NCBI GenBank assembly: GCA_964609155.1
Contig: CAZSRF010000001.1
Coordinates: 19,166 to 83,165, forward strand
Length of the DNA stretch: 64,000 nt
Direction: 5' to 3'
Source: an uncultured Gammaproteobacteria bacterium
GTDB lineage: Bacteria > Pseudomonadota > Gammaproteobacteria > JAGOUU01
The position numbers were made by a program, and so were the translations under genes. Shown in pieces: positions 1 to 64,000 of the stretch. How positions within the stretch are numbered: position 1 is the stretch's first letter; every line of letters starts with the position of its first letter. The notes beneath the pieces are model-generated. The model made no database searches and was not told the origin of the DNA. It saw only the letters and a list, made by a program, of their open reading frames with translations.

Positions 1-449
1 TAATAAATGAAAACAGTGATAAACCTGATGTTAATTTCAAAAGGCTTCGCTTTATAACTGCAGAAGGCACATACAGGCGACTTGATGGAACAACTCAAGA
101 TATCACACCTAGGGAACGAATGCTTACAGCTGTGGAGTATTTTAAATTAGCTGCTTTAAGCTGGGATCCTGCAGGTCTAATGAATTTGGGACACGCATAT
201 TCTGGTTGTTGGGAGCATCCTGAAAATTTAGTACTCGCATTAGAATATTTTAAGCAAGCAAAATCTGTTTTTCAACGACAAGGAAAAAGAGACGATGCGC
301 AGGAATCTCAAGATTATATAAACCAAACAATAAGAAAACTTGAAGCACCAGAAGGGACAATGTCTGGCAGTAGCGCAACGCCAATGTCATCTGATGTTAC
401 ATGGCTTGAAAGTGACGGTTCAGCGACACATTCGCCTTCACCATGGTAA
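1..449 (+). CDS. Sel1/TPR-like repeat protein (5' end beyond window)
   Basis: The reading frame is open from base 3 with no upstream stop. It contains Sel1-like motifs (AALSWDPAGLMNLGHAYSGCWE...ALEYFKQA) and a Ser/Thr-rich C-terminus. Confidence 0.55.
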   Translation, partial: INENSDKPDVNFKRLRFITAEGTYRRLDGTTQDITPRERMLTAVEYFKLAALSWDPAGLMNLGHAYSGCWEHPENLVLALEYFKQAKSVFQRQGKRDDAQESQDYINQTIRKLEAPEGTMSGSSATPMSSDVTWLESDGSATHSPSPW

Positions 450-737
450 ATCACTTGGCACATGAGAAAGCTTTGGGCAGTCCCGATTAAATTTGTCATG
501 TTGGACAAGCTATAAGATACCGGCTCTTCGGCTGGTATAACAAACTTTTGCTTAGTTCTGATTATAAATATTATTATTCGTTTGTTATTTTGTTGTTCCT
601 GCTATATAACTCTATATAGATTTATTAATTATATTCTGCATAGCTGGATGTAACCTTTAAATCATAGATTAAGTCAAGATTATGTATCATTGAACTACAC
701 AACCGGATAGGTTGAAAATTTCTCATGGAGGAGAAAT

Positions 738-1544
738 ATGAGTATTACTAAAATTCGATCCCTGTCTCTTTTATTTATTTCGACTATTCTGCACAACTCA
801 TTTATTTATGCCGCTTCAATTAATGTAGGTAGTTTTAATGTTAACTCAGGACGTGCAAGCGTTAATACTATAGCAAAACAACTTTCTGATCATAATTATG
901 TTGATATATGGGGAATCTCCGAATCTGCAGAAGATTGGCCAAGTAAAATAGTCAGTTATTTCAATTCTCAAAGCACAAAAAAAATTGAAGCTGTCAAAGG
1001 CTCCACAGGCATGAATAATAATCGTCTACAAATTTACTATAACACAGAAAAGTTCACTTTAATTTCTCATACAGAGTTAGATTACCTTAATCGTAATCGT
1101 CGAGTAAGAGCACCGTTAGTTGCTCATTTTAAAGATATCAACACTCAACAAGAGTTTTTGTTTATGATCAATCATTTATATCGCAGGGATTCCGAAGAAC
1201 GTATTTTTCAAGCTGCACAATTAAATAAATGGGCTAAAAAACAAAATTTACCTATTATAGCTGTTGGTGACTATAACTTTGATCTGTCTCCAACTGATAC
1301 AACCACCCACTGCCGTGGTTTTGACGAATTAACAAAAAACAATATTTTCACATGGATACAACCTAATAAATTATTGCCAACTCAGTGTAGCAAATATAAT
1401 TCTATATTAGATTTTATTTTTGTATCTGATAAGTTAATGTATACATCAGTTAATGCAAACATTTCTTACACAGACACAACTTACTGCAATCCTGAAAATA
1501 AATATTCTGATCACAGACCTGTTACAGCTGTAATTACCGTATAG
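738..1544 (+). CDS. secreted endonuclease/exonuclease/phosphatase (EEP) family protein
   Basis: It has an N-terminal signal-like hydrophobic segment and the EEP hallmark SDHRPV near the C-terminus, plus a GDYNFD motif. GGAG lies upstream of the ATG. Confidence 0.7.
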   Translation: MSITKIRSLSLLFISTILHNSFIYAASINVGSFNVNSGRASVNTIAKQLSDHNYVDIWGISESAEDWPSKIVSYFNSQSTKKIEAVKGSTGMNNNRLQIYYNTEKFTLISHTELDYLNRNRRVRAPLVAHFKDINTQQEFLFMINHLYRRDSEERIFQAAQLNKWAKKQNLPIIAVGDYNFDLSPTDTTTHCRGFDELTKNNIFTWIQPNKLLPTQCSKYNSILDFIFVSDKLMYTSVNANISYTDTTYCNPENKYSDHRPVTAVITV

Positions 1545-3384
1545 AAGCGTCGATTTCTATTAAAACTTGTTTAGGAATAATACTGTCACCTTTATTAATA
1601 TTAATAGCGGTGACAGTACCTGAAATAGGTGCTTGAATTTCTGTTTCCATTTTCATAGCTTCAATAATTAATACAATATCTCCTGAGGAAACTTTTTTAT
1701 TTATTTCTGTTTTTATTTCCACAACCATCCCTGGCATTGCAGAAGTAACATCTCCTGGTCTAGTAGCAGATTTTAATTGTACTGATTTGTTTGCTTGATT
1801 ATTTTTATTATTGACAAAGCTATCATCATCGTATTGAATTAAGATTTCTTCAGGCTCTCCATCAACAGTTAAATACAAGTTTCTCTCATCTGTACTTTGC
1901 TGACCCGCACCTTTTACATTTATTTCGTATGTTTCACCATGTAGATATATAGTAAAATTTTTTGGAAGCACAGCACAACGATCAAAATTTTTATTATTTA
2001 CATTACATTCTGGTTCTAAGATTTCTTTTTTAAAGTTATTACTTTCACGTTCCTGAAAATAGATTTTCGCAACTTCAGGAAACATTGCATAACTTAAAAC
2101 ATCTTCTTCTGAGTGCATAATATTTTTAATTTCTGATTGAATAGCCTTCAGCTCGTTTTTTAATAAATCTGCTGGCCTACAATCTATAAAATCTGTATTA
2201 CCAATCGCTTTTTGACGAACGTTTTTATTAACTTCTCCAGGTGTACGTCCATACATACCTAATAAATATTTTTTAACTTCATTGGTAATAGTTTTATATC
2301 TTTCACCCGATATGACATTTAACACAGCCTGTGTACCAACTATTTGAGAGGTTGGAGTAACAAGTGGTGGATAACCTAAGTCTTTTCTGACTCTCGGTAT
2401 TTCAGCAAATACATCTTTAATTTTATCTAAGGCATTTTGCTCCCGTAACTGCTGATATAAATTAGAAATCATACCACCTGGAACTTGGTAAATTTGTACT
2501 CTGGTATCAACATAATTACTCCCATTTTCAAATCTATGATATTTTTTTCTAACTTGGCTAAAATATTCTGCAATTTCTTGCAACAATGTTAAATTTAAAC
2601 CACTATCATGTTCTGTATCTTTCAATGCAGCAACTATAGCCTCCGTACTTGCGTGTGATGGTCCATCCGCAAAAGACGAAATGGCAGTGTCAACATGTTC
2701 ACAGCCAAGTTGTATAGCTTCCCATTGGCATAACAAAGATAAACCACTACTTGCATGACTATGCAAATGAATAGGTAAATTAACTGCTTTTTTTAGCGCT
2801 GGTATTAACTGTCTCGTAGCAAGAGGTGTTAACAAGCCTGCCATATCTTTAATAGCAAGACTATCACAACCCATATCAGCCAATGCTACAGCCATCTCAA
2901 CAAAGCTATTGAGATCATGCACAGGACTTGTAGTATATGCAATAGTACCTTGTGCATGCTTTTTGTTTCTTTTTACAGCTCGAATAGATGTCTCTAGGTT
3001 TCTAGTATCATTTAAAGCATCAAAAATTCTAAAAACATCCACCCCATTATTACATGCTAAATCAACAAATTTTTCTACGACATCATCCGCATAGTGTCGA
3101 TAGCCTAAGAGATTTTGGCCTCGTAACAGCATCATTAATTGTGTATTCGGTAATACTCTTCTTAAAGCACGTAATCTTTCCCATGGATCTTCTTTTAGAA
3201 ATCTCAAACATGCATCATAAGTCGCACCACCCCATGCCTCTAATGCCCAATAACCTACCTGATCAAGTTTATGACAAATAGGTAGCATATCTTCTGTTCT
3301 TAATCTTGTAGCAATCAAACATTGATGTGCATCACGCAAAACGGTCTCAGTGACTTTTATTTTTTTATTCATTATTAAACCCAT
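1534..3384 (-). CDS. pycB: pyruvate carboxylase subunit B / oxaloacetate decarboxylase alpha-like (carboxyltransferase + biotinyl domain)
   Basis: The N-terminus is a TIM-barrel carboxyltransferase (VTETVLRDAHQCL...). The C-terminal biotinyl domain carries EAMKMETEI. It overlaps the upstream biotin carboxylase gene by 20 nt. Confidence 0.8.
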   Translation of the reverse strand: MGLIMNKKIKVTETVLRDAHQCLIATRLRTEDMLPICHKLDQVGYWALEAWGGATYDACLRFLKEDPWERLRALRRVLPNTQLMMLLRGQNLLGYRHYADDVVEKFVDLACNNGVDVFRIFDALNDTRNLETSIRAVKRNKKHAQGTIAYTTSPVHDLNSFVEMAVALADMGCDSLAIKDMAGLLTPLATRQLIPALKKAVNLPIHLHSHASSGLSLLCQWEAIQLGCEHVDTAISSFADGPSHASTEAIVAALKDTEHDSGLNLTLLQEIAEYFSQVRKKYHRFENGSNYVDTRVQIYQVPGGMISNLYQQLREQNALDKIKDVFAEIPRVRKDLGYPPLVTPTSQIVGTQAVLNVISGERYKTITNEVKKYLLGMYGRTPGEVNKNVRQKAIGNTDFIDCRPADLLKNELKAIQSEIKNIMHSEEDVLSYAMFPEVAKIYFQERESNNFKKEILEPECNVNNKNFDRCAVLPKNFTIYLHGETYEINVKGAGQQSTDERNLYLTVDGEPEEILIQYDDDSFVNNKNNQANKSVQLKSATRPGDVTSAMPGMVVEIKTEINKKVSSGDIVLIIEAMKMETEIQAPISGTVTAININKGDSIIPKQVLIEIDASIR

Positions 3385-4801
3385 AATAATAAATACATGC
3401 TGCTGCTAATACTGTAGCCATAGCATGCTTAGTTGTACGTTCAGGATATTGTGTTAGTTTGGGATGTTGTTCAAGAAAATTTGTTGTAATATTAGCGTTT
3501 TGGAATTTTTCTGTTTTAAATATTTCTAAATAAAATGGTATAGTGGTCTTTACTCCAAGCAAAACCATCTCTTTTAGTGCACGTTGCGCTCTTTTTAGCA
3601 ATTCCGGCCAATTAATCGCCCATATGGTTAGTTTTGCACATAATGAATCATAATAAGAAGGAATTTCATATCCTGTATAAATCATAGCATCAGTACGAAC
3701 ACCATGCCCACCAGGTGAATAGTACTGTGTGATCCGTCCAAAACTTGGTAAGAAATTATTTTTCGGATCTTCGCAATTAATTCTAAATTGTACAGCAAAG
3801 CCATTGATACTAATTTTATTTTGTTGTAAGTTTAAATCTTTTCCTGCAGCTATTTCTATCTGTTTATTTACGATATCGATTCCTGTTATTTCTTCAGTAA
3901 TTGTATGCTCTACCTGCAATCTTGTGTTCATCTCCATGAAGTAAAAATTATTTTCTTTATCTAACAAGAACTCCACCGTTCCTGCATTCTGATACTTCAC
4001 TGCTTTTGCAATATTTAATGCATATTTAGTAACTTTAAGACGCATTTCTTCAGTTAATTGTGGGCTTGGTGCAATTTCAATTAATTTTTGGTGTCGACGT
4101 TGAATAGAGCAATCTCGTTCAAATAAATGAACTATATTATTATAGTGATCTCCTAATATTTGAACTTCAATATGCTTAGGATTATCTAAACATTTTTCTA
4201 AAAATATTTCTGTATTGCTAAAGGCTTTACTGACTTCTGATTTAACTCTTTCAAAATTATTCTTTAATTCCATTTCTGATTCACAACGTCTTATTCCTCG
4301 TCCACCACCTCCACCAATAGCCTTGAGCATAACTGGATAGCCAATGCTATTAGCTAATTGTATTGCTTCTTCCATCGTCGCAATATTACTTTCTGAGCCT
4401 GGTAAGACTGGAACATTGGCTTCTTTAGCAATAGCTCTAGCTTTTACTTTATCACCCATTAATCTTATTGTATCTGCGCAAGGACCTATAAATTTAATAT
4501 TCTTACGTTGACATAATTCTGCCAATAACGGATCTTCCGATAAAAATCCATAACCAGGATGAATAGCATCACAGCCTGTCGCAAGAGCTAAATCGACTAT
4601 ACGATGAGCATTTAAATAGCCTGCAACTGATTCTGCTCCTATTGAATAAGCTTCATCTGCTTTTTTTACATGTAGTGAATAGCGATCAGCATCTGAATAA
4701 ATAGCGACAGATCTGACGCCCATTTCGGAGCAACTTCTGACAATCCGAACGGCAATCTCCCCACGATTAGCAATAAGAATCTTGTTAAATAATTTTTTCA
4801 T
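3365..4801 (-). CDS. pycA: biotin carboxylase (pyruvate carboxylase subunit A-like)
   Basis: Start MKKLFNKILIANRGEIAVRIVRSC matches biotin carboxylase starts. It has the ATP-grasp GGGGRGIR motif and is translationally coupled to pycB. Confidence 0.8.
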   Translation of the reverse strand: MKKLFNKILIANRGEIAVRIVRSCSEMGVRSVAIYSDADRYSLHVKKADEAYSIGAESVAGYLNAHRIVDLALATGCDAIHPGYGFLSEDPLLAELCQRKNIKFIGPCADTIRLMGDKVKARAIAKEANVPVLPGSESNIATMEEAIQLANSIGYPVMLKAIGGGGGRGIRRCESEMELKNNFERVKSEVSKAFSNTEIFLEKCLDNPKHIEVQILGDHYNNIVHLFERDCSIQRRHQKLIEIAPSPQLTEEMRLKVTKYALNIAKAVKYQNAGTVEFLLDKENNFYFMEMNTRLQVEHTITEEITGIDIVNKQIEIAAGKDLNLQQNKISINGFAVQFRINCEDPKNNFLPSFGRITQYYSPGGHGVRTDAMIYTGYEIPSYYDSLCAKLTIWAINWPELLKRAQRALKEMVLLGVKTTIPFYLEIFKTEKFQNANITTNFLEQHPKLTQYPERTTKHAMATVLAAACIYYYGFNNE

Positions 4802-4946
4802 CCTGAAAATTAATCAAAAATCACTTGTTTAAAGCTATTACAATATATCTTAGCATTATTATTTATTAAAATAATTATATAAGATTAGATTTATATAGTA
4901 TTGATGTTATAATTTAAGAAAGTTACTATAACCTTAATAGTTATTT

Positions 4947-5198
4947 ATGCATCATACAGATATAACTAATTCCCAAAGTACCGAGAACAAAGAAAGTTTG
5001 CGGCAATTGGAGCATCTAATTACGAGTTTAATTGCACAACATCAAAAATTAAAAAATGATTACAGCTTGCTTAAAGACAATTACACGAATCTCAAGCTTA
5101 GTTATAGTAAGCTAAACGATAAACAAGATAGGATAGAACACCGAGTAAAGACTTTATTAAATCGCCTTACAGACTTATCTGGTACAGATGTTTTCTAA
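4947..5198 (+). CDS. zapB: cell division protein ZapB-like coiled-coil protein
   Basis: It is an 83-aa all coiled-coil protein sitting immediately upstream of zapA, the position zapB occupies. Confidence 0.6.
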   Translation: MHHTDITNSQSTENKESLRQLEHLITSLIAQHQKLKNDYSLLKDNYTNLKLSYSKLNDKQDRIEHRVKTLLNRLTDLSGTDVF

Positions 5199-5246
5199 TA
5201 CATCTAGATATACATTAAATCAATAATAGAACCAATAAAAACTACA

Positions 5247-5558
5247 ATGGATCATAACAAAAAGTCAGTACTTGACATTAATATATTAGGCAAAGATTAT
5301 AAAATAGGATGTTCACCTGAACATAAAGATTCTTTAATTAAATCTGGACAATTTCTGGATTTAAGAATGCGACAAATGCGCGATAAATATCAGATCGTTG
5401 GGTTAGATAAAATAGCAGTGCTTGCCGCTTTGCATATAAGTCATGAATTACTTAATGGAAATCAAACTAATAATGACCGTGGTAGTCAGCAATATGTTCA
5501 AGATAAAATAAATGAATTGACTGATATGTTAACTGCGACTATTAATGATCCCTCGTAA
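5247..5558 (+). CDS. zapA: cell division protein ZapA
   Basis: LDINILGKDYKIGCSPEHKDSLIKSGQFLDLRMRQMR matches the ZapA N-terminal fold pattern, followed by a C-terminal coiled coil. Confidence 0.75.
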   Translation: MDHNKKSVLDINILGKDYKIGCSPEHKDSLIKSGQFLDLRMRQMRDKYQIVGLDKIAVLAALHISHELLNGNQTNNDRGSQQYVQDKINELTDMLTATINDPS

Positions 5559-5680
5559 CAATTAAAGCCATTCAATAAGCTTTCCGAGCAAACCAGGGTT
5601 ACAATATTTTGATACGTTCACCATACTATGGTGATTACAATACAGCGTCAGACACAGCAGTTTTCGTTCACAATGATAAA

Positions 5681-6163
5681 CTAGACTATAGAGCATCTGG
5701 AGTAATGAGTAGGAGGTACTTCTTCAGGTAATTCTTTAGGTAATTCAGTAGCTATTTCTGCTTGAAGGAGTTCAATACTTTTAGCAGTAAAAGACACACG
5801 TATTAAGCGAAGAGTATCTTTAATTGACGTTGGATTTGGTGATCTACTCAAATGCTCACGAATAGCTGTTCGAGCCGTCTCCAGGAGAGCTATTTGTCTA
5901 TCTAACAAGCATCGCTCTGCACTACACTCCCTATTTTCGACACTAGTAGGCTGTGCCAAGGCTGGAGTTGGAGCAGCTGCAGCGATTAAAGCAGCTCTAG
6001 CAGTAGTGGCGCTTACAAGAATGCTATCGAGTGATTCTGAGATATCGCTTAGATCGTCAGGAATGATTATGCCTCCACCTATCCGATCTGATAATTGTTG
6101 CACCTGTTCTAGCATACGTTGTTTTGCTGCTTTGGCGGCAGCCATATGGGATCTGAATGTCAT
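5681..6163 (-). CDS. hypothetical Ala-rich protein (higher GC than surroundings)
   Basis: 160-aa ORF, locally about 50% GC against an AT-rich background. I recognise no family. Confidence 0.4.
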   Translation of the reverse strand: MTFRSHMAAAKAAKQRMLEQVQQLSDRIGGGIIIPDDLSDISESLDSILVSATTARAALIAAAAPTPALAQPTSVENRECSAERCLLDRQIALLETARTAIREHLSRSPNPTSIKDTLRLIRVSFTAKSIELLQAEIATELPKELPEEVPPTHYSRCSIV

Positions 6164-6396
6164 AGAGCTCTCATAAGTAACTTAAAAAGATAACTTTATC
6201 ATGAGTTAAGTGAATTGTCAAAAATCATATTAAGAACTATAGAACCACTGTAATTGTTACTATCTAATCATCAATAATCTATTTAATTAAATGGTTTTTT
6301 AAATGAGTGCTCAGTGCATATAATTCAGCAGAACTTAAACGACTTGCAAAAAGCATTTTTAGATTGGTTTGACAAGAAGCTATATTAATAGCATTG

Positions 6397-7545
6397 TTAA
6401 TTATTGATGTCCGAACATAGATACTGATGGTAGTTAATAAATTCAGTTCCTGCTATTTTAAAATTATCACCGCGGTATATTACATATTTTTTGTCTTTTA
6501 AAGTACCATATTCTTGTATAATCTTGCTCATTTTAGGGGTCGCTGTCGCTGAAAGTTTAATTTCTATTAATTCAAGGTGCGTTTTATGGTCGATAATTAA
6601 GTCAATTTCTTGACCATGAGATGTTTTCAAAAAATATAGTTCTGAATTTTTAGTGTTATGACATATATTCTTATAAATATCAGCAATAATAAAATTTTCA
6701 AATATTGCTCCAGACATTAATCCTTTTTCAAATAATTGTGCTGAATTCACCCCGGTGATATACGAAACCAAACCCGTATCCCAAAAATATAATTTTGGTG
6801 ATTTAATCATCCTTTTACCAAAGTTATTAAAATACGGCGGTAATAAGAATACTATATAAGAGGCTTCTAATACTGAAATCCAGCGCTTAATAGTCTGAAC
6901 TGTTACACCTAAATCATGAGCTAAAGTAGACATATTAATAATTTGAGCACAGTGCGCAGCTAAGAGTTCAATAAATCTATGAAAATCACGAAGATCCCCT
7001 ATCTGTAATAAATCTCTAACATCACGTTCTATATAAGTCGTGATATATGACGAAAACCAAGCATCAAATCCCGCATAATTTCTTACCACTAATTCTGGAT
7101 ATGCTCCTCTCCATAAGCAAGAATTCTGCTGGTCTCTTGGAATTTCATTGTACTGAAAAGGTAATAATGACAGCAAACCAATCCTTCCAGCCAGTGACTC
7201 AGTAATTTTTTTTATTAATGTAAATTGACTAGAGCCAGTTAGAATAAATCGCCCATACTTTTGCCTATCTTCATCAACTAATATTTTAATACTTTCAAAT
7301 AGTTCAGGTACTTTCTGCACCTCATCAAATATCGTATGGTCTTGACACTCTTTTAGAAAGCCTTGTGGATCATTGTAATAAAATTGTCTTAATCTTGCGT
7401 CATCAAAACTAACATATTTATAATTTGACAGTAACTCTCTGAGTAGAGTTGATTTCCCGGACTGCCGTGGACCAGTCAGACCAATCACAGGAAAAATTTT
7501 AAGATATTCAAGCAGTTGCTGTTCTATATTGCGATGAAAGTACAT
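6397..7545 (-). CDS. AAA+ ATPase, DUF4143/COG1373 family
   Basis: Walker A GPRQSGKST sits about 30 aa from the chosen start MYFHRN, with Walker B-like ILVDE. The ORF could extend to 7584. Confidence 0.65.
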   Translation of the reverse strand: MYFHRNIEQQLLEYLKIFPVIGLTGPRQSGKSTLLRELLSNYKYVSFDDARLRQFYYNDPQGFLKECQDHTIFDEVQKVPELFESIKILVDEDRQKYGRFILTGSSQFTLIKKITESLAGRIGLLSLLPFQYNEIPRDQQNSCLWRGAYPELVVRNYAGFDAWFSSYITTYIERDVRDLLQIGDLRDFHRFIELLAAHCAQIINMSTLAHDLGVTVQTIKRWISVLEASYIVFLLPPYFNNFGKRMIKSPKLYFWDTGLVSYITGVNSAQLFEKGLMSGAIFENFIIADIYKNICHNTKNSELYFLKTSHGQEIDLIIDHKTHLELIEIKLSATATPKMSKIIQEYGTLKDKKYVIYRGDNFKIAGTEFINYHQYLCSDINN

Positions 7546-7678
7546 AAAAACGTGTATATTTATTATCGTATCATAAATATACACATTTTTTGCTCTTTAT
7601 TCAAGCTCTATAGAGTTAGGTGGTTTAATGATTGCGGTGCGCTAACGGATCGCCACGTCACCGCTAATTTTTAAGTAT

Positions 7679-8983
7679 CTAGTGAACTTTAAAAAAACCT
7701 ACTTTTACCTTGTCTCCATCAATATAATACATATCAAACGTTTCTGGATAACCTTCGTGCCCAGCTCCCATACGTGCCTTATCCCAAACTTTATCAGCGA
7801 CAAGAGTAGACTTTTCACCCATAAATTGCGCCTTATTCAATTTATACATAAATACTTTTGAGTTACTTAGAATAGAAAGCATCTGCTCTTCCAGAGCAGT
7901 TTCATCTTCTGCACCCGTATCTGAGTCCGAATCAGAATCATCCATCGCTGACTCAGTGAACACATAGTAGTTATCATCTTTAGTATAAACAGCAGCAAAC
8001 TTTTGGTCATTAACCTTTAGATCAATAAAATTCCAGTTTAATCCATCATCAAAACTTATCAGATATGTCTCTTTTTCTATATGTTTCTCATCAACAAATT
8101 TATAATATTCAGCATTAGCTAATAGAAAACCCTTACTTTCTTTAACGCTTAAAAAAGATAGATCCAACTCATATTCGATGCCATCATTTATAGTTTTCAG
8201 AACTGTTGGAACATTCATTTCAACTAATTTAGCATCTGCATCCAATAAATCTTTTATATAAAAATTCTGTTTCATTTGATTATTCAAAAAATCATACTTA
8301 GTAAGTATAACTTTACTATCAAAAGCAGTTCTATAAGTGTATTCAGAAAATTCTGCAAGAGAGTGCCATTGCTGTCCGTTGTCTTTAGAAAACATTTTCT
8401 TTAAGATACCATTTTCACCTTTAACATCAGCAAGTATAATCCTTGGCGTTACCTCAGTAATGGAATCGAGTTCAAGCTCGCCAGTTGAGCTCAAAGAGTA
8501 TGGATGCCAATTGACTCCATCCGTAGATGTGTAATTAAATGAATGATCTTCAAAGTTCGGACCTGACTTCTCAAACTTCAATGTTAAAAAAAGAATATCA
8601 TTATTATTGTTAATATATGTCTCATACCAGCTATAATCGTTAGGCAAACTTGGAAGAACAATCTGGCTAGTATGTTTCTCATAACTTTGATAATCTGCAT
8701 TAAAAACTATTGTATTAATATTCACCGTTCTATCAACAGGATTTAATGTGGAAGACATCATATGTTCACGCCCTTTAAAATAAAAGCTCTCCATTGATGA
8801 GTTTTTATCTTCTTTAGAATGGACTATATCAAAATCAAAATACTTGTATTCTGCTACTTTTTGCACCTCTGGACTGATATTTTTAATATGAATCTTTTTA
8901 CCCGCAAAAATAAAACTCGAAAAAATTAAATTTAATATAGCTACAATTATAATACAATTTATTTTATTATCCCTGTACAGCAT
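7679..8983 (-). CDS. secreted BNR/Asp-box repeat protein (sialidase/Ycf48-like beta-propeller)
   Basis: It has a signal peptide and several Asp-box motifs (STDGVNW, SKDNGQQW, FDDGLNW), plus an acidic DDSDSDSD stretch. Confidence 0.55.
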   Translation of the reverse strand: MLYRDNKINCIIIVAILNLIFSSFIFAGKKIHIKNISPEVQKVAEYKYFDFDIVHSKEDKNSSMESFYFKGREHMMSSTLNPVDRTVNINTIVFNADYQSYEKHTSQIVLPSLPNDYSWYETYINNNNDILFLTLKFEKSGPNFEDHSFNYTSTDGVNWHPYSLSSTGELELDSITEVTPRIILADVKGENGILKKMFSKDNGQQWHSLAEFSEYTYRTAFDSKVILTKYDFLNNQMKQNFYIKDLLDADAKLVEMNVPTVLKTINDGIEYELDLSFLSVKESKGFLLANAEYYKFVDEKHIEKETYLISFDDGLNWNFIDLKVNDQKFAAVYTKDDNYYVFTESAMDDSDSDSDTGAEDETALEEQMLSILSNSKVFMYKLNKAQFMGEKSTLVADKVWDKARMGAGHEGYPETFDMYYIDGDKVKVGFFKVH

Positions 8984-9038
8984 ACTCTCCCCTCTATGAA
9001 AAATTTAGATTCAAAGCGGTATTATATGCAACTTTATA

Positions 9039-9160
9039 GGACTTACGCAAGAACCCTGTCATACCGGCCAAAGAGCCAGTATCTTGCAAAAAAGATCTCG
9101 GTTCTGCGCACTTCGTGCTTGACCGAGATGACAACTTACAATCATTTTGCGTAAGTCCTG
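9039..9160. repeat. 122-bp MITE-like repeat, copy 1 (terminal inverted repeats GGACTTACGCAA...TTGCGTAAGTCC)
   Basis: It is about 85% identical to 52142..52263. Both have 12-14 bp terminal inverted repeats and an internal palindrome (ATCTCGGTTCTGCGCAC...GACCGAGAT). Confidence 0.75.
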
Positions 9161-9273
9161 CTTTAATGAGACATTACAAGTAACAACTATAAGATCCAGA
9201 CCAATAGCAAACATGTTTATTTATCTTAGGTAATTGGGATAATTTGGGAATGATTTTGGATGACTGCTGTCTT

Positions 9274-9388
9274 GCGGAACTTAAATTGTCTAATTGATAA
9301 TTTAAGTTCCGCAACGATATTAAGATTTTTTTGAACTTAAATTGTCTAATTGATAGTTTAAGTTCCGCAACGATATTAAGATTTTTTT
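9274..9388. repeat. tandem duplication of a ~57-bp palindromic hairpin unit
   Basis: Unit: gcggaacttaaattgtctaattgataatttaagttccgc + aacgatattaagattttttt. The second copy has one mismatch, and its T-run contains the helicase stop codon. Confidence 0.8.
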
Positions 9389-11529
9389 CTAGGCTTAAGC
9401 TTCAACACACGCCCTTTATCTCTAGGCTTGCTATCAGCATTGCTTTTTTTCGAACTTGATTTAGGCTTACCTGCTCTTACTTTATCATTGCTAATAAATT
9501 TAGCTGGTCTTTCAGATCTACCTTCAGATCGCTCGCTTCTACCTCTTGATGGTCGCTCTGATCTGCCACTTTCAAAACGCTCACCTCTTGCGGTCCGTGG
9601 TTTATCAAACGATCTACCGCCTTCTGCTCTCTCACTCCTACCCTTTCCAGATCTTTCAAATGATCTGCCATTTTCTGATCTTTCACCTCTTGCTGCTCGC
9701 GGTTTATCAAATGATCTACCGCCTTCTGATCTCTCACTTCTACCCCTTCCAGATCTTTCAAATGCTCTGCCATTTTCTGATCTTTCACCTCTTGCTGCTC
9801 GCGGTTTATCAAATGATCTACCGCCTTCTGATCTTTCACCTCTTGCTGCTCGGGGTTTATCAAACGATCTACCGCCTTCTGATCTTTCGCCTCTTGCTGC
9901 TCGCGGTTTATCAAACGATCTACCGCTTTCTGATCTTTCACTTCTACCTCTTCCAGAGCCTGATCTATCTGATCTACCGCCTTCAGATCTACCAAAACTA
10001 TTTCCTCTTGGACCACCTGATCTTCTAGAACGATCACCTCCATTACGGCTATCTCGGTCTCTACCAGAGCTATTACCATAATTAGATCTTTGAGAATTCG
10101 ACATATCTAAGCTTTTTAAATTATCTGATTCTGAAAGTAATAATGGAGCATCGCCATAAGCCATAACAGCGACTGCTGCTGCTATCTTGTTCACGCTGTG
10201 ATCAGATTCACCAGCAATTTGATTAATTACAGTAGCCATGGCTTCTAATTTTTCCTGCTTATTAATCTTCTCTTCACTAGCTTTAATAATATTTAATACA
10301 CGTGATTTAAAAAACTGTATACGCTTTTCATTGATTTCAGCTACTGTAGGCATAACATATTTTTCTATAGTAGTTTTAGTGAAGCGTTCTATATATCTCA
10401 GCTTGCTTGTCTCACCTCTAGTAGCAAAAGAAATAGCTACACCACTACGACCAGCACGACCAGTGCGCCCTATTCTGTGCAAATAGGTTTCTTCATCATG
10501 CGGCATATCATAGTTTATAACATGAGTTATTCTGTCGACATCTAAACCACGTGCAGCGACATCTGTAGCTATTAATATATCTATTCTACCAGCTTTAAGT
10601 TCTTTTATAGAACGCTCACGCATTTTTTGCTCAATATCACCATTTAATACAATTGCTCGGTGCCCTGCAGCAAGTAACTGTTCTCCAATAGTAATCGTCT
10701 CAAGCTTTGTGCGTGCAAAAACTATCATTGCATCCATACCATCATGCTTACTAATTTCTAAGATACGAAGCAAAGCATCAATTTTATCTGAATAATTAAC
10801 ACCCCAATAATATTGCGAAATCAAACTGCTGGTTTCATGTTTAGGCTCAATATTAACTTTTACAGGATCTTTTAAGTATTTACCGGCAATATTCTTAATA
10901 GCAGAGGGCATTGTTGCTGAAAATAAAGCTATTTGCTTGTTTTCAGAAGAGCGTTCTAAGATCAAATTTACATCATCAATAAATCCCATGCGCAACATTT
11001 CATCTGCTTCATCAAGTACTAGAATATCTAATTTAGATATATCTAATGTTCCACGCTCAATATGGTCAATAATTCTTCCCGGGGTTCCAACAACGATATG
11101 ACTGCCCTGCTTTAATTGTTTTAATTGAGTACGATAATCTTGCCCCCCACAGAGAGTAGCAATAACTAAATCTTTTATCTTGCTAGAATATTTACGAAAA
11201 GAATCTGCAACTTGAATAGCTAATTCCCGCGTTGGCGCTAAAATCAAAGCCTGAGGAATACAGTCCTCATCTTTATAAGAAATTCTGACTTTAGACAAAA
11301 TAGGCAATGCAAACGCAGCTGTTTTACCTGTGCCCGTTTGTGCTTGTCCAATTACATCATGTCCCTCACACAACACAGGTATAATTTCTGCTTGAATTGG
11401 AGTCGGTTTTTCATAGCCTATTTCATGAAGAGCTTGAATTACTTGCTGGCTGAGCGGCAAATCAACAAAGTTCACATTAGCAGAATTAACGATTTGGGCA
11501 GAATCTTTTGACTTGGTTGAGCGACTCAT
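9376..11529 (-). CDS. deaD: DEAD-box ATP-dependent RNA helicase (DeaD/CsdA-like) with long repetitive Arg/Ser/Gly-rich C-terminal tail
   Basis: Motifs GQAQTGTGKT (Walker A), DEAD, SAT, HRIGRTGRAG and the Q-motif region are present. The tail has about 8 copies of the 17-aa unit GRSFDKPRAARGERSEG. Confidence 0.85.
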   Translation of the reverse strand: MSRSTKSKDSAQIVNSANVNFVDLPLSQQVIQALHEIGYEKPTPIQAEIIPVLCEGHDVIGQAQTGTGKTAAFALPILSKVRISYKDEDCIPQALILAPTRELAIQVADSFRKYSSKIKDLVIATLCGGQDYRTQLKQLKQGSHIVVGTPGRIIDHIERGTLDISKLDILVLDEADEMLRMGFIDDVNLILERSSENKQIALFSATMPSAIKNIAGKYLKDPVKVNIEPKHETSSLISQYYWGVNYSDKIDALLRILEISKHDGMDAMIVFARTKLETITIGEQLLAAGHRAIVLNGDIEQKMRERSIKELKAGRIDILIATDVAARGLDVDRITHVINYDMPHDEETYLHRIGRTGRAGRSGVAISFATRGETSKLRYIERFTKTTIEKYVMPTVAEINEKRIQFFKSRVLNIIKASEEKINKQEKLEAMATVINQIAGESDHSVNKIAAAVAVMAYGDAPLLLSESDNLKSLDMSNSQRSNYGNSSGRDRDSRNGGDRSRRSGGPRGNSFGRSEGGRSDRSGSGRGRSERSESGRSFDKPRAARGERSEGGRSFDKPRAARGERSEGGRSFDKPRAARGERSENGRAFERSGRGRSERSEGGRSFDKPRAARGERSENGRSFERSGKGRSERAEGGRSFDKPRTARGERFESGRSERPSRGRSERSEGRSERPAKFISNDKVRAGKPKSSSKKSNADSKPRDKGRVLKLKPRKKS
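9530..9960 (-). repeat. intragenic 51-bp tandem repeats (x~8) encoding the helicase C-terminal tail
   Basis: The DNA unit recurs as ...tcaaatgatctaccgccttctgatctttcacctcttgctgctcgcggtttat... The high identity between copies suggests recent expansion or contraction. Confidence 0.8.
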
Positions 11530-11741
11530 ATTTGTATTCTCACAGAATTAACTAATTTGTATAAATTTAACAAACAAGACTAACAAAATAGGTAACAGAA
11601 AGCAAGAAGATTAGTAGTGAAGCTACATTTTTATTTTTTATTCAATTACTTAGATAAGCTTTGCAATCTGGCCACGCTAATCTCATAGAATGATAAATAA
11701 AATAGTATATAATAAGTATACAGAGTCGATCTAAACAGTTT

Positions 11742-11942
11742 GGTGTTATTCTGTGCTACACGAAAGAAGTCAACGTTTTTTGAGCTATAAGCTTTGATAG
11801 GGGTTTGGCGTGAGTGTATCGTTGTGCACGACTGCCTATAAATCTTATTTATAGAATGTAGTAAGCCTGAGCATACAACCGATGAGTCCCACCTGGAAGA
11901 CAGGTTCAAGGCGAGTACTTCTACGGTAATATGGGTAACACC
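11742..11942 (+). ncRNA. ssrS: 6S RNA (SsrS) candidate
   Basis: It lies immediately upstream of the 5-formyl-THF cyclo-ligase gene, as in the conserved zapA-ssrS-ygfA arrangement. The 3' half contains ccacctggaagacaggttcaagg, resembling E. coli 6S CACCUUGAACCAAGGGUUCAAGG. The ends (ggtgtta...gaagt / acttc...taacacc) can form the closing stem. Boundaries are approximate. Confidence 0.55.
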
Positions 11943-11953
11943 ATTATATTTAT

Positions 11954-12586
11954 ATGACTATGACCAGTGTTGATCCTAAAATAAAGCTTCGCAAAGAACT
12001 TCGCCAAAAACGTCGCCGTATAAGCAAACAAGAATCCTTACGCGCCGCTAAAGATTGCTGTGATATTATTATTAAGCAAAATATTTTAGAAAATAAGCGA
12101 AATATTGCCTTTTATCTCTCTCAAGATAACGAGCTAGACTTATGTTTTTTGCTAGCGTATTGTCTGGAGCATAAAAAAAATTGCTATTTACCTGTATTAG
12201 ATAATACTGCATTAAAGTTTGTGCAATACACACGTAATTCTAAGCTAATAAACAACAAATATCATATACTTGAACCTCTTATTGAGGATCCTAACAGCAT
12301 GTTAGCTGCACAAAACTTAGACTTAGTTTTTGTCCCTTTGGTTGCTTTTACTAAAAGTGGCAATCGTTTGGGTATGGGTGGTGGGCATTACGATCAAACT
12401 TTTGCTTTCTTGCAAAATTTAACCAATCATACTAATAATAATAGTACCTTTATAATTAAGCCTATTTTAATTGGGATCGCATATGAGCTACAATGCGTCT
12501 CTCAACTACCAATAGACTCTTGGGATATTAATTTAAATGGAATTGTTACAGAGAGTGAATATATTAAAATTCAAAATGAAGTCTAA
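11954..12586 (+). CDS. ygfA: 5-formyltetrahydrofolate cyclo-ligase
   Basis: LRKELRQKRRRIS at the N-terminus and the GMGGGHYDQTF motif identify the family. It is positioned after the 6S RNA candidate. Confidence 0.8.
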   Translation: MTMTSVDPKIKLRKELRQKRRRISKQESLRAAKDCCDIIIKQNILENKRNIAFYLSQDNELDLCFLLAYCLEHKKNCYLPVLDNTALKFVQYTRNSKLINNKYHILEPLIEDPNSMLAAQNLDLVFVPLVAFTKSGNRLGMGGGHYDQTFAFLQNLTNHTNNNSTFIIKPILIGIAYELQCVSQLPIDSWDINLNGIVTESEYIKIQNEV

Positions 12587-13220
12587 CACCCTATTAGCTG
12601 CAATTGCCTTATTTGCTAACATCATTCTTCTAGGAAATAACACGCTAGCTAGTCCTGTATATGAATGCAAAGACAGCAATGGTCAAATTATTTTTACCGA
12701 TAATCCTAAAGCTACCCCCGATTGCAACGCAGCCACGCAAAAAACAATACCTCCCCTTCCGAGTTTTACTCCTCCTAGTAGAAATAGTAAAAACAAAGAT
12801 CACACCATAAATAAGACACCTACAAACGCTGCTGTTCCTAAAAAAAACGTGATTATCGCTAATGGTGAAGAAGAGGTAACTGCTGGCTCTGATGATACAG
12901 GAGAATATGAACAAAATTACTCCGAACTATCTATAACCTCACCTACTAGTGGTGCTCAAGTAAATAGCTGTGGCGGCTTACTAGATATAAGTTTCAATGT
13001 TAGCCCTGCATTAGCTGGTGGTGACTTGGCTGTGTTAGCTATCGATGGCACTCCCTATGGTGAACCTACAGCCAACACGACAATATCAACAAATTCTCTT
13101 GAACGTGGACCACATAGTATTTTTATTAAAATAATATCCAAAGATAATAAAATACTTAAAACATCAGCTCCTGTGGAATTTATGTTTATGCGGAATTGTG
13201 CCAAACATATAGCGCCCTAA
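12576..13220 (+). CDS. DUF4124-like secreted protein
   Basis: Signal peptide MKSNTLLAAIALFAN is followed by VYECKDSNGQIIFTDNP, the DUF4124 signature. The start was chosen at the internal Met of the ORF. Confidence 0.6.
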   Translation: MKSNTLLAAIALFANIILLGNNTLASPVYECKDSNGQIIFTDNPKATPDCNAATQKTIPPLPSFTPPSRNSKNKDHTINKTPTNAAVPKKNVIIANGEEEVTAGSDDTGEYEQNYSELSITSPTSGAQVNSCGGLLDISFNVSPALAGGDLAVLAIDGTPYGEPTANTTISTNSLERGPHSIFIKIISKDNKILKTSAPVEFMFMRNCAKHIAP

Positions 13221-13222
13221 GC

Positions 13223-13747
13223 ATGAAAACAAAAGATGTATCGGATGAAATATTAGATATTGTTGATCAAAACGACAAAGTTATTTCTCAGGACTACAAA
13301 AAAAATATTCACGAGAATCATCTTCTCCACCGAGCCTCTCATATAATGGTATCTTATAAAAATTATGTTTTTTTACAACTGCGTTCTAAAAATAAACAAC
13401 AATTTCCTAACAAATGGGATATAAGTACAGCGGGGCATGTTATAACACAAGAAAATTATACTAACTGTGCTATTCGAGAATTACAAGAAGAGCTAGGTCT
13501 AACAACATCTAAACAAAAGCTCATAGAGGTAACTTTACTGCCTGCATCTGAAAAAACAGGCTTTGAATTTATCAAAATATTTCATTTAAAACTCGATACT
13601 CTAACTAATATTACATTACAAACCAAAGAAATTACTACTGGAGGCTGGTTTGATAAAAGTCATGTAACCTTTTGGCTAAATCAACATCCTGAAGACTTTG
13701 CTGGATGTTTTAATCTAATCTGGAATTACTGCTCTGCCACCTGTTAA
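13223..13747 (+). CDS. NUDIX hydrolase
   Basis: It carries the Nudix box ...ENYTNCAIRELQEELGL (GX5EX7REUXEEXGU-like). Confidence 0.7.
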   Translation: MKTKDVSDEILDIVDQNDKVISQDYKKNIHENHLLHRASHIMVSYKNYVFLQLRSKNKQQFPNKWDISTAGHVITQENYTNCAIRELQEELGLTTSKQKLIEVTLLPASEKTGFEFIKIFHLKLDTLTNITLQTKEITTGGWFDKSHVTFWLNQHPEDFAGCFNLIWNYCSATC

Positions 13748-13795
13748 TCTTAATTAAAATATAATATTATATTACACTTCAGTACACCTTAGTGC

Positions 13796-13868
13796 GGGCC
13801 TATAGCTCAGTTGGTAGAGCAGGAGACTCTTAATCTCTTGGTCGAAGGTTCGAGTCCTTCTGGGCCCA
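13796..13868 (+). tRNA. tRNA-Lys (anticodon CTT)
   Basis: A cloverleaf folds by eye: acceptor GGGCCTA/TGGGCCC, D-arm GCTC-AGTTGGT-AGAGC, anticodon stem GGAGA/TCTCT with loop CTCTTAA, T-arm GAAGG-TTCGAGT-CCTTC. CCA is not encoded. Confidence 0.7.
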
Positions 13869-14046
13869 TCAAAAATCCTTAAAAATCAATTAATTATCTG
13901 GCATTGTCTTAATTATAACTTTGAATTTCTAGCATTGGGGGACGCTTATGGAACAATACACTATAACAAACCACTATAGTTTATTAGATCTAGAAAAAAT
14001 ATTTATTTATCAATATATTACAGGTGGCAATTGCTAAAATCATTAA

Positions 14047-14105
14047 AACTGCTCAAGATTAAGCAATCTTATGGTTAAAATTGCTTAATCTTGAGCAGTT
14101 TTTTT
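14047..14105. terminator. bidirectional rho-independent terminator
   Basis: A perfect 19-bp stem (ctgctcaagattaagcaat / attgcttaatcttgagcag) is flanked by AAAA upstream and a T9 run downstream. It sits between convergent genes. Confidence 0.8.
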
Positions 14106-14168
14106 GCTGGTTGTACAGTAAGATAAATATTTAAGACCTTACTTGACTTAATAGTTAGTACGTTAGTT

Positions 14169-14642
14169 CTATACACTTATAGTTACCACTTTGGACACAC
14201 TATCCACTTTAACCCATTCATCAAGTAATTTATCCACATCAATTTTTTCAAAACCGCCAGGAGTCTCATTTTTATGAGAATCTGTAAAACGCCGTGCAGT
14301 ATAGCCAGCTTGAGTTGCAACTTGTACAAACGGGGCAACACTAATAGCATTAGGAGGAGTTAGACTAGAAACTGCATCTGCATGCTGTACAACTGGCTCG
14401 ACAAACATTGGTGGCGGGATTACTACTGGATATACTATAGGTGCTTCATTTGCCACCGGCAATATTGAATCAAAAATTCCATGCATAGCAGAAAAAGGAG
14501 AAACAAGAAGATTCGTTACTTTACGTCCCACACTAGTTGCCATTTTTGATGTAGTTATTCTTGCTTTGAAGCTTGTAGAACCAGCCTTAAGAGAATCTTT
14601 TATAACCTGGTTTAATTTTCTATGCTCATGTTGATCAGCCAT
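14169..14642 (-). CDS. hypothetical protein
   Basis: 157-aa ORF with a Pro/Val-rich middle region. No family recognised. Confidence 0.45.
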   Translation of the reverse strand: MADQHEHRKLNQVIKDSLKAGSTSFKARITTSKMATSVGRKVTNLLVSPFSAMHGIFDSILPVANEAPIVYPVVIPPPMFVEPVVQHADAVSSLTPPNAISVAPFVQVATQAGYTARRFTDSHKNETPGGFEKIDVDKLLDEWVKVDSVSKVVTISV

Positions 14643-14794
14643 ATTAACTCCTGTTGTTATGATATTATTTTATTATTTTACTTGTATGTTTCTTTCATTC
14701 TATTCTCTAAAGAATCCTCATGTCAATAGCTAAAAAAATAGAAGCTGAAACACTTTTTCTTTTTCTTAAGTGCTCTTTTTAGTATAATAGAGCA

Positions 14795-15268
14795 ATGTTT
14801 AATATCGTATTATTCGAACCAGAAATCCCTCCAAACACAGGGAACATTATCAGGCTATGTGCTAATACTGGCGCTAAATTACATCTCATAGAGCCATTAG
14901 GATTTGTCTTAGATGATAAACGTATGCGTCGAGCTGGATTAGACTATAAAGAGTGGGCAGAAGTTACCGTTCATCATAACTTTGCAGAAGCATTGTCTTT
15001 TTTTTATAAGCTAGGTCATCAGAATATCTATGCTATCTCTACTAAAGGCAAAAACTCTTATCATGAAATCCAATTTCAGCCCAATGATATTCTATTATTT
15101 GGCCCTGAGTCTCGCGGATTACCCAAAGAAATTCTTGAACAACTAGGTAATCAAAATATGATTCGCATCCCTATGCAACCTAATAGCCGTAGTTTAAATT
15201 TATCAAATTCTGTAGCAGTTATTTTATATGAAGCCCTTAGACAAAACAATTTTACAGGTTGCATCTAA
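14795..15268 (+). CDS. trmL: tRNA (cytidine/uridine-2'-O)-methyltransferase TrmL (SpoU family)
   Basis: MFNIVLFEPEIPPNTGNIIRLCANTGAKLHLIEPLGF matches TrmL closely. Confidence 0.85.
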   Translation: MFNIVLFEPEIPPNTGNIIRLCANTGAKLHLIEPLGFVLDDKRMRRAGLDYKEWAEVTVHHNFAEALSFFYKLGHQNIYAISTKGKNSYHEIQFQPNDILLFGPESRGLPKEILEQLGNQNMIRIPMQPNSRSLNLSNSVAVILYEALRQNNFTGCI

Positions 15269-15404
15269 AACTTAGTACCGCAAAAAATCAAATAAGTTAG
15301 ATTATCTGATTTTACATTCATTAAAAGTTTTTGTTCATTCCGCTTGTAAAAAAATAGCTTAATTCTATAATAAGACTTCTGATTTTAATTAAAAAATTAA
15401 ATTT

Positions 15405-15830
15405 ATGTTCGATCCAAGCAAATTCGTTGTTACAATAAGAAAATTGACTTACGGTGCACTTAAATTTGGCGGAAGAAACCCTTTCAAAGATGAAGAAGAA
15501 CCGTTTGCAGATGCTCTAACTGGCATTATAAAAGTTCAAAATCCTGCTTTATTCTGCAAACAATTCCTTGACTCAGAGTCTGAACTTTCACAGCAAAAAC
15601 TAGAAGACAAACGGCATAAAGGTCTACATATTCGTGCTATCATTTCATCTGGTAGTGGATATATAATGACTGTCACATTTCCAAGAGCACTTTGCATGAG
15701 TATTTTGGCTGTAGAAAGTAAAGATGCTGATCCTTACTCTTCTCTTATAAGCTTCAGGGTGGCTCGTCCTATATTTATCGCAGAGCATAGCTTCGATGAT
15801 GATGTTTCTAAACATCTACATAAACCATAG
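15405..15830 (+). CDS. hypothetical protein
   Basis: 141-aa ORF. No family recognised. Confidence 0.4.
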   Translation: MFDPSKFVVTIRKLTYGALKFGGRNPFKDEEEPFADALTGIIKVQNPALFCKQFLDSESELSQQKLEDKRHKGLHIRAIISSGSGYIMTVTFPRALCMSILAVESKDADPYSSLISFRVARPIFIAEHSFDDDVSKHLHKP

Positions 15831-15866
15831 CGCTAAATTCAAAACTAACGTCTACGTTTATTCCAT

Positions 15867-16895
15867 TTATTCCAACTTTTGCGGTCGATTTGCCAAATTT
15901 CCGATAGCACCTGCAACTGACAGGTTATCATATAGCACATGATAAGCCTGTTCTGTAATGGGCATATCTATTTTATAATTTTGAGCTATCTTATAAATTA
16001 ATCTTGTTGTTTCTACGCTTTCTACGTTTTGATGAATTTTTTTTAATGCATCTGAAATATTGTCACCTTGACCAATATAATAACCAAATCTTTTATTACG
16101 CGATTGCTCATCTGTTGCCGTAAGAACTAAATCACCCAATCCAGACAACCCCATTAAGGTTTCCTGTTCAGCTCCCAGTGCAGCACCTAAACTTAACATT
16201 TCATGCAAACCTCTTGTAATTAAAGCTGCTCTTGCATTACTACCAAAGCCTACTCCATCGCTACAACCAACAGCAAAGGCTAAAATATTTTTAACTGCGC
16301 CTCCAAGCTGCACTCCCAAAATATCAGTTCTGGTATAAACTCTAAACCAATTGTTATGAAAAATTTCTGCAACTGTTTTAGCTATGTTTATATTTTTTGC
16401 CGCTGCAACAACAGCTGTTGGTTGTTTTTGTATTACTTCCTTAGCAAAAGATGGTCCTGACAACGTGCAAAAAGCCTGCTCCATCCCTAAATAACTAGCT
16501 ACTACGGTATGTAACCACACTGGCTCGGTAACACCATTGATTTCTGCTTCAGTTAGACCTTTGGTGGCAGATACAATAATAATTTTAGCTAAGATTTCTT
16601 TACTAATATATTTACTTAATTCTGTAATGGTAGAAGTAAAAACTTTGCTTGGTAAAGCAATAACAATATATTTTGTTTTCCATGTTACCGCTTCTAAAAG
16701 ATTAGTCGTGACAGAGATTTTATCTAGATCATCAAATATTTTATTTTGAATAGGAAAATATTTAGAGTTATGATTACTAATCAAATCTGTCAAAAGATTT
16801 TGATCCCTAGCGCAGATGGTAAGATGATGACCATTAGCAACTAATACTGATGCCAATGCCGTTCCCCATGAACCTGCGCCAATTATCGTGATCAT
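15867..16895 (-). CDS. gpsA: NAD(P)H-dependent glycerol-3-phosphate dehydrogenase
   Basis: MITIIGAGSWGTALASVL is a Rossmann start. The protein resembles GpsA throughout and lies downstream of secB. Confidence 0.85.
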   Translation of the reverse strand: MITIIGAGSWGTALASVLVANGHHLTICARDQNLLTDLISNHNSKYFPIQNKIFDDLDKISVTTNLLEAVTWKTKYIVIALPSKVFTSTITELSKYISKEILAKIIIVSATKGLTEAEINGVTEPVWLHTVVASYLGMEQAFCTLSGPSFAKEVIQKQPTAVVAAAKNINIAKTVAEIFHNNWFRVYTRTDILGVQLGGAVKNILAFAVGCSDGVGFGSNARAALITRGLHEMLSLGAALGAEQETLMGLSGLGDLVLTATDEQSRNKRFGYYIGQGDNISDALKKIHQNVESVETTRLIYKIAQNYKIDMPITEQAYHVLYDNLSVAGAIGNLANRPQKLE

Positions 16896-16928
16896 GATGT
16901 GACACTAATTAATTATTTAAACTAATCA

Positions 16929-17417
16929 TTAACCATTAGCCGCTTTCTTTTTGCTTTCTTCATATAGAGCATCAAAATTAATTGGCGCCAATAAAAGCTG
17001 AGGAAAGCCACCACGTACAACAACATCAGAAATCACTTCACGTGCATACGGGAATAAAATATTTGGGCAATAGCTACCTAATAAATGTTCTAATTGTGTA
17101 ACATCACCACCTTCAATAGTAAATACACCCGCTTGCTTTACTTCATTGATAAAAATAGTTTTTTTCTCATGAGACAACGTAACTGTTATAAGCAAAACTA
17201 CTTCATAGATATTATTTTCCATTTTTTCATTTTTAACTGATAACTCAATATTAACATCAGGTTTCCAATCTTGATGCATAAATATTTTTGGTGTCTCAGG
17301 TGATTCAAAAGAAAGATCTTTGACATAAATTCTTTGTATAGTGAAGTTCATTGCAGATCCTTGTTGTTGATGACTATCATTACTTGCATTACCATTCATA
17401 CCATTTTTCCCCACCAT
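16929..17417 (-). CDS. secB: protein-export chaperone SecB
   Basis: FTIQRIYVKDLSFESP matches the SecB N-terminus. The true start may be an internal Met (MNFTIQ...). Confidence 0.8.
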   Translation of the reverse strand: MVGKNGMNGNASNDSHQQQGSAMNFTIQRIYVKDLSFESPETPKIFMHQDWKPDVNIELSVKNEKMENNIYEVVLLITVTLSHEKKTIFINEVKQAGVFTIEGGDVTQLEHLLGSYCPNILFPYAREVISDVVVRGGFPQLLLAPINFDALYEESKKKAANG

Positions 17418-17479
17418 ATTGCTTCCCCTAGATTTAGATTTAATTTGAATTCAAATTTCTAATTGCTACTTGTTAATTA

Positions 17480-17926
17480 TTAATTACTAACTGTAGGTAG
17501 GCTCTCAGATTGCCATACCTGCATACCACCTTGTAAATAACCAATATTTTTAATACCACTACTTTTTAATTTAAAAGCCTCTTGACCAGACTTAATGCCA
17601 TCCTTGCAAACTAAAACAACAGGTCTGTTATTATTATTTTTTAGTTCTGTGTTTATCTTACTCAATAAAAGATTAGTATTATTGATATCTGAAAATGCAT
17701 AATTCAACGCTTGACTTATGTGACCTTTATTAAACTCACTTGTGGAGCGTAAATCATATAAAATAGCATCCTGCTGATTAATGAGTTCTACAAGGCTTGT
17801 GGTACTTAACCGCTTTGGGCCATAAACTTTAATCCTAATTTCCAAAGCTATAAGTGCTAATAAAACAGCAAGCCAGCTTGTTGAAAGTAAAAGATTATGA
17901 TTGATAAAATAAATAATATCTTGCAT
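17480..17926 (-). CDS. rhodanese-domain membrane-anchored sulfurtransferase
   Basis: An N-terminal TM segment is followed by a rhodanese fold with the active-site Cys in VLVCKDGIKSG. Confidence 0.7.
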   Translation of the reverse strand: MQDIIYFINHNLLLSTSWLAVLLALIALEIRIKVYGPKRLSTTSLVELINQQDAILYDLRSTSEFNKGHISQALNYAFSDINNTNLLLSKINTELKNNNNRPVVLVCKDGIKSGQEAFKLKSSGIKNIGYLQGGMQVWQSESLPTVSN

Positions 17927-18033
17927 AGTGTGTATATTTTAAATTATTAACAACTTTTGCGGGCATCAATAGCATAATAACTGCCCTATCAGTAAACCCA
18001 GATTGTAGCCAATTTTCAGACATTAAGCTAGTT

Positions 18034-18501
18034 TTACACAGCTTTTAATAATTCATCTATGTCTATTTGGACGCCTAACGTGAGATTATGTTTTTTTGCA
18101 AAACCAGAACCCGCCTCAAGCACATAGACATACGGTACAGAAGATGCATATAGAATACTAAAATCTAGTGGTTTGGTATTTTCTTGAATAGTGACTATCT
18201 TACCAGCCTTGTCCATAAATATTATATCTAAGCTAACATACGTATTTTTCATCCAAAAACTTCCATTTGTCGGTTCGTCATAGATAAATAACATGACGCA
18301 TCCTGAGCAAAGTGTTTCTCTAAACATTAACCCTGTAGCTTTTTGTTCAGGTGTTTTAGCTAGCTCAACTCTGGTTAACGCAAGTTCTTTTACACCCAGT
18401 TTTTTAATTGCTTGTTCCCCAGCAAAAGAAGATAAAGATACTGTGATACAAACTAAATAGATCAAAACTAAAAAAAATTGCACGTAAAAAGATTTTTTCA
18501 T
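18034..18501 (-). CDS. DUF192 domain protein
   Basis: Signal peptide plus KTPEQKATGLMFRE...FWMKNTYVSLDIIFMD, which is the DUF192 pattern. Confidence 0.65.
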   Translation of the reverse strand: MKKSFYVQFFLVLIYLVCITVSLSSFAGEQAIKKLGVKELALTRVELAKTPEQKATGLMFRETLCSGCVMLFIYDEPTNGSFWMKNTYVSLDIIFMDKAGKIVTIQENTKPLDFSILYASSVPYVYVLEAGSGFAKKHNLTLGVQIDIDELLKAV

Positions 18502-18576
18502 ACTGTTTTTATATTGTAAGAGCATATAATAAGGTTACATTTTGAATCTCTGCCTTTTACTTATTAAGATTACACC

Positions 18577-20175
18577 ATGAACTTAAAAACTAAGTCACCA
18601 TTGACATTAATTATCCTTGATGGTTTTGGTTATAGTGAATCTCCTCATCTTTCTCCAAAATACAATGCTATTTTAATGGCCAATACGCCTAATTGGGACA
18701 AGCTTTGGCAACATGAGCAACATTGCCTCTTAGATTGTAGTGGTAAAGCTGTAGGATTACCAGACAATCAAATGGGCAACTCTGAAGTTGGACATATGAA
18801 CATAAGTGCTGGGCGTGTTATATATCAGGATCTTACTAAAATCGATTTGGAAATAGAGTCAGAAAAATTTTTTTCTAACCCTGTATTACAAACAATCCTA
18901 ACAGATACTAAAATCCATAATAGAACACTACATGTCTGTGGTTTAGTGTCAGACGGAGGTGTACACAGCCACTTAAGACACTATCTGGCACTAGCTAATA
19001 TGGCGTCACAATACAAAATTGAACACTTTTATGTTCATGCTTTTCTGGATGGTCGTGACACCCCTCCTAAATCAGCTCTTAGCAATCTCATAGAATTAGA
19101 TAATTTATTAAAAAAAAATAATATTGGTAAAATTGTTAGCATTATAGGGCGTTACTATGCCATGGATCGTGATAAACGCTGGGATCGAACTAATCTTGCT
19201 TTTGATTTATTAACTGGTAAGTTAAATAAAGACACCTGTTTTATCTATCCTGATATTCACGCCGCTCTCAATGCTGCTTATGAACGTGGAGAAACTGATG
19301 AGTTTGTTAAGCCGACTATTATAGCGAGCTATCCAAGCTCACAGATCGACTCTAAAATAAAAACAGATGATAATCTTATTTTTATGAACTTTCGAGCTGA
19401 CAGAGCACGCCAGTTATCTGAATTATTCACTGGTAAAACCATGCCTCTTTCTGATCAAATTAAGCTTCATCAATTTGTTATACTTACTCAATATGAACAA
19501 AATCTTTTACCTGATAAATATATAGCCTATCCACCTACGACTTATAATAACATGTTGGGCGAATTTCTAAGTAAAAATAACTATACCCAACTTAGGATAG
19601 CTGAGACTGAAAAATATGCTCATGTTACTTTCTTTTTTAATGGCGGTAAAGAAGAGGCCTTTCCAAATGAAGATAGAATTCTCATCCCTTCTCCTAAAGT
19701 TAAAACCTATGATTTAAAGCCAGAAATGAGTGCTTATGAATTAACAACAAGGCTATGCGAAGCGATAGAAAATGGAAAGTATGACGTTATTATTTGTAAC
19801 TATGCAAACCCTGATATGGTTGGGCACACTGGCGATCTTAATGCTACTATTAAAGCTATAGAAGTAATTGATGAATGCATTGGGAATGTTGTAAGTTCTA
19901 TAAATAAAACTGGTGGCCAAATGTTAATAACTGCTGATCACGGCAATGCTGAATGTATGTTTGATCAAGAAACAAAGCAGGCACATACAGCTCATACAAA
20001 CTCTTTAGTACCTCTGTTATATTATGGCAGCGATTTTAATAGTAAGAAAGTAACCACAGTTGCTAAGCAAGGCAGTCTAATAGATATTGCACCCACCTTG
20101 CTTTATTTGATTGGACTTCAACCACCTCTTGAAATGACAGGGAATATATTATTTAAATTCAATGAACAATATTAA
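18577..20175 (+). CDS. gpmI: 2,3-bisphosphoglycerate-independent phosphoglycerate mutase
   Basis: The iPGM family shows along the full length (LIILDGFG..., GLVSDGGVHSH, ADHGNAE). Confidence 0.9.
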   Translation: MNLKTKSPLTLIILDGFGYSESPHLSPKYNAILMANTPNWDKLWQHEQHCLLDCSGKAVGLPDNQMGNSEVGHMNISAGRVIYQDLTKIDLEIESEKFFSNPVLQTILTDTKIHNRTLHVCGLVSDGGVHSHLRHYLALANMASQYKIEHFYVHAFLDGRDTPPKSALSNLIELDNLLKKNNIGKIVSIIGRYYAMDRDKRWDRTNLAFDLLTGKLNKDTCFIYPDIHAALNAAYERGETDEFVKPTIIASYPSSQIDSKIKTDDNLIFMNFRADRARQLSELFTGKTMPLSDQIKLHQFVILTQYEQNLLPDKYIAYPPTTYNNMLGEFLSKNNYTQLRIAETEKYAHVTFFFNGGKEEAFPNEDRILIPSPKVKTYDLKPEMSAYELTTRLCEAIENGKYDVIICNYANPDMVGHTGDLNATIKAIEVIDECIGNVVSSINKTGGQMLITADHGNAECMFDQETKQAHTAHTNSLVPLLYYGSDFNSKKVTTVAKQGSLIDIAPTLLYLIGLQPPLEMTGNILFKFNEQY

Positions 20176-21295
20176 ATTATTTATAGCGAAAAAAAAAATC
20201 TCTAAATTTATTATACTGTTATCTCTTTTATGTACGTCGGTATATGCAGAGAATTTGAGTTTAAAAAAAATTCATGAACTCCAGAATATAATTTTAAGTG
20301 AAAATACCAAATTATCTCGATTAGAATTAGAGTTAAAAGCACTTGATAGCCAAATTTCTGAAAAGTCACAAGATCTACAAAAATTAAATAATATTATAAC
20401 CAAAATTATGAATGCAAAACTTGATTTGCAGCGTAAAAAAACAACACAATTTGATGCCCTTTACTTTCAAAAACAACAGCTGATAAAACAACTAAAAAGT
20501 TCTTACGTTATCCAAAGAAACAATAATGTTCAAAAACTTGCCCATATAAATAATTTACAGCAATTACATAGACTACTTAATTATCTCGAAAGTATTAATA
20601 CTAGTAGCGTTGCACAAATCAAAGCTATAAAAGACTCTATTGGTCAGTTAGAAGAGCTAGATAATAATCTAAATTTACTTAATATAAAACAACAGCAATA
20701 CAAACAACAAATAGCTGTTGCATATAATAATTTAAAAGATCTAAAAGATAATAATTTACAGCTAAAACAACAACTGTTACTTTCGCTAGGTCAAAATAAA
20801 GCAAAATTAACTTCTTATCAGACGCGTTACAATAGCCTCAATAATTTTAGTAATAATCCCATTTATAAAGAAGCGACCATCAATAGTAAAAGTTTATTTA
20901 ACAGAGCCAAAGGAACTCTAGCCTTGCCTGTTAATGGCATCATAGATCATGATTTTAAAAATATTGATCAAAGGCAGGCTATTTTTATTAAAACGAAGGA
21001 GGGGCAACAAGTTCGTTCAGTATTCGACGGACAAGTAGTATTTTCTAATTGGCTACGTGGCTTTGGTTTCTTAACCATTGTTAACCATAAAGATGGTTTT
21101 ATGAGTCTGTATGGGCATAATCAAACTTTATTAAAAAAATCTGGTGATATCGTAAAAACTGGGGAAGTGCTAGCATTAACTGGCGCCAGTGGTAGTACTG
21201 AAGAACCTGGTTTGTATTTTGAGATTCGTCATAATGGTAATACAGTGAATCCATTAGCATGGTTAAAAAATGATACTAACAAGGCCATCGTATAA
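20162..21295 (+). CDS. envC: murein hydrolase activator EnvC-like (coiled coil + M23/LytM domain)
   Basis: Signal peptide, a long Q/N/L-rich coiled coil and a C-terminal LytM domain (YGHNQTLL..., GSTEEPGLYFEIRHNG). It follows gpmI, as in E. coli. Confidence 0.8.
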   Translation: MNNIKLFIAKKKISKFIILLSLLCTSVYAENLSLKKIHELQNIILSENTKLSRLELELKALDSQISEKSQDLQKLNNIITKIMNAKLDLQRKKTTQFDALYFQKQQLIKQLKSSYVIQRNNNVQKLAHINNLQQLHRLLNYLESINTSSVAQIKAIKDSIGQLEELDNNLNLLNIKQQQYKQQIAVAYNNLKDLKDNNLQLKQQLLLSLGQNKAKLTSYQTRYNSLNNFSNNPIYKEATINSKSLFNRAKGTLALPVNGIIDHDFKNIDQRQAIFIKTKEGQQVRSVFDGQVVFSNWLRGFGFLTIVNHKDGFMSLYGHNQTLLKKSGDIVKTGEVLALTGASGSTEEPGLYFEIRHNGNTVNPLAWLKNDTNKAIV

Positions 21296-21509
21296 AGTTA
21301 TATACCAAGCTAAATAATACCTGTACTTTAACTTCAAACTTGGCATTTACTAATTTTTTATCTCACAAACTAAAATAAAATCTAACTTGAAGTTTAAAAT
21401 TACCAATACGGGTCTATAATAAATTTACAAGAGTATTAGGGACTCTGTGAGAATAAAAAAAAATAATAACAATAATAAGTAAAATTATAAATTATCACTC
21501 GAGCACTTT

Positions 21510-23018
21510 ATGCAATTTAAAAACAAATTAATTTATATACTTTTTTTCTTACCTTCTTTTTCTTCAACTTATTTTGCGCAAACTAAGATAAATAATTCTG
21601 TAATTTTACCCAGGGTTGAAGAACCTGTTACAGAGTCTAGTTCAAGCAACGAAATCCCTTTAGAACAACTGCAAAATTTTGCAAATGTAGTAAATACTAT
21701 AAAACATTTTTATGTCAAACCTGTTGATGATAAAGAACTTTTCGATAACGCTATTCGTGGAATGCTAGCTGGACTTGATCCCCATTCCGGTTTTTTAGAT
21801 AAAACAGAATTTGAAGAATTAAAAACAAGCACCTCTGGTAAATTTGGTGGCTTAGGCATCGAGGTAACCATGGAAGATGGGTTTGTAAAAGTTATAGCTC
21901 CATTGGACGACACGCCTGCTCATAAAGCAGGTGTTAAACCTGGTGATCTAATAGTAAAAATAGATAAAACTCCTGTAAAAGGCCTGTCTCTTAAAGATGC
22001 CGTCGATCTTATGCGTGGTAAACCTGGTTCAGAAATTGCTCTACTGATTGTAAGACAAAATGAGACATCGCCACTAGAGCTTAAAATGGCTCGCGATATC
22101 ATAAAAATTAAAAGTGTAAAAAATGAAGTATTGCAAGATTCTTATGGTTACATAAGAGTATCCCAATTCCAAGCTGATACTGAAGAGAATGTTATAAAGT
22201 CATACAATGAAATCAAAGATAAAGCAAAGGATCATAAACTAAAAGGATTAATTTTAGATCTTAGAAATAATCCCGGTGGTATCTTATCTGGAGCTATTAA
22301 AATATCCGATCTTTTTTTAGATAATCAGAGAATTAAAGATAATCAAGTGATTGTATCAACTAAAGGCAGGGTACAAGATTCTGATTCTAATGCTTATATT
22401 AAAGACGGTGATATGACTAATAACTTACCTTTAGTTGTCCTTGTGAATAAAGGTTCTGCTTCCGCTTCCGAAATTGTTGCAGGCGCCTTACAAGATCATA
22501 AACGTGCTATTATTTTAGGCACACCTACTTTCGGTAAGGGTTCTGTACAAACAGTTTTACCTCTTAAGGGCAATAGAGGATTAAAACTCACCACGGCGCT
22601 TTATTACACGCCTTCAGGTAAATCTATTCAGGCCACCGGTATAACTCCTGATATCATTGTTGATGATTTAATGGTAAAAAGCCGTGATAAAAAGTTTAGT
22701 GACATTTCAGAGGCTGATCTTAAAGCACACTTAGCCAATGGTAATAGTAATTCTGAAGATGATAACGATAAAAAACAATTAAAATTAAATACTAAAGTAG
22801 AAACTGACAGTACTGACGATAGCACAAAACCTGCCAGTCCTGCTCCTGACAAAAATAAATCAAATTCAAACTTAACGCCCACTAAAGCAACTGATAAATC
22901 TGATAAGTCTGATAAGAACAGCAAAGATAACAAATTAAGCTTAGCTGAAGAAGATTATCAGCTTAATGAAGCATTAAATGTTCTCAAAGGGTTAAGTTTA
23001 ACCAGTATGACTAATTAA
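21510..23018 (+). CDS. prc: carboxyl-terminal processing protease (S41)
   Basis: A PDZ domain (GLGIEV...GVKPGDLIVKID) and the S41 catalytic region (GSASASEIVAGAL, TFGKGSVQ) are present. The tail is K/D/S-rich and low-complexity. Confidence 0.85.
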   Translation: MQFKNKLIYILFFLPSFSSTYFAQTKINNSVILPRVEEPVTESSSSNEIPLEQLQNFANVVNTIKHFYVKPVDDKELFDNAIRGMLAGLDPHSGFLDKTEFEELKTSTSGKFGGLGIEVTMEDGFVKVIAPLDDTPAHKAGVKPGDLIVKIDKTPVKGLSLKDAVDLMRGKPGSEIALLIVRQNETSPLELKMARDIIKIKSVKNEVLQDSYGYIRVSQFQADTEENVIKSYNEIKDKAKDHKLKGLILDLRNNPGGILSGAIKISDLFLDNQRIKDNQVIVSTKGRVQDSDSNAYIKDGDMTNNLPLVVLVNKGSASASEIVAGALQDHKRAIILGTPTFGKGSVQTVLPLKGNRGLKLTTALYYTPSGKSIQATGITPDIIVDDLMVKSRDKKFSDISEADLKAHLANGNSNSEDDNDKKQLKLNTKVETDSTDDSTKPASPAPDKNKSNSNLTPTKATDKSDKSDKNSKDNKLSLAEEDYQLNEALNVLKGLSLTSMTN

Positions 23019-23052
23019 TTAATACTCAGTAATTCCGGTTTAAATACCGGAA

Positions 23053-24678
23053 TTACGTCTTAAAAAATGCCTGCTGAATTTCTTTTTCTTTTACTATTTG
23101 CAACTCAGCCTGTTCTTTTGTTAAACACTCTCTTACTGCCCACTCAAAAATAAAGCAGCTAAAAATTAATAAGCACATTAAATCTACTCCAAACGGTAAA
23201 TAACCGTGCCCACCGAAAGTAACATCACCACAATAAGACATTATCGCCAGGCCTATTAAATATCCCCATATCCAGGCTGAATGTCTAAATGCTAAAAATG
23301 GCTTATGATTTTTATCTTGTAACAATCTGTATATAAATAAATAAACTAATCCTACCACAAGGGCTAAATACATTTTTGATAGAGTATTCCATCCAGTCCA
23401 ATAAGCGATAAGATTTAAAAACAAGAATACCATACGACAAATTAATCCATACAATGGTAACTTAAATGGTCTTGCTTGATCAGGGACCTGTTTTCTTAAT
23501 GTGTACAAAGAAATAGGAGCGATAGCATGTGATACAACTAACGCTGCAATAATCAAACTAATCATCTCTTGCCAACCTGGGAATGGCACCAACATGATTA
23601 AACCAAAAACTAGATTTACTAATAACGCATAGTATGGTGCATCTTTATAATTTAGCTTTAAGAAAAATTTTGGAAAATAACCATTCACAGACATAGCGTA
23701 ATTTATTCGAGCATTTGTAGTTACAACCATAAGTGCGCTACCAAATGGCGATACTAATGCATCGATAAAAATTATTTTAACTAAAAAACCCAGCCCTAGA
23801 ATACTCGCGATAGCTACAAAAGGACCACTATCAGAGCCTTGATTAACACCCATATAATTACTAAATGAAAAATTTTGCCATCCATTAGTTAATAATTCTG
23901 GCGGCATACTAGCTACAAACGCAGTTTGCACCAAAGTGTAAATAACCATGCAAATTAAGATAGATCCTAATAATGCCAAGGGTAAGGTGATCTGAGGGTT
24001 CTTAACTTCCCCTCCTAATTCAACAGAGTGCCGGAAACCAAAATAAGAAAAAATAATACCTGCTAGAGGCAATGCCTTTAGCATATTTTTAACATTATCC
24101 TGCAACGAGATATCACTTATAGCTGTAATATTTTCATAATGAAACTGAGTATTCATAAGCACTATAGCAGTTAAAATAGGAACAAGTAATTTAAAATAGA
24201 CTAAGTATTTATTAAACTGCGTGGCAAATCGAATGCCCAAAATATTCACATAGCTCATTAAGATCAGTAATGCTATAGCTGATATTATACCTATTATTGA
24301 TAGATGAGTGCTATTATTAACACCAACTACAACTAAAGATGGATGATAATTAGCGCTGTATTGCAATAATGCCTGAACCTCTGCTGTGGGTATTAAAATA
24401 TAAGCTACCCAAGTGATCCAGGTCATAACGAAGCTAACAAAACCACCATGGCTAAATTGTGCGTAACGTGCAATACCTCCTGTGACTGGCAACATTGCCG
24501 AAAGCTCAGCAAAGACAACAGCAATAATCATAACGATCAAACCACCCAATACCCAAGAAAGTATTGATGCAGGTCCCGCCAATTTAGCTGCATGCAAGGG
24601 CCCTAACATCCATCCTGAGCCAATCATAGCGCCTACAGAGACAAATAATAAACCCAACCAATCTATAACCCGTTTCAC
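23053..24678 (-). CDS. APC-family amino acid permease
   Basis: About 12 predicted TM helices; GAMIGSGWMLGP near the N-terminus is typical of this family. Confidence 0.75.
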   Translation of the reverse strand: MKRVIDWLGLLFVSVGAMIGSGWMLGPLHAAKLAGPASILSWVLGGLIVMIIAVVFAELSAMLPVTGGIARYAQFSHGGFVSFVMTWITWVAYILIPTAEVQALLQYSANYHPSLVVVGVNNSTHLSIIGIISAIALLILMSYVNILGIRFATQFNKYLVYFKLLVPILTAIVLMNTQFHYENITAISDISLQDNVKNMLKALPLAGIIFSYFGFRHSVELGGEVKNPQITLPLALLGSILICMVIYTLVQTAFVASMPPELLTNGWQNFSFSNYMGVNQGSDSGPFVAIASILGLGFLVKIIFIDALVSPFGSALMVVTTNARINYAMSVNGYFPKFFLKLNYKDAPYYALLVNLVFGLIMLVPFPGWQEMISLIIAALVVSHAIAPISLYTLRKQVPDQARPFKLPLYGLICRMVFLFLNLIAYWTGWNTLSKMYLALVVGLVYLFIYRLLQDKNHKPFLAFRHSAWIWGYLIGLAIMSYCGDVTFGGHGYLPFGVDLMCLLIFSCFIFEWAVRECLTKEQAELQIVKEKEIQQAFFKT

Positions 24679-24772
24679 AGGCTTTTCTCCAAATGTTTTA
24701 TTTTAAATTATCTTTAAGATATAGCAACCCATTATTACTTAATTACCAGACCTAAATTCAATTACAACTCTA

Positions 24773-25765
24773 TTATTTACTGCGCCATACTATTTGATTG
24801 GTTAAATCTTCTAAGTATCTAGTGTATATATTGCTAGGCAATAAATTTAAATATTCTAATGCCTTACCTTGCTGTTTAATTACTTCATTGCGCGTATCGT
24901 TTATTGCATTTGCATCTTCTAACCAAAATTTTAAATCTGTAAAATCATCTTCGGTTAAATGAGCTTTCTTTATTTTTTTTACTATGTAACTAAACTTTTT
25001 GGATTGTCTTTCTTTAAGATAAATCATTGGAAGAGTTAATTTTCCCTCTAATAAATCATCTCCTATATTTTTGCCTATAGCATGAGTTTCTCCGATATAA
25101 TCAAGCAAGTCATCTTGTATTTGAAATGCTAGCCCTAAATGCAAACCAAATAAACGACTACATTCTATTAACTCCGGGGGTTGATTAGCAATTGATGCTG
25201 CAATCTCTGCAGCAATAGCAAAGAGTAATCCAGTTTTAGCTTCAATAATTTTATAGTAGATGTCAACAGTCACATCTAGCTTATTTTTATATCTTAACTG
25301 CTGTAACTCACCATTAACCATATTTTTAGCCATTTTGGGAATTAATTTGATAACATTAAAATTCTTGGTACTCGCTGCTAGATCAAAAGACAAAGCAGAA
25401 AGCCAATCACCAGTTATAATACAGTCTCTGACTCCCCATTTAATATGGGCAGTAGTTTTGTTACGACGCATTTTGGAATTATCTATAATATCATCATGCA
25501 ATAAAGTTGCAGTGTGAATCATTTCTAGAACAGCAGCTAATTTAATATGTTCATCACCTTTGTAATCAAACATTTTCGCAACTAATAATAGAATTAGCGG
25601 CCGTATACGTTTACCACCTGAGTCGATAATATACTTTGAAATTTCTGTCAGTAATTGACATGGACTATCATTTAAACTAGAATTTACTACACTTTCTAAC
25701 TTCCTTATTTCTGCTTGCAGCAATACTTTAAGATCTATATTATAATTAGTGCTATTAAGACTCAT
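24773..25765 (-). CDS. ispB: octaprenyl/polyprenyl diphosphate synthase
   Basis: It has both Asp-rich motifs (LLHDDIIDNS and FQIQDDLLD). Confidence 0.85.
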   Translation of the reverse strand: MSLNSTNYNIDLKVLLQAEIRKLESVVNSSLNDSPCQLLTEISKYIIDSGGKRIRPLILLLVAKMFDYKGDEHIKLAAVLEMIHTATLLHDDIIDNSKMRRNKTTAHIKWGVRDCIITGDWLSALSFDLAASTKNFNVIKLIPKMAKNMVNGELQQLRYKNKLDVTVDIYYKIIEAKTGLLFAIAAEIAASIANQPPELIECSRLFGLHLGLAFQIQDDLLDYIGETHAIGKNIGDDLLEGKLTLPMIYLKERQSKKFSYIVKKIKKAHLTEDDFTDLKFWLEDANAINDTRNEVIKQQGKALEYLNLLPSNIYTRYLEDLTNQIVWRSK

Positions 25766-25832
25766 TATTCAAGTTTATAATCAGTTTACAGTTTAGTAAT
25801 AACGGTTAATATACCACAAATGAAGCCACTAT

Positions 25833-28004
25833 ATGAATAACGCTAAAAAGCCAAATAAAAAGAAAGTTTTTATAATCATCCTAATCACTTTATTACTAAT
25901 CCCTATTATTAGCTTAATTTTACTTTTTACATATGTAAATCCCAATAGCTACAAATTAAAAATTACTTCCATAGCCAGTAATGCTATAAATCGCGAAGTT
26001 TCGATTGATGGTGATTTAAATTGGAGTCTCTTCCCTCTAGGTGTCACTTTAAATGACTTTAAAATAGCCAATGACCCTAAATTTAAACCAAAAGATATGA
26101 TAGCTGCAAAAAGAGCGACTTTACTCTTAGAATTATTTCCCCTTTTATCTGGTAGATACCATATAAAATATATAACCTTAAAAGACGCTGCAGTTAATTT
26201 ATCTAAAGATAAAGATGATTACACTAACTGGCAATCTATATTTAGCACAACTGATAAAAACGCAGAAAAAACTGGCAAGTTACAAGCCCCAACGACTGAT
26301 GCTCACAACACTGAAGCAACGTTTTCAATTGCAGATATTAAAATAACAAATGGTGTTATTAATTGGGAAGATCCTAAAGAACGCCTAAAAATCACAAACA
26401 TTAACATCCAGGGTTATGATATTGATGACAGCGGTAATAAACCAATACGGATTAAAGGCTCTTTAGATAGTAATTTTCAAAATAAAGAAACTAAAATAAC
26501 CGCAAAATTTGATCTAAAAACTACTCTCTTTGAAAACAACGACAGTGTAAATAAAATAACATTAGATCTTAAAGAATTTTATTTAAAACTAGGTGGAAAA
26601 ACTTACCCACAAAAACCAGAAATTAATATAAGCGGCAAAACAAATGTAAATCTCACTGAAAAAACATTTGAATTTAAAAATATTAAAGCAGATTTAAATG
26701 ACCTAGATATCACCGGTGATTTAAACGGTAACTACGATTATAAAACTCCAGGTGCACTTAATCTAAATGGCAAAATAGCAATAAAAAACGGTAATATACA
26801 GCAATTTTTTAATAGCCTTAACCTTGCTGAACAACAATATTTTTATAACAAAATTTCTGCAACTTTTACCTTCAGCACCAATAATAAAATAATAGCCGTG
26901 GATCCTATTAATTTAAAATTAGATAATGATAAAGTTAATGGCTTTATTAAAATAGATACCACACACACTCCCTACAAAATTAGCACAAATATTAAAGCTG
27001 ATAATCTAAATATTGATAAATTGCTAGGGCAATCTGACCAACAAAAAAAAGCAACAGATGAACGATCTAAAACAACTTCATCCCCTACCTCCCAAAAAGA
27101 CAATACTGAAATATTTGGCTCAGCCATAAGATCTGCTTTACAAAATATAAACATTAATCTTCTTGCTTCTATAAAAAAACTTACTTATAGCCAACTTGAT
27201 ATAACTAATTTTAATACCAATGTAACAATACGAAAGCAGAAAATAGACAGTAATACAAAATTTATTGTCTATAAAGGCCTAACAAATATCTATTCATCTA
27301 TAGACTTATCAAAAAATACTCCTTCTTGGAATGGTAAATTTAATATTAATAATTTTGATATTGAAAATTTTTTAAGGCAAAAAATGGACTCAAAACGTTG
27401 GAGTGGCTCTACCGACATAGCCCTTTCATATCAAACTTTAGGAAATAAATCTGATGAACTGCTTAAAAATTTAAATGGCAATGTAAAATTAAACCTAAAA
27501 GATGGATATTTAAATGGCATTGATTTAAATGCAATTTTTACGCTTGTTAATAAAAAATTAGACTTAACCCCCGATAGGATTATAGATATTGCTAAATCTG
27601 CATTAAGTATTTTCATAAAAAAGCCAAAAGATACAACAGCTGCTGATGAAACAAAGTTATTTAGTTTAAATGCTACGGGTGTTATCTCTAACGGCACATT
27701 ATCAAATAATGATTTAATCGCTGTAACACCCTTCTTAAAAGCAACAGGCCAAGGGCGAATTTATCTACCAGGGCCAACTATCAATTATCGAGTGACATTA
27801 TCAGACAACAATAATAAAACTAACCTTGATGTCCCTATTATCTTAACTGGTAATTTATTTGAGCCTAACTATAATGTTGACACTGCAGCATTATTGAATA
27901 GTAATTTGTTTAAGTCTATACTGCGTAAAAATCTTAAATCAATCAACAATAAATTATTACTCGACAAAGTACCTATGATTAATAATGTGTTGGAGAACCT
28001 ATGA
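25833..28004 (+). CDS. asmA: AsmA family outer-membrane assembly protein
   Basis: An N-terminal TM anchor is followed by a large Asn/Lys-rich periplasmic beta-rich domain. Architecture and size fit AsmA. Confidence 0.7.
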
Positions 28005-28273
28005 GCAGGATAATATTTTGCCGAAAGCTGCAAGCTAAATTAGAAGGCCTATCTAAGGCTCCCTACCCCGGCGAATTAGGGCAAGAAATTTATCAACATA
28101 TTTCAAAACAAGCATGGAATGATTGGATTAACCATCAGACAATGCTTATCAACGAGTATAGATTAAGCTTAATCGAACCCAAGGCTCGTCAATTTTTAGA
28201 AAAAGAAATGGTAAATTTTCTATTCCACAATAACTCAGAAAAACCCAGTGGCTTTACTCCCATTGAAGATTAA
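28001..28273 (+). CDS. yggX: Fe(2+)-trafficking protein YggX
   Basis: [17 protein letters not shown]...[14 protein letters not shown] is a near-canonical YggX sequence. Confidence 0.85.
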
Positions 28274-28285
28274 TAGATTAATAAT

Positions 28286-28807
28286 ATGTCATATATCTAT
28301 GGTGTTCACAGAACTAGGTTTGGCGATTTTATGATTGCTATCAATCTGTTAAACAACAAATTAATTTCAGGAGAATTTGCAACTAAAATCAATAATCATA
28401 ATCTTAAAGAGTTCCTGAATGCTATTCTCAAAATCAGACCTGGAATTAATATCCAACAAAATCAGAAAAAAACAGCCCCTTTCGTCAATAAACTTTTTAA
28501 CACCTTCCGTAACCCCATAGACATAGAACCTGAATTACTAGGAACCCCATTTCAAGTCAAAGTTTGGAAAGAGTTATTAAACATTCCTTACGGTACAACC
28601 GTATGTTATCAAGATATAGCAAATAAAATTGACAATCCGCAGGCTGTGCGCGCCGTGGCAAGTAGCATTGCCAATAATCGTATCGCTTATCTTATACCAT
28701 GTCATCGTGTGATCAAGAAATCAGGCGAAACTCATAAGTATAGATGGGGTAGTGAAATTAAACAATCCATGATTGAATGGGAACAAAATAATCTTGACAC
28801 TATATAA
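28286..28807 (+). CDS. ogt: methylated-DNA--protein-cysteine methyltransferase
   Basis: Active-site IPCHRVI is present with the DNA-binding helix region. The start codon is uncertain. Confidence 0.8.
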   Translation: MSYIYGVHRTRFGDFMIAINLLNNKLISGEFATKINNHNLKEFLNAILKIRPGINIQQNQKKTAPFVNKLFNTFRNPIDIEPELLGTPFQVKVWKELLNIPYGTTVCYQDIANKIDNPQAVRAVASSIANNRIAYLIPCHRVIKKSGETHKYRWGSEIKQSMIEWEQNNLDTI

Positions 28808-28851
28808 GAATTATTGTTTAATTCTACTCTAGCTCATGTTCATTATCACAT

Positions 28852-28927
28852 GGCCTGATAGCTCAGTCGGTAGAGCAAAGGACTGAAAATCCTTGTGTCG
28901 GTGGTTCGATTCCACCTCAGGCCACCA
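28852..28927 (+). tRNA. tRNA-Phe (anticodon GAA)
   Basis: GCCTGATAGCTCAGTCGGTAGAGCAAAGGACTGAAAATCCTTGTGTCGGTGGTTCGATTCCACCTCAGGCCACCA matches the E. coli tRNA-Phe pattern. CCA is encoded. Confidence 0.9.
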
Positions 28928-29101
28928 TGTAAATCAAAATGTTATCTCTTTTTAAAAATCTTGCCGAATCCATGTGTCGAATATGTGTCGAAGGTTGAAA
29001 CAGATATTTTGTGATACATAAAAATACTGTGTCTATCTTGACAATAGCCAACATCAAATGTTAGCCTTCATTACCATAAATCCTATAGTTTCAAAATATA
29101 T

Positions 29102-29842
29102 ATGGCTAAACAATCAAACCTATCTGACAACAAAATTCATCCTTGGCGCTATTGCCCAGTTGGGAAAGATTATGTGCGTGAACATTCTATGCATATACCT
29201 CCAAGCAAAGAATATCCTAAAGGCCACATTGTAACCAGACATGCTCATTGTAGAAAAAATAGCTATAGCTCAAAAGATTCATTATCTTATGATGAAATCA
29301 TGTATATCTCTAACTCTTATTTTTCTGATCTCAGCGGTCCACCAAGAGCTAATTCTTTAAAAGATTTTAAAAACGGTGATAAATATGATGTTTTAATCCG
29401 TGGCTGGGTGCGTTATTGGAATGACGTATTAAAATATAAAGAACCATTAGATCCAAATCTAGTAAAAACATTAATTGCTTCAGAATCTAGTTTTAGAGCC
29501 GAATTAGTATTCGGCAAAGCCCATGGATTAATGCAGCTCATGCTAGAAACCTTTGGTTATATCAGTCATGACCCTCAAAAAACAGATTTAAAAGACCATT
29601 TTATAACCCTCTCTTAAAAAAATTATTTAGACCCTTCAGCTAACATTTGTGCTGGAGTACGTTGGTTATTTAGAAAAAAATCTACTACTTCTGGATTATT
29701 GGGTAGAGACGCTACATGGATAGAAGCAGTGGCAGACTATAAAAGCTATTTGAAAAATATGGTTAACGGAAAAGAGCCTAATCCAAAAGGTATGGAGCCA
29801 TTTAATAAATTTTATGCAGAAATCAACGAAAAAAAATCTTAA
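29102..29842 (+). pseudogene. lytic transglycosylase (SLT domain), frameshifted
   Basis: ESSFRAELVF...GLMQLM carries the SLT catalytic motifs. The frame breaks near an A7 run around 29610-29630. The SLT C-terminal region (LDPSANICAGVRWLF...) continues in another frame to the stop at 29840. Confidence 0.65.
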
Positions 29843-30425
29843 ATATCAAGTTAAATATTTAATAATATTTTTATTTTGTTTAGTATATAACGCGTATGGG
29901 ATTGATCCAACTATTAAAGCCAAATATCCATTTGTCCTAGTCAATGATGATCATAATATTTTAAACGAACAAGATCTAGCTGATGAATTTTATGGTACCA
30001 CATCTGTACCCATTTCTGATCAACATCATTCTATTTATTGGAAATGTTACCGTACTAAAGATATAACTATAAATTATAGAATCTTGGAATATAGTAAAGA
30101 ATGGCTTGAAGATGTTGCTGATTTAAATATTAATGCTATTGATGAAAATGGTATAGTCAATCAGTATGGCATGCGTCGAGGGATAGGAGTAACATATTGT
30201 AAAAGAGATTCCAAACATTGGAAAAAATTGATGAAAAACCAGGAACATGTTTGTATTCATGGTTTTTATATTGGTAGTGCTGAAAAATTATATAATGGCA
30301 AAAGACAACCCGTCATGGGCTGGGTTTTGAATAAACTAAAAACTAAGAGTGGCTGTCATAATTATTTTGATTCACATGATTGTTATGGCAAGGCCATAAA
30401 GTCATATGCTCATAAAATTCCCTGA
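29814..30425 (+). CDS. hypothetical secreted protein
   Basis: ORF with a signal-like N-terminus (YLIIFLFCLVYNAYG). No family recognised, and the start is uncertain. Confidence 0.4.
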   Translation: MQKSTKKNLKYQVKYLIIFLFCLVYNAYGIDPTIKAKYPFVLVNDDHNILNEQDLADEFYGTTSVPISDQHHSIYWKCYRTKDITINYRILEYSKEWLEDVADLNINAIDENGIVNQYGMRRGIGVTYCKRDSKHWKKLMKNQEHVCIHGFYIGSAEKLYNGKRQPVMGWVLNKLKTKSGCHNYFDSHDCYGKAIKSYAHKIP

Positions 30426-30745
30426 TTCTGTACCTCATCTTCAAAAAATTTTACAAAAAATGTTTTGCTTAATTTAGGATTTTTCTTATTCTCACGTGTA
30501 AACTCAGCAATAAACCCACATTTCTTATAAAATTCTGGGGCATTAAATGTATTTGTGCACAAATTAATATTATTAAACCCTTGGCCTTTAAATTTAGCTT
30601 CTAACTCATGAATTAATTTTCTTCCGTATCCCTGTCCACGATATTTCGAATGCACCCACATATCTTCAATATAAATTTCTGCAAATGCTGTAAAAGCTGG
30701 TTGGTACTTTAAGTATTAATCGTTCAGTTTCTAAAGAAATAGCCA
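30410..30745 (-). pseudogene. GNAT N-acetyltransferase remnant (internally deleted/frameshifted)
   Basis: The C-terminal GNAT core (WVHSKYRGQGYGRKLI) lies in the 30410..30661 ORF. An upstream out-of-frame MAISLETERLILK start leaves too little sequence for an intact GNAT. Confidence 0.55.
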
Positions 30746-30895
30746 TGTTTATCTTGCTCAATTAAATATTTCATTAGGTGTAAGTAACCTAATGATTTTC
30801 TAGGGTCTGTTGATAATTGAGATAAGCAGTTGAAATAAAATAGCAAACTTGTAATATTATGTTGTCTAAATAAAATAATATAAAACGAGTTTGCT

Positions 30896-31435
30896 ATGGT
30901 CCGACTAATGCTCAGCGACGAGCTTTGGTCGAAGTTAAGGACAATAATGCGCCAAAATGGAGTATATGACAAGTCTAATCTTCGACTAACGGTAGAAGCA
31001 ATATTATACCGCATGCGAGTTGGTTGCCCCTGGAGAGATTTGCCGACATATTTTGGTAAATGGAATTCAATATACAAAAAATTTAATTATTGGTCTCAAA
31101 ATAATAAACTAATGAATATATTTAATTGTTTGATCACAGAGCCAGATTTCGAAAATGAATTTATTGATGGTAGCTTCATCAAAGCACATCAGCACAGTAC
31201 TGGTGCAGCTGGTGGGCATCATCAGGATATTGGTAAAAGTAAAGGTGGTAATACCACTAAAATACATATGATAGTCGATTCACAAGGCATGCCTATTAAA
31301 TTTTGCTTATCTGCTGGTAATGTAAATGATTCAACTATGGCTACTTCTATCCTGAATGATTTAGCCTTAACTGATAACGTTATTGCTGACAAAGGTTATG
31401 ACAGCGAGGCTATCAGAGATTATAAGTACTTATAA
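30896..31435 (+). mobile_element. IS5-family transposase gene, C-terminally truncated
   Basis: LPTYFGKWNSIYKKFNYWSQ...DGSFIKAHQHSTGA...DKGYDSE are IS5/InsH-type motifs. The ORF stops before the end of the DDE domain, and no intact inverted repeats are seen. Confidence 0.7.
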
Positions 31436-31490
31436 AAAATTAATGTGATATAATTTGCGTTTCTAGCTGTTAACAAGAAAGAATCACATT

Positions 31491-32048
31491 ATGAAATTTG
31501 TATCAAAACTGACAACAGAAGAAATAACCACGTTAAATGAATTAGTGAAATTTGGGTCAAGTTACCGTTATAGACAGCGTGCCCACATGATACTGCTAAG
31601 TAACAAAGATTACATGCTTGACGAGCTATCTGATATTTTTCAAATACACCGCAATCAAGTATCTGAAACTATAGAACGCTGGGAATCATTTGGTCTTATT
31701 GGATTGCAAGATATAGCAGGCAGAGGTCGCAAACCAAAAATAGATGTTGAAGCAACTGGAAAAATTATTTCTTGGGTTGAAGCTAACACACCGCGTAGCG
31801 CGAAAGAAGTAGTAAATTATGTTAGTTCTGAATTAGGACTAGATGTTTGTGAAGATACTCTAAAAAATTTATTGAAGGAAGCTGGTTACAGCTGGAAAAG
31901 GCTTCGTAAGGCAGTAAAACACCTTCGTGATCAAGATGCATTTAGCAAAGCACAAGAAGAGATTGCCGAATTAGAAACCAAACACGTTAATGGTGATATA
32001 GATTTGCAATATTTTGATGCTAGGGGCTGTTATTTAGTTTGTTCATAA
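31491..32048 (+). mobile_element. IS630-family transposase N-terminal (HTH) fragment
   Basis: RQRAHMILLS...GRGRKPKI is the IS630 OrfA-like DNA-binding part. No DDE domain follows. Confidence 0.65.
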
Positions 32049-32274
32049 CATTATATAAGAACTTATTATCAATATCACTAAAACTTGATCCCTTTTTACA
32101 CTGCCTAACTAATCCATAGGTGTTGTCAGTAAGTATTATTAAGTGTTCTCTCTACTTGGTCCTGACTTAGTGCCAGCTTGGTGCCAATATTGGCACTAAG
32201 TTTATGGTTGTATCCGAGATGCTCACGTGAATAACTCATTGAAAAACAAGACTTTTATCCATATTTTGCCATAA

Positions 32275-32304
32275 GTTGGCCGGAGTTGGCCGGAGTTGGC
32301 CGGA
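32275..32304. repeat. perfect tandem decamer (GTTGGCCGGA)x3
   Basis: Read directly from the sequence. It is GC-rich in an AT-rich intergenic region next to the 3' end of the AlbA_2 gene. Confidence 0.85.
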
Positions 32305-32307
32305 GTG

Positions 32308-33726
32308 CTATGTTAATAAATACCATAGTTTTGAAGTAGTTTCCCCTGTAGAATCAATCAAACCAAGATCTTTAAGTTTGGTAAGTTCTCTCCTAAGCGT
32401 TCTTTCAGGGATTGCAGGCTTAATTAAAATTATAATATCTTTTGATGATAATTCACCTTTTTGTCCTAGCAGGGTTATTATATTTTGTTGTTGTTTTGAT
32501 AAATTATCATATGTAATACTAGGCTTAGCAATAATTTGCGTATTGCCAATAGGTTCTTTGGATATTAGAGTTAATAGTGTTCCAATAGGATCTTGAGAAT
32601 ATATAGGTTCTGGATGGCCGGCCTCCTTACATTCATCCATAATCATGTTAATACCACGACCCCATGACTCAAAAATTTTATGATAATAGAGAACATTAGC
32701 AATCTTACGGTTTCTAGGCATAGAGCGGTTGAGATCTTTTATGGTTGCAACAGAAACTCCTGGCGGAAATAATCCGTAGTTCCATACTTCGATCCTGTTA
32801 TCGTATATGGCTATGCTTATACTGCCACTATAATTGCTATAGTCTCTGTGACATAACGCATTGGCTACTGCTTCTCTTAAAGCTTTTATAGGGAATAATG
32901 GTCGATCAACTCTCTCAATTTGCCCTTCCGGAAAGGTACTTTCAATGGGTAAATAATTATTAAGGAAGGTCATTCCAGCACTTAATAATTTAAAAACATT
33001 ACCTGAGACTTGCTTATTATCAATGAAAATAGATCTATCAATTCCTCTAAAGCGCGCTAGTTTCAATATACACTGCGGATATTGCTCTTGCGGATTTTTG
33101 CCAAATAATACAATAGCTGCATTGGTAATTTTATTATTTACAATAAGATCTAATCGTTTTAATGCTAATAATGGATCTGTTGTTGCGTAACCTTCAGGAA
33201 TTCTACCATTCAAGGTACCTTCGTGTATTGTAGATATAATTCTATCAGTGTCTAAATCTTCAATTGTTACATTATCTGGCGTTAAATTTTCCCAAGAAAA
33301 ATTCTCATCAGCATTGCTTAAGGTTAGATGTTTTAGATGTTCCATAGGCATTGGAATAGTAGTGGATTGATTGCGTAAAAAGGCCTTATGATTGTACATA
33401 TAAGGTCGTTTTGTACTATCAGTTGTAACATGAATAGCTATTATATATTTATCAGTACCTGGCAATTTTTCGTAGAAGATTTCTAGCTTAACAACTGGTG
33501 ATATCTTTGATAATTCAATGCCAATTTCTCTTTTAGTTTTATCGGTAACTTCTTGGCCAACGATTTTTCCATCATCAGTTACGCCAATCAATAGGGTACC
33601 ACCATCACAATTTAAAAATGCGCAAATAGTTTCACAAACAGATTTTAGTAGACCTGTTGATTTTTTGAATTCAACAGTTAATGATTCACCACTAGAAATA
33701 ATTTTTTTTATATTGTCTATATTCAT
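32308..33726 (-). CDS. Schlafen/AlbA_2-domain ATP-binding protein with C-terminal HTH (divergent AAA / RecG-C-like 'putative DNA-binding' family)
   Basis: The N-terminus (ESLTVEFKKS...ETICAFLNCDGGTLLIGVTDDGKIVG) is the AlbA_2/Schlafen signature. A central HATPase-like region and a C-terminal winged helix follow. Confidence 0.65.
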   Translation of the reverse strand: MNIDNIKKIISSGESLTVEFKKSTGLLKSVCETICAFLNCDGGTLLIGVTDDGKIVGQEVTDKTKREIGIELSKISPVVKLEIFYEKLPGTDKYIIAIHVTTDSTKRPYMYNHKAFLRNQSTTIPMPMEHLKHLTLSNADENFSWENLTPDNVTIEDLDTDRIISTIHEGTLNGRIPEGYATTDPLLALKRLDLIVNNKITNAAIVLFGKNPQEQYPQCILKLARFRGIDRSIFIDNKQVSGNVFKLLSAGMTFLNNYLPIESTFPEGQIERVDRPLFPIKALREAVANALCHRDYSNYSGSISIAIYDNRIEVWNYGLFPPGVSVATIKDLNRSMPRNRKIANVLYYHKIFESWGRGINMIMDECKEAGHPEPIYSQDPIGTLLTLISKEPIGNTQIIAKPSITYDNLSKQQQNIITLLGQKGELSSKDIIILIKPAIPERTLRRELTKLKDLGLIDSTGETTSKLWYLLT

Positions 33727-33881
33727 AGATTAGAAAGATCAATTCTTATATTTAGTAATTTGAAACAATCATATTTTATCATGTTATCAACTAATAATCT
33801 TCTTGATTCCACTTTTGAAAATCTAATATTATTTAGTACTAGGATAGCCTGAAATATAACATAGTTAGCATTCTATGACTC

Positions 33882-34100
33882 TTAAACAAATTTTATGATC
33901 TGACTTAGTTCTCTCTTGCATTTGGTAATGAGTCGTGAGGTATTTCTTATCTCAGCACAACGCATGCCATGCTTATAAGAGTTCTTGCTACTTATAGCTT
34001 TACCTACAGCTGTTTTTGGACCTGTAGAGTATAACCAAGGTTTTTTCTCTCGTATTATTTGTGATTGCTTTAATCGCTGCTCAACAGTCCATCTTCTCAT
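33882..34100 (-). CDS. hypothetical small basic protein
   Basis: 72-aa ORF within the island. No family recognised. Confidence 0.3.
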   Translation of the reverse strand: MRRWTVEQRLKQSQIIREKKPWLYSTGPKTAVGKAISSKNSYKHGMRCAEIRNTSRLITKCKRELSQIIKFV

Positions 34101-34147
34101 ATGCTTTGCTCTATTCAGTTCGTTTGCAAATTTTTCTACATTTAAAA

Positions 34148-34696
34148 TTAAGAAGTAGATGTATTATTAACTTGCTGGTTAATAGCATTATTTTGATGCT
34201 TAATAAATACTGCTCTTCTAGGATTTTTCAGTTCAGCTAAAACAGCTAATGTTTTTCTAGATTGATTCTGTGCTCTTAATGCTATATCTGAAAAAACTTG
34301 GATCTGATTAATCATCTGTACATCAGAAGCTCTCAACAAAGTATAGTGAAATAAAGCATTAAGCGTTTGTGCTTGAGTTATTAACATTAGCTCAATTTCA
34401 CTAATATCACCATTAACTACTTTGCTTGCATTTTGTGCTAGAGCTTTTGCTACACTTGTTGTATCTAGTCTGCAATTGTTGATACTATTTATTGTGATCG
34501 CAGAAGTTATTACCGGATCCGTATAAATTTCCGATCTTTCTATGGCCTGTAGTTTTAATTTAGTGGCTGATTCTAATTGCTTTGACTTCTCTTTGATATT
34601 AGCCATTCTATTTATTCCCATAATTAGTTGTAAGAGTTGTAATTTATGTAATAACTCCATAAATATATTATAAATTAATATATTACATTCATCCAC
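34148..34696 (-). CDS. hypothetical protein (island)
   Basis: ORF. The likely true start is an internal Met (MGINRMANIKEK...). No family recognised. Confidence 0.4.
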   Translation of the reverse strand: MDECNILIYNIFMELLHKLQLLQLIMGINRMANIKEKSKQLESATKLKLQAIERSEIYTDPVITSAITINSINNCRLDTTSVAKALAQNASKVVNGDISEIELMLITQAQTLNALFHYTLLRASDVQMINQIQVFSDIALRAQNQSRKTLAVLAELKNPRRAVFIKHQNNAINQQVNNTSTS

Positions 34697-34829
34697 TCCA
34701 TTACATCATGGCTATAAAACCGTACAATATTTAAACAAAGATGTAAGGAGTCAGTTGCAAGAACATTGCGTTTAATCAACGTCTTAACTAATTCCTTACA
34801 CTCCTTACATAACATACATAATTAATAAT

Positions 34830-35190
34830 ATATTAGCTCTCGCCAACAACCTTACTAGAAAAATGGTATACTCGAATAGTTTTTTGTACTACTGATACCC
34901 ATTTATTCGTATATGGCGTTTTATTTAAATTATCAGCTAATAGCCATCCCGATTTTTCTATAATTTTTATTACCTCCTTTGGACCAAAGCCTTTACAAAT
35001 TTCATCAGTAAATGTTTTTGGATAAACAAAAAAATCCCCATTATTATGTATAAATCCAGCACAACGATGTGGAATTATATTGTTTTTAGATGGATCATTA
35101 TCGACTGTACGAAAGCGAGCAGCATTTTCTTGAAAGAAATGTCTAACTTGTCTTAATATAGCCTCATGTTCATGACAGAAGCATTTAGCT
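34830..35190 (-). pseudogene. possible gene remnant lacking a start codon (mobile-element replication protein-like C-terminus)
   Basis: An in-frame 113-codon stretch (…CFCHEHEAILRQVRHFFQENAARFRTVDND…YTNKWVSVVQKTIRVYHFSSKVVGES*) has no ATG. The ORF track did not call it. Confidence 0.25.
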
Positions 35191-35454
35191 GCCAGCTTAC
35201 TGCATTAATGTTATTACATAAATACAGCAACTTGAATGTACAAATAAGAATTAAAAATTGGAAAGATCAGGTATCTACCATACATGATTTGCAAAATCTA
35301 GTATGGGGATTATAGGAATATAATTACGTCTAGAATTAGTACTTTCTGATAGCACACCCTCGGTGCCAAAGCCCTCGCTTGAATCTATATTTTTAATTGC
35401 TTCAGAATTTACTCTAGAGTAAACTACTCTAATTTACTTTTAGAGGAGATAATT

Positions 35455-35943
35455 ATGGGTGATAACCTGCCTAACAACATTAACAAAATTTTACTTGTAG
35501 CTTTAGTTCTATGTTTGCAAGTCACTCATGGTCAAAATGATTCAGTAAATGGCTCACTTAATGCAGATGACGATCGATATCTGTCATATCATCCTCCCTT
35601 GGCTGGCGGATCTAGTAATCTGAGTACTTCAGCTACAGTTGGTATAGTATTCGGAGCATTAATTGGAGGTATTCTATGTTTACTGCTGACTTATGCATGC
35701 ATTGCTTTTACAGTTACTGGATGCTCTAAGCTATGTTCCCGTGGTGGTGGTTCAGCTAATTCTCACGCAATTAGGGTCCGTGGGCGTGATGGGCGTCTAG
35801 GTTATGCAGAGCATGGAGGTGGTGATATGATCATCGTTCATGATGATCAACTGTGTGCGCAACAACCAGGTGTACATCCAGCTCCAGGTATTCCTGGTTA
35901 TGTAGATTATTCTACAACTGCTGCTAGCCCCATGCCGTGTTAA
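35455..35943 (+). CDS. hypothetical single-pass membrane protein, Cys/Gly-rich (GC-elevated ORF)
   Basis: Signal peptide, one TM helix (VGIVFGALIGGILCLLLTYACIAF), then a Cys/Gly/His-rich tail. AGGAG lies upstream of the ATG. Its GC content is higher than that of its neighbours. Confidence 0.5.
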   Translation: MGDNLPNNINKILLVALVLCLQVTHGQNDSVNGSLNADDDRYLSYHPPLAGGSSNLSTSATVGIVFGALIGGILCLLLTYACIAFTVTGCSKLCSRGGGSANSHAIRVRGRDGRLGYAEHGGGDMIIVHDDQLCAQQPGVHPAPGIPGYVDYSTTAASPMPC

Positions 35944-35977
35944 CTAAAGCTATTGTACTTTAGCCAGGCTATCACAT

Positions 35978-36304
35978 CTATATCAAAAACTTCAATCTAG
36001 AACCAACCCATTCTAATTCATGATGGACCTCTTCATAAAAACTTTGAAAGGTCCTAATACCAAAAAATCGTTCACAACGATCTAAATTTATATCCCACAT
36101 ATAATGAGGATACTCTTCTTGCGATATAAAATATAATAAAACATAGCTATGGTTATCCATAGGAACTAAATTATAATGATCTTTATTTACTGAGCTTTGT
36201 TGTAAAATAATTTGTTTTTCTTTATTTTCTTTATTTTCTTTTCTTTTGTTCCATATAGTAGCGATCCAATTAGCTAATTTTTTCATTAACTCTTCATACG
36301 ACAT
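35978..36304 (-). CDS. hypothetical protein
   Basis: 108-aa ORF. No family recognised. Confidence 0.35.
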   Translation of the reverse strand: MSYEELMKKLANWIATIWNKRKENKENKEKQIILQQSSVNKDHYNLVPMDNHSYVLLYFISQEEYPHYMWDINLDRCERFFGIRTFQSFYEEVHHELEWVGSRLKFLI

Positions 36305-36686
36305 ACAACAGTCCTTATTGTGAAACTTTAACTACTTCTAATATCATCATGTTAATTTATAATTATTTAATTTCAATATCTATTACTACTCTTTAATTAA
36401 TTCTTTTACACTCCAAAATATGGCTATAATTTGTCTCTTGAATACACTCTTTAAATATTTTAAGTAGTTACGCATTGAATAATAAATACCATAATGCTTT
36501 TTTGTTCTTTGCTGCAACTCCAACCTTCTGAAAGTCCTGGTAATTATCCTTAGAATCTGGTTATGGATGATAAGTTTTAGCTAACTTATTAATTTACTGA
36601 GAATTAATTAGTTATTCAACCTTATTGTTTTTTATAGCTATTTATGTTAACATAACTTTAATTATACTTTCTTGTTTATTATTAAA

Positions 36687-37886
36687 ATGAAAGCATACTT
36701 AGCAATTATTGTCTTTTTCATACAAGTTAACCTAGTATTTGCTAGTTTGACGTCAACTAGCAACTTTGAGTCTCCTAGTCTAAGGCAGATTAACAAACTG
36801 CCATCGCATCAACTTGACTCTATATTATATGGCGCGACAACAGCTGATCTAAACTTATTTAATGATCTTATCTCTCATGAACACTATGGCTTTATTGGCT
36901 ATCATGCTGCACCACAGGCCGTTCGTGTTTACCAAGACATTATCAAAATCTATATTACAGAAATACTGGGGATACCCATTAGAGATGATTTTCAATTTTT
37001 GCGGATCCCAGGCGATAGCAGATTAAATTATAATAACGCTAAAGAGTTTCTTGAAGAATATAATATTTATAAATCAAAAGTAATGGCAACTGCAAAAAAA
37101 ATCATTTTGCAATCACAATCCTTAAGCAACGATGGCATTACAAATACATCTGCATCAAATAACACTCAGCAAAGCAATAATCTCTTAACTTTTGAGAAAG
37201 CTCTAGAAATAATTAATAATTATAGCCCACAAAAAACAACAGTTAATCTTAACAAATCTCCTGCATCTATTTCTTCTTTGCAACAAGAAATAAAAAGCAT
37301 TAATGATATGACCTATGAGATCCAAACAAAGTTGTTATCTTTAAATATTGCGCTGTATCAAACAGAATTTGGTCATTATCCGCTAACAGTCAATGCTTAC
37401 ATATATAACACTGCCTATTCATCAATACAATATAAATTGTCTGGTGAATTAGTTCCTTTCTTTAATAAACTTGGGATAGAAAGCTCTTATATCGATCAGC
37501 TCTTTGACCTTGCTCAGAAATATGTCCCTCGTAATAGAGGAATAATTATTAGAATATCTGATAACCAAAATAACTATAAGTTTATTGATACGCATGGATA
37601 CATCAGTCACCCATTTGGTATGCCGTTAGGTTACAATTTACCTTCATTTTATTATATGGACAATGCTATTTTTTCATTCCCTGAATTAAAAATTATTATG
37701 TCCAATAAACATAGCGTTAACCCATTGTCTGATCTATCCATCACTAGATATGGTTCAATATCAACGCAACAATCCAATGACTATAAACAAGCCTTGACTG
37801 CTTTTATAAAGAAAATACCTTATGATAAAAATAAGGCTGCAGAGTATAGACAAGAATTACTGCAATTATGGTCTTGCTCTGAGTAA
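36687..37886 (+). CDS. hypothetical secreted protein
   Basis: Signal peptide MKAYLAIIVFFIQVNLVFA. No family recognised. Confidence 0.45.
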   Translation: MKAYLAIIVFFIQVNLVFASLTSTSNFESPSLRQINKLPSHQLDSILYGATTADLNLFNDLISHEHYGFIGYHAAPQAVRVYQDIIKIYITEILGIPIRDDFQFLRIPGDSRLNYNNAKEFLEEYNIYKSKVMATAKKIILQSQSLSNDGITNTSASNNTQQSNNLLTFEKALEIINNYSPQKTTVNLNKSPASISSLQQEIKSINDMTYEIQTKLLSLNIALYQTEFGHYPLTVNAYIYNTAYSSIQYKLSGELVPFFNKLGIESSYIDQLFDLAQKYVPRNRGIIIRISDNQNNYKFIDTHGYISHPFGMPLGYNLPSFYYMDNAIFSFPELKIIMSNKHSVNPLSDLSITRYGSISTQQSNDYKQALTAFIKKIPYDKNKAAEYRQELLQLWSCSE

Positions 37887-37889
37887 CAA

Positions 37890-38183
37890 TTAGTCTGGTG
37901 TATTCAATCTACTTAATGTACTAACGTTACTGTCTTTAGATTCCACACCATCATTCATTACTAAGACTTTCCTCCCTACATAAATTGATTCTTGAGATTT
38001 TTGTAATAACTTATTAATAGCAATACCAGTTGCTACTAATAGTATTAAATATGGTGTTTCAGATCCTGATTCCTCACAAGAAATACTATAAGTTGAATCA
38101 TGTTTGTACTTAAATAAACTCAAAAAAGCAATACCCCAAGCAATAGTTAACCCATTGATAAAACCACGCATAAAATTATTCAC
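37890..38183 (-). CDS. hypothetical small membrane protein
   Basis: Two predicted TM segments. No family recognised. Confidence 0.35.
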   Translation of the reverse strand: MNNFMRGFINGLTIAWGIAFLSLFKYKHDSTYSISCEESGSETPYLILLVATGIAINKLLQKSQESIYVGRKVLVMNDGVESKDSNVSTLSRLNTPD

Positions 38184-38240
38184 AAACGACCTCTTATAGT
38201 TTAATTTATCTTAGTGTGTACAAAATTATAATTCTTAGAT

Positions 38241-39131
38241 ATGAGTTATCTAAACAATATGAAATCAAGACTGTGCAACTTTATTAAAATACAAATAGTA
38301 ATTGCTATTCTTACATTTAGTCCTACATTTCTTATAACGTGCATTGTAAATAAGATTACTAAAAACAACAACAAATTCCTTAAGAATATTTTTATTAGAT
38401 TATATATAAAGCTTTACAAAATAGACCTAAATTTATATCAGAAAAAAGATATAAATTTATATAACAATTTTCATTCTTTTTTTATAAGAGATCTAGATCT
38501 GTCTTTAAGAGTTCTACAATCACAAAAAGATTTAGTTATCCCAGCAGATGGGCTGATCAAAGCAATTGGTCCAATAAACTCTCATGCTCTCTATCAAGCA
38601 AAAAACAAATTTTATAATCTAAAAGATTTATTCGGCTGTAGCTTTGACTTTCAAAAATTTTCCTCTGGAAGTTATTTTACAATATATTTATCACCTAAAG
38701 ACTATCATAAGATACATATGCCTTGTGATGGTATTTTAGAAAAAATGATTTATGTACCAGGTACATTATTTCCCGTTAATCAAATAAGTTGCACAAATAT
38801 AAGCCAAATTTATACACGCAACGAAAGAGTTATCGTTATTTTTAAAATATATAATGGCTATATGGCCATAATTTTAGTTGGCGCAATGATAGTAGGAAGT
38901 ATCTATACGCGCTGGCATGGACAAGTTACACCTATTAGACGAACGCTTAATTTTGGGAAAAAAAATAAAATTGAAATCTTTAACTATTCTAATAATATAA
39001 AGTTAAAAAAGCTGGATGAATTAGGTTATTTTCAAATGGGCTCAACGGTAATAGCTATATTTTCTCAAAACCATTGTTTTAACGAAAATCTGCTCGAAAA
39101 AGCTGTGCTTTTTGGCCAAGAGATCTGTTAA
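38241..39131 (+). CDS. psd: phosphatidylserine decarboxylase proenzyme
   Basis: YHKIHMPCDG and the self-cleavage motif (FQMGSTVI, the G-S-T site) are present, with an N-terminal membrane anchor. Confidence 0.85.
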   Translation: MSYLNNMKSRLCNFIKIQIVIAILTFSPTFLITCIVNKITKNNNKFLKNIFIRLYIKLYKIDLNLYQKKDINLYNNFHSFFIRDLDLSLRVLQSQKDLVIPADGLIKAIGPINSHALYQAKNKFYNLKDLFGCSFDFQKFSSGSYFTIYLSPKDYHKIHMPCDGILEKMIYVPGTLFPVNQISCTNISQIYTRNERVIVIFKIYNGYMAIILVGAMIVGSIYTRWHGQVTPIRRTLNFGKKNKIEIFNYSNNIKLKKLDELGYFQMGSTVIAIFSQNHCFNENLLEKAVLFGQEIC

Positions 39132-39132
39132 T

Positions 39133-40911
39133 TTATAAATAAGTTACACCTAATGTTAAGAAAAATCTTGCGTTACTATTCTGTTCATTTTGTACTTTAC
39201 GTGTAAGTGGTTTTGCTACATACGTTTGGAAATTAAAGTAACGTGTAATATTTCCACGCAAACCAAAACCTGCTGATTCTGCAGAGTCACGCGCTGCTTG
39301 ACGACTAATCTCAGAATTTATATTCCAAATGATACCAGCATCATAAAAACCATAAAGATCCAAAGAAACTGTTTTCAAATTAGATAATGCATTGCTAATG
39401 AATTCTGTGGGTAAGGCGTAATTAAGTTCAGCTTTTGCAACTAATCCATGATCGCCTGATAGTTCATAAGGATCATAAGCTAAACCAATTACACGTCCAC
39501 CATAACCGTATTCTTCAATAGCGACTAATTCGTGAAATGCATATTGCCCTCCTACTTGTAGATTTGCACCAAATCTATCAAATAACGGCTGCTGACGTAA
39601 AAACATACCTGTTAACTTCTTAAAATTCTTTTTAACGTTAGGTCGCGTTGTATACAACGGGTTTAATTCTGCACCTAGATTATTTAGCCCCTGAGTAAAT
39701 TCAAAATTTATTGATGATAAACCAACAATATTAAAAAAATATGAGTCTATCCAATCAACAGTAGCCGCAAGTCGCAACGCTCTTATTTTTTCTTTAAATA
39801 ATATCTGATTTAAAAATTTAGTTTCAGTATCATATCCGTCTAATTTTAGATCAGCAATAAAGTTTAATGCTCTTGATCGAATAAATGGATATTCTAATTG
39901 AATTGCAAAGGCTTTACTGGCACCTGGTGTTTTAATGCTATTTTTTAGAGGATACGGCAGCGCTCTAAAGTCTGCTGCTGTATTAGTTTTAGAGCCTTGT
40001 AATGTTAACGCTAATCCATCAGAATTAAGAGGTTGTCTATGGCTTAGATTGTAAACTCTTAATTCATAACGATCGTCCCTTACTGCATTAAACAAAGTAT
40101 GATTACCATACAACGCATTAAATTGATGAACAACACCGGAAAATTCCAATGGCCCTAAGATTCGAGTACCACGATTGTCTGCTACACCTTCAAAACCAAA
40201 CAGTTTATGATCGTCTTCAATAAACTCAAGATTTGCAGCGCCAGGTGCATTCGGTGCTGGGGCAAAAATAACTCGTATGTTGCCTCCTTGTAAATCTTGA
40301 GCGAGCAAGGCATATCTTTCTAAAGTTGTTTTAGTTAATGGACGCTCTTTTGCCATGCGACTGCCATAACTCTGTAATAATAACTTTGTAGAATATGGCA
40401 AATTCTCACTTGTTATTCTAACTTCGTTTATATATCCCTCAACAATTCCAATTGTTATTACACCTGTATCCTTGTCAATATCCTGTGCCGGTAAATACGC
40501 TTGTGATAAAATATAGCCAGCATCGCGATATTTAATAGTTGTAGCTTGTATTAACTGTAGAATCTTTGCGAGAGTTACTTTTTTTCCATAATAAGGCTTA
40601 TATATTTCCTCAAGCCCCGCACTAGGGATCACAGTATTCCCTACAAAATTTATCTTGCGCAGCTTTAGAGTATACCCTTTAGCTTCTCCTACATCTAAAG
40701 ACTGTGTTAATAATGGCACAGTCAAAGCTTTACCACTGGATAAAATTGAACGAGTTCTATCAGTAAATACTTTACCAGTTCTTTCTGGATCAATCTTACC
40801 TATATCAACATCTGGAACGGGCAATACCGCAGAGTTTATACCAGAAGTAAACAGTGTGCACAATAATAAATATTTTTTAATATTCACGATTAATCCATTA
40901 ATCTTACACAA
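39133..40911 (-). CDS. ShlB/FhaC/HecB-family two-partner-secretion transporter (TpsB)-like outer membrane protein
   Basis: Signal peptide, a POTRA domain (GYTLKLRKINFVGNTVI...LAKILQ) and a C-terminal beta-barrel ending with an aromatic-rich strand. Confidence 0.65.
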   Translation of the reverse strand: MCKINGLIVNIKKYLLLCTLFTSGINSAVLPVPDVDIGKIDPERTGKVFTDRTRSILSSGKALTVPLLTQSLDVGEAKGYTLKLRKINFVGNTVIPSAGLEEIYKPYYGKKVTLAKILQLIQATTIKYRDAGYILSQAYLPAQDIDKDTGVITIGIVEGYINEVRITSENLPYSTKLLLQSYGSRMAKERPLTKTTLERYALLAQDLQGGNIRVIFAPAPNAPGAANLEFIEDDHKLFGFEGVADNRGTRILGPLEFSGVVHQFNALYGNHTLFNAVRDDRYELRVYNLSHRQPLNSDGLALTLQGSKTNTAADFRALPYPLKNSIKTPGASKAFAIQLEYPFIRSRALNFIADLKLDGYDTETKFLNQILFKEKIRALRLAATVDWIDSYFFNIVGLSSINFEFTQGLNNLGAELNPLYTTRPNVKKNFKKLTGMFLRQQPLFDRFGANLQVGGQYAFHELVAIEEYGYGGRVIGLAYDPYELSGDHGLVAKAELNYALPTEFISNALSNLKTVSLDLYGFYDAGIIWNINSEISRQAARDSAESAGFGLRGNITRYFNFQTYVAKPLTRKVQNEQNSNARFFLTLGVTYL

Positions 40912-40972
40912 ATAATTAAACTATTACTAAAATTATAATCTATAGTTCTATATTTACAACTTTAATCAGAGG

Positions 40973-42412
40973 CTATTTTATTGCTTGATATGAAGCAAGA
41001 GCTACTTCTCGTGATTGCTGTAAATCAATTATTGGATACGGATACGTAGATCCTAATACGATACCCGCTTCCTGGAGAATAGCTTCTGGTGTTTTCCAAG
41101 GTTCGAATAAGTATTTCCTTGGTAGTTTTCTTAACTCTGGAAGATATTTTCTGGTATAAAACCCATCTGCATCAAATTTTTCACCCTGTGTAGTTGGATT
41201 AAATATACGAAAATATGGTGCTGCATCAGCTCCCGCCCCCGCTACCCACTGCCAACTAGCACTGTTACTCGCTAAATCCCCATCAATTAAGCAATCCCAA
41301 AACCAATCTCGACCATGATGCCAATGAATTAATAAGTTCTTAACTAAAAAAGAAGCAACAACCATTCTAACACGATTATGCATATAGCCTGTCTGCCACA
41401 ACTCTCGCATACCAGCATCAACGAAAGGATAACCTGTTTGTCCCATTTGCCAGGCTTTTAATAATTTTTTATTATTTTTAGTATTTATATTTACCCATGG
41501 GAACTTATCAAATTTAGCCTGAAAATTTTTATGTGATAATGTTGGAAAATAATATAACAGATAATACGAGAACTCACGCCAACCTATTTCACTTAGAAAA
41601 CATTGCACATCTTCACTTAAATATTCTGTTTTTGCATAAACAGCATCTCTTATCTTATTCGGGGAAATTTCACCAAAATGTAAATGTGGAGATAACTGAG
41701 AAACACTATTAAGACTTGGATAGTTACGATTATTTTTGTAATTACTTATAGCATTTTTTAAAAATTTATTTAATTTTTTTTCAGCAGCCTTTTCCCCAAT
41801 ATCCCATTGCCCATCAAATTTTTTATGCCAATTATTTTTATTAAGTAGATTTAGATCTTCTAATTTCCTAGAATGATTATCTTTAATTAATTCAAGGTTT
41901 TTTGGTTTACCAAAAGAAGCTCGTGGCTCAGGAGCATTCATACAACCTTTATGATAGTACGGTGTGTACACTTTATAGGGCGTTTTATCATTTTTAAGAA
42001 CTGTAAATGGTTCCCACAATAAATTAGCTGCAAAGCTTCTAATCGTTTTTTTATCGTCCGTAAGTACTCGTTTAATCTCATTATCTTGAATAATGCGCCA
42101 AGGCTCATAGCATCTATTCCAATAGATATCTGTAACATTATTTTCACGTAGCAATTTAATAATAATATCTTTAGGATCACCTATATAGAAATTTAATTTA
42201 TTATCTAAGTTGCTATTTAATTCTTCTAAAGAATAATGCAGCCACCATTTACTTGCTTCACCTATTTTACTATCTGGATTTTTAATTGATTCGCTCCATA
42301 TATAAATAGGCAAAACATTACCCATTTGAGCAGCTTCAAGTAGACCAGGATTATCTGCAATACGTAAATCTTGACGAAACCAAAATATTACAGTTTTTTT
42401 TGAAGTGTTCAT
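40973..42412 (-). CDS. phrB: deoxyribodipyrimidine photolyase
   Basis: FRQDLRIADNPGL, WREFSYYLLYYFP and GYMHNRVRMVVASFLVKNL are FAD-binding photolyase motifs. Confidence 0.85.
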   Translation of the reverse strand: MNTSKKTVIFWFRQDLRIADNPGLLEAAQMGNVLPIYIWSESIKNPDSKIGEASKWWLHYSLEELNSNLDNKLNFYIGDPKDIIIKLLRENNVTDIYWNRCYEPWRIIQDNEIKRVLTDDKKTIRSFAANLLWEPFTVLKNDKTPYKVYTPYYHKGCMNAPEPRASFGKPKNLELIKDNHSRKLEDLNLLNKNNWHKKFDGQWDIGEKAAEKKLNKFLKNAISNYKNNRNYPSLNSVSQLSPHLHFGEISPNKIRDAVYAKTEYLSEDVQCFLSEIGWREFSYYLLYYFPTLSHKNFQAKFDKFPWVNINTKNNKKLLKAWQMGQTGYPFVDAGMRELWQTGYMHNRVRMVVASFLVKNLLIHWHHGRDWFWDCLIDGDLASNSASWQWVAGAGADAAPYFRIFNPTTQGEKFDADGFYTRKYLPELRKLPRKYLFEPWKTPEAILQEAGIVLGSTYPYPIIDLQQSREVALASYQAIK

Positions 42413-42413
42413 T

Positions 42414-43232
42414 TTAAGTTATAACACTTGGCTTTTCGATATATATTAATTCGAATCCTTCTTTGTCTAGTATACTCTCTGATATACCTAAAACAGCGGG
42501 CGATCCTTGTAATGCTACACCAAGTGGCAGCATACAATCAGAAGCTGTTGAAGTAGGCACAGGTGATGGCAAACTTGGTGTTACTATTTTCTCAACGGTT
42601 GGCACTGTAGAGCCAGAGAATAAAGGAAATAGATGTTTTATAGGCACCATAGGGGCTGAAGGAGTTACTGGCGTTGTTGGAGGAGCTGGTGGCAAAACGG
42701 GAATTATATAGGTCGGTAAAATTGATGTTGGTGACGCCATGGGTGTTGGAGTGCGAGGTATTGTAAGCAAAAGTGCATCTCTTGGCTCATGATCAACATG
42801 AGCATGAAATAGACCCAAAACGGTATCAGAACTAAGTTCCTCCCTAAACTCAGATGTGAGTTGTTTATTTATCTCCAATAATCGTTCATAGGATAATTGC
42901 AACAACAAAGTACAGTAAGATGATTCAATAAGACTTTTATCTTGTAATAAAGTTAAGATCTGCGTTAAAGGACGAACAATATCCGAATTAGCACACAGTA
43001 AATCAAGATTAGTTTGATTCAATAATCCAAAGTTATCTAAATACTTCAATACTATATTTAGCTCATGAGAGTCAAACATGGCAGCTTCAATTTTTTCTAG
43101 GTTTTCTGGAGTTGCAAGTTCATCTAAATAAATTTTACTTTGTTCTGTAGGACTTTGTTCAAAGAATATTTTTATTTTTTTATTTAATTTTTCAGGATTT
43201 CTTGCCAACATTGTCCATAAATCGCTTAACAT
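42414..43232 (-). CDS. hypothetical protein with Pro/Thr/Val-rich C-terminal half
   Basis: The N-terminal half is helical. PTPMASPTSILPTYIIPVLPPAPPTTPVTPSAP is low-complexity. Confidence 0.45.
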   Translation of the reverse strand: MLSDLWTMLARNPEKLNKKIKIFFEQSPTEQSKIYLDELATPENLEKIEAAMFDSHELNIVLKYLDNFGLLNQTNLDLLCANSDIVRPLTQILTLLQDKSLIESSYCTLLLQLSYERLLEINKQLTSEFREELSSDTVLGLFHAHVDHEPRDALLLTIPRTPTPMASPTSILPTYIIPVLPPAPPTTPVTPSAPMVPIKHLFPLFSGSTVPTVEKIVTPSLPSPVPTSTASDCMLPLGVALQGSPAVLGISESILDKEGFELIYIEKPSVIT

Positions 43233-43259
43233 TTACCCTCCAACACTCATTATTACAAC

Positions 43260-45359
43260 TCAAACAATAACCAATATTTCTGCTCCCAACTCAACTTGTT
43301 CCCCTTGCTTAAATATTATAGCTTGCACTTCTCCTGCTTGTTTTGCGTATACTGTATGCTCCATTTTCATGGCTTCCAAAATAACTAAAGGGTCTCCGGG
43401 CTGAACTTTCGCACCAACAGAAACATTAATGTTTAATATTGTACCCGGCATAGGAGCAACAATTACATTAGTAGCAGTTTCACCACTACCTTCTCCATTT
43501 GAGTATACATGATCATTTATATAAGAAAATACCCTTTGATTACAATTATTAATGTCAAATACATAAATACTATGATTAATCTTAACAACTCGACTTTTAA
43601 TTAACCGTTGTATACCATTACAACTATAGCTTATATCGTAATATTTATGCTTATTGTGTATTTTAAGCGCCGTACAAATATAATTATTAGTAGAGTCATC
43701 ATCTTTAACAAGCGCATTAAAAGCCTGCTTAACCCCTGTTGTTTCTAAAACAACTGTATCATTTTTATTGAAAATATATTCTCTAGATTTAACACTGTTA
43801 ACTCTAAAGTTTTGAACATTATTCCATGGGTCATTAGTAAAATTGGTAAAATTAGGATAAGCAAAATTTTTTGTTGATTTAAAATTTTCACAAAAATTTC
43901 TGTAAATAGCCGCACTTAAAAGATATATAGGATACTCAATCAGACTATCCTGTATCAAATCAGCATAATATTTCTTAATAAAATCCGTTGATACCATACC
44001 CTGTCTAAAAGACTGATGATTAACGCAAGCAAACAAAAATTTTAAATTTGTATTAATTCCAGTTATGAAAACATTTCGCAAAGTATAGATCAAATTATCT
44101 ATCGCCTTTTCTCGAGTTTCTCCCCAGACAATGACTTTTGCCAGCATAGGATCATAATGAATACTGATCTCATCATTAATTTGAATACCACTATCTATTC
44201 TCGAAATACCATTTATTACATCATTACTTTCAGGATAATTTAAATAAGAAATCTTGCCAGTTGAGGGTAAGAAATTATTATCAACATCCTCTGCGTATAA
44301 ACGAGCTTCGATTGCATGCCCATTAAACTTTAACTCATTTTGATTAAAAGGTAATTTTAAACCATTTGCAACTGCTATTTGAAGTTCGACTAGATCAAGC
44401 CCTGTTATCAACTCTGTTACTGGATGTTCTACTTGTAAACGAGTGTTCATCTCCATAAAATAGAACTTACCAGTATCAGTATCTAACAAAAACTCTATAG
44501 TACCTGCACCAATGTAATCGACAGCCTGACCAGCTGTTAATGCCTGTTCCCCTAATTCCTGACGTAGTTGAACAGATAACGATGGCGCGGGGGCTTCTTC
44601 AATAACTTTTTGGTATCTTCTTTGCAAAGAGCAATCACGTTCAAATAAATAAACGCCATGGCCAAATTTATCAAATAAAATTTGTACTTCAATATGCCTT
44701 GGATCAATTAAGTATTTTTCCAAAATAATATGATCATTAGCAAAGCTTTTAAACGCTTCTCGTTTAGCTGCAGCCACTTCTGTTAATAATGTTTTACCCT
44801 CATGCACTATACGCATGCCTTTGCCACCACCACCTGCAGAAGCTTTAATTAATACAGGATATCCGATTTTTTCAGCAGCAGCATAGAGAACTTCATCTGA
44901 CTGATCATCGCCATTATAACCCGGTAAAATATTAACCTGAGCCTTTGTCATGACCTGTTTTGCTGTAGATTTTAAGCCCATAGCTAAAATAGCTTCGGGC
45001 GTCGGCCCAATAAAGATAAAGCCCTCTGTTATAACTGCTTGAGCAAAATCCGCATTCTCAGATAAAAACCCATAACCTGGATGAATAGCAAGATCCTCGT
45101 GTGGATTTTTTTGTTTTATTAACTTAGCAATGGTTAATATTTTATCAATATTAAGATAAGTATCACTAGCTGCTGTACCCTTAAGAGAATATGCGGCATC
45201 AGCATTCTTAACAAATAAGCTATTTTTATCTATGTCTGAATAAACAGCAACTGCTTTAATGCCCAACTTTTTGCATGTTTTAATAATTCGTACTGCTATT
45301 TCGCCACGATTAGCAATTAAAACTGTTTTTATCATATTTATTTTTCTCGGCAAACCCAA
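43260..45359 (-). CDS. liuD: 3-methylcrotonyl-CoA carboxylase alpha subunit (biotin carboxylase + BCCP)
   Basis: TVLIANRGEIAVRIIKTC starts a biotin carboxylase fold. The C-terminus carries the biotinylation motif EAMKMEHTV. It sits in an operon with liuA, liuB and liuC. Confidence 0.8.
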   Translation of the reverse strand: MGLPRKINMIKTVLIANRGEIAVRIIKTCKKLGIKAVAVYSDIDKNSLFVKNADAAYSLKGTAASDTYLNIDKILTIAKLIKQKNPHEDLAIHPGYGFLSENADFAQAVITEGFIFIGPTPEAILAMGLKSTAKQVMTKAQVNILPGYNGDDQSDEVLYAAAEKIGYPVLIKASAGGGGKGMRIVHEGKTLLTEVAAAKREAFKSFANDHIILEKYLIDPRHIEVQILFDKFGHGVYLFERDCSLQRRYQKVIEEAPAPSLSVQLRQELGEQALTAGQAVDYIGAGTIEFLLDTDTGKFYFMEMNTRLQVEHPVTELITGLDLVELQIAVANGLKLPFNQNELKFNGHAIEARLYAEDVDNNFLPSTGKISYLNYPESNDVINGISRIDSGIQINDEISIHYDPMLAKVIVWGETREKAIDNLIYTLRNVFITGINTNLKFLFACVNHQSFRQGMVSTDFIKKYYADLIQDSLIEYPIYLLSAAIYRNFCENFKSTKNFAYPNFTNFTNDPWNNVQNFRVNSVKSREYIFNKNDTVVLETTGVKQAFNALVKDDDSTNNYICTALKIHNKHKYYDISYSCNGIQRLIKSRVVKINHSIYVFDINNCNQRVFSYINDHVYSNGEGSGETATNVIVAPMPGTILNINVSVGAKVQPGDPLVILEAMKMEHTVYAKQAGEVQAIIFKQGEQVELGAEILVIV

Positions 45360-46198
45360 TTGGGTTTTCTCTTTTCTAAAAAAGCTAATAGACCTTCTTG
45401 TCCCTCTGGACTAACGCGAAGTTTGGCAATAGTATCTACAGAGAAATCTATATCTGTCTGACTAGGAAAGCTGAAACTGGTAAAATTATCAAGAAGTTTT
45501 TTAACGCTTTGCATTGCTAACGGGCTGTTTTGTAATAAATTAGTAATTGTTGTATTTAATAAATCTTCTAGATCATTTTTGGCTATCATACTTACGATAC
45601 CTAATCTATAAGCTTCTTCAGCTGTAAACTTCTCAGCTGTTAGCATGTATCTTTTAGCTTGTTTTAATCCCATCGTTTTTAGAACATAAGGGCTGATTAC
45701 CGCTGGAATTAAGCCTAATTTTACTTCCGACAAACAAAACTCTACTTTATCTAGTGCTAAAACAATATCTGTACAGCATACCAAACCAACACCACCACCA
45801 AAAGCTGCACCTTGTACAACTGATAACGTTGGACAAAAAAAGTTATCTAATTTATTTAAAACTTCTGCTAGTATTTTTGCATCATTATAATTTTCTTCAT
45901 AATCATAATTCACCATTGCCTGCATATGATGAATATCAGCACCGGCACAAAATAATTTACCATTAGCCCTTAAAATTAATAATTTTACATTATTTTGTGC
46001 ACTCAGATAGTTTAAGGCTTCATTAAGACTTGTAATCATTTTACTATCTAATGCATTATGCTTTGCCACTCGATTTAATATAAGAGTTGCAACTCCAAAA
46101 TTGTTTATTTGTAATAATAAATTAGATTCGTAATACGATTTATCAACGAGTATTTTACATTCTAAAGACACCAAAAGTTGTCTCCTCAATTTTTGCAT
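45338..46198 (-). CDS. liuC: methylglutaconyl-CoA hydratase (enoyl-CoA hydratase/crotonase family)
   Basis: The crotonase fold shows in [13 protein letters not shown]...FCAGADI. The start is uncertain: the annotated ATG overlaps the upstream gene by 44 nt. Confidence 0.75.
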
Positions 46199-47777
46199 TA
46201 TAACAACAAGACAAACTTAACCCTAGAATCTCTCGAGTATCCAAGGGATCAATAATACCATCATCCCATAGTCTTGCAGAAGAATAATAAGGATGCCCTT
46301 CTAACTCATACTGTTGGCGAATAGTATTTTGGAAATCTATTCGCTCACTCTCAGGCCAATTTTTACCTTTTGAGTGCAACTGTTCATCTTTAATCTGGGT
46401 AAGGACATTTGCAGCTTGTTCTCCACCCATTACTGAAATACGTGCATTAGGCCACATAAATAAAAATCTTGGGTTATAGGCTCTACCACACATACCGTAA
46501 TTACCTGCACCAAAACTACCACCAATAATGAGTGTAATCTTAGGCACATTGGCACATGCTACAGCCGTCACCATTTTTGCCCCGTGCTTTGCTATGCCTT
46601 CTTGTTCGTATTTCTTGCCAACCATGAAACCATTAATGTTTTGTAAAAATATTAATGGCGTTTTTTGTTGACAACAAAGCTGTATAAATTGTGTAGCTTT
46701 CAAGGCTGATTCAGAAAATAAGATACCATTATTAGCAATGATACCAACCGGCATACCATAAATATTAGCAAAACCACATACAATTGTCGTTCCATATAAT
46801 GCTTTAAATTCATTAAACTGTGAACCATCGACAATTCTTGCAATAATTTCGCGAACATCATATTGTTTTTTGCTGTCTTTTGGAACTATACCGTAGATAT
46901 CAGCAATATTATAACTTGGATCTAAGTTTTCTTTTATATTAACGGCATTAAGATTGACTTGTTTTGAACTAATACCTAAATTATTTACTATTTCTCGTGC
47001 AAGCTCAAGCGCATGGCTATCATTGTTCGCATAGTAATCAGATACACCTGATTTTGTACAATGCACATCCGCCCCACCTAACTCCTCGCTGGTGATTATT
47101 TCACCAGTTGCTGCTTTAACTAGAGGTGGACCAGCTAAAAATATTGTTGCATTTTGACGAACCATAATACTATAGTCTGCCATTGCTGGGACATAAGCAC
47201 CACCAGCAGTGCAAGATCCCATGACCACAGCAATCTGTGGTATTCCAGCAGCAGACATTCTCGCTTGATTATAAAATATTCTACCAAAATGTTCTTTATC
47301 AGGAAAAACTTCTGCCTGGTGTGGTAGATTAGCTCCTCCAGAGTCTACCAAATAGATGCATACTAAATTATTTTGCCACGCAATTTCTTGTGCACGTAGG
47401 TGTTTTTTTACTGTAATAGGATAATAAGTACCACCCTTAACTGTTGCATCATTACAAATAATCATGCATTCACGACCATGTACCCGACCTATCCCAGTAA
47501 TCACGCCTCCAGCCGGCACATCATCTGTATACAACTTATAGCCAGCAAATTGTGATAATTCTAGAAAAGCACTACCAGGATCTAGTAGTTGTTCGATACG
47601 TTGTCTAGGCAATAATTTTTGACGACCACGATGTTTATCTTGTAGTAATTTACCACCACCTTGAGAGATAATTTTTACTTTATCTTTTAAATCTTTTACA
47701 AGATTTGTATAATACTCAAAGTTTGTTTGAAACTCCGCCTGACAGGTTTGCTCTAAATCAATTTTACTTTTTAACAT
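46155..47777 (-). CDS. liuB: methylcrotonyl-CoA carboxylase beta subunit (carboxyltransferase)
   Basis: It is an acyl-CoA carboxyltransferase family protein, paired with the alpha subunit in the leucine-catabolism operon. Confidence 0.8.
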
Positions 47778-48988
47778 GCTTGAATCCCTAGCGCAATAGC
47801 CTCACCCCCACCAATACATAAGGACGCTATACCGTACTCTTTTTTATTAGCGTGTAACGCATGAACTAAAGTTGTTACAATCCTAGCACCAGTAGCACCT
47901 ATTGGATGACCAAGAGCGCAAGCACCACCATTAATATTTACTTTTTCATGAGATATATCCAAATCTTGCATTGCAGCCATCGTAACAACTGCAAACGCTT
48001 CATTTATTTCGAACAAGTCTATATTTGAAACAGTTAAATTAGTCTTATCTAATAAGTTTTTTATAGCAGTAACTGGTGCAGTTGTAAACCAGGCAGGTTC
48101 TTGAGCTATTTCAGAATAACTTATAATCTTCGCAAGAGGCTTTAGATTTAATTCTTTAGCTTTGGACAAACGCATTAACAATACCGAAGAAGCACCATCA
48201 GAAATAGAGCTAGAATTTGCAGCAGTTACCGTGCCAAATGCTATATTTTCTGGTTTTACAAACGCAGGTGATAACTTTGGTATTTTGTCAGTATCAATTT
48301 TGCCAGGAGTTTCATCCTCTAAAAAAGTAACTTGCTGTTTTTTAACAACTGTATTCACTTGAGCAATCTCATTATTAAATACATTATTTTTTACAGCATT
48401 CTGAGTTCTTTTAGCAGATATCAAGGCAAATTCATCTTGGGCCTGTCTTGTAAATTTATATTTCTGAGCTGTCAGCTCTGCAAAATGTCCCATCAAGCAG
48501 CCCTTATCATAAGCATCTTCCAAACCATCATAGAACATATGATCTATCAACACTCCATGTCCAAGCCGCAAACCCGCTCTGGCTTTTGGAATTAAATACG
48601 GTGCTTGCGTCATATTCTCCATACCACCTGCAATAATAATTCTGTTAGAGTCAGCTAATAAATTATTATAGGCCAAGACTATTGCTTTTAAACTGGAACC
48701 ACACATTTTATTAATTGTGGTACAAGGTGTTGTTAATGGCACTCCACCCATAATAGCTGCCTGGCGCGCTGGAGCCTGTCCTAGCCCTGCGGACAAAACA
48801 CAACCCATTAATATCTCAGTAATTAAATTTTTATCAATTTGTGATCGCTTTAACACTTCAGCTATTACATTAGCTCCTAATTGAGTTGCAGAAATATTAG
48901 AATATATTCCCTGAAATGCACCTATTGGTGTCCTTAACGCTGAAACAATAACAACAGGATTTGTTGATTCGGTAAAATTATTATCCAT
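47771..48988 (-). CDS. acetyl-CoA C-acetyltransferase (thiolase II)
   Basis: The thiolase active-site regions are present ([29 protein letters not shown]). Confidence 0.85.
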
Positions 48989-50147
48989 TTTTTAATAGTT
49001 CTCTTCCTATTAGCATTCTTCTAATTTCTGATGTGCCAGCTCCTATTTCATATAACTTAGCATCACGCAATAATCTTCCAGTTGGGTATTCATTAATGTA
49101 ACCATTTCCACCTAGACATTGGATTGCTTCTAAAGCCATCTTTGTCGCATTTTCTGCGCAATATAAAATTACACTAGCAGCATCTACACGATTAACTTTG
49201 TTATTATCACAAGCACGTGCTACCGTGTATAAATAACTTCTACTAGCATTTAAAACAGTATACATGTCTGCTATTTTACCTTGTATAAATTGGAAATCTC
49301 CAATAGCTTTTCCAAATTGCTTGCGCTCGCGAACGTACGGCAATACAACATCTATACATGCCTGCATAATTCCAACAGGACCAGCTGCGAGTATGACTCG
49401 TTCATAATCCAACCCACTCATTAAAACTTTGGCACCTTCGTTTACTTTACCTAGAACATTATCTCGTGGCACCATACAATTATTAAACACCAGCTCACAT
49501 GTATTTGAACCACGCATACCCAATTTATCAAGCTTTTGAGCCGTACTAAAACCTTGAAATTGTTTTTCTATAATAAATGCTGTTATATTTTCGCTAGCTT
49601 TTACACTATTATTTGTTCTTGCATAAACAACAAGTGTATTCGCCTCTGGACCATTAGTAATCCACATTTTATTGCCATTTAATACGTAGCCATCATCTTT
49701 AGCTTCTGCTTTTAATTGCATGCTTAACACATCCGAACCTGAGTTTGGTTCACTCATAGCTAATGCGCCAACATGTTCACCTGAAATAAGCTTTGGCAAG
49801 TATTTTTGCTTTTGCTCTTTTGTGCCATTAAGGTTTATTTGGTTAACACATAAATTACTGTGCGCGCCATAGCTCAATCCGACGGATGCAGATGCACGAG
49901 AAATTTCTTCCATCGCACAGGCATGATCAAGATATCCCATTCCTGCACCAAAGAACTCTGTTGGTACTGTAATCCCTAACACCCCTAAACTGCCTAGTTT
50001 TTGCCAAAGCTCATGGGGAAATAGATTATTCTTATCAATCTCTTCTGCAAAAGGTGCTATGACACGAGCAGAGAACTCATGAACAGTTTTTTTTAAAAGT
50101 TCTGTTGTCTCCGGAAGGTTAAAATCCATATTAGCGCTGTAGATCAT
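48981..50147 (-). CDS. liuA: isovaleryl-CoA dehydrogenase
   Basis: It has the acyl-CoA dehydrogenase fold ([16 protein letters not shown]) and is first in the liu operon. Confidence 0.8.
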
Positions 50148-50188
50148 ATATCCTCACACTCCTAAACTTTGTATAATTACTTATAGTG

Positions 50189-51187
50189 TTACTTTTCCAA
50201 AGCTGCAATTTTATTAGTCAATTCAGGTAAAATCTCAAATAGATCACCTGCCAAAGCATAATCAGCTATTTTGAATATTGGTGCCTCTTCATCTTTATTA
50301 ATAGCAACAATTATTTTACTATCTCTTATCCCCGCCATATGTTGAATAGCACCTGAGATACCTACAGCGATGTATAAATCTGGTGCCACTACTTTCCCTG
50401 TTTGACCAACCTGACAATCATTGGGAACAAAACCTGCATCCACTGCTGCTCGCGATGCTCCTACTGCAGCATTTAATTTATCAGCTAAATCATTTATCAA
50501 TTTAAAATTTTCTTTACTGCCTACTCCGCGTCCTCCAGACACAACAATTTTAGCTACACTGAGCTCAGGCCGTTCAGAATTACTAAGTTCATATTTAACA
50601 AATTTTGTTAACTTTTTACTGGTAAATTTTGCAGCATCAAGCTCAACTAGAGAAGCACTATTATTAGTGATCTTATTACTGTTCAAATTACTAAAGCAAG
50701 TTGTTCTAATGGTTAGTAACTTTATTGAATCATGTAGTTTAACTGTTGCAATAGCATTTCCTGCATAAATAGGTCTTTTGAAAGTATCTTTATTCAAAAT
50801 TTCAATAATGTCACTTAAAGGGTTTATGTCTAATAGAGCTGCCAATCTAGGCGCCAGATTTTTACCAAAAGTCGTCGCAGGGAGTAAGATATATTGATAA
50901 TTTTTAGCAATTTCTAATAGTAAATCACAAAGATCTTCTGCTAGATTATACTCATAAATTTTATCATTAGCGATAATGATTTTATTTAGTAACCTTAAAT
51001 CTGTTAATTGCTTTGTTATAGTTGCTAACACAGCTGTTTCAAAATTTCCAGCTAAAAATACGTCAAGATTAATATCTTTACTGTCAGTATCAACATGCTC
51101 TAAAAGGTTTATTCCTGCAGACAACGTTGCTAGACTCGCTGATTTCAAATGCTTATTATCATGCTCTGCAATGACTAATATATTCAT
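50189..51187 (-). CDS. etfA: electron transfer flavoprotein alpha subunit
   Basis: The C-terminal FAD-binding region carries the EtfA signature ([13 protein letters not shown]). Confidence 0.85.
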
Positions 51188-51218
51188 AGTATATTCACCA
51201 TTTGTTATACTTTTTGTT

Positions 51219-51971
51219 TTAAATTAATTTTTCAACCATACGCAGTTTATCAATTAACTCATCTACATTGCTTACTTTTATACCTGCTAACCGAGCTTTT
51301 GGTGTATGCACTTCTAATATTTCAGGAAGATTATCTGCATCAATACTGTCTAATTTATGAATCGCTAAAGGTTTTGACTTTGCTTTCATAATATTAGGCA
51401 AACTTGCATATCTTGGTTCATTTAATCGTAGATCTGTTGTAACTATAGCCGGTAATTTTACTTCAACAGTTTGTAATCCACCGTCAATTTCACGTGTTAC
51501 AACCATTTCGCCACTTTTACCTAATTCTAATTTAGAAGCAAATGTAGCCTGAGGCCAATGTAATAACCCAGCTAGCATTTGGCCAGTTTGATTATTATCT
51601 TGATCTATTGCTTGTTTTCCCATGATAACTAAACCAGGTTGTTCTCGTTCTATTACTTGCTTCAATATTTTAGCTATTTGTAATGGGTATAACTTTATAC
51701 CTAAGGACAACTCTTGTAATATCGCTCTATCTGCTCCCAAAGCTAAAGCAGCCCGTAATGTTTCTTGCGAGTCAGTAGCACCTACTGTTACTACAACGAC
51801 TTCTGTTGCAATATTTTTTTCCTTCAGACGTATCGCTTCTTCTACAGCAATTTCATCGAAAGGGTTGATTGCCATTTTGGCATTACTTAAATCCACATCT
51901 GAATTATCTGCTTTAATTCTGACTTTAACACGATAATCTAATACTCTTTTAATGGGAACCAAAATCTTCAT
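51219..51971 (-). CDS. etfB: electron transfer flavoprotein beta subunit
   Basis: MKILVPIKRVLDYRVKV is a typical EtfB start, taken at the fourth codon of the ORF. Confidence 0.85.
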   Translation of the reverse strand: MKILVPIKRVLDYRVKVRIKADNSDVDLSNAKMAINPFDEIAVEEAIRLKEKNIATEVVVVTVGATDSQETLRAALALGADRAILQELSLGIKLYPLQIAKILKQVIEREQPGLVIMGKQAIDQDNNQTGQMLAGLLHWPQATFASKLELGKSGEMVVTREIDGGLQTVEVKLPAIVTTDLRLNEPRYASLPNIMKAKSKPLAIHKLDSIDADNLPEILEVHTPKARLAGIKVSNVDELIDKLRMVEKLI

Positions 51972-52141
51972 CAGAAACAAATCTCTCTTTTATTTGTTTA
52001 GTTACTTACGTTTTATTTGAGGCTAAATAGTAAATGCGGTGAATAAAATGAATAAAAATAAATCATATTCTATACCCAATTTGTACCTATTTATACCAGA
52101 GATAATAATTAAGCGTGATAAAATATTGTAATATACAGTCA

Positions 52142-52263
52142 GGACTTACGCAAAAAACCTGTCATACTAGCCGAAGAACCGGTATCTTACAAAACAGATT
52201 TCGGTTCTGCGCACTGAGTGCTTGACCGATATGACAACTTAGGATCATTCTGCGTAAGTCCTG
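52142..52263. repeat. 122-bp MITE-like repeat, copy 2
   Basis: It is a paralogue of 9039..9160 with the same terminal inverted repeats. It sits in the divergent etfB / ETF-QO promoter region. Confidence 0.75.
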
Positions 52264-52302
52264 ACAGTCTTAACATGAATGTTAGAAAATTAGGTTACTT
52301 AT

Positions 52303-53970
52303 ATGAGCACACAAACTAATCCAGGCCATGAGATCATGTCTTATGATGTAATAATAGTTGGCGCCGGACCAGCAGGTTTAGCATCTGCAATTGCCTTAAA
52401 ACAATTTGCAAAAAAGAATAATATAACAATTTCTGTCGCCCTCTTTGAAAAAGGTTCTTCAGTAGGCTCTCATATTATTTCTGGTGCTGTATTTGAAGCT
52501 GATAGTTTGTCCGAGTTAATCTCTAATTGGCAAACATTAAACCCACCAACATTTACTAAAGTTATAGCAGACAAGTTTTATTTTATGACTAAGCATCATA
52601 AATTAAGATTGCCTACTCCTGGCTCTCTAAATAATTATCATAAAAATAATTATATTATTAGCCTTGGTGAATTATGCAAATGGCTTGCGCTACAAGCAGA
52701 AAATTTAGGAGTTGAGATTTATCCTGGATTTGCCGCTGCATCTGCTTTAATTCGAGGTAATCAAGTCTATGGCATCAAAACTAACGATCTTGGCATTGAT
52801 AAACATGGCAATAAAACCGATCTATTTCAACCAGGAATAGAAATCCATGCAAAGCAAACTATTTTAGCAGAAGGATGTCGAGGTTCAATCAGTAAACAAA
52901 TTATTCAACATTTTGAATTAGCAAAAGATTCAGCTCCTCAAACTTATGGATTAGGGATAAAAGAAATTTGGCAAATAGACAACAAGTATCACCAACTGGG
53001 AACCGTTGAGCATTCAATAGGCTGGCCATTAGATAACTTTACTTATGGCGGCAGTTTTATCTATCATTTACCAGAAAATAAAATAGCCTATGGCTTTGTA
53101 ACCGGTCTAGATTATACCAATCCTTACTTCAGCCCATTTGAAGAATCACAGCAGTTTAAGTTACATCCTAAAATAAAACACTTATTTGAAAACGGTGAAC
53201 GTATTAGTTATGGCGCACGTGCCTTATCTGAAGGTGGTTATCAAAGCTTACCCAAACTCACGTTTCCTGGCGGACTTATTGTTGGTGATGCTGCAGGGTT
53301 TTTAAACGTTGCCAAAATAAAAGGCTCCCATAATGCCATCCGATCTGGAATTATCGCAGCTCAATCAATCATTGATGACTATCTTACTAATATACAAAAC
53401 AAAAAACCTGCCCTACTATCTACAGAAATATATTCTTATCAAGAAAATATTTCGCGTTCTAAAGTTGCCGTAGAATTATATAAAGTCCGTAATATCCGCC
53501 CGAGCTTTAAATATGGACTGGTTGCTGGCCTGTCTTACAGTGCGTTAGACTACTATGTGCTGCGTGGCAAAGCTCCTTGGACCCTTACTCACCATACCGA
53601 CCATAAAACTCTCATCAAAAACAGCCCGCCAATTATTTATCCAAAAGCGGATAATAAGATAACTTTTGATAGGTTGTCTTCTGTTTTCTTATCTAATACC
53701 CACCACAACGAAGATCAACCTAGTCATCTAAAACTGATAGATCCAAGCAAAACTGTTGAAATCAATTACTTACAGTACCACGGCCCTGAGCAATATTATT
53801 GCCCAGCTGGTGTTTATGAGTACCTAAAGGACAGCTCCAATAAACCATATTTACAAATCAACAGCCAAAATTGCATTCATTGTAAAACTTGTGATATAAA
53901 AGACCCCACACAGAATATTAACTGGCAAACTCCTGAAGGCGGCGGTGGGCCTAATTATATTGATATGTAA
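52303..53970 (+). CDS. electron transfer flavoprotein-ubiquinone oxidoreductase
   Basis: FAD-binding VIIVGAGPAGL near the N-terminus and the C-terminal 4Fe-4S ferredoxin-like region (CIHCKTCDIKDP) are present. Confidence 0.85.
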   Translation: MSTQTNPGHEIMSYDVIIVGAGPAGLASAIALKQFAKKNNITISVALFEKGSSVGSHIISGAVFEADSLSELISNWQTLNPPTFTKVIADKFYFMTKHHKLRLPTPGSLNNYHKNNYIISLGELCKWLALQAENLGVEIYPGFAAASALIRGNQVYGIKTNDLGIDKHGNKTDLFQPGIEIHAKQTILAEGCRGSISKQIIQHFELAKDSAPQTYGLGIKEIWQIDNKYHQLGTVEHSIGWPLDNFTYGGSFIYHLPENKIAYGFVTGLDYTNPYFSPFEESQQFKLHPKIKHLFENGERISYGARALSEGGYQSLPKLTFPGGLIVGDAAGFLNVAKIKGSHNAIRSGIIAAQSIIDDYLTNIQNKKPALLSTEIYSYQENISRSKVAVELYKVRNIRPSFKYGLVAGLSYSALDYYVLRGKAPWTLTHHTDHKTLIKNSPPIIYPKADNKITFDRLSSVFLSNTHHNEDQPSHLKLIDPSKTVEINYLQYHGPEQYYCPAGVYEYLKDSSNKPYLQINSQNCIHCKTCDIKDPTQNINWQTPEGGGGPNYIDM

Positions 53971-54078
53971 TAACAAAAAATGCAAAATATGATTTGTTTA
54001 TTAACGTTTAATTCATAATACATTCATTTTCAGCCCTTATAATATATCCTATGTTAATATTTTATTTCGTATAAGATT

Positions 54079-56025
54079 ATGCTTTTTACACACCGACTAT
54101 TACAACGTAAAGTCCTTGCTGGACTTTTGTTTCCCAAAATGAAAGGGGACGGCTTCAAATCTCGTGGTTTTAAAGGATTTAAAGAGTTTTATGCCTCTTT
54201 ATCAGACAAAACAAGCCGACAATTTTCTGAGGCTTTTGTTGGCTGTGAGGGCCATGAGACTCCAGATGTAACCACAGTTTTAGCTAGCACTGGACAAAAA
54301 GTAACTGTTGATTTAGTCGCAATTGCTCCAACACAAGATTTCCTAGCTGCCCATCCCCATTTACCTGGTAAAGACCTTCATATTGTAAATTTTCCTGCTG
54401 CTTTTGATTACTATGAAAGCATGGGATGTTTAACGGATAATTCTTTAGAAGCCAAAGCAACTGGAGCTACTGTTCATACGTTTAATTATCCAGGTATCCA
54501 CCGTTCAAAAGACGGTAGAATTACTGAATTTAATGATCTAGTCAATACAGGTATTGCCGTTGTTAATAAGCTATTACTTGACGGTGTACACCCAGATAAG
54601 ATAGTCCTACAAGGTGATTGTTATGGTACTGCAGTAGCCTTTGCGGTACAGCAAGAGTTTGCAAAAAAAGATATAAAAGTACGCCTTATTGCATCAAATA
54701 CTTTTGGTTCATTTAAAGATACAGCTGATAAAAATATTCGTCAACAACCTAAAGCTTTAGGTTTAATTTTAACCAAGTCTTACATCCGCTATCTTTTAAA
54801 ACAAACTGGATGGAGCATTAAAGTAGGAGCAGACTTTATAGACTCCGATCCATACAAAGCTGTATTACAACGTGAAGATGACAAAACCTTAGGTGAAACT
54901 ACTTTACTAAAACGTATAGCCAAATATATAGAAGAACGAACAGCAGGCAAAGTGTTGTCCCCTAAAAGTAAACGCAAAGAAGTAAAACCTGATACTTGCC
55001 CTGAAGAGTACCAAGAAGCTCGCAAAATACTTGAAGCTATACAATGGATTAAACTTAAACCAGAAGAAAAACGCAAAGAAGGCATCAAATTAGGAGCAGG
55101 CTCAAAATTACAAGCGCTTCTTAAACCACTAAAAGGCTTGAAGTCTGTAAAATCCACTATTAACCAATTAATTTCACTGTATATTGCTGCTCATGATGAA
55201 AAAGCTTTTACAGAACAAACAACTACATTTCTAAAGGCTACAAACTCTGTTACTTCCATAGCAATATATCAAGCCCTAAAAGCAGCTGATACACAAGAAA
55301 ATCAAGATAAAGTTGATGCTCATCCTTTGTCTTTACATCAATTTGCTGATGCTTTTGAATTTATAGCTAAATATTTAGAGCTTTCGAATGATTATATAAA
55401 ACAGCATCCTCAATCTCAGCAAAAATTTAATAAGTCACTACTTCCAGCTTTTAAAAAAACTGGAGTTCCGTTAATGACCATCTCTAACTGTATTTTACAA
55501 GGAATATTTTCTGGTATTATAGCAACAGCTCTGTTTTTAGCAATTGTTAACCCAGTAACTTTACCATTTTTATTAGGATTAATTGGATCTACAATACCAT
55601 CTTTAGCCTTAACGTATTCTATGATGACTATAGGCAGTTTAGCAGTTTTTGGAATAGCTGCTGCTATTTCCTCAACCCTAGTGTCATGTCTATTAACAAT
55701 TTCTAAAAATACTCTATTAGGAATAAAAAATGCTATCTTAAATATTTCACAAGGCCATCGTTCTAGAAATCAAGGGAACACTAAAGGATCTGAACTTGAA
55801 GATGAAACTCCCACGCCAATATTAGTATCTTCTGAAAGTGACAAAGAGAGTGATGCGTTACCAAGCAGTCCTCTTCGTAAACCTGCACTAATCATCCATA
55901 GAGAAGATAGAACAAAACAAACAAGTTGTGATATGTTTATAACAGGCAGTAGAGAAATTAGAATAAAACAACAGCGTGAAGAATTATTGTCTATGCCTAA
56001 ACAGGCTAAGTTAGCACCATTCTAG
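54079..56025 (+). CDS. membrane-anchored alpha/beta-hydrolase-fold protein, Cys in nucleophile elbow (GDCYG)
   Basis: The N-terminal ~230 aa align with the hydrolase domain of 61980..63254 (GDCYG vs GHSMG; IASNTFGSF vs IFNDRSFGT). A C-terminal bilobed hydrophobic segment and a charged tail follow. The start Met is uncertain. Confidence 0.55.
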   Translation: MLFTHRLLQRKVLAGLLFPKMKGDGFKSRGFKGFKEFYASLSDKTSRQFSEAFVGCEGHETPDVTTVLASTGQKVTVDLVAIAPTQDFLAAHPHLPGKDLHIVNFPAAFDYYESMGCLTDNSLEAKATGATVHTFNYPGIHRSKDGRITEFNDLVNTGIAVVNKLLLDGVHPDKIVLQGDCYGTAVAFAVQQEFAKKDIKVRLIASNTFGSFKDTADKNIRQQPKALGLILTKSYIRYLLKQTGWSIKVGADFIDSDPYKAVLQREDDKTLGETTLLKRIAKYIEERTAGKVLSPKSKRKEVKPDTCPEEYQEARKILEAIQWIKLKPEEKRKEGIKLGAGSKLQALLKPLKGLKSVKSTINQLISLYIAAHDEKAFTEQTTTFLKATNSVTSIAIYQALKAADTQENQDKVDAHPLSLHQFADAFEFIAKYLELSNDYIKQHPQSQQKFNKSLLPAFKKTGVPLMTISNCILQGIFSGIIATALFLAIVNPVTLPFLLGLIGSTIPSLALTYSMMTIGSLAVFGIAAAISSTLVSCLLTISKNTLLGIKNAILNISQGHRSRNQGNTKGSELEDETPTPILVSSESDKESDALPSSPLRKPALIIHREDRTKQTSCDMFITGSREIRIKQQREELLSMPKQAKLAPF

Positions 56026-56041
56026 CACGCTGTATACATTA

Positions 56042-58231
56042 TTAATTTCTAAAAAAAGTTCTATTTAGTTTATTATATATAGCCCACATCAATGAGGTAT
56101 TATAAGTCTGCACTTTTATAATACCCTTTGCCATTTTGTTATTGTAATTGCATTTTTTATCTGCTGATAAATCAATAGTAAAATACGAATCAACTGACAC
56201 CCAATTAGAATCTTCGTCTATATTAAAATTAATATCTCCACCATAATTAGAAGCAAATAATAATATATTAGAATTAACTAATTTGCTTTGCGCAACCTCC
56301 AGCGCAACAAATGGCTCATTAGAAATCTTACCTATAGGATCGCTTGCAATTGATTTAAACTGCAGGCGACAAACTGCTGAGTCTGATTGATCTGGAATGA
56401 AAATTGCTTTTAAATCTTTATTCAGTGATTTATCCTTTTTGTTATACAAATCTGGCAGTCTTGATAGATCTTGTGACCGAATAAAGGCCTGCACGGCCAA
56501 GCTATCTTGACTTGTAACATCTAAAAGCCACGTATTTTCCGCAAGCCACAAACCGGGGTTCAATCCTGGAGAAATTGCCGTAACTTTACCTATTATGGGT
56601 GATAAGATTTGTAATTGCTTATTTTTAGCAGCAATATTTTCTACCATGACTTTTTGTTGTTCAACTTCTGCTAACTTAGATTCAGTAAACTTGTGCTCTT
56701 TATCTGACAGCTGTTCCCCTAATGCTTCATATTTTTTTGTATCATAATTTAACTGGTTAATAATTTTCTTTTCTTCTAACTCTAGACTTGTTAGTAATAA
56801 CAGTTCTTGGTTAACAAGAACATCTTGTTCTAACTGAGTATCGATTTTATCAACTCTAGATATAAAAGGGGTGTAAAGTCTTTGAGTTTTACCATAAAAT
56901 ACTGCTGGTAAATAAACATAGCTGCTAAAAGGCATCCACGCTAATAAAAAAACCAAACAAAATACACTTGTAGTTACAATAAGATTTGTATTCATCTGAA
57001 TCTTTTGTCGAAACAGATAAAGATTATAGATCTCTTTGCTTATAGGAACAGTAATTAATAATACAATGCTAATTAAAAATAAAAAACCACCAATAAATTC
57101 AATATAATATAAAAAAGATATTATTGAAATATATAACAATAGACGATATATACCACTTAAAACGGCAAAAACAGTAAAAAATTGAAATTTTTTACTATCA
57201 TACGATTCTGGCAATATGGAATCTATGCCTAATATAATTGTTCTATAATAATATTTTAAAACAGCGAAGCTTCTTGGTCCAAGATTTCTTATTCTTAAAT
57301 AATCGGAGAGTATATAATAACCATCAAAGCGCATAAACGGCATAATATTGATAGCTAAAGACACAACCCATGAAACAGCTGCGATAAAAAATAACAAATT
57401 TTTGAATATAGTATCATCTGGCAAAAGTAACCAAAAAAATCCTGCAATTATTGCTAAATATATCTCTAATCTAATCCCTGCCGTAGAAACAACCAACCGT
57501 TTCTCAGGAGTTAATAAAATCGTCTGCGACACATCCGTATAAAATATAGGATAAAAAAATATAAAATTCACGCCCATCTCAGGCACCTTGCAATCATACA
57601 TCTTGCTAGCATATGCATGGCCAAATTCATGGATAACTTTTGTAAAAACTACTGTAAAAGCTATCAATATAATATTTGTCAAATTATTTACGCTTGGGAT
57701 ACTTGCAGTAAAACTGCCCCATTGATTAGCTAGTAAATATAAGTCAATAAAAAAAATGCAAATGATAGCAAAAGCCATTTTTTCGGAAAAAACAAATTTA
57801 ACTTTATCTTTGGTATAAGACAAAAATTTATCTGGATTAAATAAAGAAATTCTATAAGAAAAAATTTTTCCTAAATATCCGAGGAATAATAAAAGAGGTT
57901 TTTTTCTGTTTTTTTCTAATGATCTTAGCGTTTGATTGCTTAATTGCAGTAAATTATTATTTAAAAGAAATTTGAAAACTTGACTAATAGTATCTTGATT
58001 GATATTATAAACAGTGTCGGCGTTTACTGCCTGAATAATGGCATTGTTAGTTCCTAAGCTCCAGTTATTAATTATTTCATACTCAACCTTTCCTAAGTAA
58101 TAGTATTTATCAGTAATTTTATCTCTTAATATCCAAACTTTATCTTGCCAGAAATCTATGCCTGCATAGGATAATTCGATTGTACTTTTCAATGCTGGAA
58201 GATAGAGCAACTGTTCTGATGATGGTTGCAT
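56042..58231 (-). CDS. site-2-protease-like M50 intramembrane metalloprotease fused to HlyD-like periplasmic coiled-coil/barrel domain
   Basis: HEFGHAYASKMYD (HExxH) lies within a predicted TM helix in a multi-TM core. The C-terminal ~250 aa form a coiled coil with an HlyD-like beta domain (SPIIGKVTAISPG). Confidence 0.6.
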   Translation of the reverse strand: MQPSSEQLLYLPALKSTIELSYAGIDFWQDKVWILRDKITDKYYYLGKVEYEIINNWSLGTNNAIIQAVNADTVYNINQDTISQVFKFLLNNNLLQLSNQTLRSLEKNRKKPLLLFLGYLGKIFSYRISLFNPDKFLSYTKDKVKFVFSEKMAFAIICIFFIDLYLLANQWGSFTASIPSVNNLTNIILIAFTVVFTKVIHEFGHAYASKMYDCKVPEMGVNFIFFYPIFYTDVSQTILLTPEKRLVVSTAGIRLEIYLAIIAGFFWLLLPDDTIFKNLLFFIAAVSWVVSLAINIMPFMRFDGYYILSDYLRIRNLGPRSFAVLKYYYRTIILGIDSILPESYDSKKFQFFTVFAVLSGIYRLLLYISIISFLYYIEFIGGFLFLISIVLLITVPISKEIYNLYLFRQKIQMNTNLIVTTSVFCLVFLLAWMPFSSYVYLPAVFYGKTQRLYTPFISRVDKIDTQLEQDVLVNQELLLLTSLELEEKKIINQLNYDTKKYEALGEQLSDKEHKFTESKLAEVEQQKVMVENIAAKNKQLQILSPIIGKVTAISPGLNPGLWLAENTWLLDVTSQDSLAVQAFIRSQDLSRLPDLYNKKDKSLNKDLKAIFIPDQSDSAVCRLQFKSIASDPIGKISNEPFVALEVAQSKLVNSNILLFASNYGGDINFNIDEDSNWVSVDSYFTIDLSADKKCNYNNKMAKGIIKVQTYNTSLMWAIYNKLNRTFFRN

Positions 58232-58235
58232 AAAT

Positions 58236-59642
58236 CTAACCTACCTTATAGTACCATTGGCGTATTTTTAAATAAGGTTTTTGAAATATATATCTAATCA
58301 AACTAATTTTTTTAGGACCATAGATCTTAACTTGTCCTTGATCCCCTATGATTAGATCAGAGTCCTCCATAGCAAACTCAGGAGTAATTTTAGCAAGTAA
58401 TCTATAGGCAATTTTTTTTTGGGGTGTAACATAAGCTTCAAAACTATAATACTTTAATTTTGCTGTTACAGCTTTGAATGGATTTTTATTTGAATAATAA
58501 TATAATTCACTATCTTTTTCTAAGTTAATATTGTCATTTATGTTAAGCCAAATTTCTATTTCTTGTTCATTTTTATCAGCTAATCTCATTAATGTTTGAC
58601 CAACTTTAACTGGTTTACCTAAGAGATCATCTTTACTCTTAAATAACACTATTCCTGCTTCTGGGGCAGTAATTTTACTCATCCCTATTTGTTGTTCTGC
58701 ATATGATATTTCCTGTTGCTTAACACTCATATCTTGTTGAAGCTTAAAAATTTTCCCGCGTTGTTCCTTATCTTGAAATCCTAATGCTTGTGCTTGATCA
58801 TGTTCTGCTTCTAACGTTTTCAATTCTTTCTTTTTTAATTGTAAAGTATTATCTAGATCAATTTGATCATACTCTAAAAGTAATTGATTTTTTACAACAG
58901 CACTATTTGGTTCAACGTGAACTTTTTTAATAGCCCCACTTACTGGTGCATTAATCAACCATGATTTTTCACTAATAATTTGCGCTGGCGCCATAACAGT
59001 TGGAGTTAATTTAACCAAAAATAATAATGCTATGGCAATCAAAATTATCCATAGAATATTTTTTCTAATATAGTTTGTATAAAAACTTCTTCCTATGTTA
59101 GATCTTTTTTTTGTCTTAGCAAAGAATTGTAAAGCTTGACTGTATGACTTAATGATTAAATTAAAATTTATTAATTCAGCATCTGAATATAGCTGATTAT
59201 TAAATAATATTAGGTAAGTATTATCATTATTTAATTCATTTCTTAATTTGGCTACTAATAATTCTTGTCCTAATTCTTGCGCCCAATCTTGTTTAAGATT
59301 GTCAGGAATATTTCTAATAGATAATACTTTTTTAGTATCTTTAAATTCTGAAGTTTTTATTATTTGTGAATAAAATAATTCAGTGATTATATGTTGAAGC
59401 CACTGATGGAAACTCTTGCTTGCTTTTTGATCTTTGGTATCGAGCGTTCCAGAGATACTAATTAGTTCTGCGTTATTATTCTCAATAGTGAATAACACAG
59501 CTAGCTGGTATTTTATTACTTTATAAGAGTCATTGACGATAAGATCAGCTAACGATGCATAATCATGAGACTCTAATATGCTACTTTGAAGAGCGAATAG
59601 TTTACTTATTTGTTCTGATTGCATATTAAGTTGGATTATCAA
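58236..59642 (-). CDS. HlyD-family periplasmic adaptor with ~190-aa N-terminal cytoplasmic domain
   Basis: TM anchor (ILWIILIAIALLFLV), then biotinyl/lipoyl-like APVSGAIKKVHV, a coiled coil and a beta-barrel. It lies 5 nt upstream of the M50 gene. Confidence 0.65.
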   Translation of the reverse strand: MIIQLNMQSEQISKLFALQSSILESHDYASLADLIVNDSYKVIKYQLAVLFTIENNNAELISISGTLDTKDQKASKSFHQWLQHIITELFYSQIIKTSEFKDTKKVLSIRNIPDNLKQDWAQELGQELLVAKLRNELNNDNTYLILFNNQLYSDAELINFNLIIKSYSQALQFFAKTKKRSNIGRSFYTNYIRKNILWIILIAIALLFLVKLTPTVMAPAQIISEKSWLINAPVSGAIKKVHVEPNSAVVKNQLLLEYDQIDLDNTLQLKKKELKTLEAEHDQAQALGFQDKEQRGKIFKLQQDMSVKQQEISYAEQQIGMSKITAPEAGIVLFKSKDDLLGKPVKVGQTLMRLADKNEQEIEIWLNINDNINLEKDSELYYYSNKNPFKAVTAKLKYYSFEAYVTPQKKIAYRLLAKITPEFAMEDSDLIIGDQGQVKIYGPKKISLIRYIFQKPYLKIRQWYYKVG

Positions 59643-60561
59643 AAGTTATCTGACCGCTCAAGCCAGCAATTAACTTCTCCGGCTCAGCAATAGGTTCCAT
59701 GAGCTTTCCGAATACATCGATAGTCTGACTAGTCGGTTCTACTTCTGCCCCAATTCTATTAACGATGCCCTTATAACAAGTTTTACTTAAACATAATTTG
59801 AACGTTGTGCCTTGTTTCAACCAACTTATCCAGGCAAATGGCACATAAGCTTTTATAAGTAAATCTTTAGTATTATTAACCGTCATAAGTGCCTGACCAG
59901 CTGAAACATATTCTCCCTCCGTAACACTTACTGTAATTATCTTTCCATCATAATTAGCTTTAATAACACAATTTGTTATTTGATATTCTAATTTTTCTAT
60001 AAGTTTTTTTGTTTGTTCTAATTGAGATTCAGCTTCTATTACAGAGTATTTACTAGTTGACTTTAGCTCTTGTAATTGTTTTAAATTGTCCAATACTGCT
60101 GCTTTGTCTTTAGCTATGGCTGTTTGGACTGCTAGATCCAATGCAAGTTCTTGGCAATCAAAAGTTATTAAAATATCATCTTTAGAAAAACTTTGACCAT
60201 CGTTGTATGGTATCGATTTTATTCTCCCTGCTCGTAAACTACTTATAGTCAGCTTATTATTTGCAACGATTAAACCAGGTGTTTCATATACGGGTGGTGG
60301 CGGTGGAGGAGGCTGTTTTTTTGCACTTATCTGTGCCGGAGCTTGTACAGGTTTATTAGTTGAGGGTTTGTGTTTAATGGTATCAAGATTAATTTTTTTT
60401 CGACAAACTAAACTTCCATAGGTTTTCCCTAATAGATTACAATTTTTACTGTATTTTATATAAACAGTGAGCACAGCTAGAATTATCAATAACAAAAATA
60501 ATAGTGAAAACACCGATTTGGTCAATCTACTAAATTCTTTTGGTTCTGGGATGCTATTCAT
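59626..60561 (-). CDS. HlyD/RND-type periplasmic adaptor subunit
   Basis: TM anchor, a poly-Pro linker (PPPPPPP), a lipoyl-like beta hairpin and a short coiled coil. It overlaps the next gene by 17 nt, suggesting translational coupling. Confidence 0.65.
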   Translation of the reverse strand: MNSIPEPKEFSRLTKSVFSLLFLLLIILAVLTVYIKYSKNCNLLGKTYGSLVCRKKINLDTIKHKPSTNKPVQAPAQISAKKQPPPPPPPVYETPGLIVANNKLTISSLRAGRIKSIPYNDGQSFSKDDILITFDCQELALDLAVQTAIAKDKAAVLDNLKQLQELKSTSKYSVIEAESQLEQTKKLIEKLEYQITNCVIKANYDGKIITVSVTEGEYVSAGQALMTVNNTKDLLIKAYVPFAWISWLKQGTTFKLCLSKTCYKGIVNRIGAEVEPTSQTIDVFGKLMEPIAEPEKLIAGLSGQITFDNPT

Positions 60562-60673
60562 GTTATGAAGAAATTTAATGTATAAACACTAATACCATAT
60601 AAATAATATATATAAATATAGTAAATTATGTAATATTGTAAATCTAAGTTTTACTAACTAGCCGAGATATAAA

Positions 60674-61219
60674 ATGACTCTAAGATTATCTAATTCCGTC
60701 TTGGTTGTTATCGATCTTCAAGACAAGCTTTTACCATCTATAGAAAACAATCAAAATATTATCAACAATACTAACTGGTTAGTGAAAGTTGCTCTAAAAC
60801 TCAATATACCAATATTAATTACTGAACAATATCCTAAAGGATTAGGGTTAACGAATGAAGTCATTAGAAATAGCTTAGATTCTTCAGTGATTATAGAAAA
60901 GATTACTTTTTCTGCTGCAAAAGAAATTCTATTTTTAGATAGGTTAGCTGCTTTAAATAGACAACATGTGATTTTATGCGGTATAGAGGCTCACGTTTGT
61001 GTATTACAAACTGCCTTAGATCTTGTACAGCTTAATTATCAAGTCTATGCAGTTGCCAATGCTACTGGCAGCAGGAACTTAATAGATAAAAAATATGCTC
61101 TCAAAAGAATGATGCAAAATGACATTACAATTGTAACTAAAGAAATGGTATTATTTGAATGTTTAGAAAAAGCAGGAACTAGTTTATTTAAATCAATGAG
61201 TAATGAGTTTTTAAAATGA
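60674..61219 (+). CDS. isochorismatase-family cysteine hydrolase
   Basis: VLVVIDLQDKL and the catalytic-Cys region (LCGIEAHVCVLQTALDL) are present. Confidence 0.75.
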   Translation: MTLRLSNSVLVVIDLQDKLLPSIENNQNIINNTNWLVKVALKLNIPILITEQYPKGLGLTNEVIRNSLDSSVIIEKITFSAAKEILFLDRLAALNRQHVILCGIEAHVCVLQTALDLVQLNYQVYAVANATGSRNLIDKKYALKRMMQNDITIVTKEMVLFECLEKAGTSLFKSMSNEFLK

Positions 61220-61974
61220 ATATTAAAGGACTATACGCCCTAATTACTGGAGGGGGATCGGGTTTAGGAGCAGCAACGGCTAAAAAATTAGCAAGCCTTG
61301 GAGCAAATATTATTATTTTGGATAACAATATGGCTGCAGCTGAGGGATTAGCATCTGAACTTAATGGTTTAGCTCTTGATTGTAATGTTTCAGATGCTGC
61401 AAGTGTTGAACAAGCATTCAAGTTTATTCAAAATAAAACTGCTATCCCAAGAATTTGTGTTAATTGTGCAGGAGTTGCTCCAGCCAAAAGAATTATTAGT
61501 AAAACTGGGCCAATGCCCTTGGCAGATTTTAATCAAGTTATAGACATAAACCTTAATGGTACATTTAATATACTACGCATGGCCAGTCACTATATTAGCC
61601 AACTTGATCCTATCAATAGCTCCGGCGAAAGAGGAGTCATTATAAATACGGCTTCGGTCGCTGCCTATGAAGGTCAAATTGGCCAAGCTGCCTATGCAGC
61701 ATCAAAAGCTGGTATTATAGGGTTAACATTACCAGCAGCTAGAGAGCTAGCTCGTTTTGGTATTAGGGTTAATACTATTGCTCCAGGGTTATTTGCAACG
61801 CCACTTTTGCTCAATATGCCACAAGAAGTGCAGGATGGGTTAATAAATTCTATGCCTTTTCCAAAGAGATTTGGAGATCCCCAAGAATATGCTGCTTTAG
61901 TAGAACATATTATTAGTAACTCCATGCTAAATGGTACTACAATACGTTTGGATGGCGCCATGAGAATGCAGTAG
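61216..61974 (+). CDS. SDR-family 3-hydroxyacyl-CoA dehydrogenase (HSD10-like)
   Basis: ALITGGGSGLGAATAKKL (Rossmann fold) and YAASKAGIIGLT (catalytic YxxxK) are present. It overlaps the upstream gene by 4 nt. Confidence 0.75.
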   Translation: MNIKGLYALITGGGSGLGAATAKKLASLGANIIILDNNMAAAEGLASELNGLALDCNVSDAASVEQAFKFIQNKTAIPRICVNCAGVAPAKRIISKTGPMPLADFNQVIDINLNGTFNILRMASHYISQLDPINSSGERGVIINTASVAAYEGQIGQAAYAASKAGIIGLTLPAARELARFGIRVNTIAPGLFATPLLLNMPQEVQDGLINSMPFPKRFGDPQEYAALVEHIISNSMLNGTTIRLDGAMRMQ

Positions 61975-61979
61975 TCAGA

Positions 61980-64000: not shown

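Follow-up and report, generated by a model that had tools for sequence, protein, structure and literature searches.

The window, a 64-kb stretch of DNA from an uncultured gammaproteobacterium that was analysed as a whole, contains two short and closely similar repeats. A first-pass annotation treated them as one 122-bp family with terminal inverted repeats, and offered two descriptions, a non-autonomous mobile element or a REP/RPE-like structured repeat. The first question addressed here is whether the repeats are discrete elements that were inserted where they now lie. The second question is which family of transposase would be able to move them.

Copies of the repeat in the window

Both annotated copies proved real, but each starts 2 bp further left, which makes the element 124 bp long, and a third copy had been missed. 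The 64-kb window holds in total two intact copies, A and B, and one decayed copy, C (Table 1). Identity between A and B, annotated as about 85%, was 106/122 (87%) in an ungapped comparison of 9039-9160 with 52142-52263, and 107/124 shared positions (86%) over the full elements. The flanks of A and B, compared over 50-200 bp on either side, were 22-31% identical, which is the random level.

The terminal inverted repeats of A and B are 13 bp each (YAGGACTTACGCA / TGCGTAAGTCCTR), with outer ends TAGGAC...GTCCTG in copy A and CAGGAC...GTCCTG in copy B. The window has four occurrences of the 11-mer GGACTTACGCA, one per end per copy, against 0.40 expected. Perfect terminal repeats of 12-14 bp had been annotated. 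This stands for copy B with 13 bp, CAGGACTTACGCA, but copy B ends in CTGCGTAAGTCC and not in TTGCGTAAGTCC. The internal palindrome ATCTCGGT...ACCGAGAT, annotated in both copies, is without mismatch in A and has a single one in B. Target-site duplications, which the annotation proposed to look for, are present: perfect 5-bp direct repeats bracket both copies, CTTTA at copy A and ACAGT at copy B. Copy C has lost its right end, and mutation has changed its left end to CAGAACTAAGCA. It retains the first hairpin at 84-90% identity over 30-37 nt and has a 28-bp internal deletion.

Table 1. Positions of the repeat copies and of their parts in the window.
Feature	Position	Strand	Description
MITE copy A	9037..9160	+	124 bp, TAGGACTTACGCA...TGCGTAAGTCCTG
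MITE copy B	52140..52263	+	124 bp, CAGGACTTACGCA...TGCGTAAGTCCTG
Decayed copy C	about 486..560	-	boundaries approximate
Copy A left terminal inverted repeat	9037..9049	+	TAGGACTTACGCA
Copy A right terminal inverted repeat	9148..9160	-	CAGGACTTACGCA read on minus strand
Copy A left target-site duplication	9032..9036	.	CTTTA
Copy A right target-site duplication	9161..9165	.	CTTTA
Copy B left target-site duplication	52135..52139	.	ACAGT
Copy B right target-site duplication	52264..52268	.	ACAGT
Copy A internal palindrome	9095..9129	.	ATCTCGGT...ACCGAGAT, inner GCAC/GTGC stem (fold)
Copy A second hairpin	9061-9082		ATACCGGC...GCCAGTAT (fold)

A Logan contig from the window's own genome (L121) starts inside copy B, at the equivalent of window position 52236, 28 bp from the right end. 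Assemblies typically break this way at multi-copy repeats.

Genomic setting

ORF positions confirmed the annotation that both copies are intergenic and that B lies between etfB and ETF-QO. Copy A is located between the stop of a DEAD-box helicase ORF (9376) and the start (8983) of the ORF at 7679-8983, both on the minus strand. Copy B occupies the divergent etfB/ETF-QO spacer, 39 bp upstream of the ETF-QO ATG (52303). A and B are oppositely oriented relative to their adjacent genes. The ETF-QO of the window is 75% identical to a protein from a MAG named 'Gammaproteobacteria bacterium' and ~58% identical to Legionella proteins.

The 434-aa ORF at 7679-8983, which adjoins copy A, has a homologue in a close relative alone, in the protein collection searched. 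In the relative L253 (514-1796) this ORF is split into pieces of 185 and 239 aa, and the counterpart is probably a pseudogene. At 9277-9388, overlapping the helicase stop, a 56-bp unit is present in tandem duplicate (98% identical). A palindrome of ~38 nt (GCGGAACTTAAA...TTTAAGTTCCGC) lies in each unit, and L253 has a single unit at this place. Recent duplication of a terminator-like hairpin may account for this arrangement. The C-terminal tail of the 717-aa helicase ORF (9559-10008) consists of 51-bp (17-aa) tandem repeats that are RSEGGRSFDKPRAARGE-like and rich in Arg, Gly, Ser and Glu. The window also contains a 6S RNA at 11745-11941 (47.8 bits, just over the cut-off of 46.4) and tRNA genes at 13796-13868 and 28852-28924.

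RNA structure and the ETF-QO leader

The annotation had also proposed that the element be folded. Both of its strands gave strong folds (z = -5.4 to -6.9), as a palindromic element should. With the fold of either copy and on either strand, the comparison of A with B gave 4-5 broken pairs and 0 compensatory changes. The window copies had no Rfam match at gathering score, and at E≤1 the only match was at chance level, with 18 bits where the cut-off is 35 (E=0.21). Nor did Rfam match the same-ended elements at 18 other loci, described below. The Poribacteria RNA motif was considered as an identity for these elements and ruled out, as there were no Rfam matches. Spurious ORFs of ≤52 aa are all that overlaps the 124-bp element; it has no coding capacity, and its RNA structure is not under selection.

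These results bear on the idea that the element has been domesticated as a regulatory module or small-RNA gene, that is, a MITE-derived leader or promoter controlling ETF-QO/etfBA and the gene adjoining copy A. The short distance between copy B and the ETF-QO start favors it. The only sigma-70-like match in the empty etfB/ETF-QO spacer of a relative is upstream of the insertion point, so copy B may lie in the ETF-QO leader, and could perhaps be transcribed within or just upstream of that 5' leader. The element end and the duplication together form CTGACA, a -35-like hexamer, and MITEs are known to act in this manner in Neisseria and Coxiella. Against this, promoter-like and terminator-like matches were at or below shuffle expectation, and the hybrid -35 site would yield an almost leaderless transcript. 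There was neither an Rfam match nor covariation, and the insertions are absent from close relatives, which makes them recent and not conserved. We consider domestication unlikely. Any regulatory effect of copy B would be a by-product of its insertion.

Empty sites in relatives

Two public read-set assemblies, L249 and L250, contain an ETF-QO with 94% amino-acid identity to that of the window, and the 3-kb flanks on each side of copy B are ~93% identical between them and the window at the nucleotide level. Both assemblies have an empty site, GTAATAT-ATAGT-CTTAACAT, where the filled site of the window reads GTAATAT-ACAGT-(124 bp)-ACAGT-CTTAACAT. What the window has in addition is precisely the element together with one 5-mer. 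For copy A, an L253 contig spans the site, from the last part of the helicase gene to the first part of the ORF that follows. After removal of 9037-9165 the window aligns with L253 straight through the junction, ...CATTAAAG followed by T..., and the empty site has a single TAAAG (minus strand), equivalent to one CTTTA.

The annotation had named one outcome that would speak against a discrete element, namely copies embedded in a larger segmental duplication. With filled and empty sites at both copies, and flanks identical only at the random level, segmental duplication is excluded. A wider form of this explanation, in which the copies are either duplicated segments or independent deletion remnants of full-length ISs, could draw on the fact that two intact copies only are visible, and on ISPlag1, an IS known to leave 197-bp remnants (PMC2464740). 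We regard it as highly improbable, since the flanks show no relationship even next to the duplications and the relatives lack exactly 124 + 5 bp. Both copies also have the same boundaries and the same 98-bp interior, which independent deletions would not give.

Because the copies are missing from close relatives, the insertions are recent and not conserved. A and B differ from each other by 14%, which is more than the ~8-9% intergenic divergence from relatives without the copies, and they probably arose from source copies that had already diverged. This divergence and the decayed copy C point to a family with some history in the lineage.

At ~395-435, some 30 bp away from the copy A empty site, L253 has 41 additional bp (CAGGACTTAATTCTACGCACTTTTGTGCTTGGCCTAATTTT). 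This stretch opens like an inverted-repeat end and contains GTGCTTGGCC, which resembles GTGCTTGACC in the element interior. It may be a fossil of the window MITE family in this relative.

Terminal repeats of IS701-family insertion sequences

A full-text search for the end sequence returned one relevant paper, on ISPlag1 of Planktothrix agardhii, a 1306-bp IS with one 337-aa transposase related to the IS701 group (PMC2464740, Christiansen 2008). The published terminal repeat, CAGGACTTACGCAAGCACGCTATATATAG, begins with CAGGACTTACGCAAGCACGC (PMC2464740), and was used to recover ISPlag1 copies from Planktothrix plasmids. With the ISPlag1 protein as query, ISAba11, the pAba70f IS of A. baumannii and a Nodularia IS were obtained. 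Full-length copies of all four ISs (4/4) carry YAGGACTTACGCA at both termini. The ISAba11 copy in L246 is 1101 bp long and has a 5-bp target duplication, CATAT. Against the NCBIfam model NF049921 ('IS701 family transposase', cut-off 250 bits) the four transposases scored 354-418 bits, and the ISPlag1 transposase also matches Pfam DDE_5 and DDE_Tnp_1. The ISPlag1 and ISAba11 transposases are only ~30% identical. More distant relatives, from Piscirickettsia, have different ends. HHEK was rejected as a universal mark of ISs with these ends; ISAba11 alone has the motif, and the ISPlag1 type has x-R-E-K.

ISAba11, an Acinetobacter element of the IS701 family, was reportedly described by Moffatt in 2011 and Rieck in 2012, and the latter is said to have found the inverted repeats highly conserved within the ISAba11 family. 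Transposition of ISAba11 has been reported in laboratory selections (review PMC9771954). ISAba11 resembles the window element in having identical 13-bp ends (TAGGACTTACGCA) and a 5-bp duplication. It is autonomous, with a 342-aa transposase containing H-x2-H-x3-E-x6-K, whereas the window element is geneless and has no sequence in common with ISAba11 beyond the 13 bp. ISPlag1 shares the terminal start CAGGACTTACGCA, and its 197-bp remnants are, like the window copies, non-autonomous derivatives bounded by the same inverted repeats. However, ISPlag1 has inverted repeats of 29-48 bp, a cyanobacterial host and an unrelated interior, and the published account has its remnants arise by deletion at a single locus and does not present them as a dispersed family.

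Other sources were compared in the same way. IS630 generates a TA target duplication, while IS200/IS605 elements have neither inverted repeats nor a duplication, and are characterized by subterminal hairpins and a fixed target motif. The annotation had suggested a partner from one of these two families. An IS630-derived MITE was rejected because the 5-bp duplications are CTTTA and ACAGT and not TA, and an IS200/IS605-derived element because the window element has inverted-repeat ends and 5-bp duplications of variable sequence. The ends and the 5-bp duplications fit instead the ISAba11/ISPlag1 clade of IS701. The classical MITEs Correia/NEMIS, RUP, ERIC, MITEAba12, Coxiella QMITE1/2 and Nezha are, like the window element, short, non-coding and intergenic, with inverted-repeat ends, target duplications and a folded transcript, but they come from other source IS families and have other duplication lengths. 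The Correia duplication is TA and that of MITEAba12 is 9 bp. Coxiella QMITE1 and QMITE2 were rejected on direct repeats of 2-3 nt and 7-11 nt, respectively, compared with 5 bp here. Nezha, a cyanobacterial MITE with the inverted repeats of ISNpu3, was rejected on the 10-bp direct repeat CATTATCTAC of the Nezha reference copy (PMC6042816).

The same evidence bears on the second description in the annotation. The ends of the window element are those of DDE insertion sequences, and REP/RAYT repeats are not known to have inverted-repeat ends or target duplications. We give hardly any credence to a REP/RPE-like extragenic palindrome, spread by RAYT (IS200/IS605-like Y1) or recombination and retained because it acts in mRNA stability or termination: strong folding on both strands and an intergenic position in an AT-rich, perhaps host-associated genome, where such repeats are common, are in its favor, but the 13-bp ends, 5-bp target duplications and exact empty sites contradict it, the element is 124 bp long compared with 20-40 bp for REP units, the published superfamilies take their definition from a tetranucleotide, GTAG or CGTC, at one end (PMC3733652) whereas the ends here are YAGG, pairs are broken between the copies with no compensation, and the copies face opposite ways relative to neighboring genes.

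Taken together, terminal inverted repeats, 5-bp duplications, empty sites and IS-identical ends identify the repeats as MITEs, and the reading of the annotation as a non-autonomous mobile element is upheld. The ends are identical to those of the ISs, the insertions are exact, each is flanked by a 5-bp duplication, and the copies are dispersed in unrelated flanks. Since the ends are those of autonomous ISs of the ISAba11/ISPlag1 clade, the window elements are non-autonomous derivatives of that clade. It is very likely that the 124-bp repeats are MITEs that carry only the terminal recognition sequence of this IS701 clade, YAGGACTTACGCA, inverted at the two ends.

The search for a cognate transposase that the annotation had proposed gave a family, IS701 (NF049921), but tblastn found no IS701-family transposase in the 64-kb window. 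With no transposase gene in the window, we infer action in trans: the element is probably mobilised by an IS701-family transposase of the ISAba11/ISPlag1 clade, and this genome would have, or would formerly have had, such a partner. In the proposed mechanism, a DDE transposase of the clade, encoded elsewhere, would bind both 13-bp ends and would excise or copy the element. Insertion would take place in AT-rich DNA at a 5-bp staggered cut, and repair of the cut would leave the 5-bp direct repeats.

Same-ended short elements in other genomes

One genome per species, 596 Gb in all, was scanned for GGACTTACGCA-N85-115-TGCGTAAGTCC. The scan found >120 stretches, which is a lower bound, while ~1 is expected by chance in 596 Gb by our own arithmetic. 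Among the matches listed, the same-ended elements were 107-137 bp long. Classified by record title, the matches listed included ~61 cyanobacterial loci, 34 from Poribacteria, 7 from Chloroflexota, 3 from Methanosarcina and 3 from Gammaproteobacteria, with 2 further matches each from Acidobacteriota, Bacteroidota and Moduliflexus, and 1 each from Parcubacteria and 'Deltaproteobacteria'. Interiors were unrelated across lineages, and the 127 elements among the matches listed fell into 57 clusters, one of which comprised copies A and B of the window alone.

For the duplication test the ends were read as YA-GGAC...GTCC-TR. Perfect, AT-rich 5-bp flanking repeats were found at offset 2 in 91/126 elements among the matches listed. 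All other combinations of offset and length gave fewer, save the 3-bp subset of the same repeats (96/126 at offset 3).

The outermost base is a pyrimidine on the left and a purine on the right, with T/G in 37, C/A in 31, T/A in 28 and C/G in 27 elements (L001-L120 plus the window). The two outermost bases vary independently, which makes position 1 of the end degenerate (Y); the invariance of positions 2-13 follows from the search design.

The same-ended MITEs elsewhere are like those of the window in their ends, their length of 107-137 bp, their AT-rich 5-bp duplications and their strong self-complementarity. One cyanobacterial cluster differs from the window family in that the Nodularia-type IS repeat is visibly continued in it (ACTGGCAC...); for the window family no parent with an extended IS repeat is known. 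The interior of the window element had no similarity to the 125 other same-ended elements, and no match in JGI metagenomes (two exact-pattern scans) or plasmids (blastn). The listed 120 genome loci and 120 viral loci contained no full-length IS, and end pairs 1-4 kb apart enclose ordinary genes. Solitary ends in these same 120 + 120 loci had no adjoining transposase.

Within L116 (Oscillatoria sp. SIO1A7), positions 278-1185 hold a frameshifted fragment of an ISPlag1-like transposase, 52-66% identical and spread over several frames. The locus also holds a same-ended MITE, and the fragment is the sole one of its kind among the listed loci.

Significance of the family

The window family is a new sequence family of an ordinary and well-known kind, the IS-derived MITE, and it reveals no new mechanism. 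Two intergenic repeats of this genome are explained as recent insertions. Copy B lies immediately upstream of ETF-QO, beside an operon for fatty-acid and branched-chain catabolism. Sites that are filled here and empty in relatives can serve directly as markers that tell strains apart. Many phyla have an abundance of short elements with these ends, a finding of use in annotating repeats and in interpreting assembly breaks. The parent IS of the window family would be 1.1-1.4 kb long, with YAGGACTTACGCA ends that continue as subterminal AGAACCCTGTCAT / AAATGATTGTAAGTTGTCAT.

One 13-bp end is common to many unrelated MITE families across phyla, and its reach may be broader than has been appreciated. 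The shared end agrees with the reported conservation of inverted repeats in the ISAba11 family. A more general proposal, on which we are evenly divided, is that the 13-bp end YAGGACTTACGCA is a near-universal handle that suffices for IS701 transposases of the ISAba11/ISPlag1 clade despite their ~30% identity, and that through it MITEs have arisen again and again in Bacteria and Archaea from dozens of unrelated sequences of 100-140 bp. It would span Cyanobacteria, Poribacteria, Chloroflexota, Methanosarcina, Parcubacteria and this uncultured gammaproteobacterium. If it is true, the window family would be a previously unrecorded branch of this superfamily, and cross-mobilisation would be possible by any member of the clade that arrives on a plasmid.

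Follow-up and report, generated by a model that had tools for sequence, protein, structure and literature searches.

A cluster of three periplasmic adaptors, one fused to an M50-type intramembrane protease, as a probable member of a large family linked to giant repeat proteins

What is the function of an operon that codes for three periplasmic adaptors, one of them fused to an intramembrane protease, when no transporter is encoded beside it? Such an operon occurs in a DNA stretch of 64,000 nt from an uncultured Gammaproteobacteria bacterium (this whole stretch is referred to as the window). The first-pass annotation had described three tightly coupled minus-strand genes at 56042-60561, and ORFs were found at exactly these positions (Table 1). 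They are co-directional and code for a TM-MFP protein (A), a GAF-TM-MFP protein (B), and a protein in which an RRE-like domain, an M50 protease and an MFP module are combined (C). The order A-B-C on one strand is also met in relatives. The gap between B and C is 4 nt rather than the 5 nt initially given. The 17-nt overlap between A and B that had been noted rests on a TTG start of B and disappears with the alternative start, an ATG at 59624 (MQSEQ...), which leads to a protein of 462 aa and an A/B spacer of 1 nt. This ATG, which is also the start in homologs and in a protein of 462 aa from an NCBI contig (P0121) that is 100% identical, is probably the true start of B. The promoter-like site upstream of A is only a weak consensus match, and such sites show no enrichment over shuffles.

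Table 1. Positions of genes, protein domains and sites in the window. MFP: membrane-anchored periplasmic adaptor.
Feature	Residues (aa)	Coordinates	Strand	Remark
Intergenic region upstream of A		60562-60673	.	112 bp, divergent
Promoter-like site upstream of A		60615-60642	-	10/12 consensus match, weak
Gene A, MFP		59626-60561	-	311 aa
A, single TM helix	17-35	about 60457-60513	-	TM prediction
A, MFP module (lipoyl/hairpin/barrel)		about 59629-60279	-	follows a Pro-rich linker after the TM helix
Gene B, GAF-TM-MFP protein		58236-59642	-	468 aa from TTG start
B, cytoplasmic GAF domain	about 8-150	59193-59621	-	by fold
B, single TM helix	196-214	59001-59057	-	
B, periplasmic MFP module		58239-59000	-	after the TM helix
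Gene C, RRE-like domain + M50 intramembrane metalloprotease + MFP		56042-58231	-	729 aa, fused
C, cytoplasmic N-terminal domain	about 15-95	57947-58189	-	beta3-alpha3, RRE/PqqD-like fold in predicted structure
C, M50/S2P-type membrane core	144-435	56927-57802	-	about 7 TM helices; hydropathy and HMM
C, HEFGH zinc-binding/catalytic motif	201-205	57617-57631	-	end of TM2, after TM segment aa 178-196
C, NIMPFMRFDG	295-304	57320-57349	-	second S2P motif NxxPxxxxDG, third zinc ligand Asp
C, periplasmic MFP module	438-729	56045-56920	-	alpha-hairpin aa 483-539

The Pfam models by which the three proteins had been expected to be recognised gave a mixed outcome. A matches HlyD_3 (3e-18), HlyD_D23 (5e-11) and Biotin_lipoyl_2 (9e-10), and also RND_mfp (3.5e-24); B matches HlyD_3 (4e-9), which settles the identity of A and B as HlyD-family adaptors. 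For C, the match to HlyD_3 is weak, and that to Peptidase_M50 (PF02163) has 26.0 bits and thus remains slightly below the gathering score of 27.2 bits, while PF02163 matches are precomputed for many of its relatives. All three proteins carry complete MFP modules (lipoyl-like, alpha-hairpin and beta-barrel) behind an N-terminal membrane anchor. The N-terminal domain of B, about 190 aa in the first-pass annotation, is indeed cytoplasmic, but it need no longer be left unassigned, being a GAF domain (the AF2 model of B has a pLDDT of 80).

We consider C to be an M50-type enzyme because it contains the HEFGH and NIMPFMRFDG motifs, because these are conserved in 19 homologs (H201, E202 and H205 of the former and N295, F302, D303 and G304 of the latter are invariant), and because it matches the NCBIfam model daptide_HExxH (NF041824) at 5e-34. 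The HExxH motif had been placed in a TM helix, and it is found at the end of TM2. The family profile of C matches the S2P MJ0392 (3b4r) at 5e-4, together with many MFPs from PDB, and the C-terminal half of C folds as a complete MFP (Foldseek E about 1e-11 to MexA/AcrA/MacA). The proposed fusion of an M50 protease to a HlyD-type adaptor is thereby confirmed. RiPP leader peptidases are the closest HMM families, the similarity covering the N-terminal domain and the M50 core; besides daptide_HExxH (118 bits, equivalog cut-off 300 bits), C matches YydH/LiaK (NF058609) at 1e-11 (44.8 bits, equivalog cut-off 225 bits), and for a canonical family member the match is at 9e-49. The N-terminal domain has three residues that are invariant across the family (W33, D37, W57). 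Sequence searches for RRE homology gave no significant match for this domain, and its predicted fold matches lasso-peptide RREs. From this model, it may be an RRE-like domain of the leader-peptide-binding type.

No ORF for an OMF-like protein, an ABC-signature protein or an additional MFP was found across the whole 64-kb window, which extends the initial statement that no transporter or TolC gene lies within 4 kb. Nor does the window contain an energised inner-membrane partner (ABC, RND, MFS, PET). The first-pass annotation had regarded two nearby membrane-anchored hydrolases as paralogues that flank the operon and as candidate substrates or cargo. Both do match one effector model, SdbB/SdbC (8e-82 and 6.5e-11), but there is hardly any alignment between the two (BLASTP E 0.012), and two genes lie between the second one and the operon. 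A role as cargo would fit the adjacency of the 648-aa hydrolase, which ends 16 bp from the stop codon of C, and the hydrophobic C-terminal regions of both. However, the nearer hydrolase is convergent to C, neither has a LEPR-like leader (see below), and the SdbB/SdbC match indicates Dot/Icm-effector-type proteins, which are probably type IV secretion substrates. The hydrolases are unlikely to be substrates of the trio because they vary between relatives: even in close relatives, the gene downstream of the trio codes for an SdbB-like hydrolase, an ankyrin-repeat protein, He_PIG/ephrin-receptor-like proteins or an unknown protein. They also evolve 3-5 times faster, with a dN/dS of 0.21-0.29 as compared to 0.05-0.09 for the trio. 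Taken together, we give the idea that they are cargo hardly any credence. The chromosomal position of the trio is constant across relatives with 45-95% identity, and the trio itself is, by its substitution pattern, under strong purifying selection and functional in the lineage of the window.

The trio had been proposed to be an uncharacterised module and, consistent with this, no paper describing it or its family was found in the literature. More than 1,700 proteins with a length of about 700 aa can be aligned with C from end to end. Clustered at 50% identity, the family has at least 5,848 representatives (E<=1e-30), and each of the best 150 is a full-length fusion. HExxH and NxxPxxxxDG are, as noted above, invariant. 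The best reading of the sequences is that the trio is a divergent, stripped-down representative of a family that is very large and uncharacterised.

We compared 83 related loci with flanks of 10 kb, so that a pump farther off lies outside the scope of the following counts. The order of the trio is kept in relatives: A-B-C was found in 41 of the 61 loci with enough sequence, as judged by crude ORF calling. B is of the GAF type in 75 of the 83 loci, and in 52 the gene immediately upstream of A codes for a PF02321 (TolC-like) OMF. Only six loci contain ABC-signature ORFs, which are scattered and not exporter-sized, and no recurrent pump family was detected among the neighbour clusters of the 83 loci. 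A transporter gene that always accompanies the trio, which would have spoken against the proposal of the first-pass annotation, is thus not seen. It could still be argued that A, B and C are ordinary efflux or T1SS adaptors serving a distant ABC, RND or MFS pump, with the protease fusion as an accessory. Their MFP modules are bona fide, relatives are named 'efflux RND transporter periplasmic adaptor subunit' at NCBI, and the flanks span 10 kb. We consider this quite unlikely, as a pump is missing in 77 of the 83 loci even though the OMF stays in the operon in 52, and as three distinct adaptors, two with cytoplasmic domains and one with seven TM helices, fill the place of the pump.

A second type of neighbour became evident in this comparison. 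A giant repeat protein or a LEPR gene is found nearby in 54 of 72 informative loci and is lacking in the other 18. A strict LEPR motif, which matches NF012209, is present in 30 of the 83 loci (0 in a reversed-translation control), and in a further 24 loci there is a giant ORF with its 5' end cut by the locus edge. The giants, some of which overlap or abut the OMF gene, have a length of 1,000 to >2,800 aa, carry cadherin/Ig/He_PIG/DUF4347 repeats and share a common C-terminal motif. A Sec-like hydrophobic core was not found in them, and C-terminal RTX repeats were found in none of 39 giant neighbours. From their sequences they look adhesin-like. In most family members, a putative N-terminal leader is seen, the LEPR-XLL motif ('ALEPRxMFDGA'). 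The canonical gene set is a TolC-like OMF plus A, B and C, usually operonic with giant LEPR-XLL/DUF4347 repeat proteins. This family context fits the early suggestion of an envelope processing or export module.

The similarity of C to the daptide and YydH/LiaK metalloproteases, the resemblance of its N-terminal domain to lasso-peptide RREs in the predicted structure and the absence of giant cargo near the trio in the window's clade might point to a different cargo. The cluster would then mature and export a small RiPP or bacteriocin-like peptide, with the RRE binding the leader, the M50 protease cutting it and the adaptors handing the peptide to an OMF. We regard this as doubtful. C stays well under both equivalog cut-offs, and a precursor, a modification enzyme and an ABC exporter are absent beside the trio in the window and in relatives, so that C cannot be assigned to either RiPP equivalog. 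In addition, the gaps leave no room for a peptide gene, measuring 4 nt and about 1 nt between the genes of the trio, 112 bp on its upstream side and 16 bp on its downstream side, and what recurs beside the trio in the family is giant LEPR-XLL proteins instead of small ORFs.

Instead, we propose a duct that resembles a T1SS, in which three adaptors and an OMF are combined with an inner-membrane part that recognises and cleaves a leader but does not pump, a proposal for which we see the chances as evenly balanced. By analogy with hexameric MFPs, the adaptors A, B and C would co-assemble in the inner membrane as one periplasmic duct that docks onto the OMF. The inner-membrane component would be the intramembrane metalloprotease of C and not a pump, in keeping with the finding that no pump gene accompanies the family. 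As suggested by fold and gene linkage, the RRE-like domain of C would bind the N-terminal leader of the cargo, mostly LEPR-XLL, and present it to the HExxH site, where it would be cut; its removal would be coupled to export or surface release. The cytoplasmic GAF domain of B may gate the machine upon binding of a small ligand or a partner. To our knowledge, every MFP-OMF machine has an ABC, RND, MFS or PET partner, which argues against a model without a pump.

S2P-family proteases classically act in cascades of regulated intramembrane proteolysis, and a role in such signalling or in quality control, close to what the first-pass annotation had proposed, has also to be weighed. In that case, the adaptors would form the periplasmic sensor or scaffold, with C cutting a membrane protein, for example a stalled protein of the envelope or an anti-sigma factor. 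The S2P-type protease would agree with this, as would the GAF domain of B, which is typical of signalling, and the histidine kinases that are encoded after the cluster at a few loci. We nevertheless hold it to be unlikely: no recurrent sigma/anti-sigma gene was found among the neighbour clusters, the OMF gene within the operon and three complete MFPs with alpha-hairpins favour a duct, and the RRE-like domain is more in line with a substrate whose N-terminal leader is soluble than with a TM substrate.

The clade of the window, which is probably Legionellales-like, forms a long branch and lacks the C-terminal 'RESGF' tail of the family. An adjacent OMF and a LEPR-XLL giant are encoded in most other members, but an OMF, a giant protein and a LEPR-like motif are all absent from the available sequence of the window and of six loci of its clade. 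Because of these three peculiarities, the family-level model may not transfer to this clade. In the lineage of the window, the genes for the OMF and the leader-bearing substrate would have to lie elsewhere, unless the trio has turned to another class of substrate. The most far-reaching version of the pump-less duct is that the OMF and A, B and C constitute a new pathway by which Gram-negative bacteria export proteins or display them at the surface. This pathway would be GAF-gated and have an RRE-guided protease core that cuts the LEPR-XLL leader off the giant adhesin-like proteins; the copy in the window would be a lineage-specific derivative that acts on another leader-bearing substrate in an intracellular (Legionellales-like) bacterium. 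We put this forward tentatively and would not yet expect it to hold in full. If true, the orphan LEPR-XLL N-terminal signal would gain its purpose.

Giant adhesins are known to be exported by T1SS of the HlyB/HlyD/TolC type, as in LapEBC-LapA with the LapG protease and the c-di-GMP receptor LapD. The trio family resembles T1SS in having a membrane-anchored MFP with a cytoplasmic extension and a TolC-like OMF, with genes linked to giant repeat proteins that look adhesin-like. It falls outside the T1SS definition (ABC exporter, MFP and OMF, cargo with a C-terminal signal/RTX), as there is no ABC transporter, there are three MFPs instead of one, the OMF gene is found in family loci but not in the window, and the giants have a conserved N-terminal LEPR-XLL motif in place of RTX repeats. 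A putative protease for the adhesin N-terminus and a cytoplasmic sensor domain in the inner-membrane partner recall the LapEBC-LapA system. However, the protease of the trio is an intramembrane M50 enzyme fused to an MFP while LapG is a periplasmic cysteine protease, and the sensor is a GAF domain while LapD has a GGDEF-EAL domain.

The daptide protease and YydH/LiaK are closest in sequence and have HExxH and NxxPxxxxDG in common with C, but C has an extra TM helix and a periplasmic MFP module of 290 aa. Unlike RiPP peptidases, the trio is not accompanied by RiPP biosynthetic genes, and its neighbours are of giant size. From the lasso-peptide pair B1 (RRE) and B2, C differs in being a zinc intramembrane enzyme instead of a cysteine protease, in having no detectable sequence similarity, and in having giant proteins as putative substrates. 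PCATs combine a C39 domain and an ABC transporter with an MFP and an OMF. They and, according to our proposal, C would cut an N-terminal leader by a protease domain that belongs to the inner-membrane part of an export route through MFP and OMF, but C has an M50 instead of a C39 domain, has no ATPase, and has its protease fused to the adaptor and not to the pump. SpoIVFB is an S2P that removes the N-terminal prosequence of pro-sigma-K. It works without an MFP, an OMF or an RRE and yields a transcription factor, not a protein for export; nevertheless, C would, as proposed here, be similar in that an M50-family enzyme takes a short N-terminal prosequence off a precursor made in the cytoplasm.

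The trio combines three adaptor architectures: A is a TM-MFP protein, B a GAF-TM-MFP protein and C a fusion of a predicted RRE-like domain, an M50 protease and an MFP module, MFP being the HlyD-type periplasmic adaptor. The three minus-strand ORFs of the first-pass annotation were borne out and could be refined (see the table). HlyD domains were confirmed by HMM search both in A (HlyD_3 3e-18, HlyD_D23 5e-11, Biotin_lipoyl_2 9e-10, RND_mfp 3.5e-24) and in the MFP module of B (HlyD_3 4e-9). The N-terminal domain of B is cytoplasmic and of about the expected length, but it need not be left unassigned, as it is a GAF domain. The junctions had to be corrected: B and C are separated by 4 nt, not 5, and the 17-nt overlap of A and B holds only if B begins at a TTG codon. 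With a start at ATG 59624 the two genes are 1 nt apart, and judged from sequence this is the likelier start because it agrees with homologs and with a 100%-identical protein of 462 aa on a 174-kb NCBI contig (P0121). Promoter and terminator scans were uninformative, as promoter-like sites are not enriched over shuffles.

Features of the window and their coordinates
Feature	Position	Strand	Remarks
Gene A	59626-60561	-	311 aa; TM helix aa 17-35
Gene B	58236-59642	-	468 aa; cytoplasmic N-domain ~195 aa, TM helix aa 196-214, then MFP module
Gene C	56042-58231	-	729 aa; soluble N-domain ~140 aa, ~7 TM helices, periplasmic MFP ~290 aa
HEFGH motif of C	57617-57631	-	
NIMPFMRFDG motif of C	57320-57349	-	
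SdbB/SdbC-type alpha/beta hydrolase	54079-56025	+	NF045526 8e-82
SdbB/SdbC-type alpha/beta hydrolase	61980-63254	-	NF045526 6.5e-11
6S/SsrS RNA	11745-11941	+	Rfam 47.8 bits, just over gathering score
tRNA gene	13796-13868	+	Rfam
tRNA gene	28852-28924	+	Rfam
Leucine/isovalerate-type catabolic cluster	~40973-53970		synteny with L001 14239-22190 and L088 (related loci)

For the protease, the Pfam search fell just short, C scoring 26.0 bits against the M50 model with its threshold of 27.2 bits. The assignment is made through the motifs, since HExxH and NxxPxxxxDG are invariant across a 19-member alignment of C homologs. An S2P-type protease carrying HEFGH and fused to an adaptor had been proposed, and both the motifs and the C-family profile, whose PDB matches include the archaeal S2P MJ0392 as well as many MFPs, agree with this. 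A device purely for signalling by regulated intramembrane proteolysis would be compatible with the relationship to S2P; we consider it improbable for a family that is linked to outer-membrane channels. Among NCBIfam models, the N-domain and membrane core of C are nearest to RiPP intramembrane leader peptidases (daptide_HExxH 5e-34, YydH/LiaK 1e-11), with both scores far under the equivalog cut-offs. This similarity might point to a module for small peptides of the RiPP type, which we regard as unlikely, if slightly less so than the signalling device; the neighbouring giants have 900 to more than 2,800 residues. A role as a defence system was also considered and was abandoned because none of the three proteins matches a PADLOC defence model.

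The fusion represented by C is widespread. It gave more than 1,700 word-index matches of ~700 aa, and an exhaustive HMM search (E<=1e-30) retrieved 5,848 representatives at 50% identity, of which the best 150 are all full-length. Among the matches listed from a scan of species-representative genomes, at least 592 C loci were confirmed, and these span Alpha-, Beta- and Gammaproteobacteria, Desulfobacterota, Nitrospirota, Scalindua and SAR11. Gene neighbourhoods were counted in a non-redundant set of 83 loci, each with as much as 10 kb of flanking sequence. Conservation of the trio in other genomes, which had been suggested as a check, is evident: with a crude ORF caller, the order A-B-C is kept in 41 of the 61 loci with enough sequence, and a GAF-type B ORF occurs in 75 of the 83. 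A TolC-like outer-membrane channel protein (OMF; PF02321) is encoded in 52 of the 83 loci, nearly always directly upstream of A. In three loci (L014 at 12245-14638, L021 and L037) C is followed, at positions +1/+2, by a conserved pair of ~390-aa proteins without a Pfam match.

No recurrent pump family was found near C within the flanks of the 83 loci. ORFs with a Walker A motif and an LSGGQ signature occur in only 6 of these, at scattered positions, and are not exporter-sized. For the window, the absence of a transporter or TolC gene had been noted within 4 kb of the trio; it holds, and it extends to the full 64 kb, in which no OMF-like, ABC-signature or further MFP ORF was detected. Adaptors working for a pump encoded elsewhere would be compatible with these absences, and we consider this quite improbable.

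Giant repeat proteins, with cadherin, Ig-like, He_PIG, tandem-95 or DUF4347 repeats, adjoin the cluster, the typical gene order being giant-OMF-A-B-C; all five genes are contiguous in culturable carriers such as Phytobacter, Chromobacterium, Pseudomonas mosselii or Methylomonas. All giants whose N-terminus is intact have '...ALEPRxMFDGA...' ~10-50 residues from the start. NF012209 (LEPR-XLL) is the best match for the N-terminal peptides of giants in seven of eight cases, three of which exceed the curated cut-off. A strict LEPR motif pattern was found in 30 of the 83 loci and in none of the reversed translations; in 24 more loci a giant ORF runs off the locus edge, so that its 5' end is missing. 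Overall, 54 of 72 informative loci have a giant or LEPR neighbour. The giants have neither a Sec-like hydrophobic core nor RTX repeats. Near the other end, 19-49 residues before the C-terminus, the motif GKPxLxxQ(L/F) occurs in 15 of 38 giants (e.g. L013 45-6095, L027 225-6305, L046 73-6261, L079 55-6234). It is absent from all 38 internal windows used as a control and present at 5 of 663 C-termini from other ORFs. A further signal, recognised for instance by the GAF domain or the OMF, is one possible role.

A different arrangement is seen in some loci of Pseudomonas (L004/L063/L087, 12109-22097) and Marinobacterium (L007/L071, 12261-17198). Here no OMF gene adjoins the trio, which is followed by other genes and then by a LEPR/DUF4347 giant. 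The intervening set codes for a GNAT acetyltransferase, DUF6916, a phage-tail-collar protein (PF07484), a PMT_2 glycosyltransferase and a sulfotransferase, which hints at cargo modification.

In the window's own clade the trio stands bare. This applies to all relatives at 45-95% identity (L001, L008, L088-L091), which share a chromosomal site with isochorismatase, SDR and branched-chain keto-acid dehydrogenase genes on one side and ETF-QO/ETF on the other. The clade loci contain neither an OMF nor a giant ORF, neither an ABC exporter nor an extra MFP, and relaxing the search pattern did not reveal a LEPR-like motif in them; such a motif is also absent from the rest of the window. The clade forms a long branch, and its nearest outgroups are OMF-linked. 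As some other lineages, such as SAR11 (L047, L069), keep the OMF unlinked with a giant gene adjacent, it is plausible by analogy that an OMF is supplied in trans. The conserved '...RESGF' C-terminal tail of most family members is missing from the window C and from its homologs P0002 and P0005 (alignment A1; window 56045-56120), while catalytic residues and invariant N-domain residues are kept. The barrel region of the MFP module also has two insertions in the C proteins of the clade.

The trio is under strong purifying selection. Between the window and L001, dN/dS amounts to 0.073 (A), 0.091 (B) and 0.051 (C), with 0.112 for ETF-QO and 0.044 for the SDR as comparison genes. Values of 0.05-0.09 and intact motifs rule out that the trio is a relic or a set of pseudogenes.

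The gene directly downstream of the trio differs among the clade, coding for an SdbB-like hydrolase, an ankyrin-repeat protein, He_PIG/ephrin-receptor-like proteins or an unknown protein. In L008 (12253-16758), a 61%-identical relative, two same-strand proteins follow, with eukaryote-like ephrin-receptor-like/TNFR cysteine-rich repeats and He_PIG Ig domains, the first (895 aa) carrying a signal peptide of the Sec type. The ankyrin-repeat protein is found in L088 (GCA_013558375.1, contig JACCDG011151785.1), where the trio is 53% identical and synteny is the same. Its contig index of more than 1.1 million suggests a bacterial symbiont or contaminant within a eukaryotic genome assembly.

In the window, an isochorismatase/SDR pair lies on one side of the trio and a 648-aa hydrolase, convergently transcribed, on the other. 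The two SdbB/SdbC-type hydrolases are Dot/Icm-effector-like with hydrophobic C-terminal regions. They had been taken for paralogues and for candidate cargo of the trio. A close paralogous relationship was rejected, as their mutual alignment is barely present (BLASTP E 0.012). The nucleophile elbow has a Cys in the larger one ('QGDCYG') and a canonical 'HGHSMGG' in the other. Despite their position, a role as cargo is extremely improbable and was dropped in view of the effector-model match and of dN/dS values of 0.289 and 0.206, as compared to 0.051-0.091 for the trio. The hydrolases suggest a Legionellales-like, host-associated organism, and so do a GC content of 33%, the ankyrin-repeat and eukaryote-like proteins encoded next to the trio in relatives, and a Coxiellaceae MAG among the distant matches. 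The catabolic cluster, with gene order conserved across the clade, codes for acyl-CoA dehydrogenase, thiolase, carboxyltransferase, enoyl-CoA hydratase and biotin carboxylase and adjoins ETF-alpha, ETF-beta and ETF-QO.

The idea of an uncharacterised processing or export module has held up, given the linkage to OMFs and LEPR-XLL giants and the lack of a description. Within openly searchable full text (subscription-only journals lie outside), nothing was found that describes an M50-MFP fusion, a GAF-MFP protein or a LEPR-XLL export machine; LEPR-XLL or DUF4347 appear there only as annotation remarks. The names given in public databases are unspecific ('HlyD family efflux transporter periplasmic adaptor', 'biotin/lipoyl-binding protein', 'putative peptide zinc metalloprotease'). 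We tentatively propose a genuinely new export pathway, as a possibility rather than a probability. A, B and C would co-assemble as a single MFP ring docking onto the OMF, and the predicted RRE-like domain of C would bind the N-terminal leader of the cargo. The M50 site would take off this leader during export or surface release, and the GAF domain of B might gate the machine. Being pump-less, the model is at its weakest where the supply of energy is concerned.

If the proposal is true, thousands of bacterial species possess a route for secretion or processing which current lists of such systems do not include, with Pseudomonas, Chromobacterium, Phytobacter, Nitrospira, SAR11, methanotrophs, rhizobia and anammox bacteria among the carriers. 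With the RRE-like domain and the M50 domain, the LEPR-XLL motif of giant surface proteins would gain a candidate receptor and a candidate protease, respectively, and the organism of the window would have a conserved envelope function beyond what a type IV effector repertoire explains. The main value lies in the family-level picture opened by the window locus; it is lessened by the lack of OMF and cargo context around the trio of the window itself. The model is directly testable in culturable carriers.

Leader removal has precedents in SpoIVFB acting on pro-sigma-K, in RiPP leader peptidases and in the C39 domains of PCATs. A sharp mechanistic question would be how an MFP-OMF duct works without an ABC, RND or MFS motor. 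We classify the system as being of the tripartite MFP-OMF type, with a putatively RRE-guided intramembrane protease in the place of the pump.
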